Assembly (NCBI GenBank): GCA_964617875.1
Contig: CAZUAI010000006.1
Location: forward strand, 23,102-87,101
Length of the DNA stretch: 64,000 nt
Origin: an uncultured Planctomycetales bacterium
GTDB taxonomy: Bacteria; Planctomycetota; Phycisphaerae; UBA1845; PWPN01
Direction of reading: 5' to 3'
Below are positions 1 through 64,000 of this stretch, in pieces. The notes below the pieces were generated by a model. That model made no database searches and was not told the origin of the DNA. It worked only from the letters and a program-made list of their open reading frames with translations. Position 1 is the stretch's first letter. Each line of letters opens with the position of its first letter. A program made the position numbers and the translations under genes.

Positions 1-1
1 G

Positions 2-1381
2 CTCGATACGATTATTGAAGGCGGCACGGTTGTCACGCCGAAGGGCACACTTCGAGCGGACGTGGGCGTCCGGGGTGAAGTCATTGCGGCGATCGGGCCG
101 GGCCTCGCCCGCGCGAATCCCGGCGCGGCCGTCGTCGATGCGCGCGATCACCTGGTCCTGCCCGGGATCATCGACGTCCACGTTCATCTCGCGCTGCCGG
201 TGAAGGGCACGGTCACGTCCGACGACTTTCGCACGGGCACGCGGGCGGCGGCCCGGGGCGGCGTGACGACGGTCCTCGACTTCGCCACGGCGTACGGCGA
301 CGAGACGCTCGGCCAGGCCATCGACACCCGGTTTCGACAGGCCGAGGGCAGGGCCGTGGTCGATTATGCGTTTCACGTCTGCGTCACGAACTGGGCACGG
401 CAGAAGGACGAGATCCACCCGCTCATTCACCGCGGGTTTCCGACGTTCAAGGAGTTCACCGTGTACGCCTCCGAGGGCTGGCAGTCCGACGACGCCGTCG
501 TCTTCAATACGCTGGAGATGATGCGCGACGAGGGCGGCCTGCTGCTGCTGCACGCGGAATCGTCGGGCGTGCTCGATGAACTGGTCAGGCGGCACCACAC
601 ACGCGCGCTGATGCGGAAGTACGGCGCCCGGCTGCACGCGATTACAAGGCCGGCGTTTATCGAGGGCGAGGCCGTCGCGCGCGCCGCCACCTGGTGCGCG
701 GCGACAGGCGGCCCGCTGTACATCGTGCACCTGTCGACGGCGATCGGAGCCGAGATTGTCCGCCAGGCGAGGGCCGACGGGGCGAGTCTCCACGCGGAGA
801 CGTGCCCGCAATACCTTGTTCTGGACGAGTCGGTCTTCGCAAGGAAGGACGGTCACCTCTTCGCGACCTCGCCGCAGGTCAAGACGCGGGCGGACCAGCG
901 GAGACTGTGGGAAGCCCTGGCGGCCGGCGACCTGACGGTCGTCGCGACCGACACCTGTACGTTCACCCGCCGTCAGAAGGCGGCGTGGCGCGGCGACTTC
1001 ACAAAGATTCCCGGCGGTATGCCGGGGCTCGAGACACTGCTGCCGATCGTCTACACGCACGGCGTCCTGAAGAAACGGCTGACGTTGGGCCAGCTCTGCG
1101 AGCGGCTCGCGGAGGGGCCGGCGAAGATCATGGGCCTCTGGCCGCGGAAGGGCGCGATCCAGGTCGGCGCGGACGCCGACCTCGTCATCGTTCACCCGAC
1201 GAAGCGGATCGCCGTAGACCCCGCCGCGATGGAGACGAACTGCGACTGGTCGCCGTACGAAGGCTGGCGGCTGGCCGGCTTCGCCCGGACAACACTGTCG
1301 CGGGGCGAGGTGATCGTCGATGGCTACAAGGTCGTCGGCCGCGAAGGGCGGGGGCAGTGGCTTGCCCGGCGCCTGGGGTAG
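2..1381 (+). CDS. D-hydantoinase / dihydropyrimidinase-type cyclic amidohydrolase, 5' end off-window
   Basis: Frame is open from base 2 (LDTIIEGGTVVTPKG... continues into listed ORF 62-1381). HxH metal motif in IIDVHVHLALP, amidohydrolase-length body, TAG stop at 1379-1381. Confidence 0.8.
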   Translation, partial: LDTIIEGGTVVTPKGTLRADVGVRGEVIAAIGPGLARANPGAAVVDARDHLVLPGIIDVHVHLALPVKGTVTSDDFRTGTRAAARGGVTTVLDFATAYGDETLGQAIDTRFRQAEGRAVVDYAFHVCVTNWARQKDEIHPLIHRGFPTFKEFTVYASEGWQSDDAVVFNTLEMMRDEGGLLLLHAESSGVLDELVRRHHTRALMRKYGARLHAITRPAFIEGEAVARAATWCAATGGPLYIVHLSTAIGAEIVRQARADGASLHAETCPQYLVLDESVFARKDGHLFATSPQVKTRADQRRLWEALAAGDLTVVATDTCTFTRRQKAAWRGDFTKIPGGMPGLETLLPIVYTHGVLKKRLTLGQLCERLAEGPAKIMGLWPRKGAIQVGADADLVIVHPTKRIAVDPAAMETNCDWSPYEGWRLAGFARTTLSRGEVIVDGYKVVGREGRGQWLARRLG

Positions 1382-1516
1382 GGAGCATTGGCCGGCAGAC
1401 GGGCAAACCGGCGGCGCACAAGCGGACCGCCCGCTCCGCCCGTTCGTCGCTCCGCAGGTTCCGGTAATTGACGTTCGCCGCCGTTGCGGGACAATTGCGG
1501 GAGGGATTCCTTGCAT

Positions 1517-3706
1517 ATGGACCAAGCAGCCGCGAGCAACGGACGGCAGGGCCTTACGGCGGCCTTTTCGGCGCCGGACGAGTTCGCCCGCTGCGTGCTT
1601 GGCCCGCTGGCCCGGCTGCGGCGGCGGCTGCGGACCTACCTGATCGTGGACGGGCTCGCGGTCGTATTCATGGTCCTGATGATTGCCGCGGGCGTGCAGT
1701 TCGCCATCGACCGGGTATTTCGGCTGCCGACGGACATGCGGGCCCTCGTGCTGGCCTGCGCGATCGGTGCGGTGGGGGCGGCGGCGTGGCGGCGGCTGAT
1801 CGCGCCGCTGGCGGTCCGCTTGCCGGCGGCGGAGCTGGCGGTGCTGGTCGAACGGCAGGCGCCGCATCTCAACAGCCGGCTGGTCAGTGCCGTCGAGCTG
1901 GCTGCCTCCCCGTCGGCATCGCTTGCGCCGGCCGCCGATCGGTCGCCGGCAATGGTCCGCATGGTACTGCAACAGGCGGCGGCCGAGGCCGCCGGCGTGC
2001 CGTGGGGCCGCGTACTGAATCACCGCCGTGCGCTTCGCCGGGGCCTGACGATCGTGGCGTGCGCGGCGATCGCCGCCATGGCGGTTCGCCTGGCGGGCGA
2101 CACCGTGGGGCTGTGGTTCCGGCGGAACGTGCTGCTGCTGGACGAGCCGTGGCCGCAGCGGACGCGGCTCCTTGTCGAGGGGCTGCGCGACGGCAAGCTG
2201 CTGTGCGCCCGCGGCGACGACCTCACGATCTCCGCCCTGGTGGCACGGGGTTCCGAGGTGCCCCGGCAGGTTTTTGTGGAGTACGAGGGCCCGGGCGGGC
2301 CCTCGGGCCTGGAGCAGATGGTGCAGATCGGGCGGGGCCGTTTTCAGCGGGTATTCGAGCGCGTCGCGGCGTCGATGCGGTGCCGTGTCCGCGGAGGCGA
2401 CGACCGGACGGGCTGGTTTGACGTCGAGGTGGTGGACCGGCCGGCGATCGCGAACCTCGTGATCGGCGTCGAGCCGCCGAAGTACACGGGCCTGTCCGCG
2501 TATTCGCTGCGTCCGGGCCTGACCGCCGTCGAAGCGATCAAGGGCAGCAGGCTGCGGTTCCGCATCACGACGAACAAGGCCGTCGTGCGGGCCGCGCTTC
2601 TCCGGGCGGGCCGGCCGCTTGACGGGCAGGTGGTGCAGCTCAGCGACACCGAATGGGAAGGCCGCGACCAGCCTCCGCACGGGACGGCGTACCACTTCGA
2701 GCTGGTGGACGCCCTCGGCCTGACGAATCACAGCGAGCGGAGCCGGCCGATGCAGATCTCCGTGCATCTGCTGCCGGATGCTCCGCCGCGCGTGAAGCTG
2801 TACGTCCGTGGCGTGAGCGACATGGTGACGCCCGAGGCGGTGCTGCCGGCGCAGGTTGATTTCGCCGACACATACGGGCTGGCGGCGGTCGCGCTCGTGC
2901 AGGAATCGACGCGGCCGACGACGGCCCCTCGGAGCCTGCCGATCGAGGGCTTCGCGGCGGGGGGGAAGACCTTTGCCCGGTCGCTGAGCTGGCCGCTGAC
3001 GCCGCTGGGGCTGATGCCGGGCGACCGGCTGAGCCTCTACGCCGAAGCGCGCGACTATGATGACGTCAGCGGGCCGAACGTGGGCAAGTCGCCGGTGGTG
3101 TCGCTGCGGGTCGTCTCGCGCGAGGAGCTGCTGAACGAGCTGGCCCGGCGCGAGCAGCAGTTTCGGCAGGAGTTCGAGACGCTCGTGCGCGGCCAGGAGG
3201 ATCTGTACGCCGCCGTCCTGTCCGTGCTGACGGGCATCGGATCGGGCGCGGCGGGCGACGAGCATCGGCAGGAGTTCGGCCGGCTCGAGCGTCGTCAGCG
3301 GCAGCAGTCGGCGCGGGTCGACGCGGTCCGCCGTCGGCTGGAGCAGGTCCTCGCCGAAATGGAGGTCAACCAGGCCCTCACGCCGGCGACGCGCGAGCGG
3401 CTCGGCACGCGGATCGTCGCGCCGATGGCCGAGCTGGTGCGGACGGCCATGGCCGAGGCGGTCTTCGAACTGGGCCGGCTCGCGCGGCAGGACTCGGCGG
3501 ACGAGCGGCAGCGCCTTCAGACGACACAACGACAGGTCGTGGCGGCCATGCGGGCGATCCTCGCCAACATGCTGCGGTACGAGGGGTTTCAGGAAGCGGT
3601 CTCGCTGCTGCGCGACATCATGAGCCTTCAGGGCAGCGTGAGCGAGGAGACAGAGAAGCAGATCGCGCAGGAGGCGGAGAAGCTGTTTGGGGCGGAGGCG
3701 AAGTGA
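1517..3706 (+). CDS. membrane-anchored hypothetical protein with helical C-terminus (DUF4175-like by recollection)
   Basis: ORF 1484-3706 begins with TTG; the first ATG is at 1517 (MDQAAAS). Two N-terminal hydrophobic helices (LIVDGLAVVFMVLMIAAGVQFAI; ALVLACAIGAVGAAAW), a PPKYTG motif and an E/R/Q-rich helical tail. The stop overlaps the next start (TGATG 3704-3708). Confidence 0.6.
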   Translation: MDQAAASNGRQGLTAAFSAPDEFARCVLGPLARLRRRLRTYLIVDGLAVVFMVLMIAAGVQFAIDRVFRLPTDMRALVLACAIGAVGAAAWRRLIAPLAVRLPAAELAVLVERQAPHLNSRLVSAVELAASPSASLAPAADRSPAMVRMVLQQAAAEAAGVPWGRVLNHRRALRRGLTIVACAAIAAMAVRLAGDTVGLWFRRNVLLLDEPWPQRTRLLVEGLRDGKLLCARGDDLTISALVARGSEVPRQVFVEYEGPGGPSGLEQMVQIGRGRFQRVFERVAASMRCRVRGGDDRTGWFDVEVVDRPAIANLVIGVEPPKYTGLSAYSLRPGLTAVEAIKGSRLRFRITTNKAVVRAALLRAGRPLDGQVVQLSDTEWEGRDQPPHGTAYHFELVDALGLTNHSERSRPMQISVHLLPDAPPRVKLYVRGVSDMVTPEAVLPAQVDFADTYGLAAVALVQESTRPTTAPRSLPIEGFAAGGKTFARSLSWPLTPLGLMPGDRLSLYAEARDYDDVSGPNVGKSPVVSLRVVSREELLNELARREQQFRQEFETLVRGQEDLYAAVLSVLTGIGSGAAGDEHRQEFGRLERRQRQQSARVDAVRRRLEQVLAEMEVNQALTPATRERLGTRIVAPMAELVRTAMAEAVFELGRLARQDSADERQRLQTTQRQVVAAMRAILANMLRYEGFQEAVSLLRDIMSLQGSVSEETEKQIAQEAEKLFGAEAK

Positions 3707-5289
3707 TGGGCAGTGTCCCGTGGCAGGTGGCAGGTGCCGGGCGGGGAGGCGCGGCGGCGCATCGCCGCGCGGTGCCCCGCATCCGGCTCCGCCTGCTCCC
3801 TGCTTCGCACTTTGTGTCATTGTCGCTCGTGCTTGCCGCGTGCGTGCGGGCCGCAGCGCCGCCGGCGTCTTCCGCGCCGGCCAGGGATCCCCTGGCGGCG
3901 AAGCAGGAGATCGTCCGCGACCGGATGGCGCAGCTCGAGGACCGCATGTTCCGGCTCATCGAGAAGATCGCCGAGAGCGAACCGGACCAGGCGGAACGGC
4001 TCCGGCAGGCCCTGCGGAAGTCGCGCGAGCTGCTGGTGCGCCGGCACATGGACGAAGTCGTCCGGCTGCTCGATGAGCGGAACCTGACCGAGGCGTCGGA
4101 CCGGCAGAAGGCGCTGGTGCGCGACCTGAACGCGATCCTCAAGCTGCTGATGGAGAACACGGCGGACGCCGAGGAGCGCCGCAAGGCGATGGAGTCGCTG
4201 AAGGCGTTCGGCGAGCGGATCGCGAAGCTGCTCGAAGAGCAGCGTGCGCACCAGAAGGCCCTGCAGGATCTGCAGCGCCGGGGGGCGGAGCGATGGCCGT
4301 CCGAGTCGCCGCGATTGGCCGACGGGCAGCGAGCAACGGCGGAGAAGGCCGGCAAACTCGCGCAGGACATGTCGGGGAAACCCGACGGCCGGGAAGACGG
4401 CGTGCAGAGCCGGCCCGCGTCCCGGCCGGGCAGCACGCCCGCGTCCCGCCCCGCCCGCGACGCCGCGCCGCCGCCCGCCGCGGGCCAGGAGAACGTCGAG
4501 AAGGCGCAGCGGCACATGGAGAACGCCTCGCGGGGCCTCGAGCAGAACAGGCCCGGCGACGCCGAATCCGAGCAGCAGAAGGCAATCGACCAGCTCGAAG
4601 AGGCGAAGAGACAGCTCGAGGACACGCTGAACCAGTTGCGCCGCGAGCAGCAGGAGGAGATCCTCCGGGCGATGGAGGACCGCTTCCGCGAGATGCTTGC
4701 CAGACAGCTCCAGATCAACCAGGGGACCGTGGACCTGGACAAGAAGGGCGTCTCGCGTTGGACCCGCACCGAGGAACTCCAGGCCGGCACGTTCAGCCAG
4801 GGCGAGCGCGACCTGGCCGCCGACGCGACCAGGGCGCTGACCATCCTCCGCCAGGAGGGAACCACGCTCGTCTTCCCGCAGATCGTCGAGCAGCTCGCGG
4901 CCGACCTCAACGACGCGGGCGAGCGGATCCGCTCGAGGGACGTCGGCCCCGCCACGCAGCAGCTTCAGCAGGACATCGTGCAGACGTTGAACGAGCTGAT
5001 CGAGGCCGTGCAGCAGATGCGGAAGAAGATCCAGGCGGGCGAGGCCCCCGGAAGCCCGCCCGGAGGCCCGGAGCAGGCGCCGCCGTTGCTGCCCGAATCG
5101 GCCGAACTCAAGCTGCTCCGCGCGTGCCAGGTCCGCATCAACCGCGAGACGGAGGCGTTCAACAGGGACCTCGGCGGCGAAAAATCGCTGACGCCCGAGG
5201 ACGCGAAGCGCCTCAAGCGCATCGCCGACCGCCAGAAGGACGTCGCGCGCATGGCGGAAGAGCTGAACGAGCGGACGGCAGACCGGTAG
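3706..5289 (+). CDS. secreted/anchored coiled-coil hypothetical protein
   Basis: ATG at 3706 is coupled to the upstream stop. Hydrophobic N-terminal segment (FVSLSLVLAACVRAAA), long heptad-like E/R/L/Q-rich sequence, Pro/Ala/Arg low-complexity linker. Coding frame is consistent across 1.6 kb. Confidence 0.55.
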   Translation: MGSVPWQVAGAGRGGAAAHRRAVPRIRLRLLPASHFVSLSLVLAACVRAAAPPASSAPARDPLAAKQEIVRDRMAQLEDRMFRLIEKIAESEPDQAERLRQALRKSRELLVRRHMDEVVRLLDERNLTEASDRQKALVRDLNAILKLLMENTADAEERRKAMESLKAFGERIAKLLEEQRAHQKALQDLQRRGAERWPSESPRLADGQRATAEKAGKLAQDMSGKPDGREDGVQSRPASRPGSTPASRPARDAAPPPAAGQENVEKAQRHMENASRGLEQNRPGDAESEQQKAIDQLEEAKRQLEDTLNQLRREQQEEILRAMEDRFREMLARQLQINQGTVDLDKKGVSRWTRTEELQAGTFSQGERDLAADATRALTILRQEGTTLVFPQIVEQLAADLNDAGERIRSRDVGPATQQLQQDIVQTLNELIEAVQQMRKKIQAGEAPGSPPGGPEQAPPLLPESAELKLLRACQVRINRETEAFNRDLGGEKSLTPEDAKRLKRIADRQKDVARMAEELNERTADR

Positions 5290-5382
5290 TCCCGTGGTCG
5301 GCCGGTTGCGTTGATCGCGGCGCCGGCGCCGTGCCGGCATCCCGCGGCAGGCCGGAGGCCTGCACGGCAATGCGGCGCGCCG

Positions 5383-5580
5383 TTACCTGGCCTGAAGCGT
5401 CGTCCGGATCTCGCCGACCTTCTGCGTTTCGGTCTTCAGCTCGGAGATGAACTCGGCCAGCATCCGGCGGACGGCCGGATCGACCGTCTGCTCCTGAAGC
5501 CGGGCGTAGAGGTTCATCATCCGCTCCTGGCTCGAGCCCAGCTCGAAGAGATACCGCTGAAACGTGCCCTTAGAGAACAT
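5383..5580 (-). CDS. small helical hypothetical protein (65 aa)
   Basis: ATG at 5580 with GGAG about 9 nt upstream. Overlaps the preceding small ORF by 11 nt and is last in the GT2 operon. Amphipathic helical sequence (YLFELGSSQERMMNLYARLQEQ...). Confidence 0.4.
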   Translation of the reverse strand: MFSKGTFQRYLFELGSSQERMMNLYARLQEQTVDPAVRRMLAEFISELKTETQKVGEIRTTLQAR

Positions 5581-5803
5581 CCGATTCGCTCCATGTGAGG
5601 CGGTCGAGAATCTCCCTGATGCGCCGCGCCCGCCGTTCGGGGGCGGCGGCGATGGCGTTCAGGGCTTCCGTCGCCCGCCGCCGTTCATTCTCCGGGAGCC
5701 CGCTCCAGGCGAACGTGCTGACGATGTTCCGCGCGCACAACGCCGACGCGTTCTCCGAGGCGATCGCGTCATTCAATGCATGGATCAGATCCTGCTTGCT
5801 CAT
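5570..5803 (-). CDS. small helical hypothetical protein (77 aa)
   Basis: ATG 5803-5801 overlaps the GT2 stop 5802-5800 (ATGA coupling). Sequence MSKQDLIHALNDAIASENASAL... is helical and reminiscent of a four-helix-bundle/ferritin-like half. Confidence 0.55.
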   Translation of the reverse strand: MSKQDLIHALNDAIASENASALCARNIVSTFAWSGLPENERRRATEALNAIAAAPERRARRIREILDRLTWSESDVL

Positions 5804-7425
5804 GTCGGCACCACCTTCCATTCCAGGCCCGCAGGGGTGTCCTGCGGCACCTCGTACGGCGCGGCCTCGTGGAAGTAGAACACGGACCAGAACACCGCAA
5901 AATGCACGCCCGCCCAGAACGCGTTGATCCCGGCGGCATGGTCGCGCTCAAAGATCAACCGGCACGTGCCCCAGACGAACACGCTGAAACTCGCGACACA
6001 GATGAGGACCTGCGGCCAGAAGGCCCGCAGCGGCGTATGGCTCCCGGCGCCCTTGGGCGTGACGCCGAAGTTCGTGCGGACGCCGAAGAGGACGGCCAGC
6101 GCCGCCGCCGCATGAACCGGGGCCGCCAGCATCCCGAGCAGCTGTCCCTCGATCATCTGGTCGAGCGTGTAGTGCCGGTGCCGCAGGCCGCCGACGAACA
6201 CCAGCACCGCGAACACCAGGTAGGGCAGGAACGCGGCGGCGTAGATCTCCGGCCGCACGAAATAGCTCGGGATTCCGAATGCGATGTACAGGAACGGGCA
6301 GAGCATCAGGATCAGATACGCCCACCCGACCAGGTAGAACGAACCCGACAGCCCGTAGTCGACCCACTGCCACAGGCTCAGGCTCCGCGGGGCCGTGACC
6401 AGCAGCTTGAGCAGCCGCACGCCCACGCCGAGCGTCCCGCGGGCCCACCGGTACTGCTGGCGGAAGTAGGCGGCGAGGCTCTCGGGGCCCAGCCCCATGA
6501 CATAGGTCTCGCCGTAGTAGAGCGACTTCCAGCCGGCGATGTGCAGCTTGACGGACGTGGCGAAGTCCTCGGTGACCGAGGACTCGTCGAGCCCGCCGAC
6601 GCTCACGAGCGCCTCGCGGCGGAAAACGACGTTCGTCCCGCAGCAGAACGCGGTGCCGGACGACGCCTTGGCCTCGCAGATGTATTCGTAGAAGACGGCC
6701 TGCTGCGATCCGGCGGCGGCCGCGACGCGGTTCTCATTCGTATTCGCGTAGAACTGCGGGGTCTGGACGAAGGCCAGCTTCGGGTCGGCTTCGAGCAGCG
6801 GCACGATGCGGTTCAGGAAGAACGGCATGGGGCACTGGTCGGCGTCGAAGACGGCCACGTACTTGCCCTTGAGCTGCTTGAGGCAGTCGTTGATGATGCC
6901 CGCCTTGGCTCCGTGCCGCTCCTCGCGCCGGAAGAGCCGCACGTTGAACTCGCGGGCCAGCTCGCCGGCCTCGCGGACAAACTTCGCGTCCGAGGAATCG
7001 TCGAGGAGCCACACGGTCTTGCGCGGATAGGACAGGCCCGTCAGCGCGATGAGCGTGCGTTCCAGCACCTCCCGCGGCTCGTGGCGGGCGGCGATCAGAA
7101 TGTCCACCTCCGGGAAGTCCTGCGGGTCCTTGAGGATGGCCGCCGGGACCGTCGGGCGGCGCCGCAAGGCGCGGACAACGCTGACCATGTAGCCAAAGGC
7201 GTGCAGCAGGACGAAGCTCTCGGCCAGGAGCAGCGCAATCGAGACCGCGATGTCGCGGCCCGCGTAATCCGCCCGGCCGACGAGGACGACGCGAACGGTC
7301 CAGTACATTGCCATCGTCGCCATCGCGATGAAGCCGATGGCAATGAACAACGTGTCCCAGCCCGTGGCCCGGGTGTGTCTCTGGAATGTGCCGTCAGTGC
7401 GTGTCTGCATTCTCTCCGCCTCCAT
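5800..7425 (-). CDS. family-2 processive glycosyltransferase (cellulose-synthase-like)
   Basis: N-terminal TM helices, DDSSD and FDADQ aspartate motifs, QQYRWARG (QxxRW) signature, multi-TM C-terminus. An alternative start at 7410 (MQTRTD) has a GGAGGCGGAGAGA SD. Confidence 0.85.
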   Translation of the reverse strand: MEAERMQTRTDGTFQRHTRATGWDTLFIAIGFIAMATMAMYWTVRVVLVGRADYAGRDIAVSIALLLAESFVLLHAFGYMVSVVRALRRRPTVPAAILKDPQDFPEVDILIAARHEPREVLERTLIALTGLSYPRKTVWLLDDSSDAKFVREAGELAREFNVRLFRREERHGAKAGIINDCLKQLKGKYVAVFDADQCPMPFFLNRIVPLLEADPKLAFVQTPQFYANTNENRVAAAAGSQQAVFYEYICEAKASSGTAFCCGTNVVFRREALVSVGGLDESSVTEDFATSVKLHIAGWKSLYYGETYVMGLGPESLAAYFRQQYRWARGTLGVGVRLLKLLVTAPRSLSLWQWVDYGLSGSFYLVGWAYLILMLCPFLYIAFGIPSYFVRPEIYAAAFLPYLVFAVLVFVGGLRHRHYTLDQMIEGQLLGMLAAPVHAAAALAVLFGVRTNFGVTPKGAGSHTPLRAFWPQVLICVASFSVFVWGTCRLIFERDHAAGINAFWAGVHFAVFWSVFYFHEAAPYEVPQDTPAGLEWKVVPT

Positions 7426-7514
7426 ACAGCGGCCGGGGACACGGCCGCATCGCGCGACCTCGGTCCCGGTATCCTATTCTTTCCATTCACATGGGCGCCA
7501 GGCAAGCGTGAAAC

Positions 7515-7550
7515 CCACGAAAAACCGGCGAAACCGCGGGAGAAGCGGTT
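7515..7550 (-). terminator. terminator-like hairpin after the HEAT-repeat gene
   Basis: Minus strand reads AACCGC-uucuccc-GCGGUU followed by UCGCCGGUUUUUCGUGGGUUU. The stem is short and the U-run is offset, so this call is weak. Confidence 0.3.
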
Positions 7551-7596
7551 ATCGGACCATAAGGACCGGCATTACCGGCCGTGTCCGATTTGCGAA

Positions 7597-8703
7597 TCAA
7601 GGGGATGCGACGTGATCGGACGAAGAACCGGGCGGAGCCGGTTCGGCGGGTACGGGGGCGTCGAACGGCGACTCCTGCTTTTTCAGGATCTGGACGATCG
7701 CCGTGGCGGCGGCCAGTTGCGTGCGCGGGTCCGTCGGGTCTTCCATGCACTCGCGCAACCGGCCAAGGGCCTCGGGCTTTCCGATCGCGCCCAGCGCAAA
7801 GGCCGCCATGGTGCGAACACGCATGATCTGGTTCCGCGGTGGGTCGTTGGGCAGCTTGGGGTTCGGGTTGTTCCAGCGGAGCGCGGCCATGGCGAGCGCG
7901 AAGCCGTCGTCGTAGCCGAGCAGCCCGAGGGATTGCGCGGCGGCCAGCCGCGATTCCAGGTGAGGCGCATCCTTCAGGCACGCCTGGAGAATGCTGGCAG
8001 CGGAGGCATCGCCCGTCCGTCCCAGAGCATCGAGCGCGAAGGCCTGCCGGTCGCCGAGGCTCCCGCCGGCGTAGTAGCTCAATTCCTGGATCGCCTGCTT
8101 GTCGCCAAGCAGGGCCATCGCCTCGAGCGCCTGGAGCCGGACGCTGTCGTCCTTGTCTTCCCTGGCCTTCTTCAGGACGACCACTGCGCCGGGCTCGCCC
8201 AGGCGGCCGAGGGCGAGGACGGCGTTTCGACGGACCGCCGCGTTGGGGTTGAGACGAACGATCTCGTCGAACTCCTTGATGAAACCGGGATCGCCCAGCC
8301 GCCGGAGGGCGAACATCGCCGCCACGCGTACATTCGGGTCCGGGTCCGCCAGGCGAAGGCGAATCAGCGTTTCGGAGGGCCTGTGGCGGACCGAACCGAG
8401 GGCCATCAGGGCGGCGAACCGCACGCCGGGCGAATCATCGCGGAGCGCCTCGCGAAACCAGGTCGCGGCCTTCTCGCCTGCGGTCTTCTGCAGCGACTCG
8501 ATGGCTTGCGCCCGGATGAGGGGGTTTTCGCGATACGTCGCCGCCCGCGTGATGTATCGCTGGGCGAGGGCCCGAAGCTCCGTCGGCCCCGCCGCGGGTT
8601 GCGGCGCGCAGCCGCCGCACAGCGCGGCGGCCGCGGTCATCGACGCCACGAGCGACCCCGTCAGTACGGAGTACCGAGTGCGGAGTGCGGAGTGTCGCTT
8701 CAC
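7597..8703 (-). CDS. HEAT-repeat (PBS-lyase type) probable lipoprotein
   Basis: A GTG at 8703 gives VKRHSALRTRYSVLTGSLVASMTAAAALCGGC, which looks like a signal peptide plus lipobox. The ORF-track start at 8862 would overlap lnt by 143 nt. Repeated units such as DDSPGVRFAALMALG, DPDPNVRVAAMFALRRLGDPG and AAVRRNAVLALGRLGEPG. Confidence 0.7.
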   Translation of the reverse strand: MKRHSALRTRYSVLTGSLVASMTAAAALCGGCAPQPAAGPTELRALAQRYITRAATYRENPLIRAQAIESLQKTAGEKAATWFREALRDDSPGVRFAALMALGSVRHRPSETLIRLRLADPDPNVRVAAMFALRRLGDPGFIKEFDEIVRLNPNAAVRRNAVLALGRLGEPGAVVVLKKAREDKDDSVRLQALEAMALLGDKQAIQELSYYAGGSLGDRQAFALDALGRTGDASAASILQACLKDAPHLESRLAAAQSLGLLGYDDGFALAMAALRWNNPNPKLPNDPPRNQIMRVRTMAAFALGAIGKPEALGRLRECMEDPTDPRTQLAAATAIVQILKKQESPFDAPVPAEPAPPGSSSDHVASP

Positions 8704-8719
8704 GTCTCCGCTCTCCAAC

Positions 8720-10774
8720 TCAGCACTGGGCGCTTGGCACTTCGCACGAGTCATCATTTCTTGTCCGCCTGCGCCAGTTTGCCCGCAATCGCGAGGCGAA
8801 GGCATCCAGCAGGCATGCCAGACCCGCCGCCGCGCACGCGACGGCGAGCCAGTCGCCGACACGACTGTAGAGCGTGTGCCGCGAATCGATCTTCAGCTCG
8901 GCCACGCTGTATCCGCTCACGCCCTGCCAGGGGCGCTTGCCCGGCTGCTCGACGACGCCGTGGATGGTCCCGTCCGGGTCGATGAACCCGCTGACGCCGG
9001 TGTTGACGGCCCGGGCGACGGCAACGCGGTTCTCCACGGCCCGGAACGCGCAGCAGACGAGGTGCTGCGGCAGCTCCGTGCTGTGCTGGAACCATCCGTC
9101 GTTGCTGATGTTCAGGAGGAAATCCACCCGTTTGCGCCCGTCCGCGTCCGTGACGAACTGCCGGATCAGCTGCGGGATGACGTCTTCGTAGCAGATCGGC
9201 ACGGCAAAGCGGTATCGGCGCCCGGGGCGTGAGGGCGCGTGCATCTCGAAGATCTTGTGTTCCCGGCCGAAGCTGAGCGAGTACTCCTCGCCGCCGGCGC
9301 CCCACGGCGTAAGCGAGTTCAGCCAGCGGTAGACCGAATGGAGCCGGCCGTAGCGGAACGGCACGTACTCGCCGAACAGGACGAGGTGGATCTTGTCGTA
9401 CCGATGCGGCTCCGCGCATCCGGCTGCGCCGGGCGGCGGCGATGCGGTGTCGCCGGGGCTGTACATGAACGCGCTGTTGAACCGCTCGTAGCGGGGATAG
9501 ATCCGTGTGGGGTGCGGCTCATAGGACACGCTGCCGACGACGAGGTAGGCGTTCTCTTTGACGGCGGTACGGCAGAAGAGTTCGTGGCAGGCCAGCGAAA
9601 ACGGCATCGGCGGCGAGGGCGGCTCCGATTGGACGGCGTTCGCCGACGGCTCGAACGGCAGGATCTGGTAGCGGTCGAGGTCGTGGGCGAAGCGAAGCTG
9701 GAACGAACGCGGGCCGAGATCGCGAGCCTCTTTGTTCAGGTACATGGTCCAGGGCGTCTCGGGCAGGAGGAACAGGTCGGGATCCTGGTCGGCCGCGGCG
9801 CGGAGGAGATCCATGTAGGCCTCGGCTTTCTTCCACGGCGGGGGCTCGTTTCGCAACTCCTCCTCCGTGGGTTCGGGCGTGAGCAGGTAGTCGCCCTGGA
9901 GGACGGCCACCTTCGGCCCCGGGGCGAGCGTCCGCTCGGACAGGCGGAAGCGGCCGTAGGCAATCGTGGCGACGAGGAGCACGGCCGCGACAGTCGTTGA
10001 GGCGAGAACCCGCCGTCGCGCCGCGCCCGCCTCGCGGCCGATCGCGCGGCCGCGGAGCACCCGCTCCAGGATGACATCGCACAACCACCCGTTTATCGCC
10101 GCCAGGACGAAGCTGACGCCGAGCGCGCCGGCCAGATCGCTGATCTGGATCATCGTCAGGAGGCGGTACTGGCTGTGGCCCAGAAGGAACCACGGAAACG
10201 CGATCGCCGTGCGCGACCGTGCCAGCTCCGTCATCGTCCAGACCACGGGGACGGCGAACACCAGCAGCACGCCCCGGCGCCGATACGCATGGCGGATGGC
10301 CCAGCACGCGACGAGGAAGTGCAGCCCGCTCCAGATGGAGAGGACGACGTAGCCCGGAAAGGTGCTGAAGCGCAGCCACCGCAGGTTGATGAGGAAGAAC
10401 CCCAGGCCGAGCAGGTAACTGGCGATGTAGACCACGCGGGGCCGTCGTCCGGCGCAGACGGCGACAACCCACGGAACGAGGCAGACGTACCCCAGCGGCC
10501 AGGCCGCCCACGGGGCGAAGATGAGGCAGAGGCAGACGAGCGAGGCCGCCGTCAGCGCCCACACCGGCCGGCGCCGGGCGATCGGGCCGGCGCTCTCCGG
10601 CGGTTGCCCGCGCACGGCGGGGCCGGCCGGCGCGCGGCCTGCCCTCGGCCCGGACGGGCCCGGCTTGGGCTTTCGAGTTGCGTCGGAACGTCTGCTGATA
10701 CCCGGGCGCCCTCGCACATCCTCGTTCCCGGCGGACCCGCCACTCCCGGAGTCCACCCCCAACCGGGACCGCAC
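8720..10774 (-). CDS. lnt: apolipoprotein N-acyltransferase
   Basis: Multi-TM N-terminal half followed by a CN-hydrolase domain with VPICYEDVIP and LLNISNDGWF motifs. The GTG start at 10774 gives a roughly 70-aa basic Pro/Gly/Arg-rich extension; an in-frame GTG near 10563 is an alternative start. Confidence 0.85.
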   Translation of the reverse strand: MRSRLGVDSGSGGSAGNEDVRGRPGISRRSDATRKPKPGPSGPRAGRAPAGPAVRGQPPESAGPIARRRPVWALTAASLVCLCLIFAPWAAWPLGYVCLVPWVVAVCAGRRPRVVYIASYLLGLGFFLINLRWLRFSTFPGYVVLSIWSGLHFLVACWAIRHAYRRRGVLLVFAVPVVWTMTELARSRTAIAFPWFLLGHSQYRLLTMIQISDLAGALGVSFVLAAINGWLCDVILERVLRGRAIGREAGAARRRVLASTTVAAVLLVATIAYGRFRLSERTLAPGPKVAVLQGDYLLTPEPTEEELRNEPPPWKKAEAYMDLLRAAADQDPDLFLLPETPWTMYLNKEARDLGPRSFQLRFAHDLDRYQILPFEPSANAVQSEPPSPPMPFSLACHELFCRTAVKENAYLVVGSVSYEPHPTRIYPRYERFNSAFMYSPGDTASPPPGAAGCAEPHRYDKIHLVLFGEYVPFRYGRLHSVYRWLNSLTPWGAGGEEYSLSFGREHKIFEMHAPSRPGRRYRFAVPICYEDVIPQLIRQFVTDADGRKRVDFLLNISNDGWFQHSTELPQHLVCCAFRAVENRVAVARAVNTGVSGFIDPDGTIHGVVEQPGKRPWQGVSGYSVAELKIDSRHTLYSRVGDWLAVACAAAGLACLLDAFASRLRANWRRRTRNDDSCEVPSAQC

Positions 10775-10842
10775 AGGCTGATCCGCGGATTGTGCCGAAG
10801 CGCGGCCGGACCGTCAAGCGAAGAAGATGCCGAGGGGGCACC

Positions 10843-11466
10843 TTATACGCACGCCGGGAACAGCTCCACATGCACGGGCCTCTCGTCCACGCGGAGGCAG
10901 GCGCCGACGGTTTGCGGCGACTCGATGCGGATGTCGTCGCCGAGGCCGGGCGACTTGAATCGATCGAGTCTGGCCTTCGCCGCCGAGCGGAGCCAGTCGA
11001 TCACCGCCGTGCGATCGACCCCAGCGGTCGAGTCAGCGGACTCCATCGCGTCGATCGCATACGACTTCGCCAGCTTGGGCAGAAGCTTCGCCAGCGTCGA
11101 CGGCTTGTCGAAAAGGTCACCCCCGGCGATCCGCCCGCCGAACACGAACACCACCCCGCTGCAACCCTCGGGGACGCGGACCTCGCGGATCGTTTCCTCG
11201 AGCCGGGACTTGTGGTCCTCGTACGCCTGGTCGAGGGCGCGCGACGGCGAGAACGAACCCATCGCAAGCATCTTCCGGTCCACTTCGTTCCAGACCTCGC
11301 CCTGTCTGGACGACGGCCGTCCTTCCCTGCGGTAGCCTTCTGCGGCGTCTTTGCACATCTTGGCTCGGAGGAAGCTGTGTGAGGAACTCCCGCTGCTGCG
11401 GAACGAGTGCGAACGATATCCCCACCGGCTGCTCTCGATACAGGAAACGGTGTTCGAGTGTTGCAT
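10843..11466 (-). CDS. hypothetical protein, possibly a 5'-truncated remnant (resembles DUF6569-type proteins by recollection)
   Basis: 207-aa ORF with a good coding-looking C-terminal part (GVVFVFGGRIAGGDLFDKPSTLAKLLPKLAKSYAIDA...). The frame is closed by TGA 11509-11511 only 14 codons upstream of the first Met. No SD seen. Confidence 0.45.
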   Translation of the reverse strand: MQHSNTVSCIESSRWGYRSHSFRSSGSSSHSFLRAKMCKDAAEGYRREGRPSSRQGEVWNEVDRKMLAMGSFSPSRALDQAYEDHKSRLEETIREVRVPEGCSGVVFVFGGRIAGGDLFDKPSTLAKLLPKLAKSYAIDAMESADSTAGVDRTAVIDWLRSAAKARLDRFKSPGLGDDIRIESPQTVGACLRVDERPVHVELFPACV

Positions 11467-11804
11467 GCCTGTCGGCGAGACGGGCGTCAGCCAGGCAGTC
11501 GGCGTGACTCACGAAGACGCCCGGTGCGACTCGAACAGCCCCCAAGAAACCACGAGAGACGAACCGGTTCTGGAACACGCGGCGCGGAATCCGGTGCATC
11601 CGGCGTCTGATGCCCCCACTCACGCCCCGACCCGGTTCTGGACGGCTTCCGCCGGCGAGCTGCATCCTTCTGAGGTATCCCGTGCCGACCGGGATCGTCA
11701 CGGGCTTTTCAGGGCCAAATGACCCCATGACGGTGGCGGTATCCCACGGGGTAGCACGTCTGTCAGGCTTTCGTAACCAGCGATTTGTCAACAGCTTGTG
11801 GAAC

Positions 11805-11878
11805 TGGGCGATACTGGACTTGAACCAGTGACCTCTTGCATGTCGAGCAAGCGCTCTAGCCAACTGAGCTAATCGCCC
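11805..11878 (-). tRNA. tRNA-Val (anticodon GAC), CCA not encoded
   Basis: Reverse complement reads GGGCGAT-TA-GCTC-AGTTGGCTA-GAGC-G-CTTGC-TCGACAT-GCAAG-AGGTC-ACTGG-TTCAAGT-CCAGT-ATCGCCC-A. All four stems are Watson-Crick, with GG in the D-loop and a TTCAAGT T-loop. Confidence 0.85.
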
Positions 11879-11893
11879 TTGTTGTTCACGGCC

Positions 11894-11922
11894 ATTAGAC
11901 CGCATCGACACGGCGGTGTCAA
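11894..11922 (-). promoter_or_regulatory. sigma70-type promoter for tRNA-Val
   Basis: Minus strand reads TTGACA (11922-11917), a 17-nt spacer, then TCTAAT (11899-11894), 15 nt before the tRNA 5' end. Confidence 0.5.
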
Positions 11923-12035
11923 CACCTGTTCCGGCTGCCACCGAGGGGGTCGCGCAAATGGCCAGCCTCTGTGTAAGGGCGCAACGTCCTGCATGATAAG
12001 GCGTTGTGTGAATTCGGCCGTGCGGCGACGACGGC

Positions 12036-12049
12036 TTGACGCCGGTCAA
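12036..12049. promoter_or_regulatory. CRP/FNR-type palindrome TTGAC-N4-GTCAA upstream of hcp
   Basis: Perfect inverted repeat TTGACgccgGTCAA. The A/T-rich CAATAATG at 12071-12078 sits where a -10 element would lie for a class II (-41.5) activator site. Confidence 0.4.
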
Positions 12050-12190
12050 GGTGTTCAGCGGCGATCGCCGCAATAATGTCGCAACTCGACGTCGGCGGTT
12101 TTGCTGGTACGGTCGTTCGGCCGTCGTCGGCGGTTCGGGTTCGCGGCATGAGCGCCTCGCGGTGCGCGAGGCCGAAAGGAGTAGCAAGGC

Positions 12191-13495
12191 GTGTTCTGCA
12201 ATCAATGTGAACAAACGGCGGGCGGGCACGGGTGCGAGGACATCGGCGTGTGCGGCAAAGACGCCGACATGCATTCGCTCCAGGAGATCCTGCTGTACGG
12301 CGTGAAGGGCATGGCGGCGTACGCGCACCACGCGCGGCGGCTCGGCGTCACGGATGAAAGCATCAATGCCTTCATCGAAGACGCGCTGTTCGCCACCGTC
12401 ACGAACGTGAACTTCGATATCCCCAGCCTGCTCGAACTCGTGCTGGAGTGCGGACGGAAGAACCTCCGCGTCATGGAGATGCTCGACGAGGGGCACGTCA
12501 AGCGGTTCGGCGCTCCGTCGCCGGTGACGGTCTACGAGGGTACCCGGGCGGGGCCCGGCATCCTGGTCACCGGCCACGACATGCTCGACCTCAGCGACCT
12601 GCTTGAGCAGACCGCCGGCACGGGCATCAACGTCTACACCCACGGCGAGATGCTCCCGGCGCACATGTACCCGAACCTGCGGAGGCACCCGCACCTCGCC
12701 GGCCACTACGGCGGCGCGTGGCAGATGCAGGAGGTCGAGTTCGCGAAGTTCAGCGGGCCGGTGCTCGCGACGACGAACTGCATCCTGACCCCGCCCGACA
12801 GCTACAAGGACCGCGTGTTCACGACGCGCGTGACGGCCCTCCACGGCGGGACGCGGATCCAGGGCAACGACTTCCGGCCGCTGATCGACAAGGCGAAGCA
12901 GTGCAAGCCGCTCGCCGAACAGAAGGTCCGCGAGTCCACCGTCGGCTTCCATCACTCGGTGATCCTGGGGCTGGCGGACAAGATCGTCGCTGCGGTGAAG
13001 GCCGGCAAGCTCAAGCGGTTCTTCGTGATCGGCGGCTGCGATGGCGCCGAGCCCGGCCGCAACTACTTCTCCGAATACGCGAAGCACACGCCGCAGGACT
13101 CGGTCATTCTCACGCTCGGCTGCGGCAAGTACCGCATTCGCGACTTCGACTACGGCACCATCACGCTCGACGGCGCGGGCCCCGTGCCGCGGCTGCTCGA
13201 CATGGGCCAGTGCAACAACGCGTACGGCGCGATCCAGGTCGCCGCGGCGCTCGCGAAGGCGTTCCACTGCGGCGTGAACGACCTGCCGCTGACGATCGTC
13301 CTGTCGTGGTTCGAGCAGAAGGCCGTCGCCGTGCTGCTGACGCTGCTCGCGCTCGGCGTGAAGGGCATCCGGATCGGTCCGGCGGCGCCGGCGTTCATCT
13401 CGCCGAACGTGCTGCGGATTCTGCAGAAGGAGTACGATCTGAAGCTGATCGGCCGCGATCCGATCGAGGACCTGAAGGACGCGGTCGCGGCGTAG
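12191..13495 (+). CDS. hcp: hybrid-cluster protein / hydroxylamine reductase (short form)
   Basis: GTG start with an AAGGAG SD 10 nt upstream. N-terminal Cys cluster FCNQCEQTAGGHGCEDIGVCGK and conserved Hcp body (GHDMLDL, YTHGEMLPAH, GGCDGA). Confidence 0.9.
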   Translation: MFCNQCEQTAGGHGCEDIGVCGKDADMHSLQEILLYGVKGMAAYAHHARRLGVTDESINAFIEDALFATVTNVNFDIPSLLELVLECGRKNLRVMEMLDEGHVKRFGAPSPVTVYEGTRAGPGILVTGHDMLDLSDLLEQTAGTGINVYTHGEMLPAHMYPNLRRHPHLAGHYGGAWQMQEVEFAKFSGPVLATTNCILTPPDSYKDRVFTTRVTALHGGTRIQGNDFRPLIDKAKQCKPLAEQKVRESTVGFHHSVILGLADKIVAAVKAGKLKRFFVIGGCDGAEPGRNYFSEYAKHTPQDSVILTLGCGKYRIRDFDYGTITLDGAGPVPRLLDMGQCNNAYGAIQVAAALAKAFHCGVNDLPLTIVLSWFEQKAVAVLLTLLALGVKGIRIGPAAPAFISPNVLRILQKEYDLKLIGRDPIEDLKDAVAA

Positions 13496-13496
13496 C

Positions 13497-15455
13497 CTAC
13501 AGCTCGATCTGCGTGCCCAGCTCGACGACGCGGTTGGGCGGGATGTCGTAGTACGCCACGGCGGAGATCGCGTTGCGGGACAGCACCGAGAACAGCGTCT
13601 TGCGCCAGTGACGCATGCCGCGTTTCCGGGTGATGATGAGGGTCTCGCGGCCGAGGTAGAAGCTCGCCTGCGCGGGATCGACCTTCAGCTCGATCTCCTG
13701 CTCGCGGCAGCAGCGGAAGATGTCGCGCACGCTCGGCGTCTGCATGAAGCCGTAGAAAGCCTGGACCTGATAGAAGCCCTGGCCGAGGTCGCGCACCTCG
13801 ACGCGCTTGTGCTCGGGCACCTGCGGCACCTCGGACGTCGCGACCGAAAGCAGGATGACCCGCTCGTGCAGCACCTTGTTGTGCTTGAAGTGGTGCATCA
13901 GCACGACCGGCGTGCCGCCCGGGCGCGACGTCATGAAGACGGCGGTCCCGGGGACGCGAAGGGGCCGTTGGCCGCGCGACAGGCCCTCGAGAAACGTCTC
14001 CAGCGGCACGATCACGCGCCCCAGCGACTGCGCCAGGATCGTGCGGCCGCGCTTCCAGGTCGCCATCACGGTGAAGACGGCCGCCCCCATCACGAGCGGA
14101 AACCAGCCGCCGTGGCCGACCTTCGTGACGTTCGACGCGAGGAACGTCAGGTCCACGGCGAGGAACACCGCCGTCAGCCCGAGCGCCCGCCACAGCGGCC
14201 ACTTCCACCGCCGGCGCATGACGACGAACAGCAGGAGCGACGTGATGGTCATCGTCCCCATGACCGACACGCCGTAGGCGGCGGCCAGGTTCGAGGACTT
14301 CCCGAACGCCACGACGAGCCCGCAGCAGGCGATCATGAGGATGGAGTTGATCTCGGGCACGAAGATCTGGCCTTTCGTCCGGCTCGACGTATGGACGATG
14401 GTCAGCCGGGGCGAGTACCCGAGCTGCACGGCCTGTTGCGCGAGCGAGAACGCGCCGGAAATCAGCGCCTGCGACGCGATCACCGTGGCGACCGTTGCGA
14501 TCACGATCGCGGGATAGCGCATCCATCCGCCGGCCAGCATGTAGAACGGGTTGACCGCCGCCGCTTCGCCGCGGGCCATCACGATCGCGCCCTGCCCGAA
14601 GTAGTTCAGCAGCAGCGACGGGAACACGATCGCATACCAGGCGAACCGGATGGGCCTGCGTCCGAAATGGCCGAGGTCGGCATACAGGGCCTCCGCGCCT
14701 GTCAGGCACAGAACGACCGCGCCGAGCACCAGGAACCCGTGCAGGCCGTGGGCGCGGAAGAACGAGATCGCGTGCAGGGGATTGACCGCCCGGAGCACAC
14801 CGGGCTCGCGAATGATCCACGGCAGCCCCAGCGCGGCGATCGTCAGAAACCACACCAGCATCACCGGGCCGAACAGCGTGCCCACGAAGCCTGTCCCGTG
14901 CTTCTGCACCATGAAAAGCGCGGCCAGGATGATGAGCGTGCAGGGGATGACGAAATGGGAGAGCGCCGGCGTGGTGACCTCAAGCCCCTCCACGGCGCTG
15001 AGCACCGAAATTGCCGGCGTAATCATGCCGTCGGCGAACAGCAATGCGGAGCCCAACAGGCCAAGCGCAATGACCGCTCCACGGCGGGACCAGAGTGTGG
15101 ACGGCGCCGCGTCGTGCGGGACGCTCAACGCCATCAGGGCCAGGATGCCCCCTTCTCCATGGTTGTCCGCTCGGATGACGACGCCGATGTACTTGATCAC
15201 TACAACAAGGGCAAGTGACCAGAAGAATAGAGACAGCAAGCCGAGCACATTCCGCGGCGTAACCGCAACACCATGCGTCTCCGAAAAGCACTCCTTTAGT
15301 GCGTACAGCGGCGATGTTCCGATGTCGCCGTATACCACCCCCAAGGCACCCAAGGCCAAGGCGAGCATCGCCGTGCCACGAACGGATGAGGGCGTGCTCG
15401 GCGACAAAGCATGTCCGTCTACGGGCGGCGCCGGTGCCTTCATATCGTTGTTCAT
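13497..15455 (-). CDS. kup: KUP/HAK/KT-family potassium uptake transporter
   Basis: Signature GVVYGDIGTSPLYALKECF, about 12 TM helices and a cytoplasmic C-terminal domain. ORF-track start 15497 is TTG; the first ATG is at 15455. Confidence 0.85.
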   Translation of the reverse strand: MNNDMKAPAPPVDGHALSPSTPSSVRGTAMLALALGALGVVYGDIGTSPLYALKECFSETHGVAVTPRNVLGLLSLFFWSLALVVVIKYIGVVIRADNHGEGGILALMALSVPHDAAPSTLWSRRGAVIALGLLGSALLFADGMITPAISVLSAVEGLEVTTPALSHFVIPCTLIILAALFMVQKHGTGFVGTLFGPVMLVWFLTIAALGLPWIIREPGVLRAVNPLHAISFFRAHGLHGFLVLGAVVLCLTGAEALYADLGHFGRRPIRFAWYAIVFPSLLLNYFGQGAIVMARGEAAAVNPFYMLAGGWMRYPAIVIATVATVIASQALISGAFSLAQQAVQLGYSPRLTIVHTSSRTKGQIFVPEINSILMIACCGLVVAFGKSSNLAAAYGVSVMGTMTITSLLLFVVMRRRWKWPLWRALGLTAVFLAVDLTFLASNVTKVGHGGWFPLVMGAAVFTVMATWKRGRTILAQSLGRVIVPLETFLEGLSRGQRPLRVPGTAVFMTSRPGGTPVVLMHHFKHNKVLHERVILLSVATSEVPQVPEHKRVEVRDLGQGFYQVQAFYGFMQTPSVRDIFRCCREQEIELKVDPAQASFYLGRETLIITRKRGMRHWRKTLFSVLSRNAISAVAYYDIPPNRVVELGTQIEL

Positions 15456-15757
15456 GGGACGTTTCGGCCGAACAGCCCCTGAATCCCCGGGGGCCAATTA
15501 AGGCAATCCTGTAGACGACCTGCGAGCGAAATTCAAGGGCGTACATCGGCATCCTGCGGACGGTGGGCGAATGAAACACCCTTCGGCCGGGGCGTGCGGC
15601 CGGATCATGAGGCCGATATCTCGACGAGGGGCGATGGGCTAAATCCCGCATGCACGGCTTTTTTCGCGCGCCCCCCCCGACTTGAATCCGATAGCGATAC
15701 TGATTTGCCGGTCGAGTGGTTTGAGAACTGGCGGATAATGGAGCGGATATCAGTACT

Positions 15758-17119
15758 ATGAACGACTGGCTCGACGCGGAGAAACGGATCGAACGTGCCC
15801 AGCAGCTTTTTGAGCTGCGGCGCTGGACGGAAGCCCTGACCGAGCTGGACGCGGCGATTGAGATCAACCCGAACCAGGCCGCCTGGCATGCGAACCGGGG
15901 GGCCGTCCTGGACCAGCTCAACCGATACCACGAGGCCATCGACGCCTACCGCCAGGCGCTCGAACTCGAGCCCGAGGATCGTGACATCCGCTCGGCGATG
16001 GGGATCGACCTTGTCCGGATCGGCCGCAACGAAGAAGCGATCGAGGTGTTCGACAGGCTGGCCCGAATGGCCCCGGACTACGAGCCGGCCTTCTGCCACC
16101 GCGTGGCGATCTACGGGCGGATCGGCGAACACGAGAAGGCGGAGGAGATGTTCTACCTCGCGCAGCAGGTGTCCGACGAGTGCCCGCACGCATTTGCCCA
16201 CATGGGCGAGTCGCTCTACGACCGCGGCGACTACAACCGGGCGATCTACTGCTGGACGCAGACGCTGCGGCTCGACCCGCACTACCCGCACGCCAAGCAG
16301 CGGATCGCCGACGCCTACCGGCGGCAGGGCGATCTGGAGAGCGCCCGCCAGTACTACCTCGCGCAATACCGCGACGACCCCGGCAACGTGGAGCTGATCT
16401 GCGATCTCGGCGAGCTGCTCGTTCAGCTCAACGACCTCGAAGGCGCGATGGTCAAGTTCCGTCAGGCGGTCGAACTCGATCCGCAGAACGTGCGCGGCCA
16501 CGCGTGCCTGGGGCGCGTCGCGATGTCGCGCCGCCGGTACGCGGAAGCGACGGCCGCGCTGGAGGCCGCCGCCGCCATCAACGAACGGTACGCCGGCGTC
16601 CGGCTGAACCTGGGCCAGGCCCTGCTGTGCCAGGGGCGTTATGCGGAGGCCCGGAACTGCCTGACGCTCGCCCTCGCGCAGGACCCGAACGACGCGCTGG
16701 CCCTGATGACGCTGGGCAACTGCCTGCTCGAACTCGGCCAGCCGGAGGATGCCGCGCGGCTGTTCGAGCGACTGACTGCGCTCCGCCCCGACGATCCCGC
16801 GCCGCACCACAATCTCGGCGTGTGTTGCCTGCTCGAGGACCGCATCGAGGACGGCATCGCGCATTGCGAGCGCGCCCTGGAGATCGAGCCGGGGTATGTG
16901 ACCGCCATGCACAAGCTGGCGCTGGCCTACGTGCAGATCGGGCGGTGGGCCGACGCCCGCGAGATGATCCGCCGCGGACTGGCGGCGAATCCGAAGCACA
17001 GCGCGTTCCACGCGATGCGCAAGCGCCTGCCGTGGTACTACCTGCGGCACCTCGTCACGCGATTGTTCGGCACGCTTCATCGGCGCGCCGCCGCCCCGCA
17101 ACCCGTTCCGGCGGCGTAG
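15758..17119 (+). CDS. TPR-repeat protein
   Basis: About 11 consecutive 34-aa TPR units (for example W..A...L..A..L.P....A). ATG at 15758. Confidence 0.8.
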   Translation: MNDWLDAEKRIERAQQLFELRRWTEALTELDAAIEINPNQAAWHANRGAVLDQLNRYHEAIDAYRQALELEPEDRDIRSAMGIDLVRIGRNEEAIEVFDRLARMAPDYEPAFCHRVAIYGRIGEHEKAEEMFYLAQQVSDECPHAFAHMGESLYDRGDYNRAIYCWTQTLRLDPHYPHAKQRIADAYRRQGDLESARQYYLAQYRDDPGNVELICDLGELLVQLNDLEGAMVKFRQAVELDPQNVRGHACLGRVAMSRRRYAEATAALEAAAAINERYAGVRLNLGQALLCQGRYAEARNCLTLALAQDPNDALALMTLGNCLLELGQPEDAARLFERLTALRPDDPAPHHNLGVCCLLEDRIEDGIAHCERALEIEPGYVTAMHKLALAYVQIGRWADAREMIRRGLAANPKHSAFHAMRKRLPWYYLRHLVTRLFGTLHRRAAAPQPVPAA

Positions 17120-17136
17120 ACCCGGTGCTTTGTGGT

Positions 17137-17181
17137 GCAGGCTTCCAGCCTGCTGTCGGATGCAGGCAAGATGCCTGCATC
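17137..17181 (+). terminator. pair of GCAGGC-core hairpins after the TPR gene (terminator or REP-like)
   Basis: GCAGGC-ttcca-GCCTGC (17137-17153) and GATGCAGGC-aagat-GCCTGCATC (17159-17181), starting 18 nt after the stop. A third hairpin AGAAGG-ccg-CCTTCT (17210-17224) is followed by a T-rich stretch. Confidence 0.4.
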
Positions 17182-17289
17182 ACAAGCAGTCCGCTCAACA
17201 CGAAACGGCAGAAGGCCGCCTTCTCGCTCGTTCGCTTTTCCGCTTTCCCACCGTTGCGGCCGGCAGCGCGGGACGCTACATTCACGTCC

Positions 17290-18633
17290 ATGCCGGAACT
17301 GACGCCGCGACAGATCGTGGAGGCACTCGACAAGTACATCATCGGGCAGGATGATGCGAAGCGCGCCGTGGCCATCGCCGTCCGGAACCGCTGGCGGCGC
17401 CAGCAGCTCCCCGAGGGCCTCCGCGAGGATGTCGGGCCGAAGAACATCATCATGATGGGGCCGACCGGCGTCGGGAAGACGGAGATCGCGCGGCGGCTGG
17501 CGGCGCTGGTCAACGCCCCGTTCATCAAGGTCGAGGCGACGAAGTACACGGAGGTCGGCTACCACGGACGGGACGTCGAGAGCATGGTCCGCGACCTGCT
17601 CGACCTGGCGATTCACATGGTCCGTGCCGAGCAGACGGAGGTCGTCCGGGCCGAAGCGGAGCGTCAAACCGAGGAGCGGCTGCTCGACGCCATCGTCCCG
17701 GGCGGCGGAATCGACCGGAAGGAAAGCGCCGACGAAGGCGAGGCGGCCCAGCGTCGCCACCGGACGCGGGAGAAGTTCCGGGCGAAGCTGCAGGCCGGCG
17801 AACTGGACGACAGCCCGATCGACCTCGTCGTCGAGGACCGCCCGATGCCGCCGGGCCTCTTCGCCACGGTCGGCGTGGACCAGCTCGATCCGGAGCTGCA
17901 GAGCTTCTTCGAGCGGCTCGTCCCGAAGGAACCAAAGAGCCGCCGGGCCCCCGTCCGCGAGGCCCGAAAGATCATCTTTCAGCAGGAGTGCGACCGGCTC
18001 ATCGACCGCGAGAAAGTGACGGAGATGGCCATCCGCCGTACGGAGAACAGCGGCATCGTCTTCGTGGACGAGATCGACAAGATCGCCGGTCCGCAGTCGC
18101 TGCACGGCCCCGACGTCTCGCGCCAGGGCGTTCAGCGCGACCTGCTGCCGATCGTCGAGGGCTGCACGGTCAGCACGCGGCACGGGCCGGTCCGCACGGA
18201 CCACATCCTGTTCATCGCCGCGGGGGCGTTTCACGGGAGCAAGCCGTCGGACCTGATGCCCGAGCTGCAGGGGCGCTTTCCGATCCGCGTCGAGCTGAGC
18301 GACCTGACGAAGGACGACTTTGTCCGCATCCTGACCGAGCCCGAGAACGCCCTGACGAAGCAGCAGGTCGCACTGCTCGGCACGGAGGGCGTGGCCGTGA
18401 TGTTCGCGCCGGACGCGATCGACGCGATGGCCGACATCGCGCACCAGGTGAACCACCGCTCGCAGAACATCGGCGCCCGCCGTCTCTACACGATCATGGA
18501 GAAGGTGGTGGAGGACATTTCGTTCAACGCGCCGGACAAGGCCGGCCAGAAGATCACCATCGACGCCGCTTACGTCCGCAACCGCCTGGCGGACATCTGC
18601 AGGGACGAGGACCTGAGCAGGTTCATCCTGTAG
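17290..18633 (+). CDS. hslU: ATP-dependent protease ATPase subunit HslU
   Basis: MPELTPRQIVEALDKYIIGQDDAKRAVAIAVRNRWRR, Walker A MGPTGVGKTEIARRLA, Walker B IVFVDEIDKI, and the conserved C-terminus RRLYTIMEKVVEDISF. Confidence 0.92.
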   Translation: MPELTPRQIVEALDKYIIGQDDAKRAVAIAVRNRWRRQQLPEGLREDVGPKNIIMMGPTGVGKTEIARRLAALVNAPFIKVEATKYTEVGYHGRDVESMVRDLLDLAIHMVRAEQTEVVRAEAERQTEERLLDAIVPGGGIDRKESADEGEAAQRRHRTREKFRAKLQAGELDDSPIDLVVEDRPMPPGLFATVGVDQLDPELQSFFERLVPKEPKSRRAPVREARKIIFQQECDRLIDREKVTEMAIRRTENSGIVFVDEIDKIAGPQSLHGPDVSRQGVQRDLLPIVEGCTVSTRHGPVRTDHILFIAAGAFHGSKPSDLMPELQGRFPIRVELSDLTKDDFVRILTEPENALTKQQVALLGTEGVAVMFAPDAIDAMADIAHQVNHRSQNIGARRLYTIMEKVVEDISFNAPDKAGQKITIDAAYVRNRLADICRDEDLSRFIL

Positions 18634-18838
18634 AACCGACGAGACAGGGGCGGATGGCGAAAGGCGACCGCTCCCGCGGCGCGGCGCACACGACCCGTCG
18701 GAGGCGAGTGCCCGTCGCCCGCAGGCGACGATCATGGGGGGCGCTCAAGGCCCTGTCTGATCCGGTCGCCGTGTACACCCGCTTTCGGGGTCCGGCAAAG
18801 CCCCTTCGCGTGTGTCCGCCCGTTTCGGCCGAGGCGGA

Positions 18839-20173
18839 TCAGCCCCCGGCCGACTTCGCCGTCGTGGTCGTCGGCGCGGTTTCGCCGCCGGTCTCGATCG
18901 TGACAATGCAGGGGCAGCCTTCCGGCAAGCCGTAGCCGCCCTGGACCGCGACCAGATCGCCCGGCGACAGCCCCTTCGTAATCTGAACGCGCTCGCGGGT
19001 CTGCACACCCACGGCGACTTCGGTCTCGTACGCCTTGCTGTCCCTTACGACGGTGACGACCGGCGTTCCGTCGCGATCGGCGATTGCGGCGATGGGGATG
19101 ACCAGCGCGTCCGGAACGGCCGGAAGCCACACGCGAACCTGGCACGCGAGGCCCGGGCGCAGATCGCCGGTGTCGTTGGCCACGGAAGCGAAGGCCTCCA
19201 CGTTGCCGGTCTGCAGATCCGCCTGCTTGCTGAGGCGGCTGACGGTGCCCTTGAACACCCGGCCCGGCAAGGCCGTGGCGCGAACGTCTACGGATGCCCC
19301 GGCCCGCACACGGGACAGATGGGCGGCAGGAATCTGGACGCGGGCGAAGAGCGTGGACAGATCGGCGAGGGTTCCGAGCTTCGTGAGCGGATCGATGGAC
19401 ATTCCCTGCCGTGCGAAGAGTTCCGTGACCACCCCGTCGAAGGGGCTCGTCAACCGGTGAAGCTGTACCGTCAGGTCGGCCGACGCGAGGTCCGCCCGGA
19501 CGGCGGCCAGCTTGGCCTCGGCTTCCGCGATCTCCTCGGGTCGGGTGCCGGCCTCCAGCAACCTGAGCCGGGCGGCGAAGGCGGCGGATTCCGCCTCGGC
19601 CGCCTGGAGTTCGGCCTTCACGCGCTCGAACTGCACGTCCGCCATTTCCTGCTTCTCGTGCAGGGCCTTCATCGCGTCGATCTTCAGCCGCATGGCCTGG
19701 GTCACCGTCTCGGCCTTGCGGGCGTCCTGTCGGGCCGCCTCGATCTCTTCGGGCCGCGGCCCCCGTTTCAGACGGGCCAGAACCGACTGGGCCTCCTCGA
19801 CCGCCGCACGGGCCTTGGCCCGCTGGGCTTCGGCGATTCTGTCATCGAGCCGGAGGATCTCCTCCGTCTTGTGAACCGCCTGGCCCTCGACCACGGAAAC
19901 GGTCCGCACCTGCCCGGCCACCTGGGCGGTCAGGATGGCGACCCGCTCGGGTATCGCCTCCAATACCCCGACCAGATCGATCGAGGGCTGCAGGGTCTCG
20001 ACCGTGGCCGCGGCCGCGCGAACGGGCACCGGGGTTGCCGACGCGGCCTCTTCCGCCGATCCCTCCGTTTGCTTCTGCTTGCAGCCGGCAAGGCCGCCGA
20101 TCATGACGGCCAGAAGCAGACTCAGGAGGCGAACGCCGACCTGGCGAAACGACGACTTCACGTGCTCATTCAT
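18839..20173 (-). CDS. efflux RND periplasmic adaptor (MFP)
   Basis: ATG 20173-20171 overlaps the RND stop (ATGA). Lipoprotein-like N-terminus (LLAVMIGGLAGC), a coiled-coil hairpin and beta-barrel motifs (LTSPFDGVVTEL). Confidence 0.85.
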   Translation of the reverse strand: MNEHVKSSFRQVGVRLLSLLLAVMIGGLAGCKQKQTEGSAEEAASATPVPVRAAAATVETLQPSIDLVGVLEAIPERVAILTAQVAGQVRTVSVVEGQAVHKTEEILRLDDRIAEAQRAKARAAVEEAQSVLARLKRGPRPEEIEAARQDARKAETVTQAMRLKIDAMKALHEKQEMADVQFERVKAELQAAEAESAAFAARLRLLEAGTRPEEIAEAEAKLAAVRADLASADLTVQLHRLTSPFDGVVTELFARQGMSIDPLTKLGTLADLSTLFARVQIPAAHLSRVRAGASVDVRATALPGRVFKGTVSRLSKQADLQTGNVEAFASVANDTGDLRPGLACQVRVWLPAVPDALVIPIAAIADRDGTPVVTVVRDSKAYETEVAVGVQTRERVQITKGLSPGDLVAVQGGYGLPEGCPCIVTIETGGETAPTTTTAKSAGG

Positions 20174-23100
20174 TGCTTGCTCCAGGGCATTCCACTGCGG
20201 GGTTCCGCATGGGCGGCCGCCACCGACATGCCGGCGGCGGCCGGCGATCCGGCCCGCCCGAACAGCCTCGTGGCGATGTAGTAGAACACGGGCGTGGCGA
20301 CCAACGAAAGGGCCAACGATATACACAACGCGCCGATGACGCCGACGGCGAGCGGTTGAAGCATCTGGGCTCCCGTGCCCACGCCATACGCCAACGGCAA
20401 CAGACCCAGGAATGTGGTCATCGAAGTCATGAGAACCGGCCGGAGGCGGCGCCGCCCCGACTGCACAAGGGCTTCGGAAAGCGGCAGGCCGCGCGCCCTG
20501 AGATGCTCGACGAAGTCCAGCATCAGGATTCCGTTCTTGGCGACGATGCCGACCCCGATGATCGCTCCGAGGAACGACACGATATTGAAGGAGATGCCGG
20601 TGATCCACAGGGCCGCGGTGACGCCCGAGAGAGCGAGAACCGCTCCGGCCACGATCGCCAGGGGCTGAATGATGGAGCGGAACTCGAGGAGCAATACCGC
20701 ATACACGAGCAGGACCGCCACGATGAGCACGATGGTCAGGTTCCGGAAGGACTCCTGCTGCTGCTGGTACAGGCCCCCGTATTCGATGGAGGCGTCGGAT
20801 GGAAGCTTCAGTGTCTCGGCCAGCCGGGCCCTGATCGCCGCCACGCCGCTGCCGAGATCCCGACCGGCAAAGCGGGCCGAGACCGCCGTGCACTGCCGCA
20901 GGTCTTCGCGGCGCATTTCGAGCAGCCCGGGGTGGTGGCTGACATCCGCCACATCGCCCAGCGTCACGCGCGCGCCGTTGGGCGACCGGATCGGAAGAAG
21001 GCTGATCGCCGCTTCGCGGTCCTGGCCCTCGCGTGCGAGCAGGACCCGAATGCCCAGCGTGCGGTCGCCCTGCAGTGCGTAGGAAGAGACCGTGCCCAGC
21101 AGTCCGGTTTCGATCGCGGCGCCGATCTGATCCACCGTGAGGCCCGCGCGGGCCGCTTCTTCGTTACGAACCCGGAAGCTCAGTGACGGACCGGCGACCA
21201 CCAGTCCGTTGTTGACATCGACGATGCCCGGGATCTTTTCGATGGTCTCCGCGATCTCGGCCGCTTTCTGTTTCACGAGGGCGGTATTGGTCGAGAATAT
21301 CTTGATCTCGATCGGCTTGGGCGACCAGGTCAGGTCACCGATCAGGTCGCTGAGCACGCCGGGGAACTCTGTGTGGAGCGCCGGCTCGGCCGCCTGGATC
21401 TTCCCGCGAAGCTCGTCGATCACCTCTTCCGTGCTGCGTTTCCGGTCCGGCCGCAGCTTCACCAGGAAGTCCCCGGTGTTCGGCTCGGCGATCGCCAGGG
21501 CCAGACGGGCACCCGTGCGCCGCGAGAAGCTCTCGACCTCGGGGGCGCCGGCAAGGATCTGCTCCACGTGACGCAGCATCCGGTCGGTTTCGGAGAGGCT
21601 TGTTCCCGGCCGGGAGAAGTAGTCCAGCACGAACGCCCCCTCGTCCTGTTTCGGCAGGAAATCGGTTTCGACCTGGAAGTACAGGGCGATTCCGCCGGCA
21701 ATGACCAGGACGATCACCGCAATCGAGACGCCCGGATGACGGAGCGCGCGGCGGACGGTCCATTCGTACCCGCCAATCAGCCTCCGGAGGATGGGCCCTC
21801 CCTGTTCGAGTTCGTCCTGCGTGGGACCGGAACGGGGTCGAATCAGCAGCGCCGCCAGCGTGGGCGTCAGCGTGACGGCGAGCAGGAGCGACCCGAGCAG
21901 CGAGATCACCATGGTCATGGCGAGCGCCCGGAAGAACACGCCCGGCACGCCGTCCAGATAGGCCAGCGGGATGAAGACCACGACGGGGGTAAGCGTGCTG
22001 CCGATGAGCGGCAGGCCGAGTTCATGAATGGCGACACGGACGGCCTGGCGTGGCGGAATGCCTGCGCAGATCTTCGCATGGATGGTCTCCACGACGACGA
22101 TGGCGTCGTCGATGACCAGCCCGACCGCCGCGGCAATGCCGCCCAGGGTCATGAGGTTGAAGCTCATCCGGAAGATCCGCATGCCCACCAGGGCCATCAG
22201 GATCGTCACGGGAATGGCCAGGGCGGTCACCACGGTCGTCGCGGTGTTCCGAAGGAACAGGTACAGCACGATGATCGAGAGCGCCAGGCCGAAGATGATG
22301 CTCTCCCAGACGCTGCCGACGGCCTCCCGGACGAAGAGCGACTGATCGTAGAAGAAGGCCATCCGCATGTCCGGCGGCAGATCACGCTTCAGCGCCCGCA
22401 TTTCGTCCTTCAGGGCGTCGGCGATGGCCACGGTGTTGCCGTCGGGCTGGCTGCGGATGTTCAGCAGGACGGCGGCCACGCCGTCGGCCGTGACGATGTT
22501 GAACTGGGGAGCCGCCCCGGCCCGAACGGTGGCAACGTCGCGGACGCGAACCGGCGACGCTCCCGCCGACGTGACGACGACATCGCCGATCTCCTCCGGC
22601 GTACTGACCCGGCCATCGACCAGTGTCAGGTAGAGCTGATGCTTCTCTTCGTGCAACCCGGCCGCGGTGAACTTGTTGGTCCTGGCCAGCGCGTCGCTGA
22701 CCTGCTCCAGGCTGAGGTGGTAGGCCTCCAGCCGCGCGGGGTCCACAACCACGTGGTATTCGGGCTCACGGCCTCCCACCAGATCCACGCGTGCCACGCC
22801 CCGGATTCGCAGGAAGCGCGGCTTGATCTGGTAGCGCGCCGCCTCCCACAAGTCCGTGATGCTTCGGGTCTTGCTCGTGAGACTGATGCCGATGATCGGA
22901 AACGCCGAGAACGTCAGGCGATGCACCGTGGTTTCGGCGGTTGCCGGCAAGGTGCTGCGGATCTGGGACAGGCGGCTCAACACATACAACTCCGCCTGGA
23001 TCATGTCGGTTCGCCAGGTGAAGAACACGTTGACTTCGGCGGAGCCGCGTCCGGTCGAGGATCGGATGTTGACCGCGCCGGGGATGTCCTTCATGGCCTC

Positions 23101-23361
23101 TTCGATCGGCCGCGTGATCGTCGCCATCATTTCGTCGGCCGGCATGACGCCGTTGTCGATCAGGATGACCACCCGCGGGAAGTCCGTCTGGGGAAACACC
23201 GAGGAGGGCATCCGGTACGCGCAGTAGGCGCCGCCAAGGCACAAGACGATCGTCAGGAAGAGGATGGCCTTGCGATGCCGCACGACGAAACCATCGTCGG
23301 CCGGCGCCGGAACATGCCCTTTGTCGGTCACGCCATGTTGGGAAGTACTCTGTCCTGTCAC
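20170..23361 (-). CDS. RND efflux permease (AcrB/CzcA superfamily)
   Basis: 1063 aa with 12-TM plus two large periplasmic loops. TM4 motif GLVIDDAIVVVE. GTG start. Confidence 0.9.
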   Translation of the reverse strand: MTGQSTSQHGVTDKGHVPAPADDGFVVRHRKAILFLTIVLCLGGAYCAYRMPSSVFPQTDFPRVVILIDNGVMPADEMMATITRPIEEAMKDIPGAVNIRSSTGRGSAEVNVFFTWRTDMIQAELYVLSRLSQIRSTLPATAETTVHRLTFSAFPIIGISLTSKTRSITDLWEAARYQIKPRFLRIRGVARVDLVGGREPEYHVVVDPARLEAYHLSLEQVSDALARTNKFTAAGLHEEKHQLYLTLVDGRVSTPEEIGDVVVTSAGASPVRVRDVATVRAGAAPQFNIVTADGVAAVLLNIRSQPDGNTVAIADALKDEMRALKRDLPPDMRMAFFYDQSLFVREAVGSVWESIIFGLALSIIVLYLFLRNTATTVVTALAIPVTILMALVGMRIFRMSFNLMTLGGIAAAVGLVIDDAIVVVETIHAKICAGIPPRQAVRVAIHELGLPLIGSTLTPVVVFIPLAYLDGVPGVFFRALAMTMVISLLGSLLLAVTLTPTLAALLIRPRSGPTQDELEQGGPILRRLIGGYEWTVRRALRHPGVSIAVIVLVIAGGIALYFQVETDFLPKQDEGAFVLDYFSRPGTSLSETDRMLRHVEQILAGAPEVESFSRRTGARLALAIAEPNTGDFLVKLRPDRKRSTEEVIDELRGKIQAAEPALHTEFPGVLSDLIGDLTWSPKPIEIKIFSTNTALVKQKAAEIAETIEKIPGIVDVNNGLVVAGPSLSFRVRNEEAARAGLTVDQIGAAIETGLLGTVSSYALQGDRTLGIRVLLAREGQDREAAISLLPIRSPNGARVTLGDVADVSHHPGLLEMRREDLRQCTAVSARFAGRDLGSGVAAIRARLAETLKLPSDASIEYGGLYQQQQESFRNLTIVLIVAVLLVYAVLLLEFRSIIQPLAIVAGAVLALSGVTAALWITGISFNIVSFLGAIIGVGIVAKNGILMLDFVEHLRARGLPLSEALVQSGRRRLRPVLMTSMTTFLGLLPLAYGVGTGAQMLQPLAVGVIGALCISLALSLVATPVFYYIATRLFGRAGSPAAAGMSVAAAHAEPRSGMPWSKQ

Positions 23362-23373
23362 GGATCACCGGCC

Positions 23374-23553
23374 TCAAAAAAAGTACGCCGCCAGAACCTG
23401 CCGCGCGAAGTCGCCGGCGAACACGACCAGCGATTGGGCCGTCGAATCCAGAGACAGCTGCGCCGCCTCTTCCTGACAGCCGACCAGCCCCGGCAATGCG
23501 ACCGCACAACCCATCATCGCCAGGCGATACCAATGGTGATGAGTCCTCTTCAT
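23374..23553 (-). CDS. small lipoprotein (59 aa) inside the efflux operon
   Basis: ATG 23553-23551 overlaps the OMF stop (ATGA). MKRTHHHWYRLAMMGCAVALPGLVGC gives a signal peptide with lipobox LVGC. Its stop lies 12 nt before the RND start. Confidence 0.5.
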   Translation of the reverse strand: MKRTHHHWYRLAMMGCAVALPGLVGCQEEAAQLSLDSTAQSLVVFAGDFARQVLAAYFF

Positions 23554-25130
23554 GGCTGGTTCCCGTCTCCTTCTGACCGTGTGGCCGGAGCCGAAGTCGG
23601 TTGCGTGGCCGACATCGGGGGCAGACGGCCGCCGACGGCTCGCTCCAGCTCGGCCATCGCAATGGCGTAATCGCGCCACACCCCGACATAGGCCTGGCGC
23701 TGAACGATCAGCGACTTCTGGGCGTCAATCAGTACGAGGATGTCCTTCTCGCCGGCCCGATACGTCCGCCGGGCGGATTCCACGTTTTCGTCGGCCTGAG
23801 GCAACGCCTGATCCCGATAGAACCGCACCTGTTCGTCGGCGATTCGTGCGACGATGATGGCGTCCTGAACCTGCCGCGCGACGGAGTCCAGCAGCGTTTC
23901 GTAGTCCTTGCGTTGCTGCTCCGCCTTGTACCCGGCCCTGGCGATCTGCGCCTGATTCTGGTCCCAGATCGGGAGCGTGATCTGCAGGGAAGGACCGAGC
24001 AGCGAATCCACAATCGCCCGCCGCTCCGCATCGCGCTGGGCCCTGGACTGAATGGATGGCGCGGTGAGCCGGCCGTTCGCCACGGACTCCCGGGCCGTGT
24101 CGGCGAGGACGTTGCGCCCCGGCAGCGCCTTGCGGTCGGGCCGCTCCCACTCCACGCCCGCCGCCACGCTGGGAAAAACCTTGAGATACTGCTGCCGGAC
24201 TTCATCTTCCGCGGCCTGGACCCGCAGTGCGGCAGCGCGGGCATCCAGCCGTTCGGTCATGGCGAAGAGGAGCAAGGCCCGCTCGTCCTGGCCAAGCGGA
24301 AACGCCGTCGGCAGATTGTCTCGCAGGGTCCACGGCTTCTCCCAACGGCTCAAGCCCAGCGTGTTCGCGAGGGCTGTTTCGGCCAGGCGCCGCTGCCGTT
24401 GAACGTCCATCTGCTGCAGCCTGGTTTCCAGCAGACTTGTCCGTACGAGGTTGACATCGAGCTTGCCGGTCTCGCCGGCGTTGAACCGATCCTGGGCGAG
24501 CTGGAGCGACTTTTCCACCAGGGCGACGTTCTCGTTCGCAATCGCCTCCGCCTGCTGAAGCGCCAGAAGCCGGTAGGTCTGGGACTTGGTGTCCGCCGCC
24601 AGGTCCACGGCCTGCTGCACGACCTTCAGGATCGTCTGCTCCAACTGTGCTTCGGCGATCTTCTTGCGGACCGGGATCTGCCAGAGGTCCACCAGTTCCT
24701 GCCCGAAACCCATGGTCAGCTTTGTCCGCCCGCCCCCTTCGGGAAACTGAGCCACGAGCGAGAACGATGGATTGGTCAGCAGGCCCGCCTGAACCAGGTC
24801 GGCGCGGGATGCGCCGATTTCCTGAAAGGCGGACTGCAGCGCGGGGCTCTTCAGCAGGGCCAGTCGGACGGCTTCATCGACGGTCAGCCCGTCGGCCAGC
24901 AGTGCGTCCAGCTTGTCCTTCACAAGGGCGTCGGCCGAGGGTTCGTACACGTCGGGCGTGCCCGTCCGCTCCGTGACCGACTGCGACGCCCGGCGGAAAT
25001 CCTGCGCGGGATCAACGGCCGCGCAGCCGATGGCCAGCATGGGAATGGAGATCGTGCAGACGGCAACGAGCGCGATCCGGCCGGCGCCGGGACGATTCTT
25101 CAATGTCCTAATCATGGTTGGCGCGATCAA
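23550..25130 (-). CDS. TolC-family outer-membrane efflux protein
   Basis: Signal/lipobox-like N-terminus (MLAIGCAAV) and two tandem OEP-type helical repeats. An alternative start lies at 25115. Confidence 0.85.
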   Translation of the reverse strand: MIAPTMIRTLKNRPGAGRIALVAVCTISIPMLAIGCAAVDPAQDFRRASQSVTERTGTPDVYEPSADALVKDKLDALLADGLTVDEAVRLALLKSPALQSAFQEIGASRADLVQAGLLTNPSFSLVAQFPEGGGRTKLTMGFGQELVDLWQIPVRKKIAEAQLEQTILKVVQQAVDLAADTKSQTYRLLALQQAEAIANENVALVEKSLQLAQDRFNAGETGKLDVNLVRTSLLETRLQQMDVQRQRRLAETALANTLGLSRWEKPWTLRDNLPTAFPLGQDERALLLFAMTERLDARAAALRVQAAEDEVRQQYLKVFPSVAAGVEWERPDRKALPGRNVLADTARESVANGRLTAPSIQSRAQRDAERRAIVDSLLGPSLQITLPIWDQNQAQIARAGYKAEQQRKDYETLLDSVARQVQDAIIVARIADEQVRFYRDQALPQADENVESARRTYRAGEKDILVLIDAQKSLIVQRQAYVGVWRDYAIAMAELERAVGGRLPPMSATQPTSAPATRSEGDGNQP

Positions 25131-26343
25131 CTCGTCCTCCTGCCAGATACAGCATGAAGCCTGCTCCGGCGATCATCAGAACCAAGGCGTACATGACGCC
25201 GAACTTGATGCCGAAGACCGTCCACAGCCAGCCCACCAGGATGCTGCTGATCAGATCGCCCATGCCGGTCACCACGGCCAGCGCCCCGAACCCGCTGCCC
25301 CGGATGCTTGCGGGCAGGAGTTCGGCCGCGACGGCGTCCTCGACGGCCTCATACAGGCCGACGCCGGTGCCGCCGAGCGCGAACATGAGCGCCAGGCCGA
25401 TGTAGCTGTCGACGCCCGCCATCATGCAGACGGCCGCCAGGGCCGCGGCCAGATAACCGGCCACGAGAAGCATCCGCTTGTTCGTGCGATCCGCCATCCA
25501 TCCGCCGAGGTACGACCACGAGGCGTACAGCACGTTGTGCAGCGTGTAACCGGCCACGGAGAGGGTGGCGGCTTCGGCGGGTCCGATCCTGGGGGAAAGA
25601 ACCGTCACCGTATACAGGATGTAGAAGGTGTCGGCAAAATCGCCCAGGCCGAACAGGCCGACGGCGCCGAGGAACTCCTTGAATCGTGAGCCGAAGCCAC
25701 CGAAGCTCTTGAGGAAAGGGGTGCTGACCGGCGTGCGGTCGGTCCGCTCGCGGACGAGGAATGCGATCGCGAGGACCGCCACGATCGCCGGGAAGACGGA
25801 AAGCAGGATTACGCTGCGATGAGTGAGCCCCGCTCGCAAGAGGAACAGGACGGCCACCGGCGCCGCGATGGCACCGGTCGTATCCATCGCCCGCTCCAGC
25901 CCGAAGGCCCGGCCGTAGGTGGCCGGCGTCACGGCGTCGGCGAGCAACGCCTTTCGCGCCGGGGTGCGCAGGCCGCGTGAGACCCACGCCAGGACCCGGC
26001 CGCCCAGCACCACGAACCAGTTGCCTGCCAGGGCGATCACCACCGGGGAGAACGCCATGAAGCCGTAACCGCCGGCACAGAGGACCTTCCGGCGGCGGAG
26101 CCGATCCGCCAGCCAGCCGCCGTAGAGTTTCGCGAGGCTCGAGAAGCCGTCGGCGAAGCCCTCGATCGTCCCCAGGGCCCCGGCGGCAGCGCCCATGGAG
26201 GCCAGGAAGGCCGGCAGCGTGGACGTCACAGCCTCATGGCTCATGTCGCTGAACAGCGACGCAAGGCCGATGCCCACGACAGTCCGATTCAGCCAATGTA
26301 TGCCGGAACCGCGCGCCGTCCTGTCAGCGGCTGGATGACTCAT
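25108..26343 (-). CDS. MFS transporter
   Basis: ATG 26343-26341 overlaps the upstream stop (ATGA). 12 TM helices and an MFS motif-A-like GWLADRLRRRK. Confidence 0.8.
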   Translation of the reverse strand: MSHPAADRTARGSGIHWLNRTVVGIGLASLFSDMSHEAVTSTLPAFLASMGAAAGALGTIEGFADGFSSLAKLYGGWLADRLRRRKVLCAGGYGFMAFSPVVIALAGNWFVVLGGRVLAWVSRGLRTPARKALLADAVTPATYGRAFGLERAMDTTGAIAAPVAVLFLLRAGLTHRSVILLSVFPAIVAVLAIAFLVRERTDRTPVSTPFLKSFGGFGSRFKEFLGAVGLFGLGDFADTFYILYTVTVLSPRIGPAEAATLSVAGYTLHNVLYASWSYLGGWMADRTNKRMLLVAGYLAAALAAVCMMAGVDSYIGLALMFALGGTGVGLYEAVEDAVAAELLPASIRGSGFGALAVVTGMGDLISSILVGWLWTVFGIKFGVMYALVLMIAGAGFMLYLAGGRVDRANHD

Positions 26344-27614
26344 TTGCGTTGTATTGGATCGGGTCGCGGACATGAGGGCAAGGCGGCCTCCGCTTCCTCC
26401 ACGCGCAGCCATCCCGCGTGCAGGCACCACGCCATCGTCAGCCCCATGACAAACCCAAGGGCCACGTTGTTCAACGCCAGGCAGGCGGCGGCGGTCAGCA
26501 GCATGGCGAACGCATCGGTCCGGCGGGTCTGATCGCGACACACGAGCGAAAGCTCCATGCCGCTGAATGCCAGCATGACCCCGAGAATGCTGGCGGGGAA
26601 GGCACTGCACAGGGTCATGAGCGATGCGCCGACGAGTATGGCAAGGGTGATCTTCACGGCGCCAAGGAACAGGATTGCACCGTTGGTTCGTGCTCCAAAC
26701 CGATACTGTCCGGCCAGTCCGCCGGCTCCGTGGCACATCGGCATGCCGCCAAACCAGCAGGCCACGAGATTCATGATGCCCACGGAAACGGCGACCTTGC
26801 GCGGCGCGGCCTGTCGTCCCGGGAACAGGTCCGCCGACAAGGCGGTTACCGCGATGACCGAGTTCAACGTCGTGAGGGGAATCTGCGGCAGGGCGACCTT
26901 CGGAAAGGCCGCGACGAAGTCCGCCCGGGCCGGCGGTTGCCAACCCGGCCATGTGAAACCGATGCCGAGCGACCCCAACACCTCCGGATGTGTCCATATC
27001 GCGACGGCCAGGCCCGCCGCAAACAGGAGAAGCGCCGCCGGGATCGTTCGCGAGAAGAAGAGCAGGAGGACCAGCAGCGCGGCCAGCAGGCCCGTCAGGC
27101 AGCTATCACCCGCGAACCACGTGCCGGTGCCGGCGACCATCTGGATGCCCTTGATCATCAGCGACAGGCCCAGCGCGAGCTGCAAGCCGCGGACTACGCT
27201 GCGGGGCACGACCCGGTTCAGCCAGTCGATCAGCCCGGTCAGCCCGAGCAGCAGCACCACCAGGCTGACTGTCGCGCCGGCGGCCAGGATCTGCGGCACG
27301 GTCAGCCCCTGGGTGATCGCCACGGTTGCGATGGCCTTCATGGGCTGCACGGCCATCGGGATGCTGAAGGTCAGGCCGGTGACGACGTTAAACAACCCGG
27401 AGAAGAACAACGCCGAGGCGAAGTTGAGCCCGTTCTGCGCCGCCATGCCGACAAGCAGCGGCAGGAACGTGCCCAGGTCGCCGAGGCTGCCGGCAATCTC
27501 ATGCCGGTCGATTCGCGCGCACCCCAACGGCTGGAGAAACCGCGGCCATCCGGGCCGCGCCGTCTCAATCGCCGCGCGGGCCTCTACCGCACTGGACAAG
27601 AAGGCTGCCGCCAT
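26340..27614 (-). CDS. MOT1/SulP-related putative sulfate/molybdate-type anion transporter
   Basis: LGDLGTFLPLLVGMAAQNGLNFASALFFSGLFNVVTGLTFSIPMAVQPMKAIA is typical of the molybdate-transporter (MFS_MOT1) family. Polytopic membrane protein. First ATG at 27614. Confidence 0.7.
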   Translation of the reverse strand: MAAAFLSSAVEARAAIETARPGWPRFLQPLGCARIDRHEIAGSLGDLGTFLPLLVGMAAQNGLNFASALFFSGLFNVVTGLTFSIPMAVQPMKAIATVAITQGLTVPQILAAGATVSLVVLLLGLTGLIDWLNRVVPRSVVRGLQLALGLSLMIKGIQMVAGTGTWFAGDSCLTGLLAALLVLLLFFSRTIPAALLLFAAGLAVAIWTHPEVLGSLGIGFTWPGWQPPARADFVAAFPKVALPQIPLTTLNSVIAVTALSADLFPGRQAAPRKVAVSVGIMNLVACWFGGMPMCHGAGGLAGQYRFGARTNGAILFLGAVKITLAILVGASLMTLCSAFPASILGVMLAFSGMELSLVCRDQTRRTDAFAMLLTAAACLALNNVALGFVMGLTMAWCLHAGWLRVEEAEAALPSCPRPDPIQRK

Positions 27615-27691
27615 GACACCGCAGCCAGTCCACGACAAGCCTGCTCAACGTCGCCGCAATCACGGCCGCTCCGGGGGCTTGTCCGTCCCCG

Positions 27692-28978
27692 TCAGGCCTT
27701 GCCGGCAAACGGATTTCCGAAAACGGCCGCCTTGCCCAGTTCCGCCTCGATCTCCAGCAGCCGGTTGTACTTGGCGATCCGCTCGCTGCGGCACGCGGAA
27801 CCGGTCTTGATCTGGCCGCCGCCCATCGCCACGGCGAAGTCGGCCATGAAGGCATCTTCGGTCTCGCCCGAGCGGTGCGACACGACGAAGCCCCAGCCGG
27901 CCTTGCGGCACATATCGATGGCCTCGATGGTCTCGGTCACCGTGCCGATCTGATTCAGCTTGATCAGCACGGCGTTGGTGGACTGTTCCTTGATGCCCCG
28001 CTCGATGAACTTCGTATTCGTGACGTACAGGTCGTCGCCGACGATCTGGATGCGCGAGCCCAGCGCGGCCGTGTGCTGTTTGAACCCGGCCCAGTCGTTC
28101 TCGGCCAGGCCGTCTTCGATCGAGACGATCGGGTACTTCTCCACCCAGCCCTTGTACAACGCCGTCATCTCGGCGCTGTTCTTCCTGCCCTGGCCCGACT
28201 TCGAAAGCTGGTAGGCCCCGTCCTCGAAGAAGGAGCTGGCCGCCGGGTCGAGCGCGATGGCCACGTCCTTGCCGGGTTTGTAGCCGGCGGCCTGGATGGC
28301 CTCCACGATTACCTCGCAGGCCTCGTCGTTGCTCTTGAGGTTGGGCGCGAACCCGCCCTCGTCGCCGACGCTTGTCGCGTAGCCTTTCTTGTGCAGGATG
28401 GACTTGAGGGCGTGGAAGGTCTCCGCGCCGTAGCGAAGGGCCTCGGCGAACGTCGGGGCGCCGACGGGCATGCACATGAACTCCTGGAAGTCCACGCTGT
28501 TGTCGGCGTGCTTGCCGCCGTTCAGGATGTTCATCATGGGCACCGGGATGCGGACCGCGCCCGTTCCGCCGAGGTAGGCGTAAAGGGGAAGATCCGCCGC
28601 CATCGCGGCCGCGCGGGCCACCGCCATGGACACGCCGAGGATGGCGTTCGCCCCCAGCTTGCCCTTGTTGGGCGTGCCGTCCAGTTCGATCATCAGGCGA
28701 TCGATCTGGGCCTGGCGGTTCGGAGCCATGCCCACGATCTTCGGGGCAATGAGGTCATTGACGTTGGCGACGGCCTTGAGCACGCCCTTGCCGCCGTAGC
28801 GCTTCTTGTCGCCGTCCCGCAGTTCGACGGCCTCGTTCTCGCCGGTGGAGGCGCCGGACGGGACACAGGCCGCGGCCGTGATCCCGTTGTCCAGGGTCAC
28901 CGAGACCCGCAACGTCGGATTGCCGCGAGAATCCAGAATCTCCAGGGCCCGTACCGATGCGATATTGCTGTTCATCAT
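27692..28978 (-). CDS. eno: enolase (phosphopyruvate hydratase)
   Basis: [25 protein letters not shown]..., SHRSGETED and [10 protein letters not shown] motifs. Strong AAGGAG SD lies 3-6 nt before the ATGATG. Confidence 0.95.
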
Positions 28979-29407
28979 TAACTCCTTTCTTGAATCATGA
29001 CGCATTGTCATTGTGCGTAAACCAACAGATGCCGCAAGAGCCGCCTTGCGGATCATCGGATTCGGATGAAGCCTGAGTCCGGCCAGACACCGCCGGGCGG
29101 CGGCGGTTCCGATCCGGCCCAGGGCGGCGATGGCCGCCTGCGCCACGAACACCGCCTGCATGTCCCGCGTGTCCCGGGTCCGTTCGACCAGTTCGATCAA
29201 CGGCGCGACGGCCCGGCGTTCCTTCCGCTGCCCCAGCAGGAGGGCGCATCGCTCGGGCGTGGTGGGCTCCGGATGGCGCAGCGAGACCATGAGCTTCTCC
29301 GGGTAGCTGAGCGAGCCCCAGTATTCCCTCAGGTTCAGGCCGCAGCGAGGGCAGCATTCGAGGTCCTCGGCAAAGTCGTCCCAGCAGCGGGGACAGAAGA
29401 ACCGCAT
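28979..29407 (-). CDS. zinc-ribbon + HEAT-repeat ORF with no stop codon before eno
   Basis: [26 protein letters not shown] (CxxC-N11-CxxC) followed by HEAT-like repeats ([31 protein letters not shown]). ATG 29407-29405 lies 1 nt after the upstream stop. The frame continues uninterrupted into eno. Confidence 0.6.
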
Positions 29408-29408
29408 C

Positions 29409-30119
29409 TCAGTCCATTCTCGCCCGTTGAAGCATCCGGGCCAGGTCCTCCCGAATCGGGGCCTCCACCGGCAACGCACCGATGGCCTCCAGGGCGGGGG
29501 TCCGGTCGTATTCCGCCCGCCGGCTCTGAACCGCGCCGTCCTCCCACAGCGCATACGGCGCCCGCGCATCACCATCCAGCGGCTGACCGAGCGAGCCGGG
29601 ATTGACGATCTGCAGGGTTCCGTGGCGGCGGATCAGCGGGAGGTGCGTGTGGCCCGCCACGAGTAGGTCGGCCAGAACCCTGCCGGCGACGTCGTCGAGG
29701 ATCGCATCGCATCCCTGGGGGGTCAGGCGGTAGTCGTACAGAGGGTCGATGGGCGTCGCATGCGTCACGGCGAACGGAACGCCGCCGATTTCGCATCGCA
29801 GGCTCAGCGGAAGCCGGCCCAGCCACGCCAGGTCGTCCGGGCCCAGCTGCGCGCGGGTCCAGTCCCGCATGGCCAGGGCCAGGGGCTGCTTGGCCGGGCT
29901 GGCCTTGGGATCGGCCAGGAAGGCGACGGCATGGTCATGGTTGCCGCGCACGGCGATCGCCTCGTGCTGCCGAAGCCACGCCACCGCAGCCCCGGGGGCC
30001 GGACCGTAGTTCACCGTGTCGCCGGCGCAGATGACGTGGTCGAACCGCCCGGCGTCGCGTTCCACGGCGGCGAGGGCCCAGGGGTTGGCATGGATATCAG
30101 AAAGCATCAGAATCCGCAT
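29409..30119 (-). CDS. metallophosphoesterase (YfcE/MJ0936-like)
   Basis: [29 protein letters not shown] and VAGHTH metal-binding motifs. The ORF-track start at 30188 is less likely. Confidence 0.8.
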
Positions 30120-30240
30120 CGCCCAAACCATCTCCGAACCCGTGACCCATGGCGTCATCGTCGCCGTCGGCCCCCGGCCGGGACGCATCGCGTCCGCAGT
30201 ATATCAAGGGGGACCGGGCGGCTGGGCATACCCGTACACG

Positions 30241-30271
30241 AACCCGGCCGGTTTTCGCTTCCGGTGGGGTT
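30241..30271 (-). terminator. terminator-like element of the riboswitch 1 expression platform
   Basis: Minus strand reads AACCCCACCGG-aagcgaaaa-CCGGCCGGGUU. Its 5' arm can alternatively pair with GGGUGGGGU just downstream of the aptamer. The tail is not U-rich. Confidence 0.3.
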
Positions 30272-30318
30272 GCTTGCTGCCGCGCTCAGTCGGTGCGGAC
30301 CCCCACCCAGGACAGCGG

Positions 30319-30408
30319 GTAGGAGTCATCAGGCTCCCCGACGGGGAACCAATTCACGGCGGACTCCATCGCCCGCCGGATCTTAGCGTGAACGCTGTGG
30401 GGCCGCAA
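30319..30408 (-). promoter_or_regulatory. promoter + fluoride riboswitch (crcB motif), copy 1
   Basis: Minus strand reads TTGCGG (30408-30403), N17, TAAGAT (30385-30380), N6, then GGCGAUGGAGUCCGCC-GUGAAUUG-GUUCCCCgucgGGGGAGC-CUGAUGACUCCUAC (30373-30319). P1 is GGCG/CGCC, the pseudoknot is GGAGUC/GACUCC, with a P3 hairpin and the conserved CUGAUGA. Confidence 0.85.
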
Positions 30409-30630
30409 GGACGCCTTCAGGGCGAGACGGGGCGCCGCGAAGGCCGAGCGGACGCCCGCCTTCGGTTGCCGGGCAGGCTTGACTTTGGACGCGCCCGGCG
30501 TACCGTGCCCGGTTTGCCGAGGCCGGGCGGTTGTGCGGCGCGTGATGATCTGCACGCCCCGGTTCGATGGAGCCTGCTTGCGGAACGAGACGACAGCCCC
30601 GAGTCGTACTGATCCCGGGATCCTCGCGCC

Positions 30631-33258
30631 ATGCCGATTCTGCCCAGCATCATACTGCCCAAGAACCTGGTGGCCGCCCTGAAACGTCACTCGTCGGACA
30701 TCCGTGTTGCGCCGCTTCTGCTGGAAACGGCCTCCGTTGCGGCGCCTCTGGCTCTTGACAAGCTGGGGACAACAGCGAACGGGCTAAGCGAAGAAGCGGC
30801 TCAGGCGCGCCTGGAAGAGCACGGTCCGAATGTCGTTGCGCAGGAGCATCGGCACGGCAAGCTCGTCCTCCTGGGCAAGGCACTGATCAATCCCCTGGTG
30901 ATCCTGCTGCTCATTCTGGCCGCGGTGTCGTTCCTCACCGGCGATAACCGCGCGGGAACCGTCATGTCGTTGATGGTCGTCCTCGGCGTGGTGCTGCGAT
31001 TCGTTCAGGAATCGCGGGCCGATACCGCCGCGGCCAGACTGAAGTCCATGATCAGCGTAACCGCAACGGTCGTCCGCGAGGGGCGGACGCGAGAGATTCC
31101 GCTGGCCGATCTGGTGCCGGGCGATGTGGTCAGGCTTGCCGCCGGGGACATGATCCCGGCCGATCTTCGGCTCATTTCCGCCAAGGATCTGTTTATCATA
31201 CAGGCAAGCCTGACCGGCGAGTCGCTTCCCATTGAGAAGTTCGAGGTGACGGAATCGAACGGAAAACCAGCTCTTGAACTCCGGAATCTTTGCTTCCTGG
31301 GCACCAGTGTGGAGAGCGGAACGGCCACCGGGGTAGTCGTGGCCACCGGCTTGCAGACCTACCTGGGAACCATGGCCAGAGCCTTGGCCGGCGAGCAGGC
31401 ACAAACCAGCTTCGACAAGGGGGTCAGTCGATTCACGTGGCTCATGATCCGCTTCATCGCCGTGATGGTGCCGCTGGTGTTTGTTATCAACGGCCTCACC
31501 AAGCATGACTGGCACGAAGCATTCTTCTTTGCGGTGGCGGTCGCGGTAGGCATGACGCCCGAGATGCTGCCGATGATCGTGACCGTCTGCCTGTCGAAGG
31601 GCGCTCTGGCCATGTCCCGTCGCAAGGTCATCGTCAAGCGGCTCAACTCCATCCAGAATCTTGGTGCGATGGACGTGCTCTGCACCGACAAGACCGGCAC
31701 GCTCACCATGGACCACGTGATTCTGGAGAAACATTGCGACGTCTTTCGGCGGGAGGATGATGGCGTCCTGATCCTGGCGTATCTCAACAGCCACTTCCAG
31801 ACCGGCCTCAAGAATGTGCTGGACCGAGCCATCCTGGACCATCGGGAAGTCCACGACATGGTCTCCATCGCTGACCACCTGAAAGTGGACGAGATCCCGT
31901 TCGATTTCTCGCGCAAGCTGATGTCCGTCGTCGTGCAGTTGCCGGAAGGAGGCCGTCGGCTCATCTGCAAGGGCGCGCCCGAAGTCGTCTTCCAGAGATG
32001 CAGCCAGTTTGAGGTTAAGGACCGGACGTACCCCATGCGGCAGGTCTACATTGACGATCTTCGCGAAGAGTACGACGAACTCAGCGCCGATGGCTTCCGT
32101 GTGCTGGCCATTGCTCACAAGGATCTGGAGCCGAAGGCCGCCTATTCCCGAGAGGATGAGTACGACCTGACGTTGAATGGCTACGTGGCCTTTCTTGATC
32201 CTCCGAAGGATTCCGCCGGGCCCGCGATCGAGGCGCTTGGCAAGCACGGCGTCGCCGTCAAGGTTCTCACGGGAGACAACGATCTGGTCAGCCGAAAGAT
32301 CTGTCATGAGGTCGGCATCCCGAGCGAGGAGGTATTGCTTGGCCCGCAAGTCGAGGCCATGTCCGATGCCGAGCTGGCGCATGCCGCGGAGCACACGTCC
32401 CTGTTTGCCCGCCTTTCTCCGGCCCACAAACAGCGGATTATCCGTGCGCTGCAGGGGAACGGACACGTGGTCGGTTTTCTGGGCGACGGAATCAATGACT
32501 CGCCCGCCCTCCGCACCGCCGATGTGGGAATCTCCGTCGATACCGCCGTCGATATCGCCAAGGAAGCCGCCGACGCCATCCTGCTCGAAAAGAGCCTCAT
32601 GGTGCTGGAGGAAGGCGTCCTCGAAGGACGCAAGGTCTTCGCCAACATCCTCAAGTACATCCGCATGGGAGCCAGCTCGAACTTCGGCAACATGTTCAGC
32701 GTGCTGGGGGCGAGCGTCTTTCTGCCGTTCGTGCCAATGGCCCCGATCCAGATCCTTACCAATAACCTGCTGTATGACTTCTCGCAGGTTCCCATTCCGA
32801 CGGACAACGTGGACCCCGAACAGATTGCCAAGCCCCGACCATGGTCGATGAATGAGATTACTCGGTTCATCCTCTTCATTGGCCCGTGCAGTTCGATTTT
32901 CGATTACACGACCTATTTCATCATGCTTTACGTCTTCCGTTGCTGGAGCCCCGACCGTGCGTCGTTGTTCCAAACCGGCTGGTTCGTGGAATCCCTTATG
33001 ACGCAGACGCTCATCATTCACATCATCCGGACCAACCGGATCCCGTTCCTGCAGAGCCGCGCCAGCCTGCCTCTCTCGATTACTACGCTGTTGATCATGG
33101 GTATCGGGATGTGGCTGCCGTTTTCACCTGTTGCATCTTCACTGGGCTTTACGCCACTGCCCGGTCTGTACTGGCCGCTGCTCTTCCTGACGTTGCTCTG
33201 CTACGGTTTGCTCACGCAGGCCGCCAAGACCTGGCTTCTGCGTAAGGCGTGGATCTGA
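30631..33258 (+). CDS. mgtA: magnesium-importing P-type ATPase
   Basis: 875 aa with DKTGTLT phosphorylation site, TGES, GDGINDSPAL and 10 TM helices. The N-terminus LSEEAAQARLEEHGPN is typical of MgtA/MgtB. Confidence 0.9.
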   Translation: MPILPSIILPKNLVAALKRHSSDIRVAPLLLETASVAAPLALDKLGTTANGLSEEAAQARLEEHGPNVVAQEHRHGKLVLLGKALINPLVILLLILAAVSFLTGDNRAGTVMSLMVVLGVVLRFVQESRADTAAARLKSMISVTATVVREGRTREIPLADLVPGDVVRLAAGDMIPADLRLISAKDLFIIQASLTGESLPIEKFEVTESNGKPALELRNLCFLGTSVESGTATGVVVATGLQTYLGTMARALAGEQAQTSFDKGVSRFTWLMIRFIAVMVPLVFVINGLTKHDWHEAFFFAVAVAVGMTPEMLPMIVTVCLSKGALAMSRRKVIVKRLNSIQNLGAMDVLCTDKTGTLTMDHVILEKHCDVFRREDDGVLILAYLNSHFQTGLKNVLDRAILDHREVHDMVSIADHLKVDEIPFDFSRKLMSVVVQLPEGGRRLICKGAPEVVFQRCSQFEVKDRTYPMRQVYIDDLREEYDELSADGFRVLAIAHKDLEPKAAYSREDEYDLTLNGYVAFLDPPKDSAGPAIEALGKHGVAVKVLTGDNDLVSRKICHEVGIPSEEVLLGPQVEAMSDAELAHAAEHTSLFARLSPAHKQRIIRALQGNGHVVGFLGDGINDSPALRTADVGISVDTAVDIAKEAADAILLEKSLMVLEEGVLEGRKVFANILKYIRMGASSNFGNMFSVLGASVFLPFVPMAPIQILTNNLLYDFSQVPIPTDNVDPEQIAKPRPWSMNEITRFILFIGPCSSIFDYTTYFIMLYVFRCWSPDRASLFQTGWFVESLMTQTLIIHIIRTNRIPFLQSRASLPLSITTLLIMGIGMWLPFSPVASSLGFTPLPGLYWPLLFLTLLCYGLLTQAAKTWLLRKAWI

Positions 33259-33317
33259 AATGAAGCGGCCGGCGATGAATGCCGTATGACCGCGAGCGGG
33301 GCGGCATCACCATAGTG

Positions 33318-33432
33318 TTGCGGATCCCGACCAGATCACATAGAATCGGGTTGGCGATGGGGTTCGCCAGCGTCCCGACCCGCCGTGGCTCGGACCAACC
33401 GCCTGCCCGACGACAGGCTGATAACCCCTGCT
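33318..33432 (+). promoter_or_regulatory. promoter + fluoride riboswitch variant, copy 2
   Basis: TTGCGG (33318-33323), N17, TAGAAT (33341-33346), N6, then GGCGAUGGGGUUCGCC-[28-nt inserted hairpin GUCCCGA...UCGGAC]-AACCG-CCUGcccgacgaCAGG-CUGAUAACCCCUGC (33353-33432). The pseudoknot pair GGGGUU/AACCCC covaries relative to the other three copies. Confidence 0.7.
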
Positions 33433-33562
33433 GAACTGCGTGCTACGTTCCGGCAGGGTATCAGCCGCTCAATCTCAACTCTGTCGAACGACGACGCAGC
33501 CAGAAGGATCGCTCCGGCCGTTCTGCTTCGCGCTCGGGACGGAGCCTTCGGAGAGCGAGCGG

Positions 33563-35677
33563 ATGAACGAACATCATCAACGGTGTATCGCCACCACACT
33601 GCGTCATATCGACGGCGTGTTCGCCGAGATCGAGGGGATTCTGGCCGCCATCGGCACGGGTTCGCCGCTGTCCCAGTACGCCCTGGACCTGGAGCCGATG
33701 CAGCGTGGGGTCGTCGAGGACCACCTGCACCGGATTCGGGAGGAGATGGTGGAGGCGATGAAACGGCTCGGCATTCCGCTGGACGGGCGTCGGACCAGCG
33801 CCTGCTGGTCCATCCGCAATCGCCTGCTCGGGGCGTCGATCGCGATCGCCGAGATGGAGCCGCCTCATCTTCGGGGGTACGGGGCACTGGATGCGCACGA
33901 CAAGGCCGAGATCACGCGGGTCTGTGCGGAAATGGAACGGCTGATCGGCCGGGTCGATTCGTATCTGGCCCGCGTGCACGGCGGCGACCTGGCGCAACGA
34001 ATCGCGCATCTGGAAGGTACGCCGGTGGATCGCGACTTGCTCACCACCCTGGAGCAGATCATCGGCAGGCACCATCTGATCGAGCTGCGGCCCGCGCTCG
34101 ACGTGATCCTCCATCGCCTGGAATCACCCCAGTTCGAGATCGCCTTTTTCGGTCGCGTCAGCTCCGGGAAATCCTCGCTGCTCAACCACATCCTCGGCGA
34201 AAGCGTCCTGCCCGTGGGCATTACCCCGGTGACCGCGGTGCCGACCCGGCTGCGACGCGGGGAGCGGCCGGAGATGGTGGTTCACTTCGAGATCTCGTCG
34301 CCCGCCCGCCTGCCCATCGATCAGGTCGCCGAATTCGTGACGGAAGAAGGCAATCCGCGAAACCGTCGCCGGGTGAAGTGGGTTGAGGTGACGGTCTCCA
34401 CGGCGCAGTGCTCCGAGGGCGTCGTGTTCGTGGACACTCCCGGCGTCGGATCGCTGGCCACCGTCGGCGCGGCCCAGACCATGGCGTACCTGCCGCGATG
34501 CGATCTCGGAGTCCTGTTGCTCGACGCCGGTTCGACCCTGCACCAGGAAGACCTCCGGATCCTGCAGGGTTTCGAGGAAGCGGCCATTCCGGCGATGGTC
34601 CTGCTCAGCAAGTGCGACCTGCTCCGCGCGGATGACCGGCAACGCATGATTCACTACGTCGAACAGCAGGTTCACGAGGCCTTGGGGCTTTCGATCGTCG
34701 TGGCGCCGGTGAGTACCGTCGGCCCGGATGCGCATCTGGCCCACGAATGGTTCGAGGCGCATGTCCGTCCGATCATGCGGAGGCACCGGGAGCTGACGGC
34801 CGCTTCGATTCGGCGAAAGGTCGGAGCGCTCCAGGAAACGCTTATCGCGACGTTGAGCAGTATGCTCCGCCGGAGAAGCGGCCGCTCCGCACCCGTAGCG
34901 CGTGACAGCGCCGAGGCGGCCCGGCTTCTGGAGGAGGCCGCGACGCGCATCGCCCGGTTCACGGAATGGGCCGCGGATTTCGATGCCCGCCGGACTTCGG
35001 AGGATGTGGCGCGGCTGATCGAAGACGCCGCCGTGCAGATGGTGCCGGGGCGGGGCGGCGGCCAGACCCCGCCGGTCGGTCTTCGCGACGTTCTGCTGAC
35101 GCGGCTGGCGACCGAGGCGTCGTCGTTCCGGGACGGCGTCATCGGGTTGCAGGCCGACCTGACGAACACGTTGATTCAGCTGGGCGAAAAGGTCGGCAGC
35201 ATCGGAGGCCCTGAGGCCCGGAGGCTGGAGATGTCCCTGACCCCGCTTCCGCCGGCCCGCGAGGAGAATCTGGCCGCGATTCCCGACATTCGTCCGTCGA
35301 AGTTGCTCATGTCGTGGCGATGGCTTGCGCGGGCAAGGCTGCGTGCGGGCCTGCGTCGTCACTGCCGTTGGCCGATCGAGACGGCGCTTGGCGATCATCG
35401 TCGCGAGTTGCGAACGTGGTTGAAAACCAACCTGGACCGCCTCGTGGAGGCCTACGAAACCCATGCCGGTGTGTACCGGGAGGAACTGCGCCGCGCCACC
35501 GAGGCGTCGGGAGACGGCGGACGCGCCGAAGATTCCTCACTGGAAGAGGATCTGGACAGGTTGCAACGGCTCGCGGGACGGTTCCGCGAGCCGCAAAGCC
35601 CGTCCACCGCGGGCGAGCCGGCAGAGTCGGCCCCGACCGGACAGGGCGACGGGACGGTTCCGGTGCAGGCCTGTTGA
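33563..35677 (+). CDS. dynamin-like GTPase (DLP-C)
   Basis: ATG 33563 (MNEHHQRCIA). G1 FFGRVSSGKSSLLN, G3 VFVDTPGVGS, G4 LLSKCDLL, followed by long helical stalk-like regions. Confidence 0.8.
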   Translation: MNEHHQRCIATTLRHIDGVFAEIEGILAAIGTGSPLSQYALDLEPMQRGVVEDHLHRIREEMVEAMKRLGIPLDGRRTSACWSIRNRLLGASIAIAEMEPPHLRGYGALDAHDKAEITRVCAEMERLIGRVDSYLARVHGGDLAQRIAHLEGTPVDRDLLTTLEQIIGRHHLIELRPALDVILHRLESPQFEIAFFGRVSSGKSSLLNHILGESVLPVGITPVTAVPTRLRRGERPEMVVHFEISSPARLPIDQVAEFVTEEGNPRNRRRVKWVEVTVSTAQCSEGVVFVDTPGVGSLATVGAAQTMAYLPRCDLGVLLLDAGSTLHQEDLRILQGFEEAAIPAMVLLSKCDLLRADDRQRMIHYVEQQVHEALGLSIVVAPVSTVGPDAHLAHEWFEAHVRPIMRRHRELTAASIRRKVGALQETLIATLSSMLRRRSGRSAPVARDSAEAARLLEEAATRIARFTEWAADFDARRTSEDVARLIEDAAVQMVPGRGGGQTPPVGLRDVLLTRLATEASSFRDGVIGLQADLTNTLIQLGEKVGSIGGPEARRLEMSLTPLPPAREENLAAIPDIRPSKLLMSWRWLARARLRAGLRRHCRWPIETALGDHRRELRTWLKTNLDRLVEAYETHAGVYREELRRATEASGDGGRAEDSSLEEDLDRLQRLAGRFREPQSPSTAGEPAESAPTGQGDGTVPVQAC

Positions 35678-35689
35678 ATCGGCAGATCG

Positions 35690-37480
35690 TCAACCGGGCA
35701 GAAAGGCTGCCTCCGGGCGCCAGGGGAAACACAGACTCCGTTGGCCGACAAGCTGCGTCAATGCGCGTCGATGGGCCTCGGTCTCGTCGCGGTTTTCGAG
35801 GCTGCGCCGCAGGGCGTCGTGCTTTATCGCGAAGCTCTGCATGTCCTCGGCCAGCGCGCCGAGGTGTCGTGCGGCTTCCCGCAGCAGGAACCGGCGTGTT
35901 TCGCCGTCCGGCACCAAGACGATGAGAGGTGCCAGATGCCGCAGGCAGACGCCGGAAGACCGGGCATAAGCCTCGCGGCCTCCTGCATCGGCCAACAGGG
36001 TCGCCAGCCGCTGCGTGCCGTCGCGCTCGTGGTCCGCCAGCAGCCGGCAGACACGGCAGGCGGCCTGCCGGCCGGTGAGTTCGTCGAACGCGGCCTCCGG
36101 CCCGTTCTCGTTTGCCGCGAAAGCCGACAGGGCGGTCGTCCGTTTCTCCAGCAACGCGAAGTAGCCCACGCTCAGGCCCCGGGGCGAGGAGATGCCGGCG
36201 AGCTGCCAGGTGTGCAACGGGCAGAAGCCGCCCTCTTCGGCGAAGGACTGCTGAGCGGCTTCATCGGTCGCGAGAGCGTGCTGCCATCGTCGGAGGAAAT
36301 CGAAGGCCGCTTCGGTCAGGTGGTTGCAGACGGGGCAGGTTCCCGCACGGAGCGCGGCCACGATCTCCGATTCTTCGATGGGTTCGGCCGGTTTCGTCCG
36401 CGGCGTCGGCGATGAACACGGCGGACCTCCCCGCGCCGCGGCCGGAGGCGTCGGCGTCGCGTCAACCTGACCCGCGAGAATCCCCTCGCGCAGCCGTTGA
36501 ATGGCGGTTCGCCGCTCGACGGCTTCCGGGTGCTGCTGGCCTGCGATAAGTCCCTCGGCACGATCCAGGATCGCGGCCAGGAACGTCGTGGTCCGCTGGT
36601 CGGTCAGGAAATCCGCCAGCGCCGCCTCCAGGGCCGGAAGCCCGCTCTGTGCCAATCCGTGTGCGTCCCGCGCGGCTCGGGCCGCCAGCGCCGCCCGCGA
36701 CGACAGGGGAAACAGGGGCGGCCGCGCCGCGCCCATCCGACGGGAGAGATTGTCGCCGATGAACCGCAGGGCAGCCTCCCGCTCCGCGTTCGCCAGCAGG
36801 TCCATCTTGTTGACGACGAAGAAGACCTTGCGGACATGCGCGCGGAGGCGGTCCAGGAACTCCAGTTCCGTCGCGGCCAGCGGACCGTCGGCGCTGGTCA
36901 CGAACAGAACCGCATCGCACTGGGGGACGAAGGCATACGTCGTTGCGGTGTTCGCTTCGATGGCCGAGCCGATGCCGGGCGTATCCACGAACTCCAATCC
37001 ACGCCGCAGGAAGGGCGACGGGAACTCCACGTATACCGCCTTGATTCGCTTCCGGTTGGCCGGATTGCCCGTCTCCGTCACGTACTCGGGCAGCGCCGAA
37101 ATCGGGGCTTCGTCATCGAACGACCGGTTCTGACGGGAAATGACCAGCCGTTCCTCCGGACCGAACCGCAGGATGGTAATGGCGGACGTGAGCGGCAGGA
37201 TGCCCGTCGGCAGAAGCTCCCGGCCGACGATGGCGTTCATGAGCGAACTCTTGCCGCGTTTGAACTGGCCCACAACGGCCAGGGTGAAGCGGTCTTCGGC
37301 CAGCTTGACCATCAATTCATGGCAGGCGGCGACCCGGTCATCCCCGCCGTGCCGGCCGAGCCAATGGTCCAGGGCGCGAACCTGCCGTGCCACCGCCTGC
37401 CTGGCCCGCACGTAGGCCCTCAGACGCGACGAATCGGACTCGAGCGGGGACACCGCCGGACTCGTGGGCGACGGCATCAT
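35690..37480 (-). CDS. dynamin-like GTPase (DLP-B) with C-terminal double CxxC...CxxH module
   Basis: ATGA overlap with DLP-A. G1 VVGQFKRGKSSLMN, G3 FVDTPGIGS, G4 VVNKMDLL. The C-terminal 217 aa carry CPVC...CPLH and CRVC...CLRH. Confidence 0.8.
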   Translation of the reverse strand: MMPSPTSPAVSPLESDSSRLRAYVRARQAVARQVRALDHWLGRHGGDDRVAACHELMVKLAEDRFTLAVVGQFKRGKSSLMNAIVGRELLPTGILPLTSAITILRFGPEERLVISRQNRSFDDEAPISALPEYVTETGNPANRKRIKAVYVEFPSPFLRRGLEFVDTPGIGSAIEANTATTYAFVPQCDAVLFVTSADGPLAATELEFLDRLRAHVRKVFFVVNKMDLLANAEREAALRFIGDNLSRRMGAARPPLFPLSSRAALAARAARDAHGLAQSGLPALEAALADFLTDQRTTTFLAAILDRAEGLIAGQQHPEAVERRTAIQRLREGILAGQVDATPTPPAAARGGPPCSSPTPRTKPAEPIEESEIVAALRAGTCPVCNHLTEAAFDFLRRWQHALATDEAAQQSFAEEGGFCPLHTWQLAGISSPRGLSVGYFALLEKRTTALSAFAANENGPEAAFDELTGRQAACRVCRLLADHERDGTQRLATLLADAGGREAYARSSGVCLRHLAPLIVLVPDGETRRFLLREAARHLGALAEDMQSFAIKHDALRRSLENRDETEAHRRALTQLVGQRSLCFPWRPEAAFLPG

Positions 37481-39330
37481 CGCTGATCCTGTTCTCGGGC
37501 GGCCGTTGTCGCAAGACGCTCCTTGAGCCCCCGCAGGCCGGCGACCGCCGCCTCGAGCCGCGCGATTTCCGGGGCAACCGTCGCCGAGTCTTCCGTGCGA
37601 CGTCGTCGAGCGGCGCCAAGGGCCCGGCGAGTCGCTTCAATCGTCTGCCGAAGGCTGTCTTCCAGGGCGTCACGGAAGTCCTGGATGCTTGTCCTGAGAT
37701 TCTCCAGGGTACTCCATCGAAGATCTCCGATGTTGCGAGTCACGAGGTACTCCACCTGGTCCGCGAGTCGCCGCCGAATGCGGGAATGCCGCAAGCGCCG
37801 CGGAAGCACTCTGTCGATCCAGTCCGTGGGAATCGAGCCGGGTCCCTGAATCGCCCACTTGTGAACGCGCCAGCAGGGCTGTTCCACCTTCGCCAGGGCG
37901 ATCTCGCGGTGCTGCGGCTCATACGGAACGTCGAAGACCTTCGCAATGGAGGCGTGAACCGCGGCGACCAGTTCGGCCGCCCGGCGCTGATGGGGCCGCA
38001 GGGCCTCGTGCAGTTCGCGCTCGCAAAGCTGATGGGCGGCACCGAACTCCCGCTCGAAAAAACCGGGGATGGCCGCGGCAATGGCCTCGCGGGCGGTCTC
38101 CTCCGACCACCGGTTCCCGTCCCGAATCTCGCATTCGCGGAGGACTTTCGTGAAGAACTCGATGCTTCCGGGCAGCATCGCATCGGCGCGCATCTTGACG
38201 GCTTCCGCCAGACGCTGTTCGTCCCTGGCAAGGCGGTCGAGGGCCACGATGCGCCGTTCCTCGATTTCGGTCAGGCTGTTCTCGAAGCGACCGATGCGGT
38301 CGTCGAGGTCGGCCAGCGGCATCTGCAGGGACCGCAGAGTCAGTTCCAGGCGATGCTGGACATCGGCGAGAATGTCCCCCGCCTGGCGGGCCACCGCGCG
38401 GCTGAGCACGTCTTTCTTCTCGGTGAGCAGGAAGCTGACGATCTGCTCTTCGATCGCCGCCACGCCGCTCCGTTCCCAGGCGGCGTCATCCTGCCCCTGG
38501 CGAGCCGCCAGGCCCTGGCGGGCCGAGGCGCAGAAGATCGGCGGCGGCGAGGTGAACCCGACGTGCTCGCAGAGCGCCCGCTGGAGAAACCGTACGGCCT
38601 CGTCCCGCTCGGCCGCGTCGAGGTAATCCACCTTGTTCAGGATGAAGAACAGGCGGGCCAGTTTGCGGCGCGCGAGCTTGAGAAACTCCACCTCGACCTC
38701 GGTGATCGGCGGATCCGCGGACACCACGAACATCGCCGCATCGCACTGCGGGAGAAAGTTGACGGTCGCCTCGGTGTTGTGGCGAAAGGTCGAACCGATG
38801 CCGGGCGTATCGATCAGCGAGAGGCCCCGACGCAGCACCGGCGCGGGATACGCGGCTTCGATCAACCGGACCCCCAGGTGGTTGCGCGGGTTCGCGCTTT
38901 CGGCGACAAAACGCGCGAGGAAACCCGCCAGGGCCGCGGCGTCCGGCCCGAGGAGCCGCTCTTCCGGCTTCCCGTTTTCGAATACCACCCGGGCCGCCGG
39001 CTGCTCGCCGCCGTGCAGAAACGTCGGGATGGACGTGACCGGCACAACGGCGGCAGGCAGGACGGGGGCTCCCAGCAACGCATTGATCAACGTGCTCTTG
39101 CCGCGTTTGAACTGGCCGAGCACGGCCAGATGACAGCGTTCCTCCCGCAGACGTTCGTGCAGAGCGAGAATGCGATGCCGGTCGGCCCCGAATTCCTCGC
39201 CCATCGCCCCCACCTGACCGGCGGCTTCCTGCAGGAGGGTTGGCAGTTGGACGGACTCCGCGACATGCCGGGCCGTCGTCTCCGGCCGGTTGTCCGAATC
39301 CGCGTCGGCATGGAGGACGAAATCAGTCAT
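37477..39330 (-). CDS. dynamin-like GTPase (DLP-A)
   Basis: G1 VLGQFKRGKSTLIN, G3 LIDTPGIGS, G4 ILNKVDYL and a helical C-terminal half. The start overlaps the upstream TPR-like ORF by 8 nt. Confidence 0.8.
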   Translation of the reverse strand: MTDFVLHADADSDNRPETTARHVAESVQLPTLLQEAAGQVGAMGEEFGADRHRILALHERLREERCHLAVLGQFKRGKSTLINALLGAPVLPAAVVPVTSIPTFLHGGEQPAARVVFENGKPEERLLGPDAAALAGFLARFVAESANPRNHLGVRLIEAAYPAPVLRRGLSLIDTPGIGSTFRHNTEATVNFLPQCDAAMFVVSADPPITEVEVEFLKLARRKLARLFFILNKVDYLDAAERDEAVRFLQRALCEHVGFTSPPPIFCASARQGLAARQGQDDAAWERSGVAAIEEQIVSFLLTEKKDVLSRAVARQAGDILADVQHRLELTLRSLQMPLADLDDRIGRFENSLTEIEERRIVALDRLARDEQRLAEAVKMRADAMLPGSIEFFTKVLRECEIRDGNRWSEETAREAIAAAIPGFFEREFGAAHQLCERELHEALRPHQRRAAELVAAVHASIAKVFDVPYEPQHREIALAKVEQPCWRVHKWAIQGPGSIPTDWIDRVLPRRLRHSRIRRRLADQVEYLVTRNIGDLRWSTLENLRTSIQDFRDALEDSLRQTIEATRRALGAARRRRTEDSATVAPEIARLEAAVAGLRGLKERLATTAAREQDQR

Positions 39331-39751
39331 GGCACTCCGAATCTGTCGGGAAATCGGCGGGGACGGAATCCGCTTGCGTCATGCCGGCCGAATCTGCCTC
39401 CGGCTCAGGGGGCTCCTGCCCCGGCCAGAAGTGGCGCCACATGCGGCGAACTGTGGCATCGTCCCGGCGTTCGCGAAAGAGCTGGGCCAGCAGGGCGCGG
39501 GCTTCGTCCATGCGGTTCAGATGGGTCAACGCAACGGCCCAGTGAACCTTGAACGACGGCTCAAAGGGGTTTACGTATACGGCGCGTCGGAATTGGGACT
39601 CGGCCAGTTCGAAGGCCTCGCGCTGGAGGAAATAGCAACCCATATCGTCGCGGTCGTAGCCCAGATAGTGGCTGGGCCGCAGGACTTCCTCGCGGATGAT
39701 CTGCGGGTCGCGAGTGCGGTGTCGCCTTTTCGGCTCGTCCGGGAGGCTCAT
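39323..39751 (-). CDS. small TPR-like protein (142 aa), first gene of the DLP operon
   Basis: ATG 39751 (MSLPDEPKRRH) with GGAGG 13 nt upstream. One or two TPR-like units (AESQFRRAVYVNPFEPSFKVHWAVALTHLNRMDEARALL) and an acidic tail. Confidence 0.55.
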   Translation of the reverse strand: MSLPDEPKRRHRTRDPQIIREEVLRPSHYLGYDRDDMGCYFLQREAFELAESQFRRAVYVNPFEPSFKVHWAVALTHLNRMDEARALLAQLFRERRDDATVRRMWRHFWPGQEPPEPEADSAGMTQADSVPADFPTDSECHD

Positions 39752-39790
39752 GGTCCGCCATACCTCCGTGCCGCAGGCCGACGGCCTGCC

Positions 39791-39830
39791 AACAGAAAAC
39801 CCCACACAGGAATCGTCCTGGCGGGGTTCC
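39791..39830 (-). terminator. intrinsic-terminator-like element of the riboswitch 3 expression platform
   Basis: Minus strand reads GGAACCCCGCCAGG-acgauu-CCUGUGUGGGGUU followed by UUCUGUU, lying between the aptamer and the SD of the TPR-like ORF. Confidence 0.5.
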
Positions 39831-39864
39831 CGTTACACGATGGCCCCTACCCAGGTCGATTCGG

Positions 39865-39948
39865 GCAGGAGTCATCAGGTCGGCAGGACCGCTTAACGGC
39901 GGACTCCATCGCCATAGATATTTTAGGCCCGGCGGGCGTCGTGTGCAA
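39865..39948 (-). promoter_or_regulatory. promoter + fluoride riboswitch (crcB motif), copy 3
   Basis: Minus strand reads TTGCAC (39948-39943), N17, TAAAAT (39925-39920), N6, then GGCGAUGGAGUCCGCC-GUUAAGCG-GUCcugccGAC-CUGAUGACUCCUGC (39913-39865). Confidence 0.9.
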
Positions 39949-39963
39949 GGGCCGTCTTTTGTC

Positions 39964-40314
39964 TCAGGCCTTTGCGCCCACGCCGTTCGCCCGGTACTTG
40001 ATCACGCGGACTTTTTCCAGCGTGATGAGTCCTTCCACCACCATCTCATCGATGTAGGGCAGGAGCAGATTGACCTTCTCCTCGCTGTCCACGATCTCGA
40101 TGATAAAGGGGAGGTCTTCCGACAGCCGCAGGATCTTCGTCGTGTGCAGCCGGCTGTGGGCGCCGAAGCCCATCGGGCCGCGAAGCACCGTCGCCCCGGC
40201 CAGATGAAGCTCGCGGGCCTTCATCACGATGGCCTCGTACAGCGGCTTGCCGTGCCACTTGTCGTTCTCGCCGATGAAGATGCGCAGCAACTGCGCTTCG
40301 CCTTCCAGTTTCAT
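39964..40314 (-). CDS. DUF190 (PII-like) protein commonly linked to crcB
   Basis: MKLEGEAQLLRIFIGENDKWHGKPLYEAIVMKARELHLAGATVLRGPMGFG matches the DUF190/UPF0166 pattern. Starts 3 nt after the USP stop. Confidence 0.8.
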   Translation of the reverse strand: MKLEGEAQLLRIFIGENDKWHGKPLYEAIVMKARELHLAGATVLRGPMGFGAHSRLHTTKILRLSEDLPFIIEIVDSEEKVNLLLPYIDEMVVEGLITLEKVRVIKYRANGVGAKA

Positions 40315-40317
40315 TCA

Positions 40318-40731
40318 TCACCTCACCACCGTCACGGTGCACGGCGCGTAACTCAGGACCCGCTTGGAGACCGAACCCAGCAGCCAGCGCTGGAACCGGC
40401 TCTTGCCTCGATGGCCCATCACGATCATGTCGGCCTGGCGCTCGGCGGCCTGATGGACGATCTGATCGGCCGGATGGCCTACCACGACGGCCGTTTCGAG
40501 AGGAATCCCTGCCGCCTTCGCGGCCTCGCGAAAGACGACGAAGTCCTTCTCGAAGTGCTCCGTCGCCGCATCCAGCAGGGCGGGTGTCTCCACCGACGTG
40601 GGCGGTTCCGACGGCTGGGCTACCGACACGACGGTCACGCTGGCACCGAATGCCCTGGCCAGTTCCAGCGCGAACTGGAATGCCCGTTTCGCCGACTCGG
40701 ATCCGTCATGAGCTGCAAGAATGGTTTTCAT
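40318..40731 (-). CDS. universal stress protein (UspA family)
   Basis: MKTILAAHDGSESAKRAF..., ADMIVMGHRGKSRFQRWLLGSVSKRVLSYAPCTVTVV. Confidence 0.85.
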   Translation of the reverse strand: MKTILAAHDGSESAKRAFQFALELARAFGASVTVVSVAQPSEPPTSVETPALLDAATEHFEKDFVVFREAAKAAGIPLETAVVVGHPADQIVHQAAERQADMIVMGHRGKSRFQRWLLGSVSKRVLSYAPCTVTVVR

Positions 40732-40740
40732 GGTTACCTC

Positions 40741-41994
40741 TCACGATTCAGAAGGGACGGGCTCACCATCCGCCGTCGCGGTTGCCACAGCCGCCTGGCC
40801 GCCGGCCGATGCCGTGCCCTGTCCTGTGACTCCAGTGCGTTTCGACAGCAGGTCCCGCGGAATGAAGAAGGCATTGGCGATCAGCGTCGGGATCACGGCG
40901 CTGGCCACCACCGCCGCAACGAGATACGAGTACTGGCTCTGCGTGATGACATTGTGCGTCAGCCCGAAGAGCGCGGAGATCGTCCCGAACGTCAGCCCCG
41001 TGGACATGAGCAGCGTGGTGTACACGGCCTGGCGGTACTCGTAGCGAAACGCCCTGGTGGTGGGGTACACGCCCACGCACTTGCTCACCACCTTGGCGAC
41101 CAGCAGGATCAGGAAGGTCGCCGGGGCCGCAAGCAGGGCCGGAACCGAAACGAAGGAACCGGCCCGGATGAAGTAGAACGGCGTCAGCATTCCGAACGTC
41201 AGCGTGCGCAGCCGGCGAACCAGGACGTGATCCTTGCCCACGGTGCCAGCGAGGACCATGCCGATCATGTACGCGGGCAAGACCGCCTCGCTGTCGGCCC
41301 ACGCCGCCAGGGCTCCCATGCTGAACAGCAGCAGCAGCAGGTACTTCGCCTCCAGTTCCGAGGGGCGGTTGCCGTATCGTTTGAAGAACCACGGCGTCAG
41401 AAAGGGGATGACGGCGAAGACCACGACGCTCGATCCGACGAACACGCCCGTGCGCATCGTGAACGGCGAGAAGATCAGACCGAGAGCAATCACCGTGCCG
41501 AGGTCGTTGATGAAGCAGGCGGCCAAAACGGCCTTGCCGAAATCCGTCTTGTTGAAGCCCAGTTCGAGCATGACCGCATAGACGACGGCGACCGAGGTTG
41601 TGGACAGGGCCACCCCCGCCAGCCAGCTCGCCATCGGGGTCCAGTGCAGCACATAGTACGCCACGGCCGCGCACCCCAGGAACGGCGCGAAAAAAGCGAC
41701 CAGGCCGACGACGGTGGCCTCCTTCCACTTGGCGCGGAACACCGTCGGGTCCAACTCGGCCCCGGCCAGAAACGTCAGGACGATGGCACCCGTCCCCGAC
41801 AGGAACTTGATCCAGGGTTCGTGTGCTCCCAGCGCCGCCGTTCCGGCGAGAGCACCGATGATCAGTTGGGCGACCGTGCCCACCACGATCTCGGAGAGGG
41901 CCGTCGCCACGCGAAGCCAGATCGAAAGGAGCGTGGCGAGCAGGGCGAGTCCCAGCCACAACGCCGCCGTAAGCCAGACGTCGGTCATGTGCAT
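40741..41994 (-). CDS. cation:proton antiporter (CPA1/CPA2, Na+/H+ exchanger family)
   Basis: 417 aa, about 12 TM helices, motifs LSEIVVGTV, FLAGAELD and NDLGTVIALG. Confidence 0.85.
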   Translation of the reverse strand: MHMTDVWLTAALWLGLALLATLLSIWLRVATALSEIVVGTVAQLIIGALAGTAALGAHEPWIKFLSGTGAIVLTFLAGAELDPTVFRAKWKEATVVGLVAFFAPFLGCAAVAYYVLHWTPMASWLAGVALSTTSVAVVYAVMLELGFNKTDFGKAVLAACFINDLGTVIALGLIFSPFTMRTGVFVGSSVVVFAVIPFLTPWFFKRYGNRPSELEAKYLLLLLFSMGALAAWADSEAVLPAYMIGMVLAGTVGKDHVLVRRLRTLTFGMLTPFYFIRAGSFVSVPALLAAPATFLILLVAKVVSKCVGVYPTTRAFRYEYRQAVYTTLLMSTGLTFGTISALFGLTHNVITQSQYSYLVAAVVASAVIPTLIANAFFIPRDLLSKRTGVTGQGTASAGGQAAVATATADGEPVPSES

Positions 41995-42064
41995 CGACCT
42001 CCTGCCGCAGCCTTCCCCTCCGCCTGACCGCCCTCGACGGCCTTCCGGTCCGCATTCGTGGCCG

Positions 42065-42451
42065 TCACATGATTCCGAACCATCTCTCTGCCGCCCGGTA
42101 GCCCACCAGGACGGCGCAGAAGCCCAGGGTCACGCTCAGCAACAGGTTCATAATCGCCCGAAGGCCCTGCCCGTCGTTGGCCATCGCGAAGGTCTCCCAC
42201 CCGAACGAGGAAAACGTCGTGAAGCCGCCCAGCACGCCGACGGTCAGACCGATGCGATAATCCTGGCGAATCAGAATCGGACCGCTGAAGACGTAGTTCA
42301 GGAAACCAATCACCAGACATCCGATAATATTGACCGTCAGGGTCCCCACCGGAAAGGAACCATTGGACAGCCTCTGGCCCCAGCCCTGAACCAGGTAACG
42401 AAGCACGGAACCGAAGCCGCCGCCCATGGCCACCATCACGATCTTCACCAT
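42065..42451 (-). CDS. crcB: fluoride ion channel CrcB/FluC
   Basis: ATG 42451 (MVKIVMVAMGGGFGSVLRY) with an AGGAAG SD. GTLTVNIIGCLVIGF and GVLGGFTTFSSF motifs. 128 aa, 4 TM helices. Confidence 0.9.
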   Translation of the reverse strand: MVKIVMVAMGGGFGSVLRYLVQGWGQRLSNGSFPVGTLTVNIIGCLVIGFLNYVFSGPILIRQDYRIGLTVGVLGGFTTFSSFGWETFAMANDGQGLRAIMNLLLSVTLGFCAVLVGYRAAERWFGIM

Positions 42452-42479
42452 CCAACGCTTCCTCGCATGCCGGTCCGCC

Positions 42480-42520
42480 AAACAAGAAACCCTACGCAGG
42501 CATTCGGCCCGGCAGGGTTC
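42480..42520 (-). terminator. intrinsic-terminator-like element of the riboswitch 4 expression platform
   Basis: Minus strand reads GAACCCUGC-CGGGC-cgaau-GCCUG-CGU-AGGGUUUC followed by UUGUUU. Its 5' arm is complementary to GGGCAGGGU located just after the aptamer. Confidence 0.5.
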
Positions 42521-42565
42521 ATCTACAAGGTCTCCGTGGCGCGGACCCTGCCCAGGTCGATGCGG

Positions 42566-42649
42566 GCAGGAGTCATCAGGTCAGCGCGACCGGTTAAGGG
42601 CGGACTCCATCGCCGCCGCTATACTATCCTCTGGCACGACAAGTTGCAA
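42566..42649 (-). promoter_or_regulatory. promoter + fluoride riboswitch (crcB motif), copy 4, heading crcB
   Basis: Minus strand reads TTGCAA (42649-42644), N17, TAGTAT (42626-42621), N6, then GGCGAUGGAGUCCGCC-CUUAACCG-GUCgcgcuGAC-CUGAUGACUCCUGC (42614-42566). Confidence 0.92.
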
Positions 42650-42677
42650 GGGCGGCGGTTGGCCGGTCTTCACGTGC

Positions 42678-42690
42678 CCTTAAGGTTCGC
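42678..42690 (+). promoter_or_regulatory. conserved 13-mer CCTTAAGGTTCGC, copy 1 (upstream of the response regulator)
   Basis: Identical 13-mer also at 44929-44941. Both copies are followed by N5 and a TANNNT hexamer (TACTCT 42696-42701). Confidence 0.45.
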
Positions 42691-42745
42691 TTCGGTACTC
42701 TGGGATCGGCGAACGACCGCGCAGCGAAGATAATCGAGGCATTCG

Positions 42746-43399
42746 ATGCGGGTGCTGGTCATTGAAGACGAGCCCGATCTGTTGGAGGCACTGGTCCAGG
42801 CGCTCCGGGAGGCCGGGTATGCCGTGGACCAGGCCTCCGACGGACCGGACGGCCTGTTCAAGGCGGCCGGGACGGGGTACGACGCGATTGTGCTCGATCT
42901 GATGCTGCCGGGCATGAGCGGGTGGGACGTCCTGCGCGAACTCCGAAAGACCATGTCGACGCCCGTTCTCATCCTGACGGCCCGCGATACGCTGCCCGAC
43001 CGGGTGAGGGGCCTCGACGCCGGGGCCGACGACTACCTCACCAAGCCGTTCGAACTGCCCGAATTGAAGGCCCGCCTGCGGGCACTGATTCGTCGTGGGG
43101 CCGGCCAGGCGGCGCCGGTGATTGCGATCGGAGATGTGACGGTCCATACGGCCGAGCGCACCGTCCGCAAGGCCGGGCAGGTGGTGGCCCTCACGCCGAC
43201 GGAATATGCCCTGGTGGAACTCCTCGCGCTGCACAAAGGAAAGCTGGTCACACGAACGATGATCTACGAGCACCTGTTCGACGAGGAGAGCGACACCCTG
43301 TCCAACCTCGTCGATGTTCACGTCGCCAATGTGCGAAAGAAGCTTGGCCGGGATTTCATCACGACCCGCCGGGGCGAAGGGTACCAGGTTCATGTTTAG
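42746..43399 (+). CDS. OmpR-family response regulator
   Basis: Receiver domain MRVLVIEDEPDLL...DAIVLDLMLPGMSG, winged-helix output ...TRRGEGYQV. Confidence 0.9.
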   Translation: MRVLVIEDEPDLLEALVQALREAGYAVDQASDGPDGLFKAAGTGYDAIVLDLMLPGMSGWDVLRELRKTMSTPVLILTARDTLPDRVRGLDAGADDYLTKPFELPELKARLRALIRRGAGQAAPVIAIGDVTVHTAERTVRKAGQVVALTPTEYALVELLALHKGKLVTRTMIYEHLFDEESDTLSNLVDVHVANVRKKLGRDFITTRRGEGYQVHV

Positions 43400-44870
43400 G
43401 TCCATCCAATGGACGCTCCAGCTGTGGCACGCGGGCCTGCTGGCCGTCGTGCTGATCGGTTTCGGCGTGGCCTCGTTCTTCGGCATTTCCCGATCCCGGT
43501 TTCAGGAACTGGACGCCGAGCTTGAGCGAGCGGTTCAGCTGCTGGCGGCCGGTTTTCGCCCGCCCAAGCTGCCGGGCCCGCAGTCGCGGCCGACGGCCCC
43601 GTCCGATGCGGCGGACGACGGCGCGTGCGACGCGTGGCGGGAACTCCCGATGCCGGAGTTCGAACTGCCCGCCGCTCTGGCAGCGCGGTTCGCGAACGGG
43701 CGGCCGGAATCGGACTACTACGTGATCTGGGACTTCGAAGGCAAGGTCCTGATGTCGTCGAGCGATCGCGCCGCGATTGACGTGCCGTACCCCGGGCCGC
43801 GTCCCGAGAGGTCCGCGCGGCCGCCGGCGCCCGGCCCGCCTCAGATCCGGGGGCGGGGCGAGTTTCGCGAGGCGTACGTGAACGGTCCCCTGTGGACGCG
43901 GATCCTGATCGGCACGTCCACGCGTCCGACGCAGACCGAATTACGGCGCCTGGCCTTCCTGCTGGCGGCGATCGGCGCCGGCGTGCTGGTCGTCGGGTTG
44001 GCAGGCGGGTGGCTGGTCTCTCTGCGCGCCGTGAGGCCGATCCGCGCGATCACAAGGGTGGCGCGGGAGATCTCCGCGTCGAACCTGTCCCGCCGCATCC
44101 CCGCCGACAAGCTCCAAAGCGAACTCGGGAGCCTCGCCGCCGTTCTGAACGAGATGTTTGCCCGGCTTGACGCGGCGTTTCAGCAGCAGGTCCGCTTCAC
44201 GGCCGACGCGTCCCACGAGCTTCGCACGCCGCTGTCCGTCATCCACACCCATGCCCAGCTGGCCCTTTCGCGGGAGCGATCGGCCGACGAGTACCGCAAG
44301 ACGATTGAGACGTGCCAGCGGGCATCCAGCCGGATGAAGGATCTCGTGGACTCGCTCCTGCTCCTGGCCGGTGCCGACGCCGGCCGGCTCTCGCTGAACC
44401 GGCAGCGTGTCGACCTGCGGACCGTTGTGGAAAACTGCATCGCCATGGTGGCCCCTCTGGCCGACGCCAGGGGCGTTGTCATCGAAGGCGACTTGCGTCC
44501 CGCGGAGCTGAGCGTTGACGCGTCTCGGGTCACCCAGGTCACCACGAACCTTCTTACCAATGCAATCCGGTACAACCGCAGGGACGGTCGTGTCGCCGTC
44601 TCACTGAAGATGAACGACGCCGGGGCGGTGCTGACGATCAGCGATACGGGTCTCGGGATCCCCGTCGAGAACCAACCGCATATCTTCGAGCGCTTCTACC
44701 GCGTCGACAAGGCCCGGAGCCGCGAAGAAGGCGGCAGCGGCCTGGGGCTGGCCATCTGCAAGGCCATCGTCGAGGCGCACGGCGGGGCGATTTCGTTTCG
44801 CAGCGAACCCGGCCGGGGGACCACGTTCGAAGTCCGGCTGCCGCGTGGTGCCTCTTCGGGCCCGGATTGA
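43392..44870 (+). CDS. sensor histidine kinase
   Basis: 8-nt overlap with the RR gene. Two TM helices, a HAMP-like region, H-box SHELRTPLSVI and ATPase motifs NLLTNAIRYN and GGSGLGLAICKAIVEAHGG. Confidence 0.85.
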   Translation: MFRSIQWTLQLWHAGLLAVVLIGFGVASFFGISRSRFQELDAELERAVQLLAAGFRPPKLPGPQSRPTAPSDAADDGACDAWRELPMPEFELPAALAARFANGRPESDYYVIWDFEGKVLMSSSDRAAIDVPYPGPRPERSARPPAPGPPQIRGRGEFREAYVNGPLWTRILIGTSTRPTQTELRRLAFLLAAIGAGVLVVGLAGGWLVSLRAVRPIRAITRVAREISASNLSRRIPADKLQSELGSLAAVLNEMFARLDAAFQQQVRFTADASHELRTPLSVIHTHAQLALSRERSADEYRKTIETCQRASSRMKDLVDSLLLLAGADAGRLSLNRQRVDLRTVVENCIAMVAPLADARGVVIEGDLRPAELSVDASRVTQVTTNLLTNAIRYNRRDGRVAVSLKMNDAGAVLTISDTGLGIPVENQPHIFERFYRVDKARSREEGGSGLGLAICKAIVEAHGGAISFRSEPGRGTTFEVRLPRGASSGPD

Positions 44871-44928
44871 CCCCGTCGCCGAGACGATCCAGCGTCAAGC
44901 CGCATTTCTGTGACCCATCTTCATCTCG

Positions 44929-44941
44929 CCTTAAGGTTCGC
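44929..44941 (+). promoter_or_regulatory. conserved 13-mer CCTTAAGGTTCGC, copy 2 (upstream of the macA-like gene)
   Basis: Identical to 42678-42690, followed by N5 and TAGGAT (44947-44952), 67 nt before the ATG at 45019. Confidence 0.45.
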
Positions 44942-45018
44942 CGTGGTAGGATCCGGTGGAACGATCGAGCGATGCGTTGGCGGGAGTTGCGCGAAGAGCC
45001 GACGGCTCGGGACTGACG

Positions 45019-46401
45019 ATGAAAAAGATCCTGGCGTTCATCCTTCTCGCGGGTTTGCTCGTCGGGGGCGGCGCGGGCTACTGGCGCCGCGGCAGCACCA
45101 CGGCCGTGTCCTTTCGCACGGAGCCGGTCCGGCGGGGAGACATGGTCGTCTGCATCAGCGCCACCGGCACCGTGGAGCCGGAGGAGGTCATCGACGTCGG
45201 CGCGCAGGTCGCCGGCCAGATCCTGTCGTTCGGCAAGGACGCCAACGGGCGAACGGTGGACTACGGTTCTCCGGTCGAAGCGGGCACCGTCCTGGCGAGA
45301 ATCGATGATGCCCTTTACACCTCCGAGGTGACGCAGGCCGGGGCGCAGGTCTTGTCGGCGCAGGGGGGGCTGAGGCGCGCCGAGGCCGACCTGGAGCAGG
45401 CGAAGGCCAGGCTCTTCCAGGCCGAGCGAAACTGGGAGCGCGCTCAGCAGCTCGGTTCCTCGTCGGCCCTGGCAGGCACGGAGTATGACAATTACAGGGC
45501 GGGCTACGACTCGGCAAAGGCGAGTGTCGAGATTGCCGAGGCGGCGATCGTTCAGGCCAGGGGCGGCCTTGCCCAGGCCGAGGGCATGCTGGACCGCGCG
45601 AAGCGCAATCTCGGCTACACCACGATCACGTCGCCGGTCAAGGGCGTCATCATCGATCGGCGCGTCAACATCGGCCAGACCGTCGTCGCGAGCCTGAACG
45701 CCCCCAGCCTTTTCCTGATCGCCAAGGACCTCACCCGCATCCAGGTCTGGGTGGCCGTGAACGAGGCGGACATCGGCCGCCTGCGTCCCGGCCAGCCCGT
45801 GACATTCACGGTGGATGCGTTTCCGGGCGAGTCATTCAAGGGGCAGGTTGGCAAGATCCGTCTGAATGCCTCCATGACACAGAACGTCGTCACCTACACG
45901 GTGGAGGTGGTGGCCGACAATCCCGACGGACGACTGCTGCCGTACCTCACGGCGAACGTCAAGTTCGAACTGAGTCGCCATGACAACGTGCTGATGGTGC
46001 CCGCCGCCGCGTTGCGATGGACGCCCGCCCGGGAGCAGGTCTCGCCGGAGGCTCGCCGGGCCCTCGAGGAGCCGCGTGCCGCTGCCGTGTCGGCAGTCGT
46101 TTCGCCATCCGCACTGCTCGCGGCGCCGTCGTCCGGAGCGGCCTCGCAGCCTGCATCCGTGCCGGGCGACGGACAGGAGCAGGGCGTGGTCTGGGTTCCG
46201 GATGGACCGTATGTGCGGCCCGTCTTCGTCCGCGTGGGCCTGACCGACGACGTCATGACGGAGGTTCAGGGCGCCGGCGTGGCGGAAGGCGTAAACGTCG
46301 TGACGGGTCAGGACGAGGGCGAGACCGCCTCGACCGGCAGCAACCCGTTCCTGCCCAAGATACCAAGGGGCGGAAAGGGCGGGCCGCCGCCGCCCATGTA
46401 G
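45019..46401 (+). CDS. MacA/HlyD-type periplasmic adaptor
   Basis: MKKILAFILLAGLLVGG anchor, then lipoyl, coiled-coil and beta-barrel regions (GYTTITSPVKGVIIDRRVNIGQ; VVTYTVEVVADNPDGRLLPYLTANV). Confidence 0.8.
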   Translation: MKKILAFILLAGLLVGGGAGYWRRGSTTAVSFRTEPVRRGDMVVCISATGTVEPEEVIDVGAQVAGQILSFGKDANGRTVDYGSPVEAGTVLARIDDALYTSEVTQAGAQVLSAQGGLRRAEADLEQAKARLFQAERNWERAQQLGSSSALAGTEYDNYRAGYDSAKASVEIAEAAIVQARGGLAQAEGMLDRAKRNLGYTTITSPVKGVIIDRRVNIGQTVVASLNAPSLFLIAKDLTRIQVWVAVNEADIGRLRPGQPVTFTVDAFPGESFKGQVGKIRLNASMTQNVVTYTVEVVADNPDGRLLPYLTANVKFELSRHDNVLMVPAAALRWTPAREQVSPEARRALEEPRAAAVSAVVSPSALLAAPSSGAASQPASVPGDGQEQGVVWVPDGPYVRPVFVRVGLTDDVMTEVQGAGVAEGVNVVTGQDEGETASTGSNPFLPKIPRGGKGGPPPPM

Positions 46402-46431
46402 GCGGGTCGCCGATTGCCGTGGCCGTACCCG

Positions 46432-47181
46432 ATGCCAATGATCCGGCTTCATGACATCTGCAAGACGTACCACATCGGCGAAATCAGCCTGCCGGTGCTG
46501 AAGAATGTCTCCCTGAGCGTCGAGCGCGGCGAGCTGGTTGCCCTTATGGGCGCCTCCGGCTCGGGCAAGAGCACGTTGATGAACATCCTGGGCTGCCTCG
46601 ACCGGCCGACTTCCGGCCGGTACTGGCTTGACGGCCGGGACGTGTCGGGGCTCTCGGTCGTCGAGCGGGCGATGGAAAGGAACCGGAGGATCGGCTTCGT
46701 CTTTCAGAATTTCAACCTTCTGCCGCGTACGAGCGCATTGGACAATGTGGCCATGCCGCTTTCTTACGCGGCTGAGCACCTTTCCGAGCGCGAGTGCCGC
46801 CGCCGCGCACAGGAGATGCTTTGCCGGTTCGGCCTGCAGGATCGACTGCATCACGAGCCGTCGCAGCTCTCGGGCGGCCAGCAACAGCGGGTGGCCATCG
46901 CCCGCGCGCTGATTCACCGGCCTCCTCTGCTGTTCGCCGACGAGCCGACCGGCAACCTGGACTCCCGAACGAGCGTCGAGGTCCTTCGCATGTTTCAGCG
47001 TCTGAACGAGGAAGACGGTCTGACCATCATCCTGGTGACGCACGACGCGAACGTGGCCAGGTTCGCCCGGCGGGTCATTCATATTCGCGACGGCACGATC
47101 TCCGACGGATCCTTCTCCGACGACGGCCCCGTGCAGCCGGTTTCCGGAGCGGAGTGCGTGGAGGGAGGAGCCTGCATATGA
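46432..47181 (+). CDS. ABC transporter ATP-binding protein (MacB/LolD type)
   Basis: Walker A GASGSGKST, signature LSGGQQQRVAIARAL, Walker B LLFADEPTGNLD. ORF-track start 46414 is TTG. Confidence 0.9.
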   Translation: MPMIRLHDICKTYHIGEISLPVLKNVSLSVERGELVALMGASGSGKSTLMNILGCLDRPTSGRYWLDGRDVSGLSVVERAMERNRRIGFVFQNFNLLPRTSALDNVAMPLSYAAEHLSERECRRRAQEMLCRFGLQDRLHHEPSQLSGGQQQRVAIARALIHRPPLLFADEPTGNLDSRTSVEVLRMFQRLNEEDGLTIILVTHDANVARFARRVIHIRDGTISDGSFSDDGPVQPVSGAECVEGGACI

Positions 47182-48545
47182 GAATCCTGCGTACCACCCG
47201 GACCGCCCTGCGGGCGCTGCGGCGGAACCCGATGCGGGCGACGCTGACGACGCTGGGGATCGTGATCGGCGTCGGGGCGGTGATCGCCATGATGGAAATC
47301 GGCGCGGGCTCCGCGGCGCAGATCCAGAAGGGCATCTCCAGCATGGGGGCCAACGTGTTGCTCATCATGCCGGGGACCGCGTCCACGGCCGGCGTGAGCA
47401 CCGGCAGCGTGACCACGCTCACCCCGCAGGACTGCGACGCCATTGTCCGCGAGTGCCCGGCCATCCGGACGGCTGCCCCGGTCGTGCGGGCCCGCACGCA
47501 GGTGGTCTGCGGCAGTCGCAACTGGCAACCCAATTCGATCTACGGGACGACGGCGGCCTTTCTGGAAGTGAGGCAACTGGGCCCCATGGCGCAAGGGAGC
47601 ATGTTCACGGACCGGGACATTCTCAATGGGAACCGCGTGTGCGTCATCGGAAAGACGCTGGTGCGGGAGCTGTTCCAGGGCCAATCGCCCATCGGGAGGG
47701 AGATCCGCGTCAAGAACGTGACGTTTCGGGTCATCGGGGTGCTGCGGAGCAAAGGGGCCAACATGATGGGGATGGACCAGGACGACATCCTGATTGCGCC
47801 CTGGTCCACGATCAGGTCCCGCGTGACCGGTTCCACGCTGGAGAACGCCAGCCAGAGCATCAGCAGCGGGTCCGGCAGCAGTTCCGTCAACACCCTGAGC
47901 AACCTTTACCCCAGCGGCCAGACGAGCCTGTATCCCCAGCGCAGCGAGGCCCAGATCGCCAACTACCCGATGCCGGTGCGCTTCACGAACGTCGATCAGA
48001 TTCTTGCGACCGCCCGGAACACCCAATCCATTCCCGCGGCCATGCGGCAGGTGAGGGACGTGCTGCGCCGCCGTCATCGCCTCGGCGCTGAAGACGCCGA
48101 CGATTTCGACCTGCGCGACATGACGGAGATGAGCAACGTGCTCACCTCCACGACCACGCTGATGACCAACCTGCTGCTGTGCGTGGCGACGATCTCGCTC
48201 GTCGTCGGCGGCGTCGGGATCATGAATATCATGCTGGTCTCGGTGACGGAGCGCACCCGCGAAATCGGGCTGCGCATGGCCGTGGGCGCCCAGCCGCGCG
48301 ACATTCTGCGACAGTTTCTGGTCGAGGCCGTCGTCCTGTGCCTGCTCGGCGGGGCAATCGGGATTTCGCTGGGGCGGGGAGCCTCGACACTGGTCCGGCT
48401 GCTGCTCGGCTGGCCGACGGCAATCTCCGTGGGAGCGATCCTCGCGGCGGTGCTGGTTTCCGCGAGCGTCGGGATGCTGTTCGGCTATTACCCGGCATGG
48501 AAGGCCTCCCGTCTCGATCCGATCGAGGCGCTGCGCTACGAATGA
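47178..48545 (+). CDS. ABC transporter permease (MacB/FtsX type)
   Basis: ATGA overlap with the ATPase gene. MRILRTTRTALRALRRNPMRATLTTLGIVIGVGAV, a large periplasmic loop and a C-terminal FtsX fold (ERTREIGLRMAVGAQPRDI). Confidence 0.85.
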   Translation: MRILRTTRTALRALRRNPMRATLTTLGIVIGVGAVIAMMEIGAGSAAQIQKGISSMGANVLLIMPGTASTAGVSTGSVTTLTPQDCDAIVRECPAIRTAAPVVRARTQVVCGSRNWQPNSIYGTTAAFLEVRQLGPMAQGSMFTDRDILNGNRVCVIGKTLVRELFQGQSPIGREIRVKNVTFRVIGVLRSKGANMMGMDQDDILIAPWSTIRSRVTGSTLENASQSISSGSGSSSVNTLSNLYPSGQTSLYPQRSEAQIANYPMPVRFTNVDQILATARNTQSIPAAMRQVRDVLRRRHRLGAEDADDFDLRDMTEMSNVLTSTTTLMTNLLLCVATISLVVGGVGIMNIMLVSVTERTREIGLRMAVGAQPRDILRQFLVEAVVLCLLGGAIGISLGRGASTLVRLLLGWPTAISVGAILAAVLVSASVGMLFGYYPAWKASRLDPIEALRYE

Positions 48546-48555
48546 GGAATGCAAG

Positions 48556-50181
48556 ATGGCGGATACAGATGCGCGACGTGTCGCACTCCGTGCCGCAGGG
48601 CTCGGTCTGCTCTGCGCCCTGGCTTCCGGATGCGCCGTCGGACCGGATTACAGGCGCCCGGACCTGCCCGTGCCGGCCGGGTGGACCGGCCTGCGATCGG
48701 ACGCGGCAGCGACGCAGCCCGCAACCCCGACGACCCGGCCGACCGGCGAGCCTTGTGATGTCGCCGCGTGGTGGAAGAGGCTGAACGATCCGACGCTGGA
48801 CTCGCTGATCGACCGGGCCGTCCGGTCCAACCTGGACCTGAAGATCGCCACCGCTCGTGTCCGCGAGGCAAGGGCACAGCGCAACGTGGCGGCCTCCGCC
48901 CTCTGGCCGCAGATCGCCTCGTCGGGCCACTACAACTACAGCGGGGCCAGCCTGAACGCCGGTCCCGAGTCCTCAGGCAACACCAGCGTGCTCAAGGACG
49001 CGCGGAACACGGCCATCAACGCGGCCGTCCGGTCACTGACGTCCGGCCAGGGGATCGACCCCGCACAGATCGCTTCAAGCACGGCCAACCAGGTTGTCTC
49101 GCAGGTCATCAACAGGAAGCTCACGGACGACGCCGGGACTTCGCACCGCGGCCAGAACATGTTTCAGGCGGGGTTCGACGCGAGTTGGGAGCTGGATGTC
49201 TTCGGCGGCACGCGTCGCGGAGTCGAGGCGGCCGACGCGGATGCCACGGCCGCCGCCGATGATCGACGGGGTGTGATCGTGTCGCTGGTATCGGAGGTGG
49301 CGCTCAACTATGCGCAGTTGAGGGGATACCAGAAACGATTGGCGATCGCCCTGCAGAACGTCGAGGCGCAGCGCAAGACGGTCGAGCTGACACAGGAGCG
49401 GCTCTCGGCCGAATTCGCGAGCAGGTTGGAGGTGGCGCAGGCCCGAACGCAGCTCGCCACCACGGCATCGCAGGTCCCCGTCCTGGAGGATGCCATTCGT
49501 CAGACCATCTACCGCCTGGGCGTCCTGCTTGGGCTCCCGCCGGGCGCGCTCCTGCCCGAACTGGAGAAGGCGGCGGCGCTTCCCGCGAACCCGCCCGACG
49601 TGCCCATCGGCCTGCCTTCGGACCTGCTTCGCCGCCGACCGGACGTGTGTTCCGCCGAACGCCAACTGGCGGCGGCCACCGCGCGGATCGGGGAGGCCGT
49701 CGCCGATCTGTTCCCGAAGTTCTCTCTCACGGGCGCCTTCGGAACCCAGAGTCGGGATGCCCGCTACGTGCTCGATCGCAACAGCCTCACGTGGTCGGTC
49801 GGACCGGCGGTCTCCTGGCCGATCTTCCAGGGCGGCCGGATCGTGGCGAACATCGAGATACAGAACGCCCGCCAGGAGCAGGCTCTGGCTGCATACGAGC
49901 AGACGGTGTTGAACGCGCTGAAAGAAGTGGAGACCGCGCTCTCCGCCTACTCGAATGAACAGCTGCGCCGCCAGACGCTTCAGGAAGCCGTTCAGACGAG
50001 CCGGCAGGCGACCGAGTTGAGCATGCAGCTCTACGTCCGCGGAATGACGGCGTTTCTGAACGTGCTCGAAGCGCAACGCGCGACGTACGTGTCCGAGGAG
50101 GCCCTCGTTCAGAGCGACACGGCCATCATCACCAGCCTGATCGCCCTGTACAAGGCCCTCGGCGGGGGGTGGGAGGGCTGA
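48556..50181 (+). CDS. NodT-family outer-membrane efflux lipoprotein
   Basis: Lipobox LASGC followed by AVGPDYRRP, with two OEP repeats. Confidence 0.85.
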
Positions 50182-50290
50182 AGACGCTCCATCGCCGCGG
50201 CCGCGTTCCGGGCGACGGCCGCGTTGCCGCCGGCGGGGGCCGCGCCATGCGGACCCATCCGGAGTCCCTCCGGAGGGATCGCGGCGGGGG

Positions 50291-51757
50291 TCACACGCGC
50301 GGCAGGTCGCCGGGGCCCTTGGTCGGCAGTTCGGTGTGGCCCATGAGGAAGCGGTCCACGCCGCGGGCCGCCTCGCGGCCTTCGCTGATCGCCCAGACGA
50401 CGAGCGACTGGCCCCGCCGCATGTCGCCCGCCGCGAAGACGCCCGGCACGTTCGTCATGTATTCGGCGTCCGTCGCGACGTTGCCCCGCGCGTCGAGCTT
50501 CACGCCGAGCTGCGCGATCGGGCCGCCGGGCTCCGGTCCGACGAAGCCCATCGCCAGCAGCACGAGGTCCGCCGGCCAGTCGCGGTCGCTGCCGGCCACC
50601 TCGCGCATCTGCGGCCCCCGGCCGTCGGGGGCCGGCACGAACTCGACGTCCACCGTGTGGAGCCGCCGGACGCGGCCGCCCGCACCCGCAAACTCCTTCG
50701 TCAGGATGCTCCAATACCGCTCGCAGCCTTCTTCGTGCGAGCTGCTTGTGCGGAGCTTCATCGGCCAGTAGGGCCACGGCTGGCCCGGCGGCCGGCCTTC
50801 GGGCGGCCTGGGCAGCAGCTCGAACTGTGTGACCGACCTCGCCCCGTGCCGGTTCGACGTCCCGACGCAGTCGCTGCCGGTGTCGCCGCCGCCGATGACG
50901 ATCACGTGCTTGTCCGTTGCGAGGATCGGCCGTGCGTCCGCCAGGGTGTCGCCGGCGACGCGGCGGTTCTGCTGCGTGAGGAAGTCCATCGCAAAGTGGA
51001 TGCCGTCGAGGCCGCGGCCCGGAATCGGCAGGTCGCGCGGCTTCGTGGCCCCGCCGCAAAGCACGATTGCGTCGAACGGCTCGAGCTGCGAAACGGGGAA
51101 GTCCCGCCCGACGTCGACGCCCGGCCGGAAGAGGATGCCCTCGTCCTCCAGGATCTTCAGGCGCCGATCGAGAACCCACTTCTCGAGCTTGAAGTCGGGG
51201 ATGCCGTACCGCAGCAGGCCGCCGATGCGGTCCGCCCGTTCGAACACGACGACGGAGTGCCCGGCGCGGTTGAGCTGCTGCGCGCAGGCGAGGCCCGCCG
51301 GCCCGGAGCCGATCACCGCGACCATCTTGCCCGTGCGGTGCTTCGGCGGCTCGGGGCGGATCCAGCCGGCCTCGAAGGCGTGCTCGGCGACGGCGTACTC
51401 GATCCGCTCGATCGTCACCGGCGGTTCGTTGATGCCCAGCACGCACGCCTCTTCGCACGGCGCGGGGCAGACGCGGCCGGTGAACTCGGGGAAGTTGTTC
51501 GTCGCGTGCAGCTCGGCGATCGCCGGCTCCCACAGGCCGCGGTAGACGAAGTCGTTCCAGTCGGGGATGAGGTTTCCCAGCGGACAGCCCGGGTGGCAGA
51601 ACGGCACGCCGCAGTCCATGCACCGCGCCGCCTGGCGTCGCAGCCGCTCCTCGGGAAAGGGCATGTAGACGTCAAGCGAGTCGCGGAGGCGCTCCTCGAC
51701 CGGACGCCGTTCGGGCGTTTCACGCGGGTATTCACGGAAACCGGTGGGCTTACCCAT
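50291..51757 (-). CDS. gltD: glutamate synthase small subunit
   Basis: [13 protein letters not shown]..., Cys clusters [10 protein letters not shown] and [17 protein letters not shown] fold [14 protein letters not shown]. The ORF-track start at 52129 lies upstream in the gltB tail. Confidence 0.9.
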
Positions 51758-51882
51758 TCGTGACACCGTCCTTCCTCTTCCAGGCGCGACTCCGGCCCCC
51801 GGACCCGGCCGGCGGGCGAACCTTCGCCGCCGCGGGCACGCCGCCCCGGAGAACCGCCCGCCCCCCGCGCTCCCGTACGTCG

Positions 51883-54800
51883 CTATGCATACGCCGGCAC
51901 CGGTCCTTTCTGGTGCGGTCGGCCCTCGGCCGCCAGCCGCTGCAGCGCCCGCTTGTAGTCGGTCGGCATCACCTTTACGAAGTCCTCGAGCGCCTCGTCC
52001 CAATGGTCGAGCACGGCCTTCGCCCGCGCGCTCTCCGTGTACAGGAAGTGATTCTCGATCAATTCCCGCAGGTCGGCGATGTCGTCCGCGTCGGTCACCT
52101 TCTCCAGCTCCACCATTTCGAGGTTGCACCGGACCCGGCCGAAGTCGCCGGCCTCGTCCAGTACGTAGGCGATGCCGCCGCTCATGCCCGCGGCGAAGTT
52201 CCGCCCCGTCGGGCCCAGGACCGCCACGCGCCCGCCGGTCATGTACTCACACCCGTGGTCGCCCACGCCCTCGACGACCGCCCGCGCGCCGCTGTTGCGG
52301 ACGCAGAACCGTTCGCCCGCCAGCCCGCGGATGTACGCCTCGCCGCCGGTCGCGCCGTAGAGGGCGACGTTGCCGATGAGGATGTTCTCCTCCGCGACGA
52401 AGGTCGCCTCGCGCGGCGGGCGGATGATGAGCTTCGCCCCCGAGAGCCCCTTGCCGAAATAGTCGTTCGCGTCGCCCTCGACGCGCATCGTCAGACCCCG
52501 CGCGCCGAACGCGCAGAAGCTCTGCCCGGCCGAGCCGCGGCAGCGGACCACGATGGTGTCGTCCGGCAGGCCGTCCGCGCCGTGCCGCCGCGAGATCTCG
52601 CTGCTGAGCATCGTGCCGACCGTGCGGTGGACGTTGCGGATCGGCAGGTCGATCTCGACCCGTTCGCCGCGTTCCAGCGCCGGCCGGGCCCTCTCGATCA
52701 GGCCGTGGTCGAGCGCCGCCTCGAGCCCGTGCTCCTGCTGCGTGAGGCAGTGCTTGCCGACATAGGCCGGCACCTCGGGCTGGTACAGGATGTTCGAGAG
52801 GTCGAGCCCCCGGGCCTTCCAGTGATCGACGGCCTTGCGCGGCTCCAGCTTGTCCGACCGTCCCACCATCTCGTGGATCGTCCGGAAGCCGAGGCTCGCC
52901 ATGATCTGCCGCAGCTCCTCCGCGACGAAGTAGAGGAAGTTGATCACGTACTCCGGTTTGCCGGTGAACTTCCGGCGCAGCTCGGGATCCTGCGTCGCGA
53001 CGCCGACGGGGCACGTGTTCAGGTGGCACTTCCGCATCATGACGCAGCCGGAGACGACCAGCGGGGCCGTCGCGAAGCCGAACTCCTCGGCCCCGAGGAG
53101 GCAGGCGATCGCGACGTCGCGGCCGGTCTTGAGCTGCCCGTCGCACTCGACGACGATGCGGCTCCGCAGATCGTTCAGCACGAGCGTCTGGTGCGTTTCG
53201 GCGAGGCCCAGCTCCCACGGCAGGCCGGCGTGCTTGATCGACGACTGCGGCGAGGCGCCCGTGCCCCCGTCGTGTCCGCTGATGAGCACGACGTCGGCCT
53301 TGCCCTTTGCCACGCCCGCCGCCACGATCCCCACGCCGACCTCGGCGACCAGCTTCACGCTGATCCGCGCCCTGGGGTTGGCGTTCTTCAGGTCGTGGAT
53401 GAGCTGCGCGAGATCCTCGATCGAGTAGATGTCGTGGTGCGGCGGCGGGGAGATGAGCTGGACGTACGGCGTCGAGTGGCGGACCCTGGCGATCCAGGGG
53501 TAGACCTTCTCGGCCGGAAGCTGGCCGCCCTCGCCCGGCTTGGCGCCCTGGGCCATCTTGATCTGCAGCTCGTTCGCGTTGACGAGGTAGTGGTTCGTCA
53601 CGCCGAAGCGCGCCGACGCCACCTGCTTGATCGCGCTGTTTCGCCAGGTACCGTCCGGCTCCGGCGTGAAGCGGGCGGGGTCCTCGCCGCCTTCGCCGCT
53701 GTTGCTCCGGCCGCCGATGCGGTTCATCGCGATCGCCAGCGTCTCGTGCGCCTCCTGGCTGATCGAGCCGTACGACATCGCGCCGGTCTTGAACCGTTTG
53801 ACGATCTCCGTCCACGGCTCGACCTCGTCGAGCGGGATCGGCTTGTCCAGCGTCTTGAACTCGAGCAGGCCGCGGAGCGTGCACAGCGCCCGGCTCTGGT
53901 CGTTGATCAGCGCGGCGTATTCGGCGTAGGTCTTCGCGTTGTTTTCGCGCGTGGCCTGCTGCAACCGGGCGATCGTGAGCGGGTTGAAGAGGTGGCGTTC
54001 GCCGTTCCGCCGCCACTGGTACTGCCCGCCGACGTCCAGATCGAGCACGGCGGCGACCTCCCGCGGCGGGTAGGCCCGCTCGTGCCGCCGCCGGGCCTCG
54101 AGCGCGACCGTCTCGAGGCCGATCCCCCCGATGCGCGACGGGGTCCAGGGGAAGTACGTGCGGATCAGCTGTTCGCTCAGGCCGACGGCCTCGAACACCT
54201 GCGCCCCGCGGTAGCTCTGGAGCGTCGAGATGCCCATCTTCGACATCGTCTTGAGGACGCCCTTGTCGGCCGCCTTCACGTAGTTCTTCTTCGCCGTCTC
54301 GGCCGAGACCTCCGTCAACTGTCCCGTGGCGACCATGTCCTCGATGCTCTCGAAGGCGAGATACGGGTTGATCGCCCCGGCGCCGTAGCCGAACAGCAGA
54401 CAGAAGTGATGCACCTCGCGCGGCTCGCCGCTCTCGATCACCAGGCCGCACTGCGTCCGGCGACCCTCGCGGACGAGGTGATGGTGCACCGCGGACGTCG
54501 CCAGCAGCGCCGGAATCGGGGCATTGTCGCGGTCCGCGGGCCGGTCGGAGAGGATCAGGATCGAGTAGCCGTTCCGCACCGCCCACGACGCCCGGGCACA
54601 GAGTTCGTCCAGCGCCGCCTCCATCGCCCCCGCGCCGCCCCGCGCCTCGAACACGATCGGCAGCGTGATCGAGGCCAGCCCCTCGGCCTTCAGCGCCCGG
54701 ATCCGCTCCAGTTCTTCGTTGGTGAGGATGGGCCGGTCCACCCGGAGCTGGCGGCAGTGGCGCGGCGTCTCCTGGAACAGGTCCTGCTCCGCGCCCAGCG

Positions 54801-56439
54801 TCGAAATGTACGACGTCACCAGTTCCTCGCGGATGGCGTCGAGCGGCGGGTTCGTCACCTGGGCGAAGAGCTGCTTGAAGTAGTCGTAGAGCAGCCGCGG
54901 CCCGTCGGACAGCACGGCCAGCGGCGTGTCGTTTCCCATCGAGCCGACCGGCTCCTGCCCCTGCCGGGCCATGGGGCCGATCAGGATCTTCAGGTCCTCG
55001 AGCGTGTAGCCGAAGGCCCGCTGCCGTGTCCTGAGCGGCTCGGACGGCGCCGGGGCCGGAGCGGCCTGCGGCAGACCGTCGAGCCGGACAAGGTTCTCGT
55101 TCAGCCAGGCACGGTAGGGCTTGCGCCGGGCCATCGCGTCCTTGATTTCGGCGTCGTCGATGATGCGGTGCTGCTCCATGTCCACCAGGAACATGCGCCC
55201 CGGCTGAAGGCGGCCCTTCTGGAGCACGTTTGCCGGGTCGATGTCGAGCACGCCGGTCTCGGAGCCCATGACGACGAGCCCGTCCTTCGTCACCGTGTAG
55301 CGCGACGGACGCAGGCCATTGCGATCGAGCACGGCGCCGATGCAGCGCCCGTCGGTGAACGGGATCGACGCCGGGCCGTCCCACGGCTCCATCAGGCACG
55401 CGTGGTATTCGTAGAACGCCCGCTTCTCGTCGCTCATCGTCTCGTGGTTCTGCCACGCCTCGGGGATGAGCATCATGATGGCGTGCGGCAGCGACCGCCC
55501 GGTGTGGTAGAGCAGCTCCACCGCGTTGTCGAGGATGGCCGAGTCGCTCGCGCCGGGCGTGAGGATCGGGAAGAGCTTCTCCATGTCGTGGCCGAAGGCG
55601 TCGGAGCGGAACATCGTCTGCCGCGCGTGCATCCAGTTGATGTTGCCGCGCAGCGTGTTGATCTCCCCGTTGTGACAGAGGAAGCGGAACGGGTGCGCGA
55701 GGTCCCACGTCGGGAACGTGTTCGTGCTGTACCGCTGGTGAACGAGGGCCAGCCCGCTGGCCAGGAGCGGATCGGACAGGTCGGGGAAGTACGTCTCGAC
55801 CTGGTCGGCCAGCAGCAGGCCCTTGTAGACCATCGTGCGGCACGACAGGCTCGGGATGTAGAAGAACTTCTTTTCGGGCAGGCCCGATTCGCGTATCGCC
55901 CGCTCGACGACCTTGCGGATGACGTAGAGCACGCGCTCGAACTGTGCCGCGTCCCGGACGCCCGCCCCCCGGCCGATGAAGACCTGCCGGATGAACGGTT
56001 CGACGGCGCGGGCCGTCGTCCCGAGCGGGGCGTTGTTCGTCGGCACGTCCCGCCAGCCGAGGAACTGCTGTCCTTCGCGACGGACCACCTCTTCCACGGC
56101 GTCCGTGCAGAACTTGCGCTGGTCGCGGTCCCGGGGCAGGAACACGAGCCCGGCACCGTACTCCTGCGGATCGGGCAGGCGGATGCCCACGTCGCCCGCG
56201 CGGGCCTTCAGGAAGGCGTGCGGGGTCTGCATCAGGATGCCGGCCCCGTCGCCCGTCTTCGGGTCGCAGCCGCAGGCCCCGCGGTGCGTCAGATTCACCA
56301 GGATCCGCAGCGCTTTCTCGATGATGTCGTGCGATGCTTCGCCGCTCAGCCGGCAGACGAGCCCCACCCCGCACGCATCGCGCTCGAACTGCGGGTCGTA
56401 GAGTCCCTGTTTCGGCGGCATGCCTGCGTGTCCGGTCAT
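51883..56439 (-). CDS. gltB: glutamate synthase large subunit
   Basis: Start [26 protein letters not shown] (Ntn amidotransferase Cys). 1518 aa with FMN and GXGXG domains. Confidence 0.95.
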
Positions 56440-57383
56440 GGTCGCACCACCGCCCCCGCCAGCACGGCGTCGCGCCGCTCCGTCCGCCGATCGTCGGCCA
56501 CCCCGTTCGGGCTCGTCAGCATCTCGATGAAGCCGGTCATCACCGGCGTCAGCACCTTGCCCCGACGCCGGATGATGCACAGCGGCCGCACCAGCTCCAG
56601 ACCGTCCACCGGAACCACCATCAACGCCCCCGTCTCGACCTCGCGCCGCACCGTCGGCTCCGGCAGGATCGACACGCCCGCCCCGATCTCGACGCCGCGC
56701 TTGATCGCCTCGATGTTGTCAAACTCCATCACCACGTGGACGTGGACCTTCGATTCACGCAGGTAGCGGTCCACGTGCCGACGAACCGCCAGGTCCGAGT
56801 CGAACGCGACAAAGTTCTCGCCCTGCAACTGGCTCAGGTGGATGCGTCCTTGTCGCACGAAGGGATGCCCCGGGTGGCACACCAGGACCATCGGCTCATC
56901 CCGCCAGGGCACCGCGATGAACTCCCGCGGCGCCCGCGGACAGGAGATCAACCCCAGGTCGGCCTCGTCGTTGAGCACCCTTTCGCACACCTTGTCCGGG
57001 TGGGTGTAATCCAGCCGGATCGTCCCGCTCGGCCACCGCGCCTGAAACTCGTGCACGTACCGCTGCATGTCGTACAGGCCGACGGAGTAGATGGACGCCA
57101 CAATGAGACGACCGGCGACATCCGCCTGAAACGACTTCGTGCGGGCTTCGAGCGCCGCGTAACGCTCGACCAGGTCCCGGCAGCCCTCGTAGTACACGCG
57201 GCCTTCGGGCGTCAGTTCGAGCGGCCGCTTCGACCGGTCGATCAACCGCACGCCCAGACGCTTCTCGATCTGGAGAACCGCCTGGCTCGCCGCCGACTGC
57301 GTGATCCCCGCAGCGGACGCCCCGCGCGAGAAACTTCGCTGCCGAACCACGTCGCAGAAGATCTTCATGCATTCAAACGTCAT
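56436..57383 (-). CDS. LysR-family transcriptional regulator
   Basis: HTH domain [44 protein letters not shown]. Its stop overlaps the gltB ATG (ATGA at 56436-56439). Confidence 0.85.
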
Positions 57384-57429
57384 GACCCAACGCCCACCCG
57401 CCCGTGATGAACACGCCAGCGGCACACAG

Positions 57430-57458
57430 TATTCTAATTAGTGATATCAATGCACGCA
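57430..57458 (-). promoter_or_regulatory. sigma70-type promoter for lysR-gltBD with an embedded LysR-type T-N11-A dyad
   Basis: Minus strand reads TTGCGT (57458-57453), N17, TAGAAT (57435-57430). The spacer contains ATTGATATCACTAAT (57436-57450), with dyad ATT-N9-AAT and core TGATATCA. Confidence 0.5.
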
Positions 57459-57849
57459 AGAGCCTTCTATGAATGAATCTGATGAAGAGGGCGGAACGTT
57501 TGGTACGCTCTTACCCGGAAGAAATCAGATAAGCCCTTTTATGGCAATACCTTATACGAATAGTGGCTGTTCGCATGGCCAGGCGGCGATAAGATCCATG
57601 GCTCGCAATGCTCATCCTCAATACGCTGGACCAGGCACCCGGGGGCCGCCTGGCCGGGCGGCGTCTATCGCGGTCTGACCGTCCGGACGGCTGTGGCAAG
57701 GCCGCCGTCGGGGGTGCGGCGGGGGCCCCGTGGATCGTTGACGAAACGGGCATTTCCTAGTACAAGGTACTGCGGCAGTCTGGGGGAGGGTGCCTGCCGG
57801 CGGCGGGTGTGAACGTAACCGACAAGGACTGGACCACGCTGGGCATTCC

Positions 57850-60180
57850 GTGAAACGCTACTGGCCTATTATTGTTGCGGCAGCCGCACCGGCGGTCGTC
57901 GTGTTCTTGATCTACCTCACGGCACCGGCAAGCGAGGGCGCGCGTGCCAAGCTCCAGCAGGATATCGATCAGGAGCTGGCCAAGGCCCGCCGGCTGCTGG
58001 CGGCCTATGAGCCGACGCAGCAGATGCTCCTGGCCGGCGAGCAGCGGCTCACCGGCAAGGAGGGGCCGTTCGAGATCACGGATGCGCGGCTGCAGAAGAT
58101 GTCGTCTGCGTGGGACAAGTCATCTTCGTACGTCGAGCAGGAGAGCCCGATCAAGCCGGTCTCGGCGGACCTGCAGCGGGCACTTGGCGAGGCGGCCGAT
58201 CTTTGCCGGCGGCGCGTGGGGGGGGCCGAGAAGCAGCCCTCGGCGGAGGCGGCGAATGACGCGGCCGGCGCCCGCCGTCTCGTGACGGACTGGCTCCAGG
58301 CCAACGAGAGCCGGCTCAAGGACGCGATCCGGATCGTGGATGCGGCGATGGGCCTGAGCACGTCTTCCGGCGAGGAGACGTTGTCGGGCCGCGAGGACGT
58401 CGAGGCGAACCGGCTGCGGGCGATCCTCGCGTATCACTACGCCGAGTCGCTCCGAAGGGAGGCGCTGCTGGATCGCAGCCGGGTCGAACGGCTGAGCGAA
58501 CGGCTTCTGAGCCTCCACGGCGACTGGATCGGCGTGACGGCGGATATCGCCGTCGCCGAGCGTGCCCTGGAGGGCTCATCGGATGCGATGCCCGCCTCGG
58601 GCGCGGCGACGGCGGCATCGGCGTCGGCCCCGGCCACGGCGAAGGCGAGAGAGACGGCGAAGGCGCAAGGCGGGGCTCCGGCAGAGTCCAGGGGCACTGC
58701 GGCCGCGCCGGCGAAAAGCAGTAAAGTCCTCGGCAAGGTTTTCGGCGCGATCCGCGGCACGGTATCCGACGCGCTGCCGGGCGGAAAGATCGCGGCCGCT
58801 TCCGAACCGGCGAAGGCGGCCCCGACGCCCGCAGCCGAAGAACCCGCCGCCGAGCCGTCAGCTCCGATTGCCGTGGAACTCGAGCCGCTCCAGCGGATCC
58901 AGCCGCTGCGCGACCGGATTGCCGACCTCGAACGCCAGAAGGCCGAGGCCCTCAAGCGGGCCAAGGGGCTCGAGACGAAGATCACGGAGGAACTCACGCC
59001 GCCGCGCGACAGACTGGCCGGTGAGATCCGGCAGAGACGAGAAGCCGCCGCCGCCGCCGAGACGAAGATGGCGGAGATGGAGAACAAGGGCTTCGATCCC
59101 AGGAACGCCGGGGCGCTGAACCAGCGGACCGCCGAATACGAGGCCCAGTCGAAGATCGCCCGCGAGGCCTCGCGGCAGGCCGATCTGCTTGAATTCGGCG
59201 GCTACACGAACGCGACGCTCGTCACGGAGACCGAGGACTGGCACACCGCGCGGATCGCGCCCGCCAGGGCGGGGGAGCCGCTCGCGGCACAGAAGTGCCT
59301 GCGCCAGTACGATCAGGAAATCCGCCTCGCGACGGCCGCGATCCAGGGCGAGCAGAGGGCCGTCGAGGTCCTGGACAAGCGGCTTCAGACGCTGCGGACG
59401 CTGCAGGCTTACTACGACGCGCAACTGAAGGGCGGGGCCATGCCGGCCTCGACGCAACCGGCGGCCACGCAGATGGTCGTGCCCGGACTCCGCGGCCGTC
59501 ACGACGAGATTGTCGGCGAGGCGAAGTCGCTGGTCGCGCTCCTCGATGCCGCCGCCAAGGCCGCCGACGCGAACGACGATGCGGCGATCGCCGAGCTGGG
59601 CCGCGGCATCAGTGCCGCGAAACAGGCGCGGCAGAGCGCCGAGAAGCGAACTCGCGAGGCGCAAGGCGCGCAACCCCAGGGCGGCGAGCCAAACCCGCGG
59701 CTGCAGAGAATCGAGCAGGAAGACTGGCGCGCCGGCGATGCCGATGCCATCCTCGGCGATCTCCAACTGCTGCTGGCAACCGTGCATTACCAGCGGGCCC
59801 TGGCGAGGGAGCGGCTCGCGGCCGTCCTCGACTCGGTGGCACGAATGGGCCTGACCGTGGATGCGGCGGCGGCGCGGACGGCGGCCGCCGCGGACAAGCC
59901 CGCGGCCCTGAACGCGGCGCAGGACGCCCAGAAGGCCTACACGGACGCTGAGCCCCGGTTGAAGAAGGACTGGACCGTGCACATGAACCTGGCGGCCGCC
60001 TACTACCTTCTCTCGCAGCTTACCCAGGGCCCGCAGGCGAGCCAGTTTCTCGAAAGCGCCCGCAAGGAGTACGCCGCCGGCACCAGCGGGGCCGATGAAA
60101 AGAACCCGGACCGCAAGCCCTACGCGGATCGCGCCGAGGCCATCCGAAAGGCCCAGGCGAAGCCCAAACGCCCGGGATGA
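57850..60180 (+). CDS. large Ala-rich, N-terminally anchored hypothetical protein
   Basis: ORF 57790-60180. An in-frame GTG at 57850 gives VKRYWPIIVAAAAPAVVVFLIYL (TM anchor). Long helical A/E/R/Q-rich body with a low-complexity A/P/S/T linker. Confidence 0.55.
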   Translation: MKRYWPIIVAAAAPAVVVFLIYLTAPASEGARAKLQQDIDQELAKARRLLAAYEPTQQMLLAGEQRLTGKEGPFEITDARLQKMSSAWDKSSSYVEQESPIKPVSADLQRALGEAADLCRRRVGGAEKQPSAEAANDAAGARRLVTDWLQANESRLKDAIRIVDAAMGLSTSSGEETLSGREDVEANRLRAILAYHYAESLRREALLDRSRVERLSERLLSLHGDWIGVTADIAVAERALEGSSDAMPASGAATAASASAPATAKARETAKAQGGAPAESRGTAAAPAKSSKVLGKVFGAIRGTVSDALPGGKIAAASEPAKAAPTPAAEEPAAEPSAPIAVELEPLQRIQPLRDRIADLERQKAEALKRAKGLETKITEELTPPRDRLAGEIRQRREAAAAAETKMAEMENKGFDPRNAGALNQRTAEYEAQSKIAREASRQADLLEFGGYTNATLVTETEDWHTARIAPARAGEPLAAQKCLRQYDQEIRLATAAIQGEQRAVEVLDKRLQTLRTLQAYYDAQLKGGAMPASTQPAATQMVVPGLRGRHDEIVGEAKSLVALLDAAAKAADANDDAAIAELGRGISAAKQARQSAEKRTREAQGAQPQGGEPNPRLQRIEQEDWRAGDADAILGDLQLLLATVHYQRALARERLAAVLDSVARMGLTVDAAAARTAAAADKPAALNAAQDAQKAYTDAEPRLKKDWTVHMNLAAAYYLLSQLTQGPQASQFLESARKEYAAGTSGADEKNPDRKPYADRAEAIRKAQAKPKRPG

Positions 60181-60183
60181 CCT

Positions 60184-62067
60184 ATGGCAGACGAGCCGAA
60201 GCGGTTGCCGCCGGCCGGACCCCCATGGTGGTCGTCTCCTCTCGCACGTTTCCACGTTCCGGCCTTCCCACTTGTGAGGTCTTCGCGGCTCCCGACGCGG
60301 CGATACGCCGCATGGGGGTTGGTCGTCCTGCTGATCGCCGCATCCCCCGTCGCCGCTCACCCCCTGGGCAACGACACCATCACGCACTTCAGCGTTCTGT
60401 TCATCAATCCGAATCGCATCGAGCTGGACTTCCATCTGGATTTCGCCGAGATCCCCGCGAACGCCGCCCGCGAGTCGGAGATCGACGCCGACCGCGACGG
60501 CATCGACACGGCCGACGAACAACGGGCGTGGCTGGACCGAAAGGCCGTCGAGCACCTGCGCGACCTGCGCCTGGAGCTTGACGGCAGCGCCCTCGCGATC
60601 CGGCTGCTCGGCGAGGCACCGGCCTCGGGCCCGGCGTCCGCCCCGGCCGGCCCGCCGACGACGGGCGTCACGCGGACGATCATGTCGATCGCGGGCGTCG
60701 CCGGGATGCCGACGTACCGGCTGATGATCCGCTACGTCGCCGACCTGCCCGCGGACCTGGGGACACGGCCGCACACGCTCACGTACCTTGATGCGAGCTA
60801 TCCGAGGAACCCCGGCCTGAAGCGTGTGCTCATCGGGCGTTCCGACGCCATCGTCATCGACGAGAAGGACCGCCAATACCTGGACGAACCGCCCGACCCG
60901 TTTCTCTACGAACTCTACGACCCGTCCCGGATGCCGCAGGAACGCGAGGGCCGGGTGGTCTTCCGCATCGTCGCCCGGCCGGTCGAGACGCCGCGCCAGG
61001 ACTCGTGGGCCCGATTCACGGACCCGCGCAACGACCCGGCGCGGACCGACCAGTACCGGCGGCAGGCAAAGCGAATCGAAGGTCTCTTCGCCGGCGGCCT
61101 GTCGTTGCCGGTGCTTGCCCTGGTGGCCGCGCTCTGTTTCGGCTACGGCGCCTATCACGCCCTGATGCCCGGCCACGCCAAGACGATCGTTGCCGCCTAC
61201 CTGATCTCGATGCGCGGCACATGGCTGCACGCCGTCGCGCTGGCCGTCATCGTCACGCTGACGCACACGGCCCTGGTGATCGTCGTCGGCCTCGTGTTTC
61301 TCAAGGTCAGCGCGCCGGCCGGTTCGCGCCTCCAATTGTGGCTCGGGCTCTCCGCCGGCCTGATGATCGCCGGCATGGGCGCGTGGCTCCTGTTCCGCGC
61401 CGTCAGCGGCCGGCTGCGGCTTCACCACGCCCACGCAACGGGCCACGACCATCATGAGCATGACCACCACGATCATCACCACGCACACAGCCACGAGCAC
61501 GGCCACTCCCACCACCACCACGCCGGCGCCCACGATCACGGCCGCAGTGGGCCCCAGACCCGGCGCGGCTGGCTCCGGACGCTGTTCACGCACAGCCACC
61601 CGCCGCCCCCGGTCGGCACGCACGGCCATGCCCACGACCACGATCACGAACACGCACACGGCCCGCCGGGTTCGGCCGGCACCGCTTCGGCAACCGCGGC
61701 GGTCGGCCCGCAGTTGACCTGGCGGCTGCTGGTGTGGCTGGGCGTCAGCGGCGGGATCGTGCCGTGCCCGGCGGCCGTCTGGATCATGCTCCTCGGCATC
61801 GCCCAGGGGAAGCCCGGCGCCGGCCTGTTCGCGGTTCTCATGTTCGGCGCGGGGCTGGCCTTGACCCTCATGCTGATCGGCCTTCTGGCCCTGTCCAGCC
61901 GCCGTTTCGCCGAGCGGCTCATGGGCACGGAGGGTTCGCAGCGATGGCTGCTGGGCGTGCTCCCGGCGATGGGCGGTCTGGTGGTCCTGGCCCTGGGGGG
62001 CGTCATCACGGCCAACTACGCCATGATCATGGCGCGGGGCGAGCCGCTCATCGCGGGCTTCGGCTGA
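60184..62067 (+). CDS. NicO/RcnA-type nickel/cobalt transporter with an N-terminal periplasmic domain and His-rich loop
   Basis: Signal-like WGLVVLLIAASPVAAHP. TM core HALMPGHAKTIVAAYLI...LTHT and GVSGGIVPCPAA. Loop HHAHATGHDHHEHDHHDHHHAHSHEHGHSHHHH. Confidence 0.7.
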   Translation: MADEPKRLPPAGPPWWSSPLARFHVPAFPLVRSSRLPTRRYAAWGLVVLLIAASPVAAHPLGNDTITHFSVLFINPNRIELDFHLDFAEIPANAARESEIDADRDGIDTADEQRAWLDRKAVEHLRDLRLELDGSALAIRLLGEAPASGPASAPAGPPTTGVTRTIMSIAGVAGMPTYRLMIRYVADLPADLGTRPHTLTYLDASYPRNPGLKRVLIGRSDAIVIDEKDRQYLDEPPDPFLYELYDPSRMPQEREGRVVFRIVARPVETPRQDSWARFTDPRNDPARTDQYRRQAKRIEGLFAGGLSLPVLALVAALCFGYGAYHALMPGHAKTIVAAYLISMRGTWLHAVALAVIVTLTHTALVIVVGLVFLKVSAPAGSRLQLWLGLSAGLMIAGMGAWLLFRAVSGRLRLHHAHATGHDHHEHDHHDHHHAHSHEHGHSHHHHAGAHDHGRSGPQTRRGWLRTLFTHSHPPPPVGTHGHAHDHDHEHAHGPPGSAGTASATAAVGPQLTWRLLVWLGVSGGIVPCPAAVWIMLLGIAQGKPGAGLFAVLMFGAGLALTLMLIGLLALSSRRFAERLMGTEGSQRWLLGVLPAMGGLVVLALGGVITANYAMIMARGEPLIAGFG

Positions 62068-62113
62068 TCGGCGGGGGGGCATGGCCGACCTGCGTACGAG
62101 GCGGGGCCGCCCG

Positions 62114-62142
62114 TTGTGCAAACGAAGGTTATCGGGTATACT
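62114..62142 (+). promoter_or_regulatory. candidate sigma70-type promoter
   Basis: TTGTGC (62114-62119), N17, TATACT (62137-62142), about 170 nt upstream of the small zinc-ribbon ORF. Confidence 0.35.
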
Positions 62143-62309
62143 GCAATACGGAAGCTGACGGCAACGGCCTTCGGCAGTTCGACATGATGTCCGGAACGAG
62201 CACGCCGTCAGGTGACCTTCTCGGCGATGGTGCCGGTGACCTTCGGCGAGGCGTTGTTGCCTGAGCCCCCAGGAGGGGGCCGTGCGGGCGAGGCACAGGA
62301 GGTAGGCCC

Positions 62310-62495
62310 GTGAGCAAACGCATCGTCAACAACTCCAAGCCGGATCCCTTTGCCGGCCAGACCGCCCGCACCCGCATCTGCCTTGTCTGCGACCGAACGT
62401 TCCTCTCCAGCGGCCCCGGGAACCGGATCTGCCCGCGGTGTTCGCACCGCCGCCGTTCCGACACGCCGATCCACACGCACACGATGCGGGGCTGA
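62310..62495 (+). CDS. small basic zinc-ribbon protein (61 aa)
   Basis: GTG start with an AGGAGG SD 8 nt upstream. CLVC-N16-CPRC arrangement. Confidence 0.5.
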   Translation: MSKRIVNNSKPDPFAGQTARTRICLVCDRTFLSSGPGNRICPRCSHRRRSDTPIHTHTMRG

Positions 62496-62577
62496 GGAAC
62501 CGGAACCCGCGCCGTTGCGCTGCGGCGCACCAGGAGCGGCTTGACCCCTTTTCCCCGCGGCCGATACCATACCCGGC

Positions 62578-64000
62578 ATGCCGAAGTTCTTTCCCGCGTT
62601 CGACGAGTTCACGCGCCTGGCGGCCCAGGGCAACATGATCCCCGTGTATGCCCAGCTGATCGGGGACCACCTGACGCCCGTGACGGCCTTCGCCAACATC
62701 GCGCGGACGACCGACCACGCCTTTCTGCTCGAGAGCGTTGTCGGCGGCGAGAAGATCGCGCGGTATTCGTTTATCGCGGCCTCGCCGTACGCCGTCTTTG
62801 AGGCCACGCGCGAGAACGTGCGCATCAGCATGGAGCGGGGCGTCCGCAAGCTGACGACGGCCGACCCGCTCACCGAACTCGAGAAGCTGCTGAAGGACTG
62901 CCGCGCGGTTCACCTGCCGCGGCTGCCGCGGTTCGTCGGCGGGGCGGTGGGGTACGCGGCGTACGACATGGTGCGGTACTATGAGCGCCTGCCGGACGCC
63001 CCGGCGGACGACCGCAACCTTCCCGACCTGCTCTTCGGGCTTTACGACACGATGGTCATCTTCGACCACGTGCAGAAGACGATCCTCGTCGTCAGCCACG
63101 CGCACATCGACCGCGAGGGGGACCGGCTCGGCTACGAAAACGCGTGCGCCCGCATCGAGCAGACGATCGAGACGCTGTCGCAGCCGGCCGACATGAGCAT
63201 CGGGCACATCGCCGTCACGGGCGATCCGACGCTCGGCTTCCAGAGCAACTTCACCCGGGCCGCCTTCGAGAAGGCCGTCGGTTCGTGCAAGGAGTACATA
63301 CGCGCGGGCGACATCTTCCAGGTCGTGCTGTCGCAGCGGCTGGACCTCGAGACGCAGGCCGACCCGTTCAACATCTACCGCGCGCTGCGGATCGTGAACC
63401 CGTCGCCGTTCATGTTCTACCTCAAGAGCCCGAAGGTCGTGCTCGTCGGCTCGTCGCCGGAGATCATGTGCCGTGTCGAGGACGGCGTCATCACGAACCG
63501 CCCGCTGGCCGGCACCCGGCGCCGCGGACGGACGGACGAGGAGGACCTGGCCCTCGAGCACGAGCTGCTCGCCGACCCGAAGGAGCGGGCCGAGCACATC
63601 ATGCTCGTGGACCTCGGCCGCAACGACGTCGGCCGCGTGGCCGAGCTGGGCAGCGTGGAGCTGAGCGACGTGATGACCATCGAGCGTTACAGCCATGTGA
63701 TGCACATCTGCAGCAACGTGAGCGGGCGCCTCGCCCGGGGCCGGACGTGCTTCGACGCCCTGCGGGCGGCTCTGCCTGTCGGCACGGTGAGCGGGGCGCC
63801 GAAGATCCGCGCCATGGAGATCATCGACGAGTTCGAGCCGACGCGGCGAGGGCCGTACGCGGGCGCCGTCGGCTACATCGACTTCGCCGGCAACATGGAC
63901 ACCTGCATCGCGCTGCGGACGATGGTGATTACCCCCGGCGAGCGCGGCAACCGCGTCTACATCCAGGCCGGCGCGGGCATCGTCGCCGACTCCGAACCCG
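62578..64000 (+). CDS. trpE: anthranilate synthase component I, 3' end off-window
   Basis: Absent from the ORF track because there is no stop in the window. My own translation gives MPKFFPAFDEFTRLAAQGNMIPVYAQLIGDHLTPVTAF..., LRIVNPSPFMFYLK and GTVSGAPKIRAMEIIDEFEPTRRGPYAGAVGY. Confidence 0.9.
   Translation, partial: MPKFFPAFDEFTRLAAQGNMIPVYAQLIGDHLTPVTAFANIARTTDHAFLLESVVGGEKIARYSFIAASPYAVFEATRENVRISMERGVRKLTTADPLTELEKLLKDCRAVHLPRLPRFVGGAVGYAAYDMVRYYERLPDAPADDRNLPDLLFGLYDTMVIFDHVQKTILVVSHAHIDREGDRLGYENACARIEQTIETLSQPADMSIGHIAVTGDPTLGFQSNFTRAAFEKAVGSCKEYIRAGDIFQVVLSQRLDLETQADPFNIYRALRIVNPSPFMFYLKSPKVVLVGSSPEIMCRVEDGVITNRPLAGTRRRGRTDEEDLALEHELLADPKERAEHIMLVDLGRNDVGRVAELGSVELSDVMTIERYSHVMHICSNVSGRLARGRTCFDALRAALPVGTVSGAPKIRAMEIIDEFEPTRRGPYAGAVGYIDFAGNMDTCIALRTMVITPGERGNRVYIQAGAGIVADSEP

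Follow-up and report, generated by a model that had tools for sequence, protein, structure and literature searches.

A nine-ORF string behind a fluoride riboswitch in an uncultured Planctomycetales bacterium: a candidate composite fluoride-stress operon with MFS and RND transporters

The genes for an MFS transporter and a tripartite RND pump, which lie far downstream of a fluoride riboswitch in an uncultured Planctomycetales bacterium, are, judging by comparison with related loci, credible members of a fluoride regulon. The string in which they lie is probably, if by no means certainly, a composite fluoride-stress operon built from three modules. The window (the whole stretch of 64,000 nt that was analysed) contains four fluoride aptamers, one of which, copy 1, lies 5' of nine ORFs that are all on the same (minus) strand as the aptamer. 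By the same comparison the string is a mosaic, without conservation as a nine-gene unit. The families of the MFS transporter and of the three-part RND pump are candidate new parts of bacterial fluoride defence.

Copy 1 (RF01734; 30313..30382, minus strand) matches the full 64-position Rfam model at 37.9 bits, which exceeds the gathering score of 34 (E = 6.5e-7 when the window was searched, 1.2e-7 for the region) and is the lowest score of the four aptamers, and it retains the conserved core GGCGAUGGAGU-CGCC ... CUGAUGACUCCUAC. Our own model R1 gives it 65.3 bits, with the copy 1 sequence itself among the R1 seeds. From a possible sigma-70-type promoter (30380..30408, minus strand; TTGCGG at 30408..30403, a 17-nt spacer and TAAGAT at 30385..30380), which scores too low to be called in the consensus scan, we infer that the transcript may begin at the aptamer's 5' edge; the riboswitch leader of locus L165 likewise begins with UAAGAU immediately 5' of its aptamer. 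In the minimum-free-energy fold, GACUCCUACCCG, which is the aptamer's 3' strand, is base-paired to UGGGUGGGGGUC in a competing (anti-aptamer) hairpin (30298..30327, minus strand), and the L165, L164 and L172 leaders show analogous hairpins. Without fluoride, such pairing of the 3' strand with the downstream G-rich segment would block expression, while with fluoride the aptamer pseudoknot would keep its 3' strand and RNA polymerase would read through. No U-tract comes after the competing hairpin, which makes this switching mechanism less certain for copy 1; the fold energy of the leader does not differ from that of shuffled sequence (z = -0.7).

The ORFs follow in the order metallophosphoesterase, Zn-ribbon/HEAT, enolase, MOT1-like, MFS, TolC-like, 59-aa lipoprotein, RND and MFP. 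This anatomy had been proposed in the first-pass annotation, and Rfam, ORF and family searches bear it out. The junctions listed there all proved exact when read base by base: from the phosphoesterase to the MFP gene they are a 1-nt gap, no stop codon between the HEAT and enolase ORFs, a 77-nt gap, ATGA, an 8- or 23-nt overlap, ATGA, a 12-nt gap and ATGA. No neighbouring ORFs are more than 77 nt apart, and overlaps occur at four junctions. The only sizeable gap, the 77-nt enolase-MOT1 spacer (27615..27691, minus strand), holds small hairpins without a U-tract, and its fold energy does not differ from that of shuffled sequence. The supposed lack of a convincing internal terminator or promoter also held up, as neither kind of site is in excess over shuffled sequence: there are 6 terminator-like sites in the string versus 6.9 +/- 3.0, and 1 promoter-like site versus 1.0 in a consensus scan, for which it needs to be mentioned that Planctomycetota promoters are poorly described. 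No second aptamer was found inside the string, even with filters off, and no other Rfam family reached its gathering score there. Co-transcription of the string in the window is likely, as far as sequence can tell. The end of the string faces a convergent HslU-like gene (named by eye from its N-terminal sequence, not by profile search), the plus-strand ORF of which ends at 18633.

The proximal genes would form the first module, a classic core in which a fluoride ON-riboswitch precedes a YfcE-type metallophosphoesterase, a Zn-ribbon/HEAT protein and an extra enolase; these proteins may be spare copies of, or helpers for, fluoride-poisoned Mg-dependent enzymes. The phosphoesterase (29409..30119, minus strand; 236 aa) matches PF12850 (Metallophos_2; E 3e-23) and TIGR00040 (63 bits, cut-off 56). 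The reading frame is already open at 30188, further out than the start of the domain and of the homologues, and the ORF is taken from 30119. Homologues adjoin enolase in the riboswitch-led strings of L083, L082, L086, L094 and L008. The Zn-ribbon (CPRC...CPRC) and HEAT-repeat (HEAT_2) ORF (28979..29407, minus strand; 143 codons) continues in frame into enolase without a stop codon, and the homologous ORF in L082, L085 and L086 has a stop codon before enolase. Enolase itself (27692..28978, minus strand; 428 aa; TIGR01060, 662 bits) has its own AAAGGAG ribosome-binding site, 5 nt 5' of ATGATG. The combination of riboswitch, phosphoesterase, (Zn-ribbon/HEAT), enolase and MFS is a core found again in many metagenomic loci, and enolase and phosphatases had been rightly named as known fluoride-riboswitch genes, being classic cargo.

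Inner-membrane transporters would make up the second module, namely an MFS gene which in such islands usually lies 3' of enolase, with the MOT1-like gene inserted ahead of it here. The MFS transporter (MFS_1; 25108..26343, minus strand; 411 aa) belongs to a family that is recurrent in fluoride-riboswitch islands. Of 80 metagenomic loci with an MFS homologue at their centre, 19 contain at least one Rfam-significant fluoride riboswitch; in the control, loci centred on MOT1 homologues, one lies within 10 kb in only 3 of 80. Where at least 3 kb of upstream sequence is available, the riboswitch is upstream of and co-oriented with the MFS gene in 14 of 41 loci, a count that leaves out L142, whose riboswitch is without Rfam confirmation. 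In L106, L150, L151 and L154 an Rfam-significant riboswitch lies 90-240 nt directly 5' of the MFS gene. Riboswitch-linked MFS proteins fall into two clades with a mutual identity of only ~45%, and the enolase-then-MFS adjacency is found again in L084, L085, L145, L156 and L170.

The MOT1-like gene (26340..27614, minus strand; 424 aa) encodes a putative sulfate/molybdate-type anion transporter with matches to two PF16983 (MFS_MOT1) repeats (E 5e-60); no solved structure was matched by its sequence. Its homologues carry the source name 'putative sulfate/molybdate transporter', and we know of no bacterial member of the clade with a tested substrate. MOT1/PF16983 is a molybdate-transporter family, distantly related to SulP. 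Members of the clade are 65-80% identical over several phyla, and their pairing with an MFS gene recurs. The slot between enolase and MFS, occupied by MOT1 here, holds a sulfatase in L083 and a dynamin-like gene in L082, and is empty in L084 and in L170, which shares 94% RND identity with the window. Of the transporters that had been suggested as additions to the regulon, the MFS transporter and the tripartite RND pump are supported by homologues directly behind riboswitches elsewhere, while the case for the MOT1-like gene is weaker, given its rare riboswitch linkage and variable slot. It is, on this comparison of loci, a lineage-specific insert at the enolase-MFS position, and such a recent insert could have its own promoter inside the 77-nt gap.

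The third module, an envelope pump, would be a self-contained four-gene cassette of outer-membrane factor (OMF), dedicated small lipoprotein, RND protein and adaptor, which in sister lineages is led by a fluoride riboswitch of its own or lies next to a two-component system. The TolC/NodT-type OMF (OEP/TolC-like; 23550..25115 or 25130, minus strand) likely starts at ATG 25115, leading into the signal peptide MIRTLKNR...LAIGC; the alternative start is TTG 25130, with AGGAGG in front. From either start it overlaps the MFS stop codon (by 8 nt for ATG, 23 nt for TTG), and there is thus no intergenic room for a promoter ahead of the cassette. Its identity is 87% to the L161 protein and 84% to that of L162. 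The 59-aa lipoprotein (23374..23553, minus strand; lipobox LVGC) is specific to the RND cassette, matches no Pfam or NCBIfam family and has a conserved C-terminal motif, FxGDFARQxLAAYxF. The place between the OMF and RND genes is taken by a homologue in L161, L162, L165, L168, L169 and L170 and by a 39-aa version in L167, and in L166 the homologue is 5' of a PEMT-like gene, which precedes the RND gene. The RND inner-membrane pump (20170..23361, minus strand; 1063 aa; ACR_tran, 795 bits) has MdtB as its closest solved structure (344 bits) and contains the transmembrane stretch GLVIDDAIVVVE, which we take to be an AcrB/MdtB-like acidic pair. It is without the CzcA-type DFG..DGA..VEN signature and below both NCBIfam cut-offs, multidrug and CusA/CzcA. 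The periplasmic adaptor (membrane-fusion protein, MFP; 18839..20173, minus strand; 444 aa) has the lipobox LAGC.

Relatives of the cassette were sampled in 13 lineages, which are phylogenetically related (74-96% RND identity) and one of which is linked via the TolC gene only. Three have a riboswitch directly upstream, four (the window included) have the cassette behind enolase/MFS, and six are unlinked, three of these adjoining a two-component system. The riboswitch lies ~130 nt 5' of the OMF gene in L165 (86% RND identity; Rfam 48.4 bits) and directly upstream in L164 (75%; 46.4 bits) and L172 (74%; 38.4 bits), and these riboswitch-led cassettes cover two gene orders. Because riboswitches number only a few per multi-megabase genome, three of them immediately upstream among 13 lineages would be far beyond chance by a rough estimate, which was not computed. 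The window-type fusion of MFS to TolC is also found in L170, L169 (as a remnant) and L083. The closest sampled RND relatives (96% and 89% identity) are beside a two-component system and without a riboswitch, so that regulation of the cassette can differ; a promoter inside the MFS coding region driving the cassette is possible. Homology to the unlinked relative L161 starts ~160 nt inside TolC, and the upstream region of L161 is therefore absent from the window.

It is conceivable, if rather doubtful in our opinion, that copy 1 controls only the proximal genes (phosphoesterase, Zn-ribbon/HEAT and enolase) and that the transporters are passengers, served by fluoride-independent promoters within the string, either in the 77-nt gap or in coding sequence, with the tight packing being that of compact, rearranged variable-island DNA. 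Such an arrangement would agree with the variable gene content between enolase and MFS, with the seldom riboswitch-linked MOT1, with the two-component systems adjoining the nearest RND relatives, and with promoters that a consensus scan could miss. There is also a precedent in Enterobacter cloacae FRM, in which a fluoride-riboswitch operon has RND and MFP genes as its immediate neighbours and fluoride did not induce them (1.4-fold and 0.9-fold; PMC5533749). However, in other genomes members of the MFS family and of the RND family each directly follow a fluoride riboswitch of their own; moreover, the TolC start overlaps the MFS stop, three more junctions are ATGA overlaps, and L170 and L169 share the MFS-TolC junction. 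In the composite operon that we favour, one fluoride-induced polycistronic message would probably reach the pump genes, perhaps with its yield dropping along its length; co-transcription here, induction by fluoride and the pump substrates are all things that we infer.

As to those substrates, we find it quite unlikely that the MFS transporter, alone or with the RND pump, is a new fluoride exporter which substitutes for or supplements CrcB/Fluc and CLC-F, even though the riboswitch linkage of the MFS family is strong and ancient and NorA, an exporter, is the nearest solved structure (a weak match, E 2e-6). The crcB gene is in the same operon or island as MFS in L106, L152, L130, L146 and the window's copy-4 operon, which suggests a complementary, not a redundant, role, and the sharing of an operon or string with CrcB in L106, L152 and L130 argues against a simple substitute fluoride channel. 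Furthermore, many members of the MFS family are without a riboswitch, and RND pumps are not, to our general knowledge, known to move small inorganic anions. Because CrcB is in the same island, bulk fluoride export seems less likely to us, and our best guess is that the pumps might remove a fluoride-potentiated toxic species (a metal-fluoride complex or metal cation, for example) or relieve envelope stress. An assembly or binning artefact joining unrelated pieces might be suspected in an uncultured lineage whose closest homologues come from metagenome-assembled genomes, yet it is very hard to credit. The enolase-MOT1-MFS junctions are reproduced in L173 and L174 (independent assemblies from other sequencing runs) and the enolase-MFS-TolC-lipoprotein-RND-MFP order in the independent assemblies L170, L169 and L083, so on the strength of L173, L174 and L170 the string is not taken for a chimera; third-codon-position G+C is also high throughout (0.82-0.87) in the six string ORFs scored, MFS and MFP having fallen short of the filter used for scoring.

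Canonical fluoride riboswitch units, as listed in reviews summarising Baker et al. 2012 (PMC11139923, PMC2864571), comprise crcB/Fluc, eriC-F/CLC-F, Na+/H+ antiporter, enolase, pyrophosphatase, HAD phosphatases and formate hydrogen lyase, and the string resembles them in its RF01734 class, its 5'-leader position and its logic (relief of enzyme inhibition plus ion homeostasis). RND tripartite pumps, the window's MFS family, MOT1-like transporters and dynamin-like GTPases are absent from the gene classes given in those reviews. The original 2012 paper aside, no description of RND or MFS genes as fluoride-riboswitch targets was found in searchable papers. The E. cloacae operon shares with the string a fluoride riboswitch, a multi-gene operon, an extra enolase, a phosphoryl-transfer enzyme, an associated gene for a divalent-cation P-type ATPase, and immediately adjacent RND and MFP genes. 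Unlike in E. cloacae, the string's pump genes are translationally overlapped with the upstream gene, orthologous cassettes elsewhere have their own fluoride riboswitch, the phosphoesterase is of YfcE type, not a pyrophosphatase, and crcB is not in the string, being located ~12 kb away behind riboswitch copy 4.

Two-component systems govern RND efflux operons such as BaeSR-MdtABC and CusRS-CusCFBA, which likewise encode a three-part pump of outer-membrane factor, RND protein and adaptor, and several orthologous cassettes have an OmpR-type response regulator and a HisKA kinase as neighbours. The small extra gene between the pump genes is reminiscent of cusF in CusCFBA. In contrast to both systems, the cassette has the order OMF, lipoprotein, RND, MFP, its small protein is a 59-aa lipoprotein with a conserved C-terminal motif of its own, and in some lineages a fluoride riboswitch has taken over its regulation.

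The nine-ORF string is headed by copy 1 of the four fluoride aptamers that an Rfam search found in the window. This copy lies on the minus strand at 30382..30313 (RF01734, model positions 1-64, 37.9 bits against a gathering score of 34) and is the lowest-scoring of the four. In the Rfam alignment its core/pseudoknot segments GGCGAUGGNGU ... CUGAUGACUCCUAC are at consensus in both places, the invariant segments GGCGAUGGAGU-CGCC and CUGAUGACUCCUAC are kept, and the linker before P3 departs from the consensus (AAUUGG, consensus AACCGCC), while P3 itself is, in our own reading, kept as GGUUCCC/GGGAGCC. A regular-expression scan for aptamers missed two real copies, and a covariance model, purpose-built from eight Rfam-confirmed aptamers, was used instead together with Rfam.

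Profile searches place behind this aptamer, all on the minus strand, a YfcE-type metallophosphoesterase (30119..29409), an ORF with a Zn-ribbon and HEAT_2 repeats (29407..28979), enolase (28978..27692; TIGR01060, 662 bits), an MFS_MOT1 protein (27614..26340; PF16983, E 5e-60), an MFS_1 transporter (26343..25108), a TolC/NodT-type outer-membrane factor (25115 or 25130..23550; two PF02321 repeats), a 59-aa lipoprotein of no Pfam or NCBIfam family (23553..23374), an RND permease (23361..20170; PF00873, 795 bits) and a membrane-fusion protein (20173..18839; TIGR01730, 172 bits against a cut-off of 95). The riboswitch and the order of the nine ORFs are thus as the first-pass annotation had proposed, and base-by-base reading agreed with every junction it had listed: the gaps are, in order, 1, 0 (in frame), 77, -4, -8 or -23, -4, 12 and -4 nt, the -4 nt junctions being ATGA overlaps. 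The string keeps to one strand throughout, uninterrupted by any gene of the other strand and with junctions that are short or overlap, and it is limited at its 3' side by a convergent HslU-like gene, named by eye from its N-terminal sequence. Sites resembling intrinsic terminators or sigma-70 promoters within it did not exceed those of shuffled sequence when scored by an E. coli-type consensus, which may not fit Planctomycetota, and the 77-nt gap between enolase and the MOT1-like gene folds no better than shuffled sequence. A second or degenerate aptamer was looked for inside the string with search filters off and was not found, nor did any other Rfam family reach its gathering score in this region.

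The aptamer ends 193 nt ahead of the phosphoesterase start codon and is co-oriented with it, as a 5' leader would be. In the minimum-free-energy fold the 3' strand of the aptamer, GACUCCUACCCG, pairs with UGGGUGGGGGUC in a competing hairpin of 12 bp (30327..30298); this predicted structure would be of the type expected of an ON switch, and similar competing hairpins were seen in the leaders of three comparison loci from other genomes or metagenomes (L165, L164 and L172). As the hairpin is followed by no U-tract and the fold energy of the leader is no better than that of shuffled sequence, the expression platform may be Rho-dependent, translational or of another type. A possible promoter, TTGCGG-17 nt-TAAGAT (30408..30380), would let transcription begin at the aptamer's edge; UAAGAU likewise opens the L165 riboswitch leader.

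No stop codon separates the ORF with the Zn-ribbon and HEAT repeats from enolase, into which it continues in frame, and AAAGGAG stands five bases ahead of the enolase ATGATG. A fusion as a conserved architecture was rejected, because the two ORFs are separate in L082, L085 and L086 (Zn-ribbon/HEAT ORF at 2265-2654, 2649-2996 and 3621-3971, respectively). The in-frame run of the window is thus lineage-specific or a sequencing error: the missing stop could reflect either a recent stop-codon loss, giving a fusion protein plus an internally initiated enolase, or an error in the sequence. In fluoride islands this small protein is repeatedly encoded immediately ahead of enolase, and in the window, L082 and L086 its ORF comes straight after that of the phosphoesterase.

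All nine ORFs together were found in no other sampled locus. What is conserved elsewhere are sub-strings, namely riboswitch-phosphoesterase-(Zn-ribbon/HEAT)-enolase, enolase-MFS, MFS-TolC and TolC-lipoprotein-RND-adaptor. Judged by gene order, the nine-gene unit is a lineage-specific mosaic, in which order conservation fails for the whole and holds for the modules.

It had been suggested in the first-pass annotation that the transporters of the string are unusual additions to the fluoride regulon. This is supported for the MFS and RND families, homologues of which lie directly behind riboswitches in other genomes, and is not supported for the MOT1-like gene. The latter scores 201 bits against a Pfam gathering score of 30, in two PF16983 stretches, no match was found among solved structures, and its unusual conservation is seen in identities of 65-80% across Planctomycetota, Acidobacteriota, Myxococcota and other phyla. 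The covariance model was run over 80 genome loci carrying this gene (L001-L080, up to 10 kb of flank on each side, 1.16 Mb in total). A fluoride riboswitch lay within 10 kb of the gene in only three of them, and directly upstream of it in none of the 80. In L008 a MOT1-MFS pair diverges from a riboswitch-...-enolase-phosphoesterase unit, in L026 such a pair lies upstream of the riboswitch, and in L047 the MOT1-like gene ends an 8-kb co-oriented string opened by a riboswitch and a hydrogenlyase-like complex. The idea of MOT1 as a regular regulon member was thus rejected as a general rule. A locus whose RND protein is 94% identical to that of the window (L170) passes from enolase directly to MFS without MOT1, L083 has a sulfatase in the MOT1 slot, and the enolase-MOT1-MFS joins of the window are reproduced in two independent assemblies, the short Logan contigs L173 and L174, which were retrieved via the MOT1 protein; MOT1 is thus a real, lineage-specific insert.

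A MOT1-like gene followed by an MFS gene of the broad family of the window's MFS was seen in L008, L010, L026 and L028, and members of a distant MOT1 clade are also followed by MFS (L111, L112, L113 and L115). In L008, L010 and L026 the pair has a riboswitch or dynamin-like genes of an island beside it, and in none of the three does it lie behind the riboswitch. A chromate transporter lies downstream of MOT1 in L047. Two related loci, from a Planctomycetota bin and a Pirellula sp. (L037 2133-2205 and L040 2174-2246, both on the plus strand), gave weak covariance hits (about 16 bits, E 0.02-0.03) at matching positions, some 7.8 kb upstream of MOT1; they could be a degenerate aptamer or noise.

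The MFS family gave a different count, with riboswitches in 19 of 80 loci against 3 of 80 for MOT1. The loci surveyed were metagenomic and centred on homologues of 43-85% identity; the covariance model matched in 20, and 19 of these were confirmed at the Rfam gathering score (L142 failed). Upstream sequence of 3 kb or more was available for 41 loci; a co-oriented riboswitch lies upstream in 14 of these, and about half of the 41 have riboswitches or genes typical of the islands around them (enolase, phosphoesterase, dynamin-like GTPases, CrcB, DUF190, Na+/H+ exchanger and Usp). In L106, L150, L151 and L154 the distance from the end of the aptamer to the MFS start is 90-240 nt, and riboswitch-enolase-MFS strings occur in L145, L156 and L085. 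This linkage is found in two MFS clades which share only about 45% identity. The closest homologues of the window protein (85-88%) belong to Phycisphaerae metagenome-assembled genomes; its nearest solved structure is NorA, a weak match (E 2e-6) that is uninformative on substrate.

The outer-membrane factor, small lipoprotein, RND permease and adaptor form a conserved unit, and the tripartite set is complete, as a full-length RND protein (PF00873 profile positions 4-1019 of 1021), an adaptor and an outer-membrane factor are encoded together. The closest RND homologues (94-96%) are again from Phycisphaerae metagenome-assembled genomes. In L165 (RND identity 86%) a fluoride riboswitch with an Rfam score of 48.4 bits stands about 130 nt ahead of the outer-membrane factor gene, and in L164 (75%, 46.4 bits) and L172 (74%, 38.4 bits) it directly precedes an RND-adaptor-outer-membrane factor arrangement, so that riboswitch-headed cassettes exist in two different gene orders. 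The cassette is fused behind enolase/MFS genes in the window, L170, L169 and L083, the last of which was counted via its TolC gene only (73% identity), where the contig ends. In L169, which looks like a decaying copy of the window's string, enolase is truncated and MFS is reduced to its final ~165 nt; at 604-1209 of this locus the truncated enolase is fused to an SLFN/AlbA_2-domain ORF, next to an intact RND cassette (94% identical in RND). In this small sample 7 of 13 RND lineages are associated with either a riboswitch or the enolase/MFS string, which by our estimate, rather than by a computed statistic, is far beyond chance, given the few riboswitches per genome. On such gene neighbourhoods, we regard the MFS and RND families as credible members of the fluoride regulon.

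The small protein of the cassette, 39-63 aa long, carries a lipoprotein signal in most copies and shares the C-terminal motif FxGDFARQxLAAYxF (window, L161, L162 and L165-L170). As for the pump itself, its score of 535 bits with TIGR00914 (CzcA/CusA type) is below the cut-off of 701, and the multidrug NCBIfam models also remain below their cut-offs, which places it in neither subfamily. The transmembrane (proton-relay) stretch reads GLVIDDAIVVVE, which we take to resemble the acidic pair of AcrB/MdtB and not the DFG..DGA..VEN signature of CzcA; a heavy-metal (CzcA/CusA-type) assignment is supported by neither score nor motif. Its roughly equal distances to solved structures (MdtB 344 bits, ZneA 314, CusA 308 and AcrB 266) are uninformative on substrate.

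In other lineages the same cassette adjoins a two-component system (L161, 96%; L162/L163, 89%; L171, 75%), and in L166, L167 and L168 neither this nor a riboswitch is present. The pump thus seems to be under a two-component system in some lineages and a riboswitch in others, a case of regulatory swapping. The nucleotide homology between the window and L161 begins about 160 nt inside TolC, the start of which overlaps the MFS stop in the window, so that no separate upstream regulatory region is left there. A scenario in which insertion of the fluoride island separated the RND cassette from a two-component system controlling it was rejected on identity figures: the regulator and kinase of the window (42734-44870) share only about 48% and 32-39% identity with their L161/L162 counterparts, against 84-87% for the cassette proteins, and the fact that this pair is followed by an adaptor-like gene of its own also counts against the insertion. 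A PEMT/ICMT-like methyltransferase gene adjoins riboswitch-less cassettes (L161 4369-5079, L162 1936-2547, L166 5711-6325 and L167 7498-8106), and a group II intron D1-D4 domain (RF02005, 164 bits) lies on the minus strand of L162 at 1561-1780, near the two-component system that flanks the cassette.

The best explanation of the string is, in our opinion, that it is probably a composite fluoride-induced operon. On fluoride binding, transcription would be released into the genes for the phosphoesterase, the Zn-ribbon/HEAT protein and enolase, and tight coupling would carry expression on to MOT1, MFS and the RND cassette. The enzymes would offset inhibition by fluoride. Bulk cytoplasmic fluoride would be the task of CrcB, and the transporters may have a different target; candidates are fluoride-potentiated metal or metal-fluoride species, or envelope stress. 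The main rival is that the fluoride response is confined to the proximal genes. The middle of the string varies between genomes, the closest relatives of the cassette are linked to a two-component system, and in Enterobacter cloacae FRM the RND and adaptor genes next to the fluoride operon were not induced (1.4-fold and 0.9-fold; PMC5533749), all of which favours such a restriction. Set beside this are the riboswitches directly ahead of RND cassettes in other lineages and the missing regulatory region upstream of TolC in the window, and we find a proximal-only response rather unlikely, if a serious contender.

That the string encodes a new fluoride exporter appears improbable to us; the MFS gene often shares a string with CrcB (L106, L152 and L130), which argues for a complementary rather than redundant role. 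An assembly artefact would be very surprising, and the joins around MOT1 recur in independent assemblies. The boldest reading is that the RND pump with the small lipoprotein, in Phycisphaerae and other Planctomycetota, and the distinct MFS family are genuine riboswitch targets forming an envelope-spanning arm of the response, with at least one of them transporting fluoride, metal-fluoride or a fluoride-dependent toxic metal species. We put this forward quite tentatively and would sooner doubt it than not; if true, it would add an unrecognised arm to the fluoride response and a new transporter class beside Fluc, CLC-F and FEX.

The Fluc/CrcB and CLC-F exporter families were recognised through riboswitch-gene associations. 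The same logic of association points to two further transporter families, the MFS clade and the RND cassette with its small lipoprotein, and implicates several accessory genes not mentioned with fluoride in the searchable literature. Compared with known fluoride-riboswitch operons, the string is of the same kind, with cargo that would be new. Reviewed cargo comprises fluoride exporters, Na+/H+ antiporters, pyrophosphatase, HAD phosphatases and enolase, as well as formate hydrogen lyase, chorismate mutase, K+/Cl- transporter genes and mutS, and divalent-cation transporters are over-represented in fluoride-exporter operons (PMC11139923, PMC2864571, PMC7266159). No link of the fluoride riboswitch to RND, major facilitator, dynamin or Planctomycetes was found in searchable full text, and the supplement of Baker 2012 may list some. 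If the pumps are fluoride-induced, they would be testable candidates for the way in which bacteria with an outer membrane deal with fluoride, or with its metal complexes, beyond the inner membrane. This may be relevant to understanding fluoride toxicity and to the engineering of microbes for the synthesis or breakdown of organofluorines, a field in which fluoride stress is a known bottleneck (PMC11139923).

The remaining riboswitches make the surroundings of the string a fluoride island. Behind copy 4 stands a classical unit of crcB, Na+/H+ exchanger, Usp and DUF190 genes (39964-42623, minus strand); diverging from it at 42734-46401 are genes for an OmpR-type response regulator and an adaptor-like protein, together with a kinase-like ORF. 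Copy 3 is followed by genes for a TPR protein and two dynamin-like GTPases, and copy 2 by that for the third dynamin-like GTPase of the window; these genes (Pfam Dynamin_N) lie at 39922..35690 on the minus strand and 33344-35677 on the plus strand. Dynamin-like GTPases directly behind fluoride riboswitches were also seen in L026, L164, L086, L088, L094 and L154, and 16 of the 80 MFS loci have such a gene as a neighbour of MFS. An MgtA-like P-type cation ATPase gene diverges from copy 1 (30631-33258, plus strand), and more distant P-type ATPase genes, about 28% identical, adjoin enolase/MFS genes in L008 (2794-5433) and L087 (928-3096), in line with the enrichment of divalent-cation transporters that has been reported around fluoride genes.

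Follow-up and report, generated by a model that had tools for sequence, protein, structure and literature searches.

An open reading frame (ORF) for a small zinc-ribbon protein with HEAT-like repeats runs without a stop codon into the enolase gene on the minus strand of the 64,000-nucleotide stretch of DNA analysed here (the window). With a probability of about two in three, we read the locus as a stop-less, tolerated variant of a translationally coupled gene pair, which would give free enolase together with some fusion protein and in which the HEAT protein and enolase would be functionally linked. The features of the locus are as follows.

30313..30382, minus strand: fluoride riboswitch aptamer that heads the operon (Rfam RF01734, 37.9 bits, E 6.5e-07)
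29409..30188, minus strand: calcineurin-like metallophosphoesterase (Pfam Metallophos_2, E 3.2e-23)
29030..29407, minus strand: putative Zn-ribbon and three HEAT-like repeats of the PBS type (fusion ORF residues 1 to ~126)
28979..29029, minus strand: AT-rich junction linker, translated in frame and stop-free, holding AAGGAG and TTA
27692..28978, minus strand: enolase, 428 aa from 28978 or 427 aa from 28975, stop at 27692-27694
26340..27638, minus strand: MOT1-type MFS transporter (Pfam MFS_MOT1, E 4.7e-60), 3' of enolase in the same operon

The open frame across the junction

The minus-strand frame opened by the ATG at 29407 (MRFFCPRCW...) meets its first stop at 27692-27694, which confirms the claim of the initial annotation that the Zn-ribbon/HEAT ORF lacks a stop of its own and reads in frame into enolase. 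It comprises 571 codons, 143 for the Zn-ribbon/HEAT part with the linker and 428 for enolase. The ORF listing gives a stop-to-stop ORF of 627 aa (27692..29575), the first 56 codons of which (from an ATG at 29575) overlap the preceding gene. On the minus strand the junction reads ...GGTTTACGCACAATGACAATGCGTCATGATTCAAGAAAGGAGTTA and then ATGATG (28978/28975). The Shine-Dalgarno (SD) sequence AAGGAG occupies 28982-28987, TTA occupies 28979-28981 and the two consecutive ATGs lie at 28976-28978 and 28973-28975. The A/T-rich character noted earlier for the junction was borne out (GC 0.42, compared with ~0.68 nearby), as was the presence of the enolase SD within it. The enolase start had been placed at ATGATG; both ATGs are there, but the likelier start is the second (28975, giving 427 aa) rather than the first (28978), because it has the 6-nt SD spacing seen in relatives.

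When the 57-nt junction was shuffled at matched composition, 22% of the shuffles had no in-frame stop either, so the absence of a stop is by itself statistically unremarkable. Folding of the junction RNA was uninformative (slightly weaker than shuffles, z = +1.1), as was a promoter scan, and a terminator scan of the minus strand from the riboswitch to the end of enolase found no intrinsic terminator-like site. Frameshifting or recoding was considered and rejected, the HEAT domain and enolase keeping the same frame throughout.

The open frame would be an artefact if the AT-rich junction of the real genome contained a stop, or an indel of 1 nt that shifted the HEAT frame onto one of the out-of-frame stops, for example TAATGATGA. 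Little would be needed for this, as six junction codons are each one base away from a stop and both alternative frames hit stops within the junction. The closest relative, L039, has TAA at the aligned codon (AAGGAG TAA CGC ATG, compared with AAGGAG TTA ATG ATG in the window), and since TTA aligns with this TAA the window is one substitution from a stop there. Two Logan contigs, L123 (SRR12489245) and L124 (SRR12489246), are nevertheless 100% identical to the window across the junction; they are short-read assemblies of separate sequencing runs, which may be the window's own source data. They match positions 33425-28678 and 32700-28678, respectively, the identical span takes in the junction and 100 enolase codons, and both were gene-called as a single ORF from the HEAT ATG into enolase. 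As two further assemblies are identical here, the open junction is not a slip of the assembler or of polishing, and six further loci, which were assembled independently, one of them in two samples, share the architecture. The initial annotation had allowed for a stop appearing upon sequence correction; as far as this could be checked none appeared, the junction being reproduced in both assemblies. An artefact is thus highly improbable, and the stop-less fusion frame is a real, heritable and tolerated variant. An exact-sequence look-up of the 428-aa, 427-aa and 571-aa products and of a 236-aa phosphoesterase product returned no record.

Enolase and the fluoride-riboswitch operon

Both enolase domains were recognized, together spanning residues 149-563 of the 571-aa ORF: Enolase_N (PF03952, E 9.1e-59, model positions 1-131/131) and Enolase_C (PF00113, E 1.6e-122, model positions 3-287/296). 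Enolase residues 5-419 align to the solved enolase 1iyx (E 9e-169). Judged from sequence, the window enolase is canonical, and so are the enolases of the fused loci throughout. The enolases that adjoin Zn-ribbon/HEAT genes form a tight clade (75-91% identity) to which the window enolase belongs, and the metagenome-assembled genomes concerned are labelled Deltaproteobacteria, Planctomycetota, Syntrophobacteraceae and Terriglobia. Identity to this clade drops to 53-69% for the other enolases encoded within this set of loci.

The operon was proposed earlier to be under fluoride control, and the sequence agrees: the RF01734 aptamer, which scores above the gathering score of 34, lies 5' of the operon on the same strand, so that fluoride control is probable. 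The first gene after the aptamer, that of the phosphoesterase, has its start at 30188 or 30119. Because Pfam matches the product only from residue 24 onwards, the real start may be ATG 30119; gene calls in two Logan assemblies gave precisely the 259-aa product. The order of genes is phosphoesterase, Zn-ribbon/HEAT-enolase ORF, MOT1-type MFS transporter and a further MFS transporter. The phosphoesterase stop (TGA) is at 29409-29411 and the Zn-ribbon/HEAT ATG follows 1 nt further on. Four fluoride riboswitches were found by Rfam in the whole window. The other three head genes for dynamin-like GTPases, a TPR protein, an Na+/H+ exchanger, Usp and DUF190.

The classic target of fluoride inside the cell is enolase, and the accepted view is that riboswitch control simply lets bacteria produce more of it. 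Enolase genes are frequent in fluoride-riboswitch operons, and the additional enolase is thought to offset inhibition by fluoride (PMC11139923). The present locus shares with the enolases of such crcB-motif regulons an enolase in an operon behind an RF01734 aptamer; it differs in having an enolase of a separate clade whose gene has a Zn-ribbon/HEAT partner, to which it is fused in this genome. A literature search for a HEAT partner of a fluoride-riboswitch enolase found none, nor did any report turn up that connects the fluoride riboswitch with a Zn-ribbon/HEAT protein or with dynamin-like GTPases.

The Zn-ribbon/HEAT protein and its family

The initial annotation described a CPRC-N11-CPRC ribbon with HEAT-like repeats. 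The pair of CPRC motifs (C5, C8, C19 and C22) stands, as do the repeats, which are matched by Pfam HEAT_2 over residues 38-126 (35.1 bits, cut-off 27.7), but the spacing is N10 and not N11. Since the Pfam DZR model stayed below its cut-off (16.7 bits compared with 27.3), the assignment as a putative zinc ribbon follows from the pattern of cysteines and not from a curated model. AlphaFold2 predicted the HEAT part with a pLDDT of 91.5, as a ribbon and three helical repeats of paired helices with a low-confidence tail from residue 131.

The best Foldseek matches of the domain were alphaRep and MTH187 (TM ~0.55, rmsd ~2 Å). A profile search of the PDB gave alphaRep at values to 8.5e-75, summed over many repeats, and MTH187 (1te4) at 1.7e-09. 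The nearest solved sequences and folds are thus designed alphaRep binders, MTH187, CpcE and deoxyhypusine hydroxylase; these searches with the HEAT domain returned generic repeat binders only, with no hint of function. The PBS-type HEAT-like fold serves generically as a scaffold for protein binding, and solved structures include no closer functional relative. Three repeats of the kind found in PBS-lyase HEAT-like proteins (HEAT_2, HEAT_PBS; MTH187, CpcE/F, deoxyhypusine hydroxylase, alphaRep) match here. In contrast to those proteins, the window protein has an N-terminal four-Cys zinc ribbon, only three repeats, a conserved HPEPxTPxRAAW motif and a genomic tie to fluoride riboswitches, enolase and dynamin-like GTPases.

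A protein search with the HEAT domain returned four standalone homologues (130-169 aa, 51-55% identity), and pattern scans of genome and metagenome collections yielded 110 loci. At E <= 1e-10 a profile of 40 sequences matched 447 proteins; the top 120 (122-222 aa) are all short and standalone. When the Zn-ribbon/HEAT profile was run against 1.84 billion representatives, giant multi-HEAT proteins swamped the result, which was uninformative on fusions. About 120 related loci carry the ~130-aa protein. Over 119 sequences C5, C19, C22, H45 and R53 show no variation and conservation of C8 reaches at least 90%, and HPEPxTPxRAAWxLG is the characteristic motif of the family.

Fluoride riboswitches were detected by Rfam at 19 of the 29 Zn-ribbon/HEAT loci tested. 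An nhmmer model made from the Rfam riboswitch matches at these loci found one at 70 of 121 loci, and at 48 of the 67 loci (72%) of at least 6 kb. Among the downstream neighbours that could be identified, enolase is the most frequent (18 of the 86 loci with room to show one), and the others at these 86 loci include a dynamin-like GTPase (12), a TPR protein (5) and a phosphoesterase (4). The Zn-ribbon/HEAT protein is itself fused to a dynamin-like GTPase at L077, L080 and L083; at L101 and L109 additional HEAT repeats are fused to it. These fusions would fit an adaptor role.

Fused and unfused relatives, and the probable products

In most HEAT-enolase pairs the HEAT frame ends at the enolase ATG or no more than ~50 nt from it. 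The junctions were sorted as follows.

HEAT frame ends in an ATGA overlapping the enolase start: L011/L050, L013, L014, L047, L057/L060
HEAT frame ends inside enolase: L017/L055, L084
HEAT frame ends just upstream of enolase: L039, L093, L027, L042
HEAT frame stop-free and in frame with enolase: L007, L056, L079

The upstream stop/start overlap seen in relatives is absent from the window, which has no upstream stop. Whether all relatives carry a stop had been raised in the initial annotation; they do not, as in-frame fusions occur at six other loci (L007, L056, L079, L117, L118 and L119/L120) and at a seventh, L121, which is truncated at its 5' end. A search with the 571-aa product found P0270, P0271, P0272 (the same as L079), P0273 and the partial P0283 (70-73% identity, 93-99% coverage), all carrying HEAT_2, Enolase_N and Enolase_C. 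These fused database proteins surfaced only with the full 571-aa query and not with HEAT-domain queries. P0273 was assembled from two different JGI samples.

In a tree built on the concatenated HEAT-enolase pair, the sister of the window is L039, an unfused locus with the window's gene order, whose enolase is the closest of those from adjacent pairs (89%); the fusion is absent from both of the window's nearest relatives, L039 and L001. The fused L056 and L118 cluster with L084, which is unfused, and L079/L117 and L007/L119 are pairs of fused sisters. Because the fused loci are scattered in the tree, at least 4-5 independent fusions are implied. L079 and L117 share 85% identity in enolase and 58% in the HEAT part, which implies that at least one fused state has lasted through 15% enolase and 42% HEAT divergence.

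Such recurrence in at least 4-5 lineages and the persistence in L079 and L117 would suit a fusion that is itself adaptive, the N-terminally extended enolase being selected as a fluoride-protected, regulated or relocalised isoform; so would the HEAT domains, which are intact in most fused copies and whose repeat fold is suited to protein binding. However, an unbiased scan found 3 of 14 adjacent lineages fused and 11 unfused, and this fused fraction is no larger than the one third expected for a random relative frame. As most relatives have separate genes, the fusion appears to be dispensable for function. Other features also speak against a selected isoform. The enolases are canonical, and the linkers are unrelated in sequence save for the residues encoded by the SD. 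In the AlphaFold2 model of the 571-aa fusion (pTM 0.70), two confident domains are joined by residues 131-144 at pLDDT < 50, so that the fusion is predicted to consist of two well folded domains on a disordered, flexible linker. The internal start is kept as well: in every fused locus (the window, the six complete loci and the partial L121) an SD-like element lies 5-8 nt 5' of the enolase ATG.

Window: AAGGAG
L007: GGGAGG
L056: AAGGAG
L079: AAGGAGGAGG
L117: AAAGGAGG
L118: GGAAGGAG
L119: ATGGAGG
L121: AAGGAGG

The loss of the downstream ribosome-binding site and start that would mark an obligate fusion was seen neither in the window nor in the other fused loci. Because all of them keep SD and ATG, free enolase from the internal start is apparently still under selection, and we consider an adaptive fusion unlikely.

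The loss of the stop might instead reflect drift or pseudogenization of an accessory HEAT gene, such that only free enolase matters and the fusion is noise. The window HEAT domain falls at the 9th percentile of the family (148 bits compared with a median of 175; the family HMM was built without the fused copies), and it has a 6-aa insertion and the changes D34S, A42S and A54C at near-invariant positions. The zinc-binding Cys22 has been lost in the fused L079 and L119, which hints at relaxed constraint in some fused copies, and ATG 29407 has no obvious SD while the strong enolase SD is kept. The whole ribbon has been lost in the unfused L027. Against decay, all 143 codons are open in the window, the four Cys and the HPE motif are intact and the fold is predicted with confidence (pLDDT 91.5). 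Among the other fused copies, most of which lie between the 27th and 93rd percentiles, L117 (93rd), L007 (70th) and L118 (67th) are above the family median. Systematic decay of fused HEAT domains was therefore rejected, the family scores spanning the 9th to the 93rd percentile. Certain fused copies, possibly including that of the window, may be under relaxed constraint; that the HEAT gene as such is decaying seems to us improbable.

The better-supported reading is that the Zn-ribbon/HEAT protein is a dedicated companion of the fluoride-regulon enolase and that the fusion is a tolerated variant. The two genes form a conserved, tightly packed pair, in which the HEAT frame usually crosses the enolase ribosome-binding site and terminates at the enolase ATG or shortly beyond it. 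Here, the frames of the two genes coincide and the stop is absent. Ribosomes that start at 29407 would then read through to give a ~62-kDa, 571-aa Zn-ribbon/HEAT-linker-enolase. This start would probably be coupled to translation of the phosphoesterase, as it lies 1 nt past the phosphoesterase stop and has no obvious SD. No strong SD is visible 5' of ATG 29407, so the yield of fusion could be small. Ribosomes that load at AAGGAG-N6-ATG (28975) would give the ordinary ~46-kDa free enolase. The initial annotation was right that the sequence would permit both the 571-aa fusion and free enolase, as the ORF is continuous and the internal SD and ATG are intact. Dual products are plausible on these grounds, and we infer that both are made.

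Long and short isoforms made from one ORF through an internal start are known for IF2 (alpha/beta), ClpB (93/79) and CheA (long/short). With these the window shares an in-frame internal SD and ATG that could give a full-length and a C-terminal product; whereas theirs are conserved family-wide, the arrangement here is a minority state of a two-gene locus, described at the level of sequence. Rosetta-stone fusions, in which adjacent coupled genes are separate in most genomes and form a single ORF in some, offer a second parallel. The scattered occurrence of the fusions and the ATGA stop-start overlap of the unfused state are shared with these, but here no fused locus has lost its internal SD and ATG, so the locus probably still makes the downstream protein alone and is not an obligate fusion.

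The tight pairing and the repeated tolerance of the fusion suggest that the HEAT protein acts on or with enolase under fluoride stress, and we infer that the two proteins interact. More tentatively, and with considerable doubt, the ~130-aa protein may bind enolase directly and be a core part, hitherto undescribed, of the fluoride response in bacteria. Its role might be to shield enolase from, or stabilise it against, inhibition by Mg-fluoride-phosphate, or to tether enolase to the dynamin-like GTPases of the same riboswitch-controlled islands; if this were true, the recurrent fusions to enolase and, in other lineages, to a dynamin-like GTPase would be natural Rosetta-stone evidence for a complex.

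Riboswitch-controlled enolase is known; the pairing with, and here the fusion to, an undescribed Zn-ribbon/HEAT companion is new. Annotation conceals it, because gene calls at such loci give either a long 'enolase' or just the enolase, and the HEAT gene goes unnoticed in both cases. The locus also draws attention to other uncharacterised members of the fluoride regulon, namely the dynamin-like GTPases, the TPR protein and DUF6062. Its value lies less in a single missing stop than in the conserved association of the HEAT protein with enolase (and with dynamin-like GTPases). Beyond the making of more enolase, a specialised enolase clade travels with a small zinc-ribbon/HEAT protein, in a coupling tight enough for at least 4-5 fusions, and this protein is a concrete candidate for an enolase accessory factor in fluoride tolerance.

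Fluoride island of the window

Four fluoride riboswitches were located in a compact 'fluoride island' of the window (30313-42623), where they drive the enolase operon, three dynamin-like GTPases and further genes, the latter encoding a TPR protein, a 166-aa unknown protein, a Na+/H+ exchanger, Usp and DUF190. Between two of the riboswitches lies a P-type cation ATPase gene. No paper tying dynamin-like GTPases to a fluoride riboswitch was found in a literature search.

Riboswitches and selected genes of the island
30313-30382, minus, fluoride riboswitch
30631-33258, plus, P-type cation ATPase
33344-33437, plus, fluoride riboswitch
33440-35677, plus, dynamin-like GTPase
35690-37480, minus, dynamin-like GTPase with DUF6062-like tail
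37477-39330, minus, dynamin-like GTPase
39859-39922, minus, fluoride riboswitch
42560-42623, minus, fluoride riboswitch

Variants of the Zn-ribbon/HEAT module

Among the related loci, the module also forms in-frame fusions with a dynamin-like GTPase (L077:473-2872, L080:6001-8289 and L083:225-2513; 763-800 aa, with Pfam HEAT_2 and Dynamin_N) and, in another lineage, with a long additional HEAT-repeat region (488-489 aa; L101:187-1650 and L109:5556-7022). Zinc ligands are missing from some family members: Cys22 is absent from the HEAT-enolase fusions of L079 (CHFRG, 1179-1260) and L119 (CPYFG, 8001-8080), and the unfused L027 (5282-5360) has no recognisable ribbon, so that some lineages can dispense with the zinc ribbon.

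In L079, group II intron pieces (RF00029 twice and RF02012; 27-939) lie directly upstream of the fluoride riboswitch heading the fused gene. In the fused locus L119 (1630-3908), a membrane H+-pyrophosphatase gene has a fluoride riboswitch of its own in front of it, and a second riboswitch precedes the gene run dynamin-like GTPase, MFS, AAA_16 and HEAT-enolase.

Enolases adjoining Zn-ribbon/HEAT genes

The Logan contigs L123 and L124, from two different runs, both stop exactly at window position 28678, within enolase. This shared end is probably a break in the assembly graph that arose because this enolase is very highly conserved across the members of the community.

In MAGs assigned to different phyla, enolases adjoining Zn-ribbon/HEAT genes fall into a tight clade, 75-91% identical at the amino-acid level, comprising the window enolase (27692-28978) and those of L001, L007, L011, L013, L014, L017, L039, L056, L057, L079 and L084; the remaining enolases of those loci share only 53-69% identity with the clade. 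These identities suggest a specialised fluoride-regulon enolase, which may spread horizontally.
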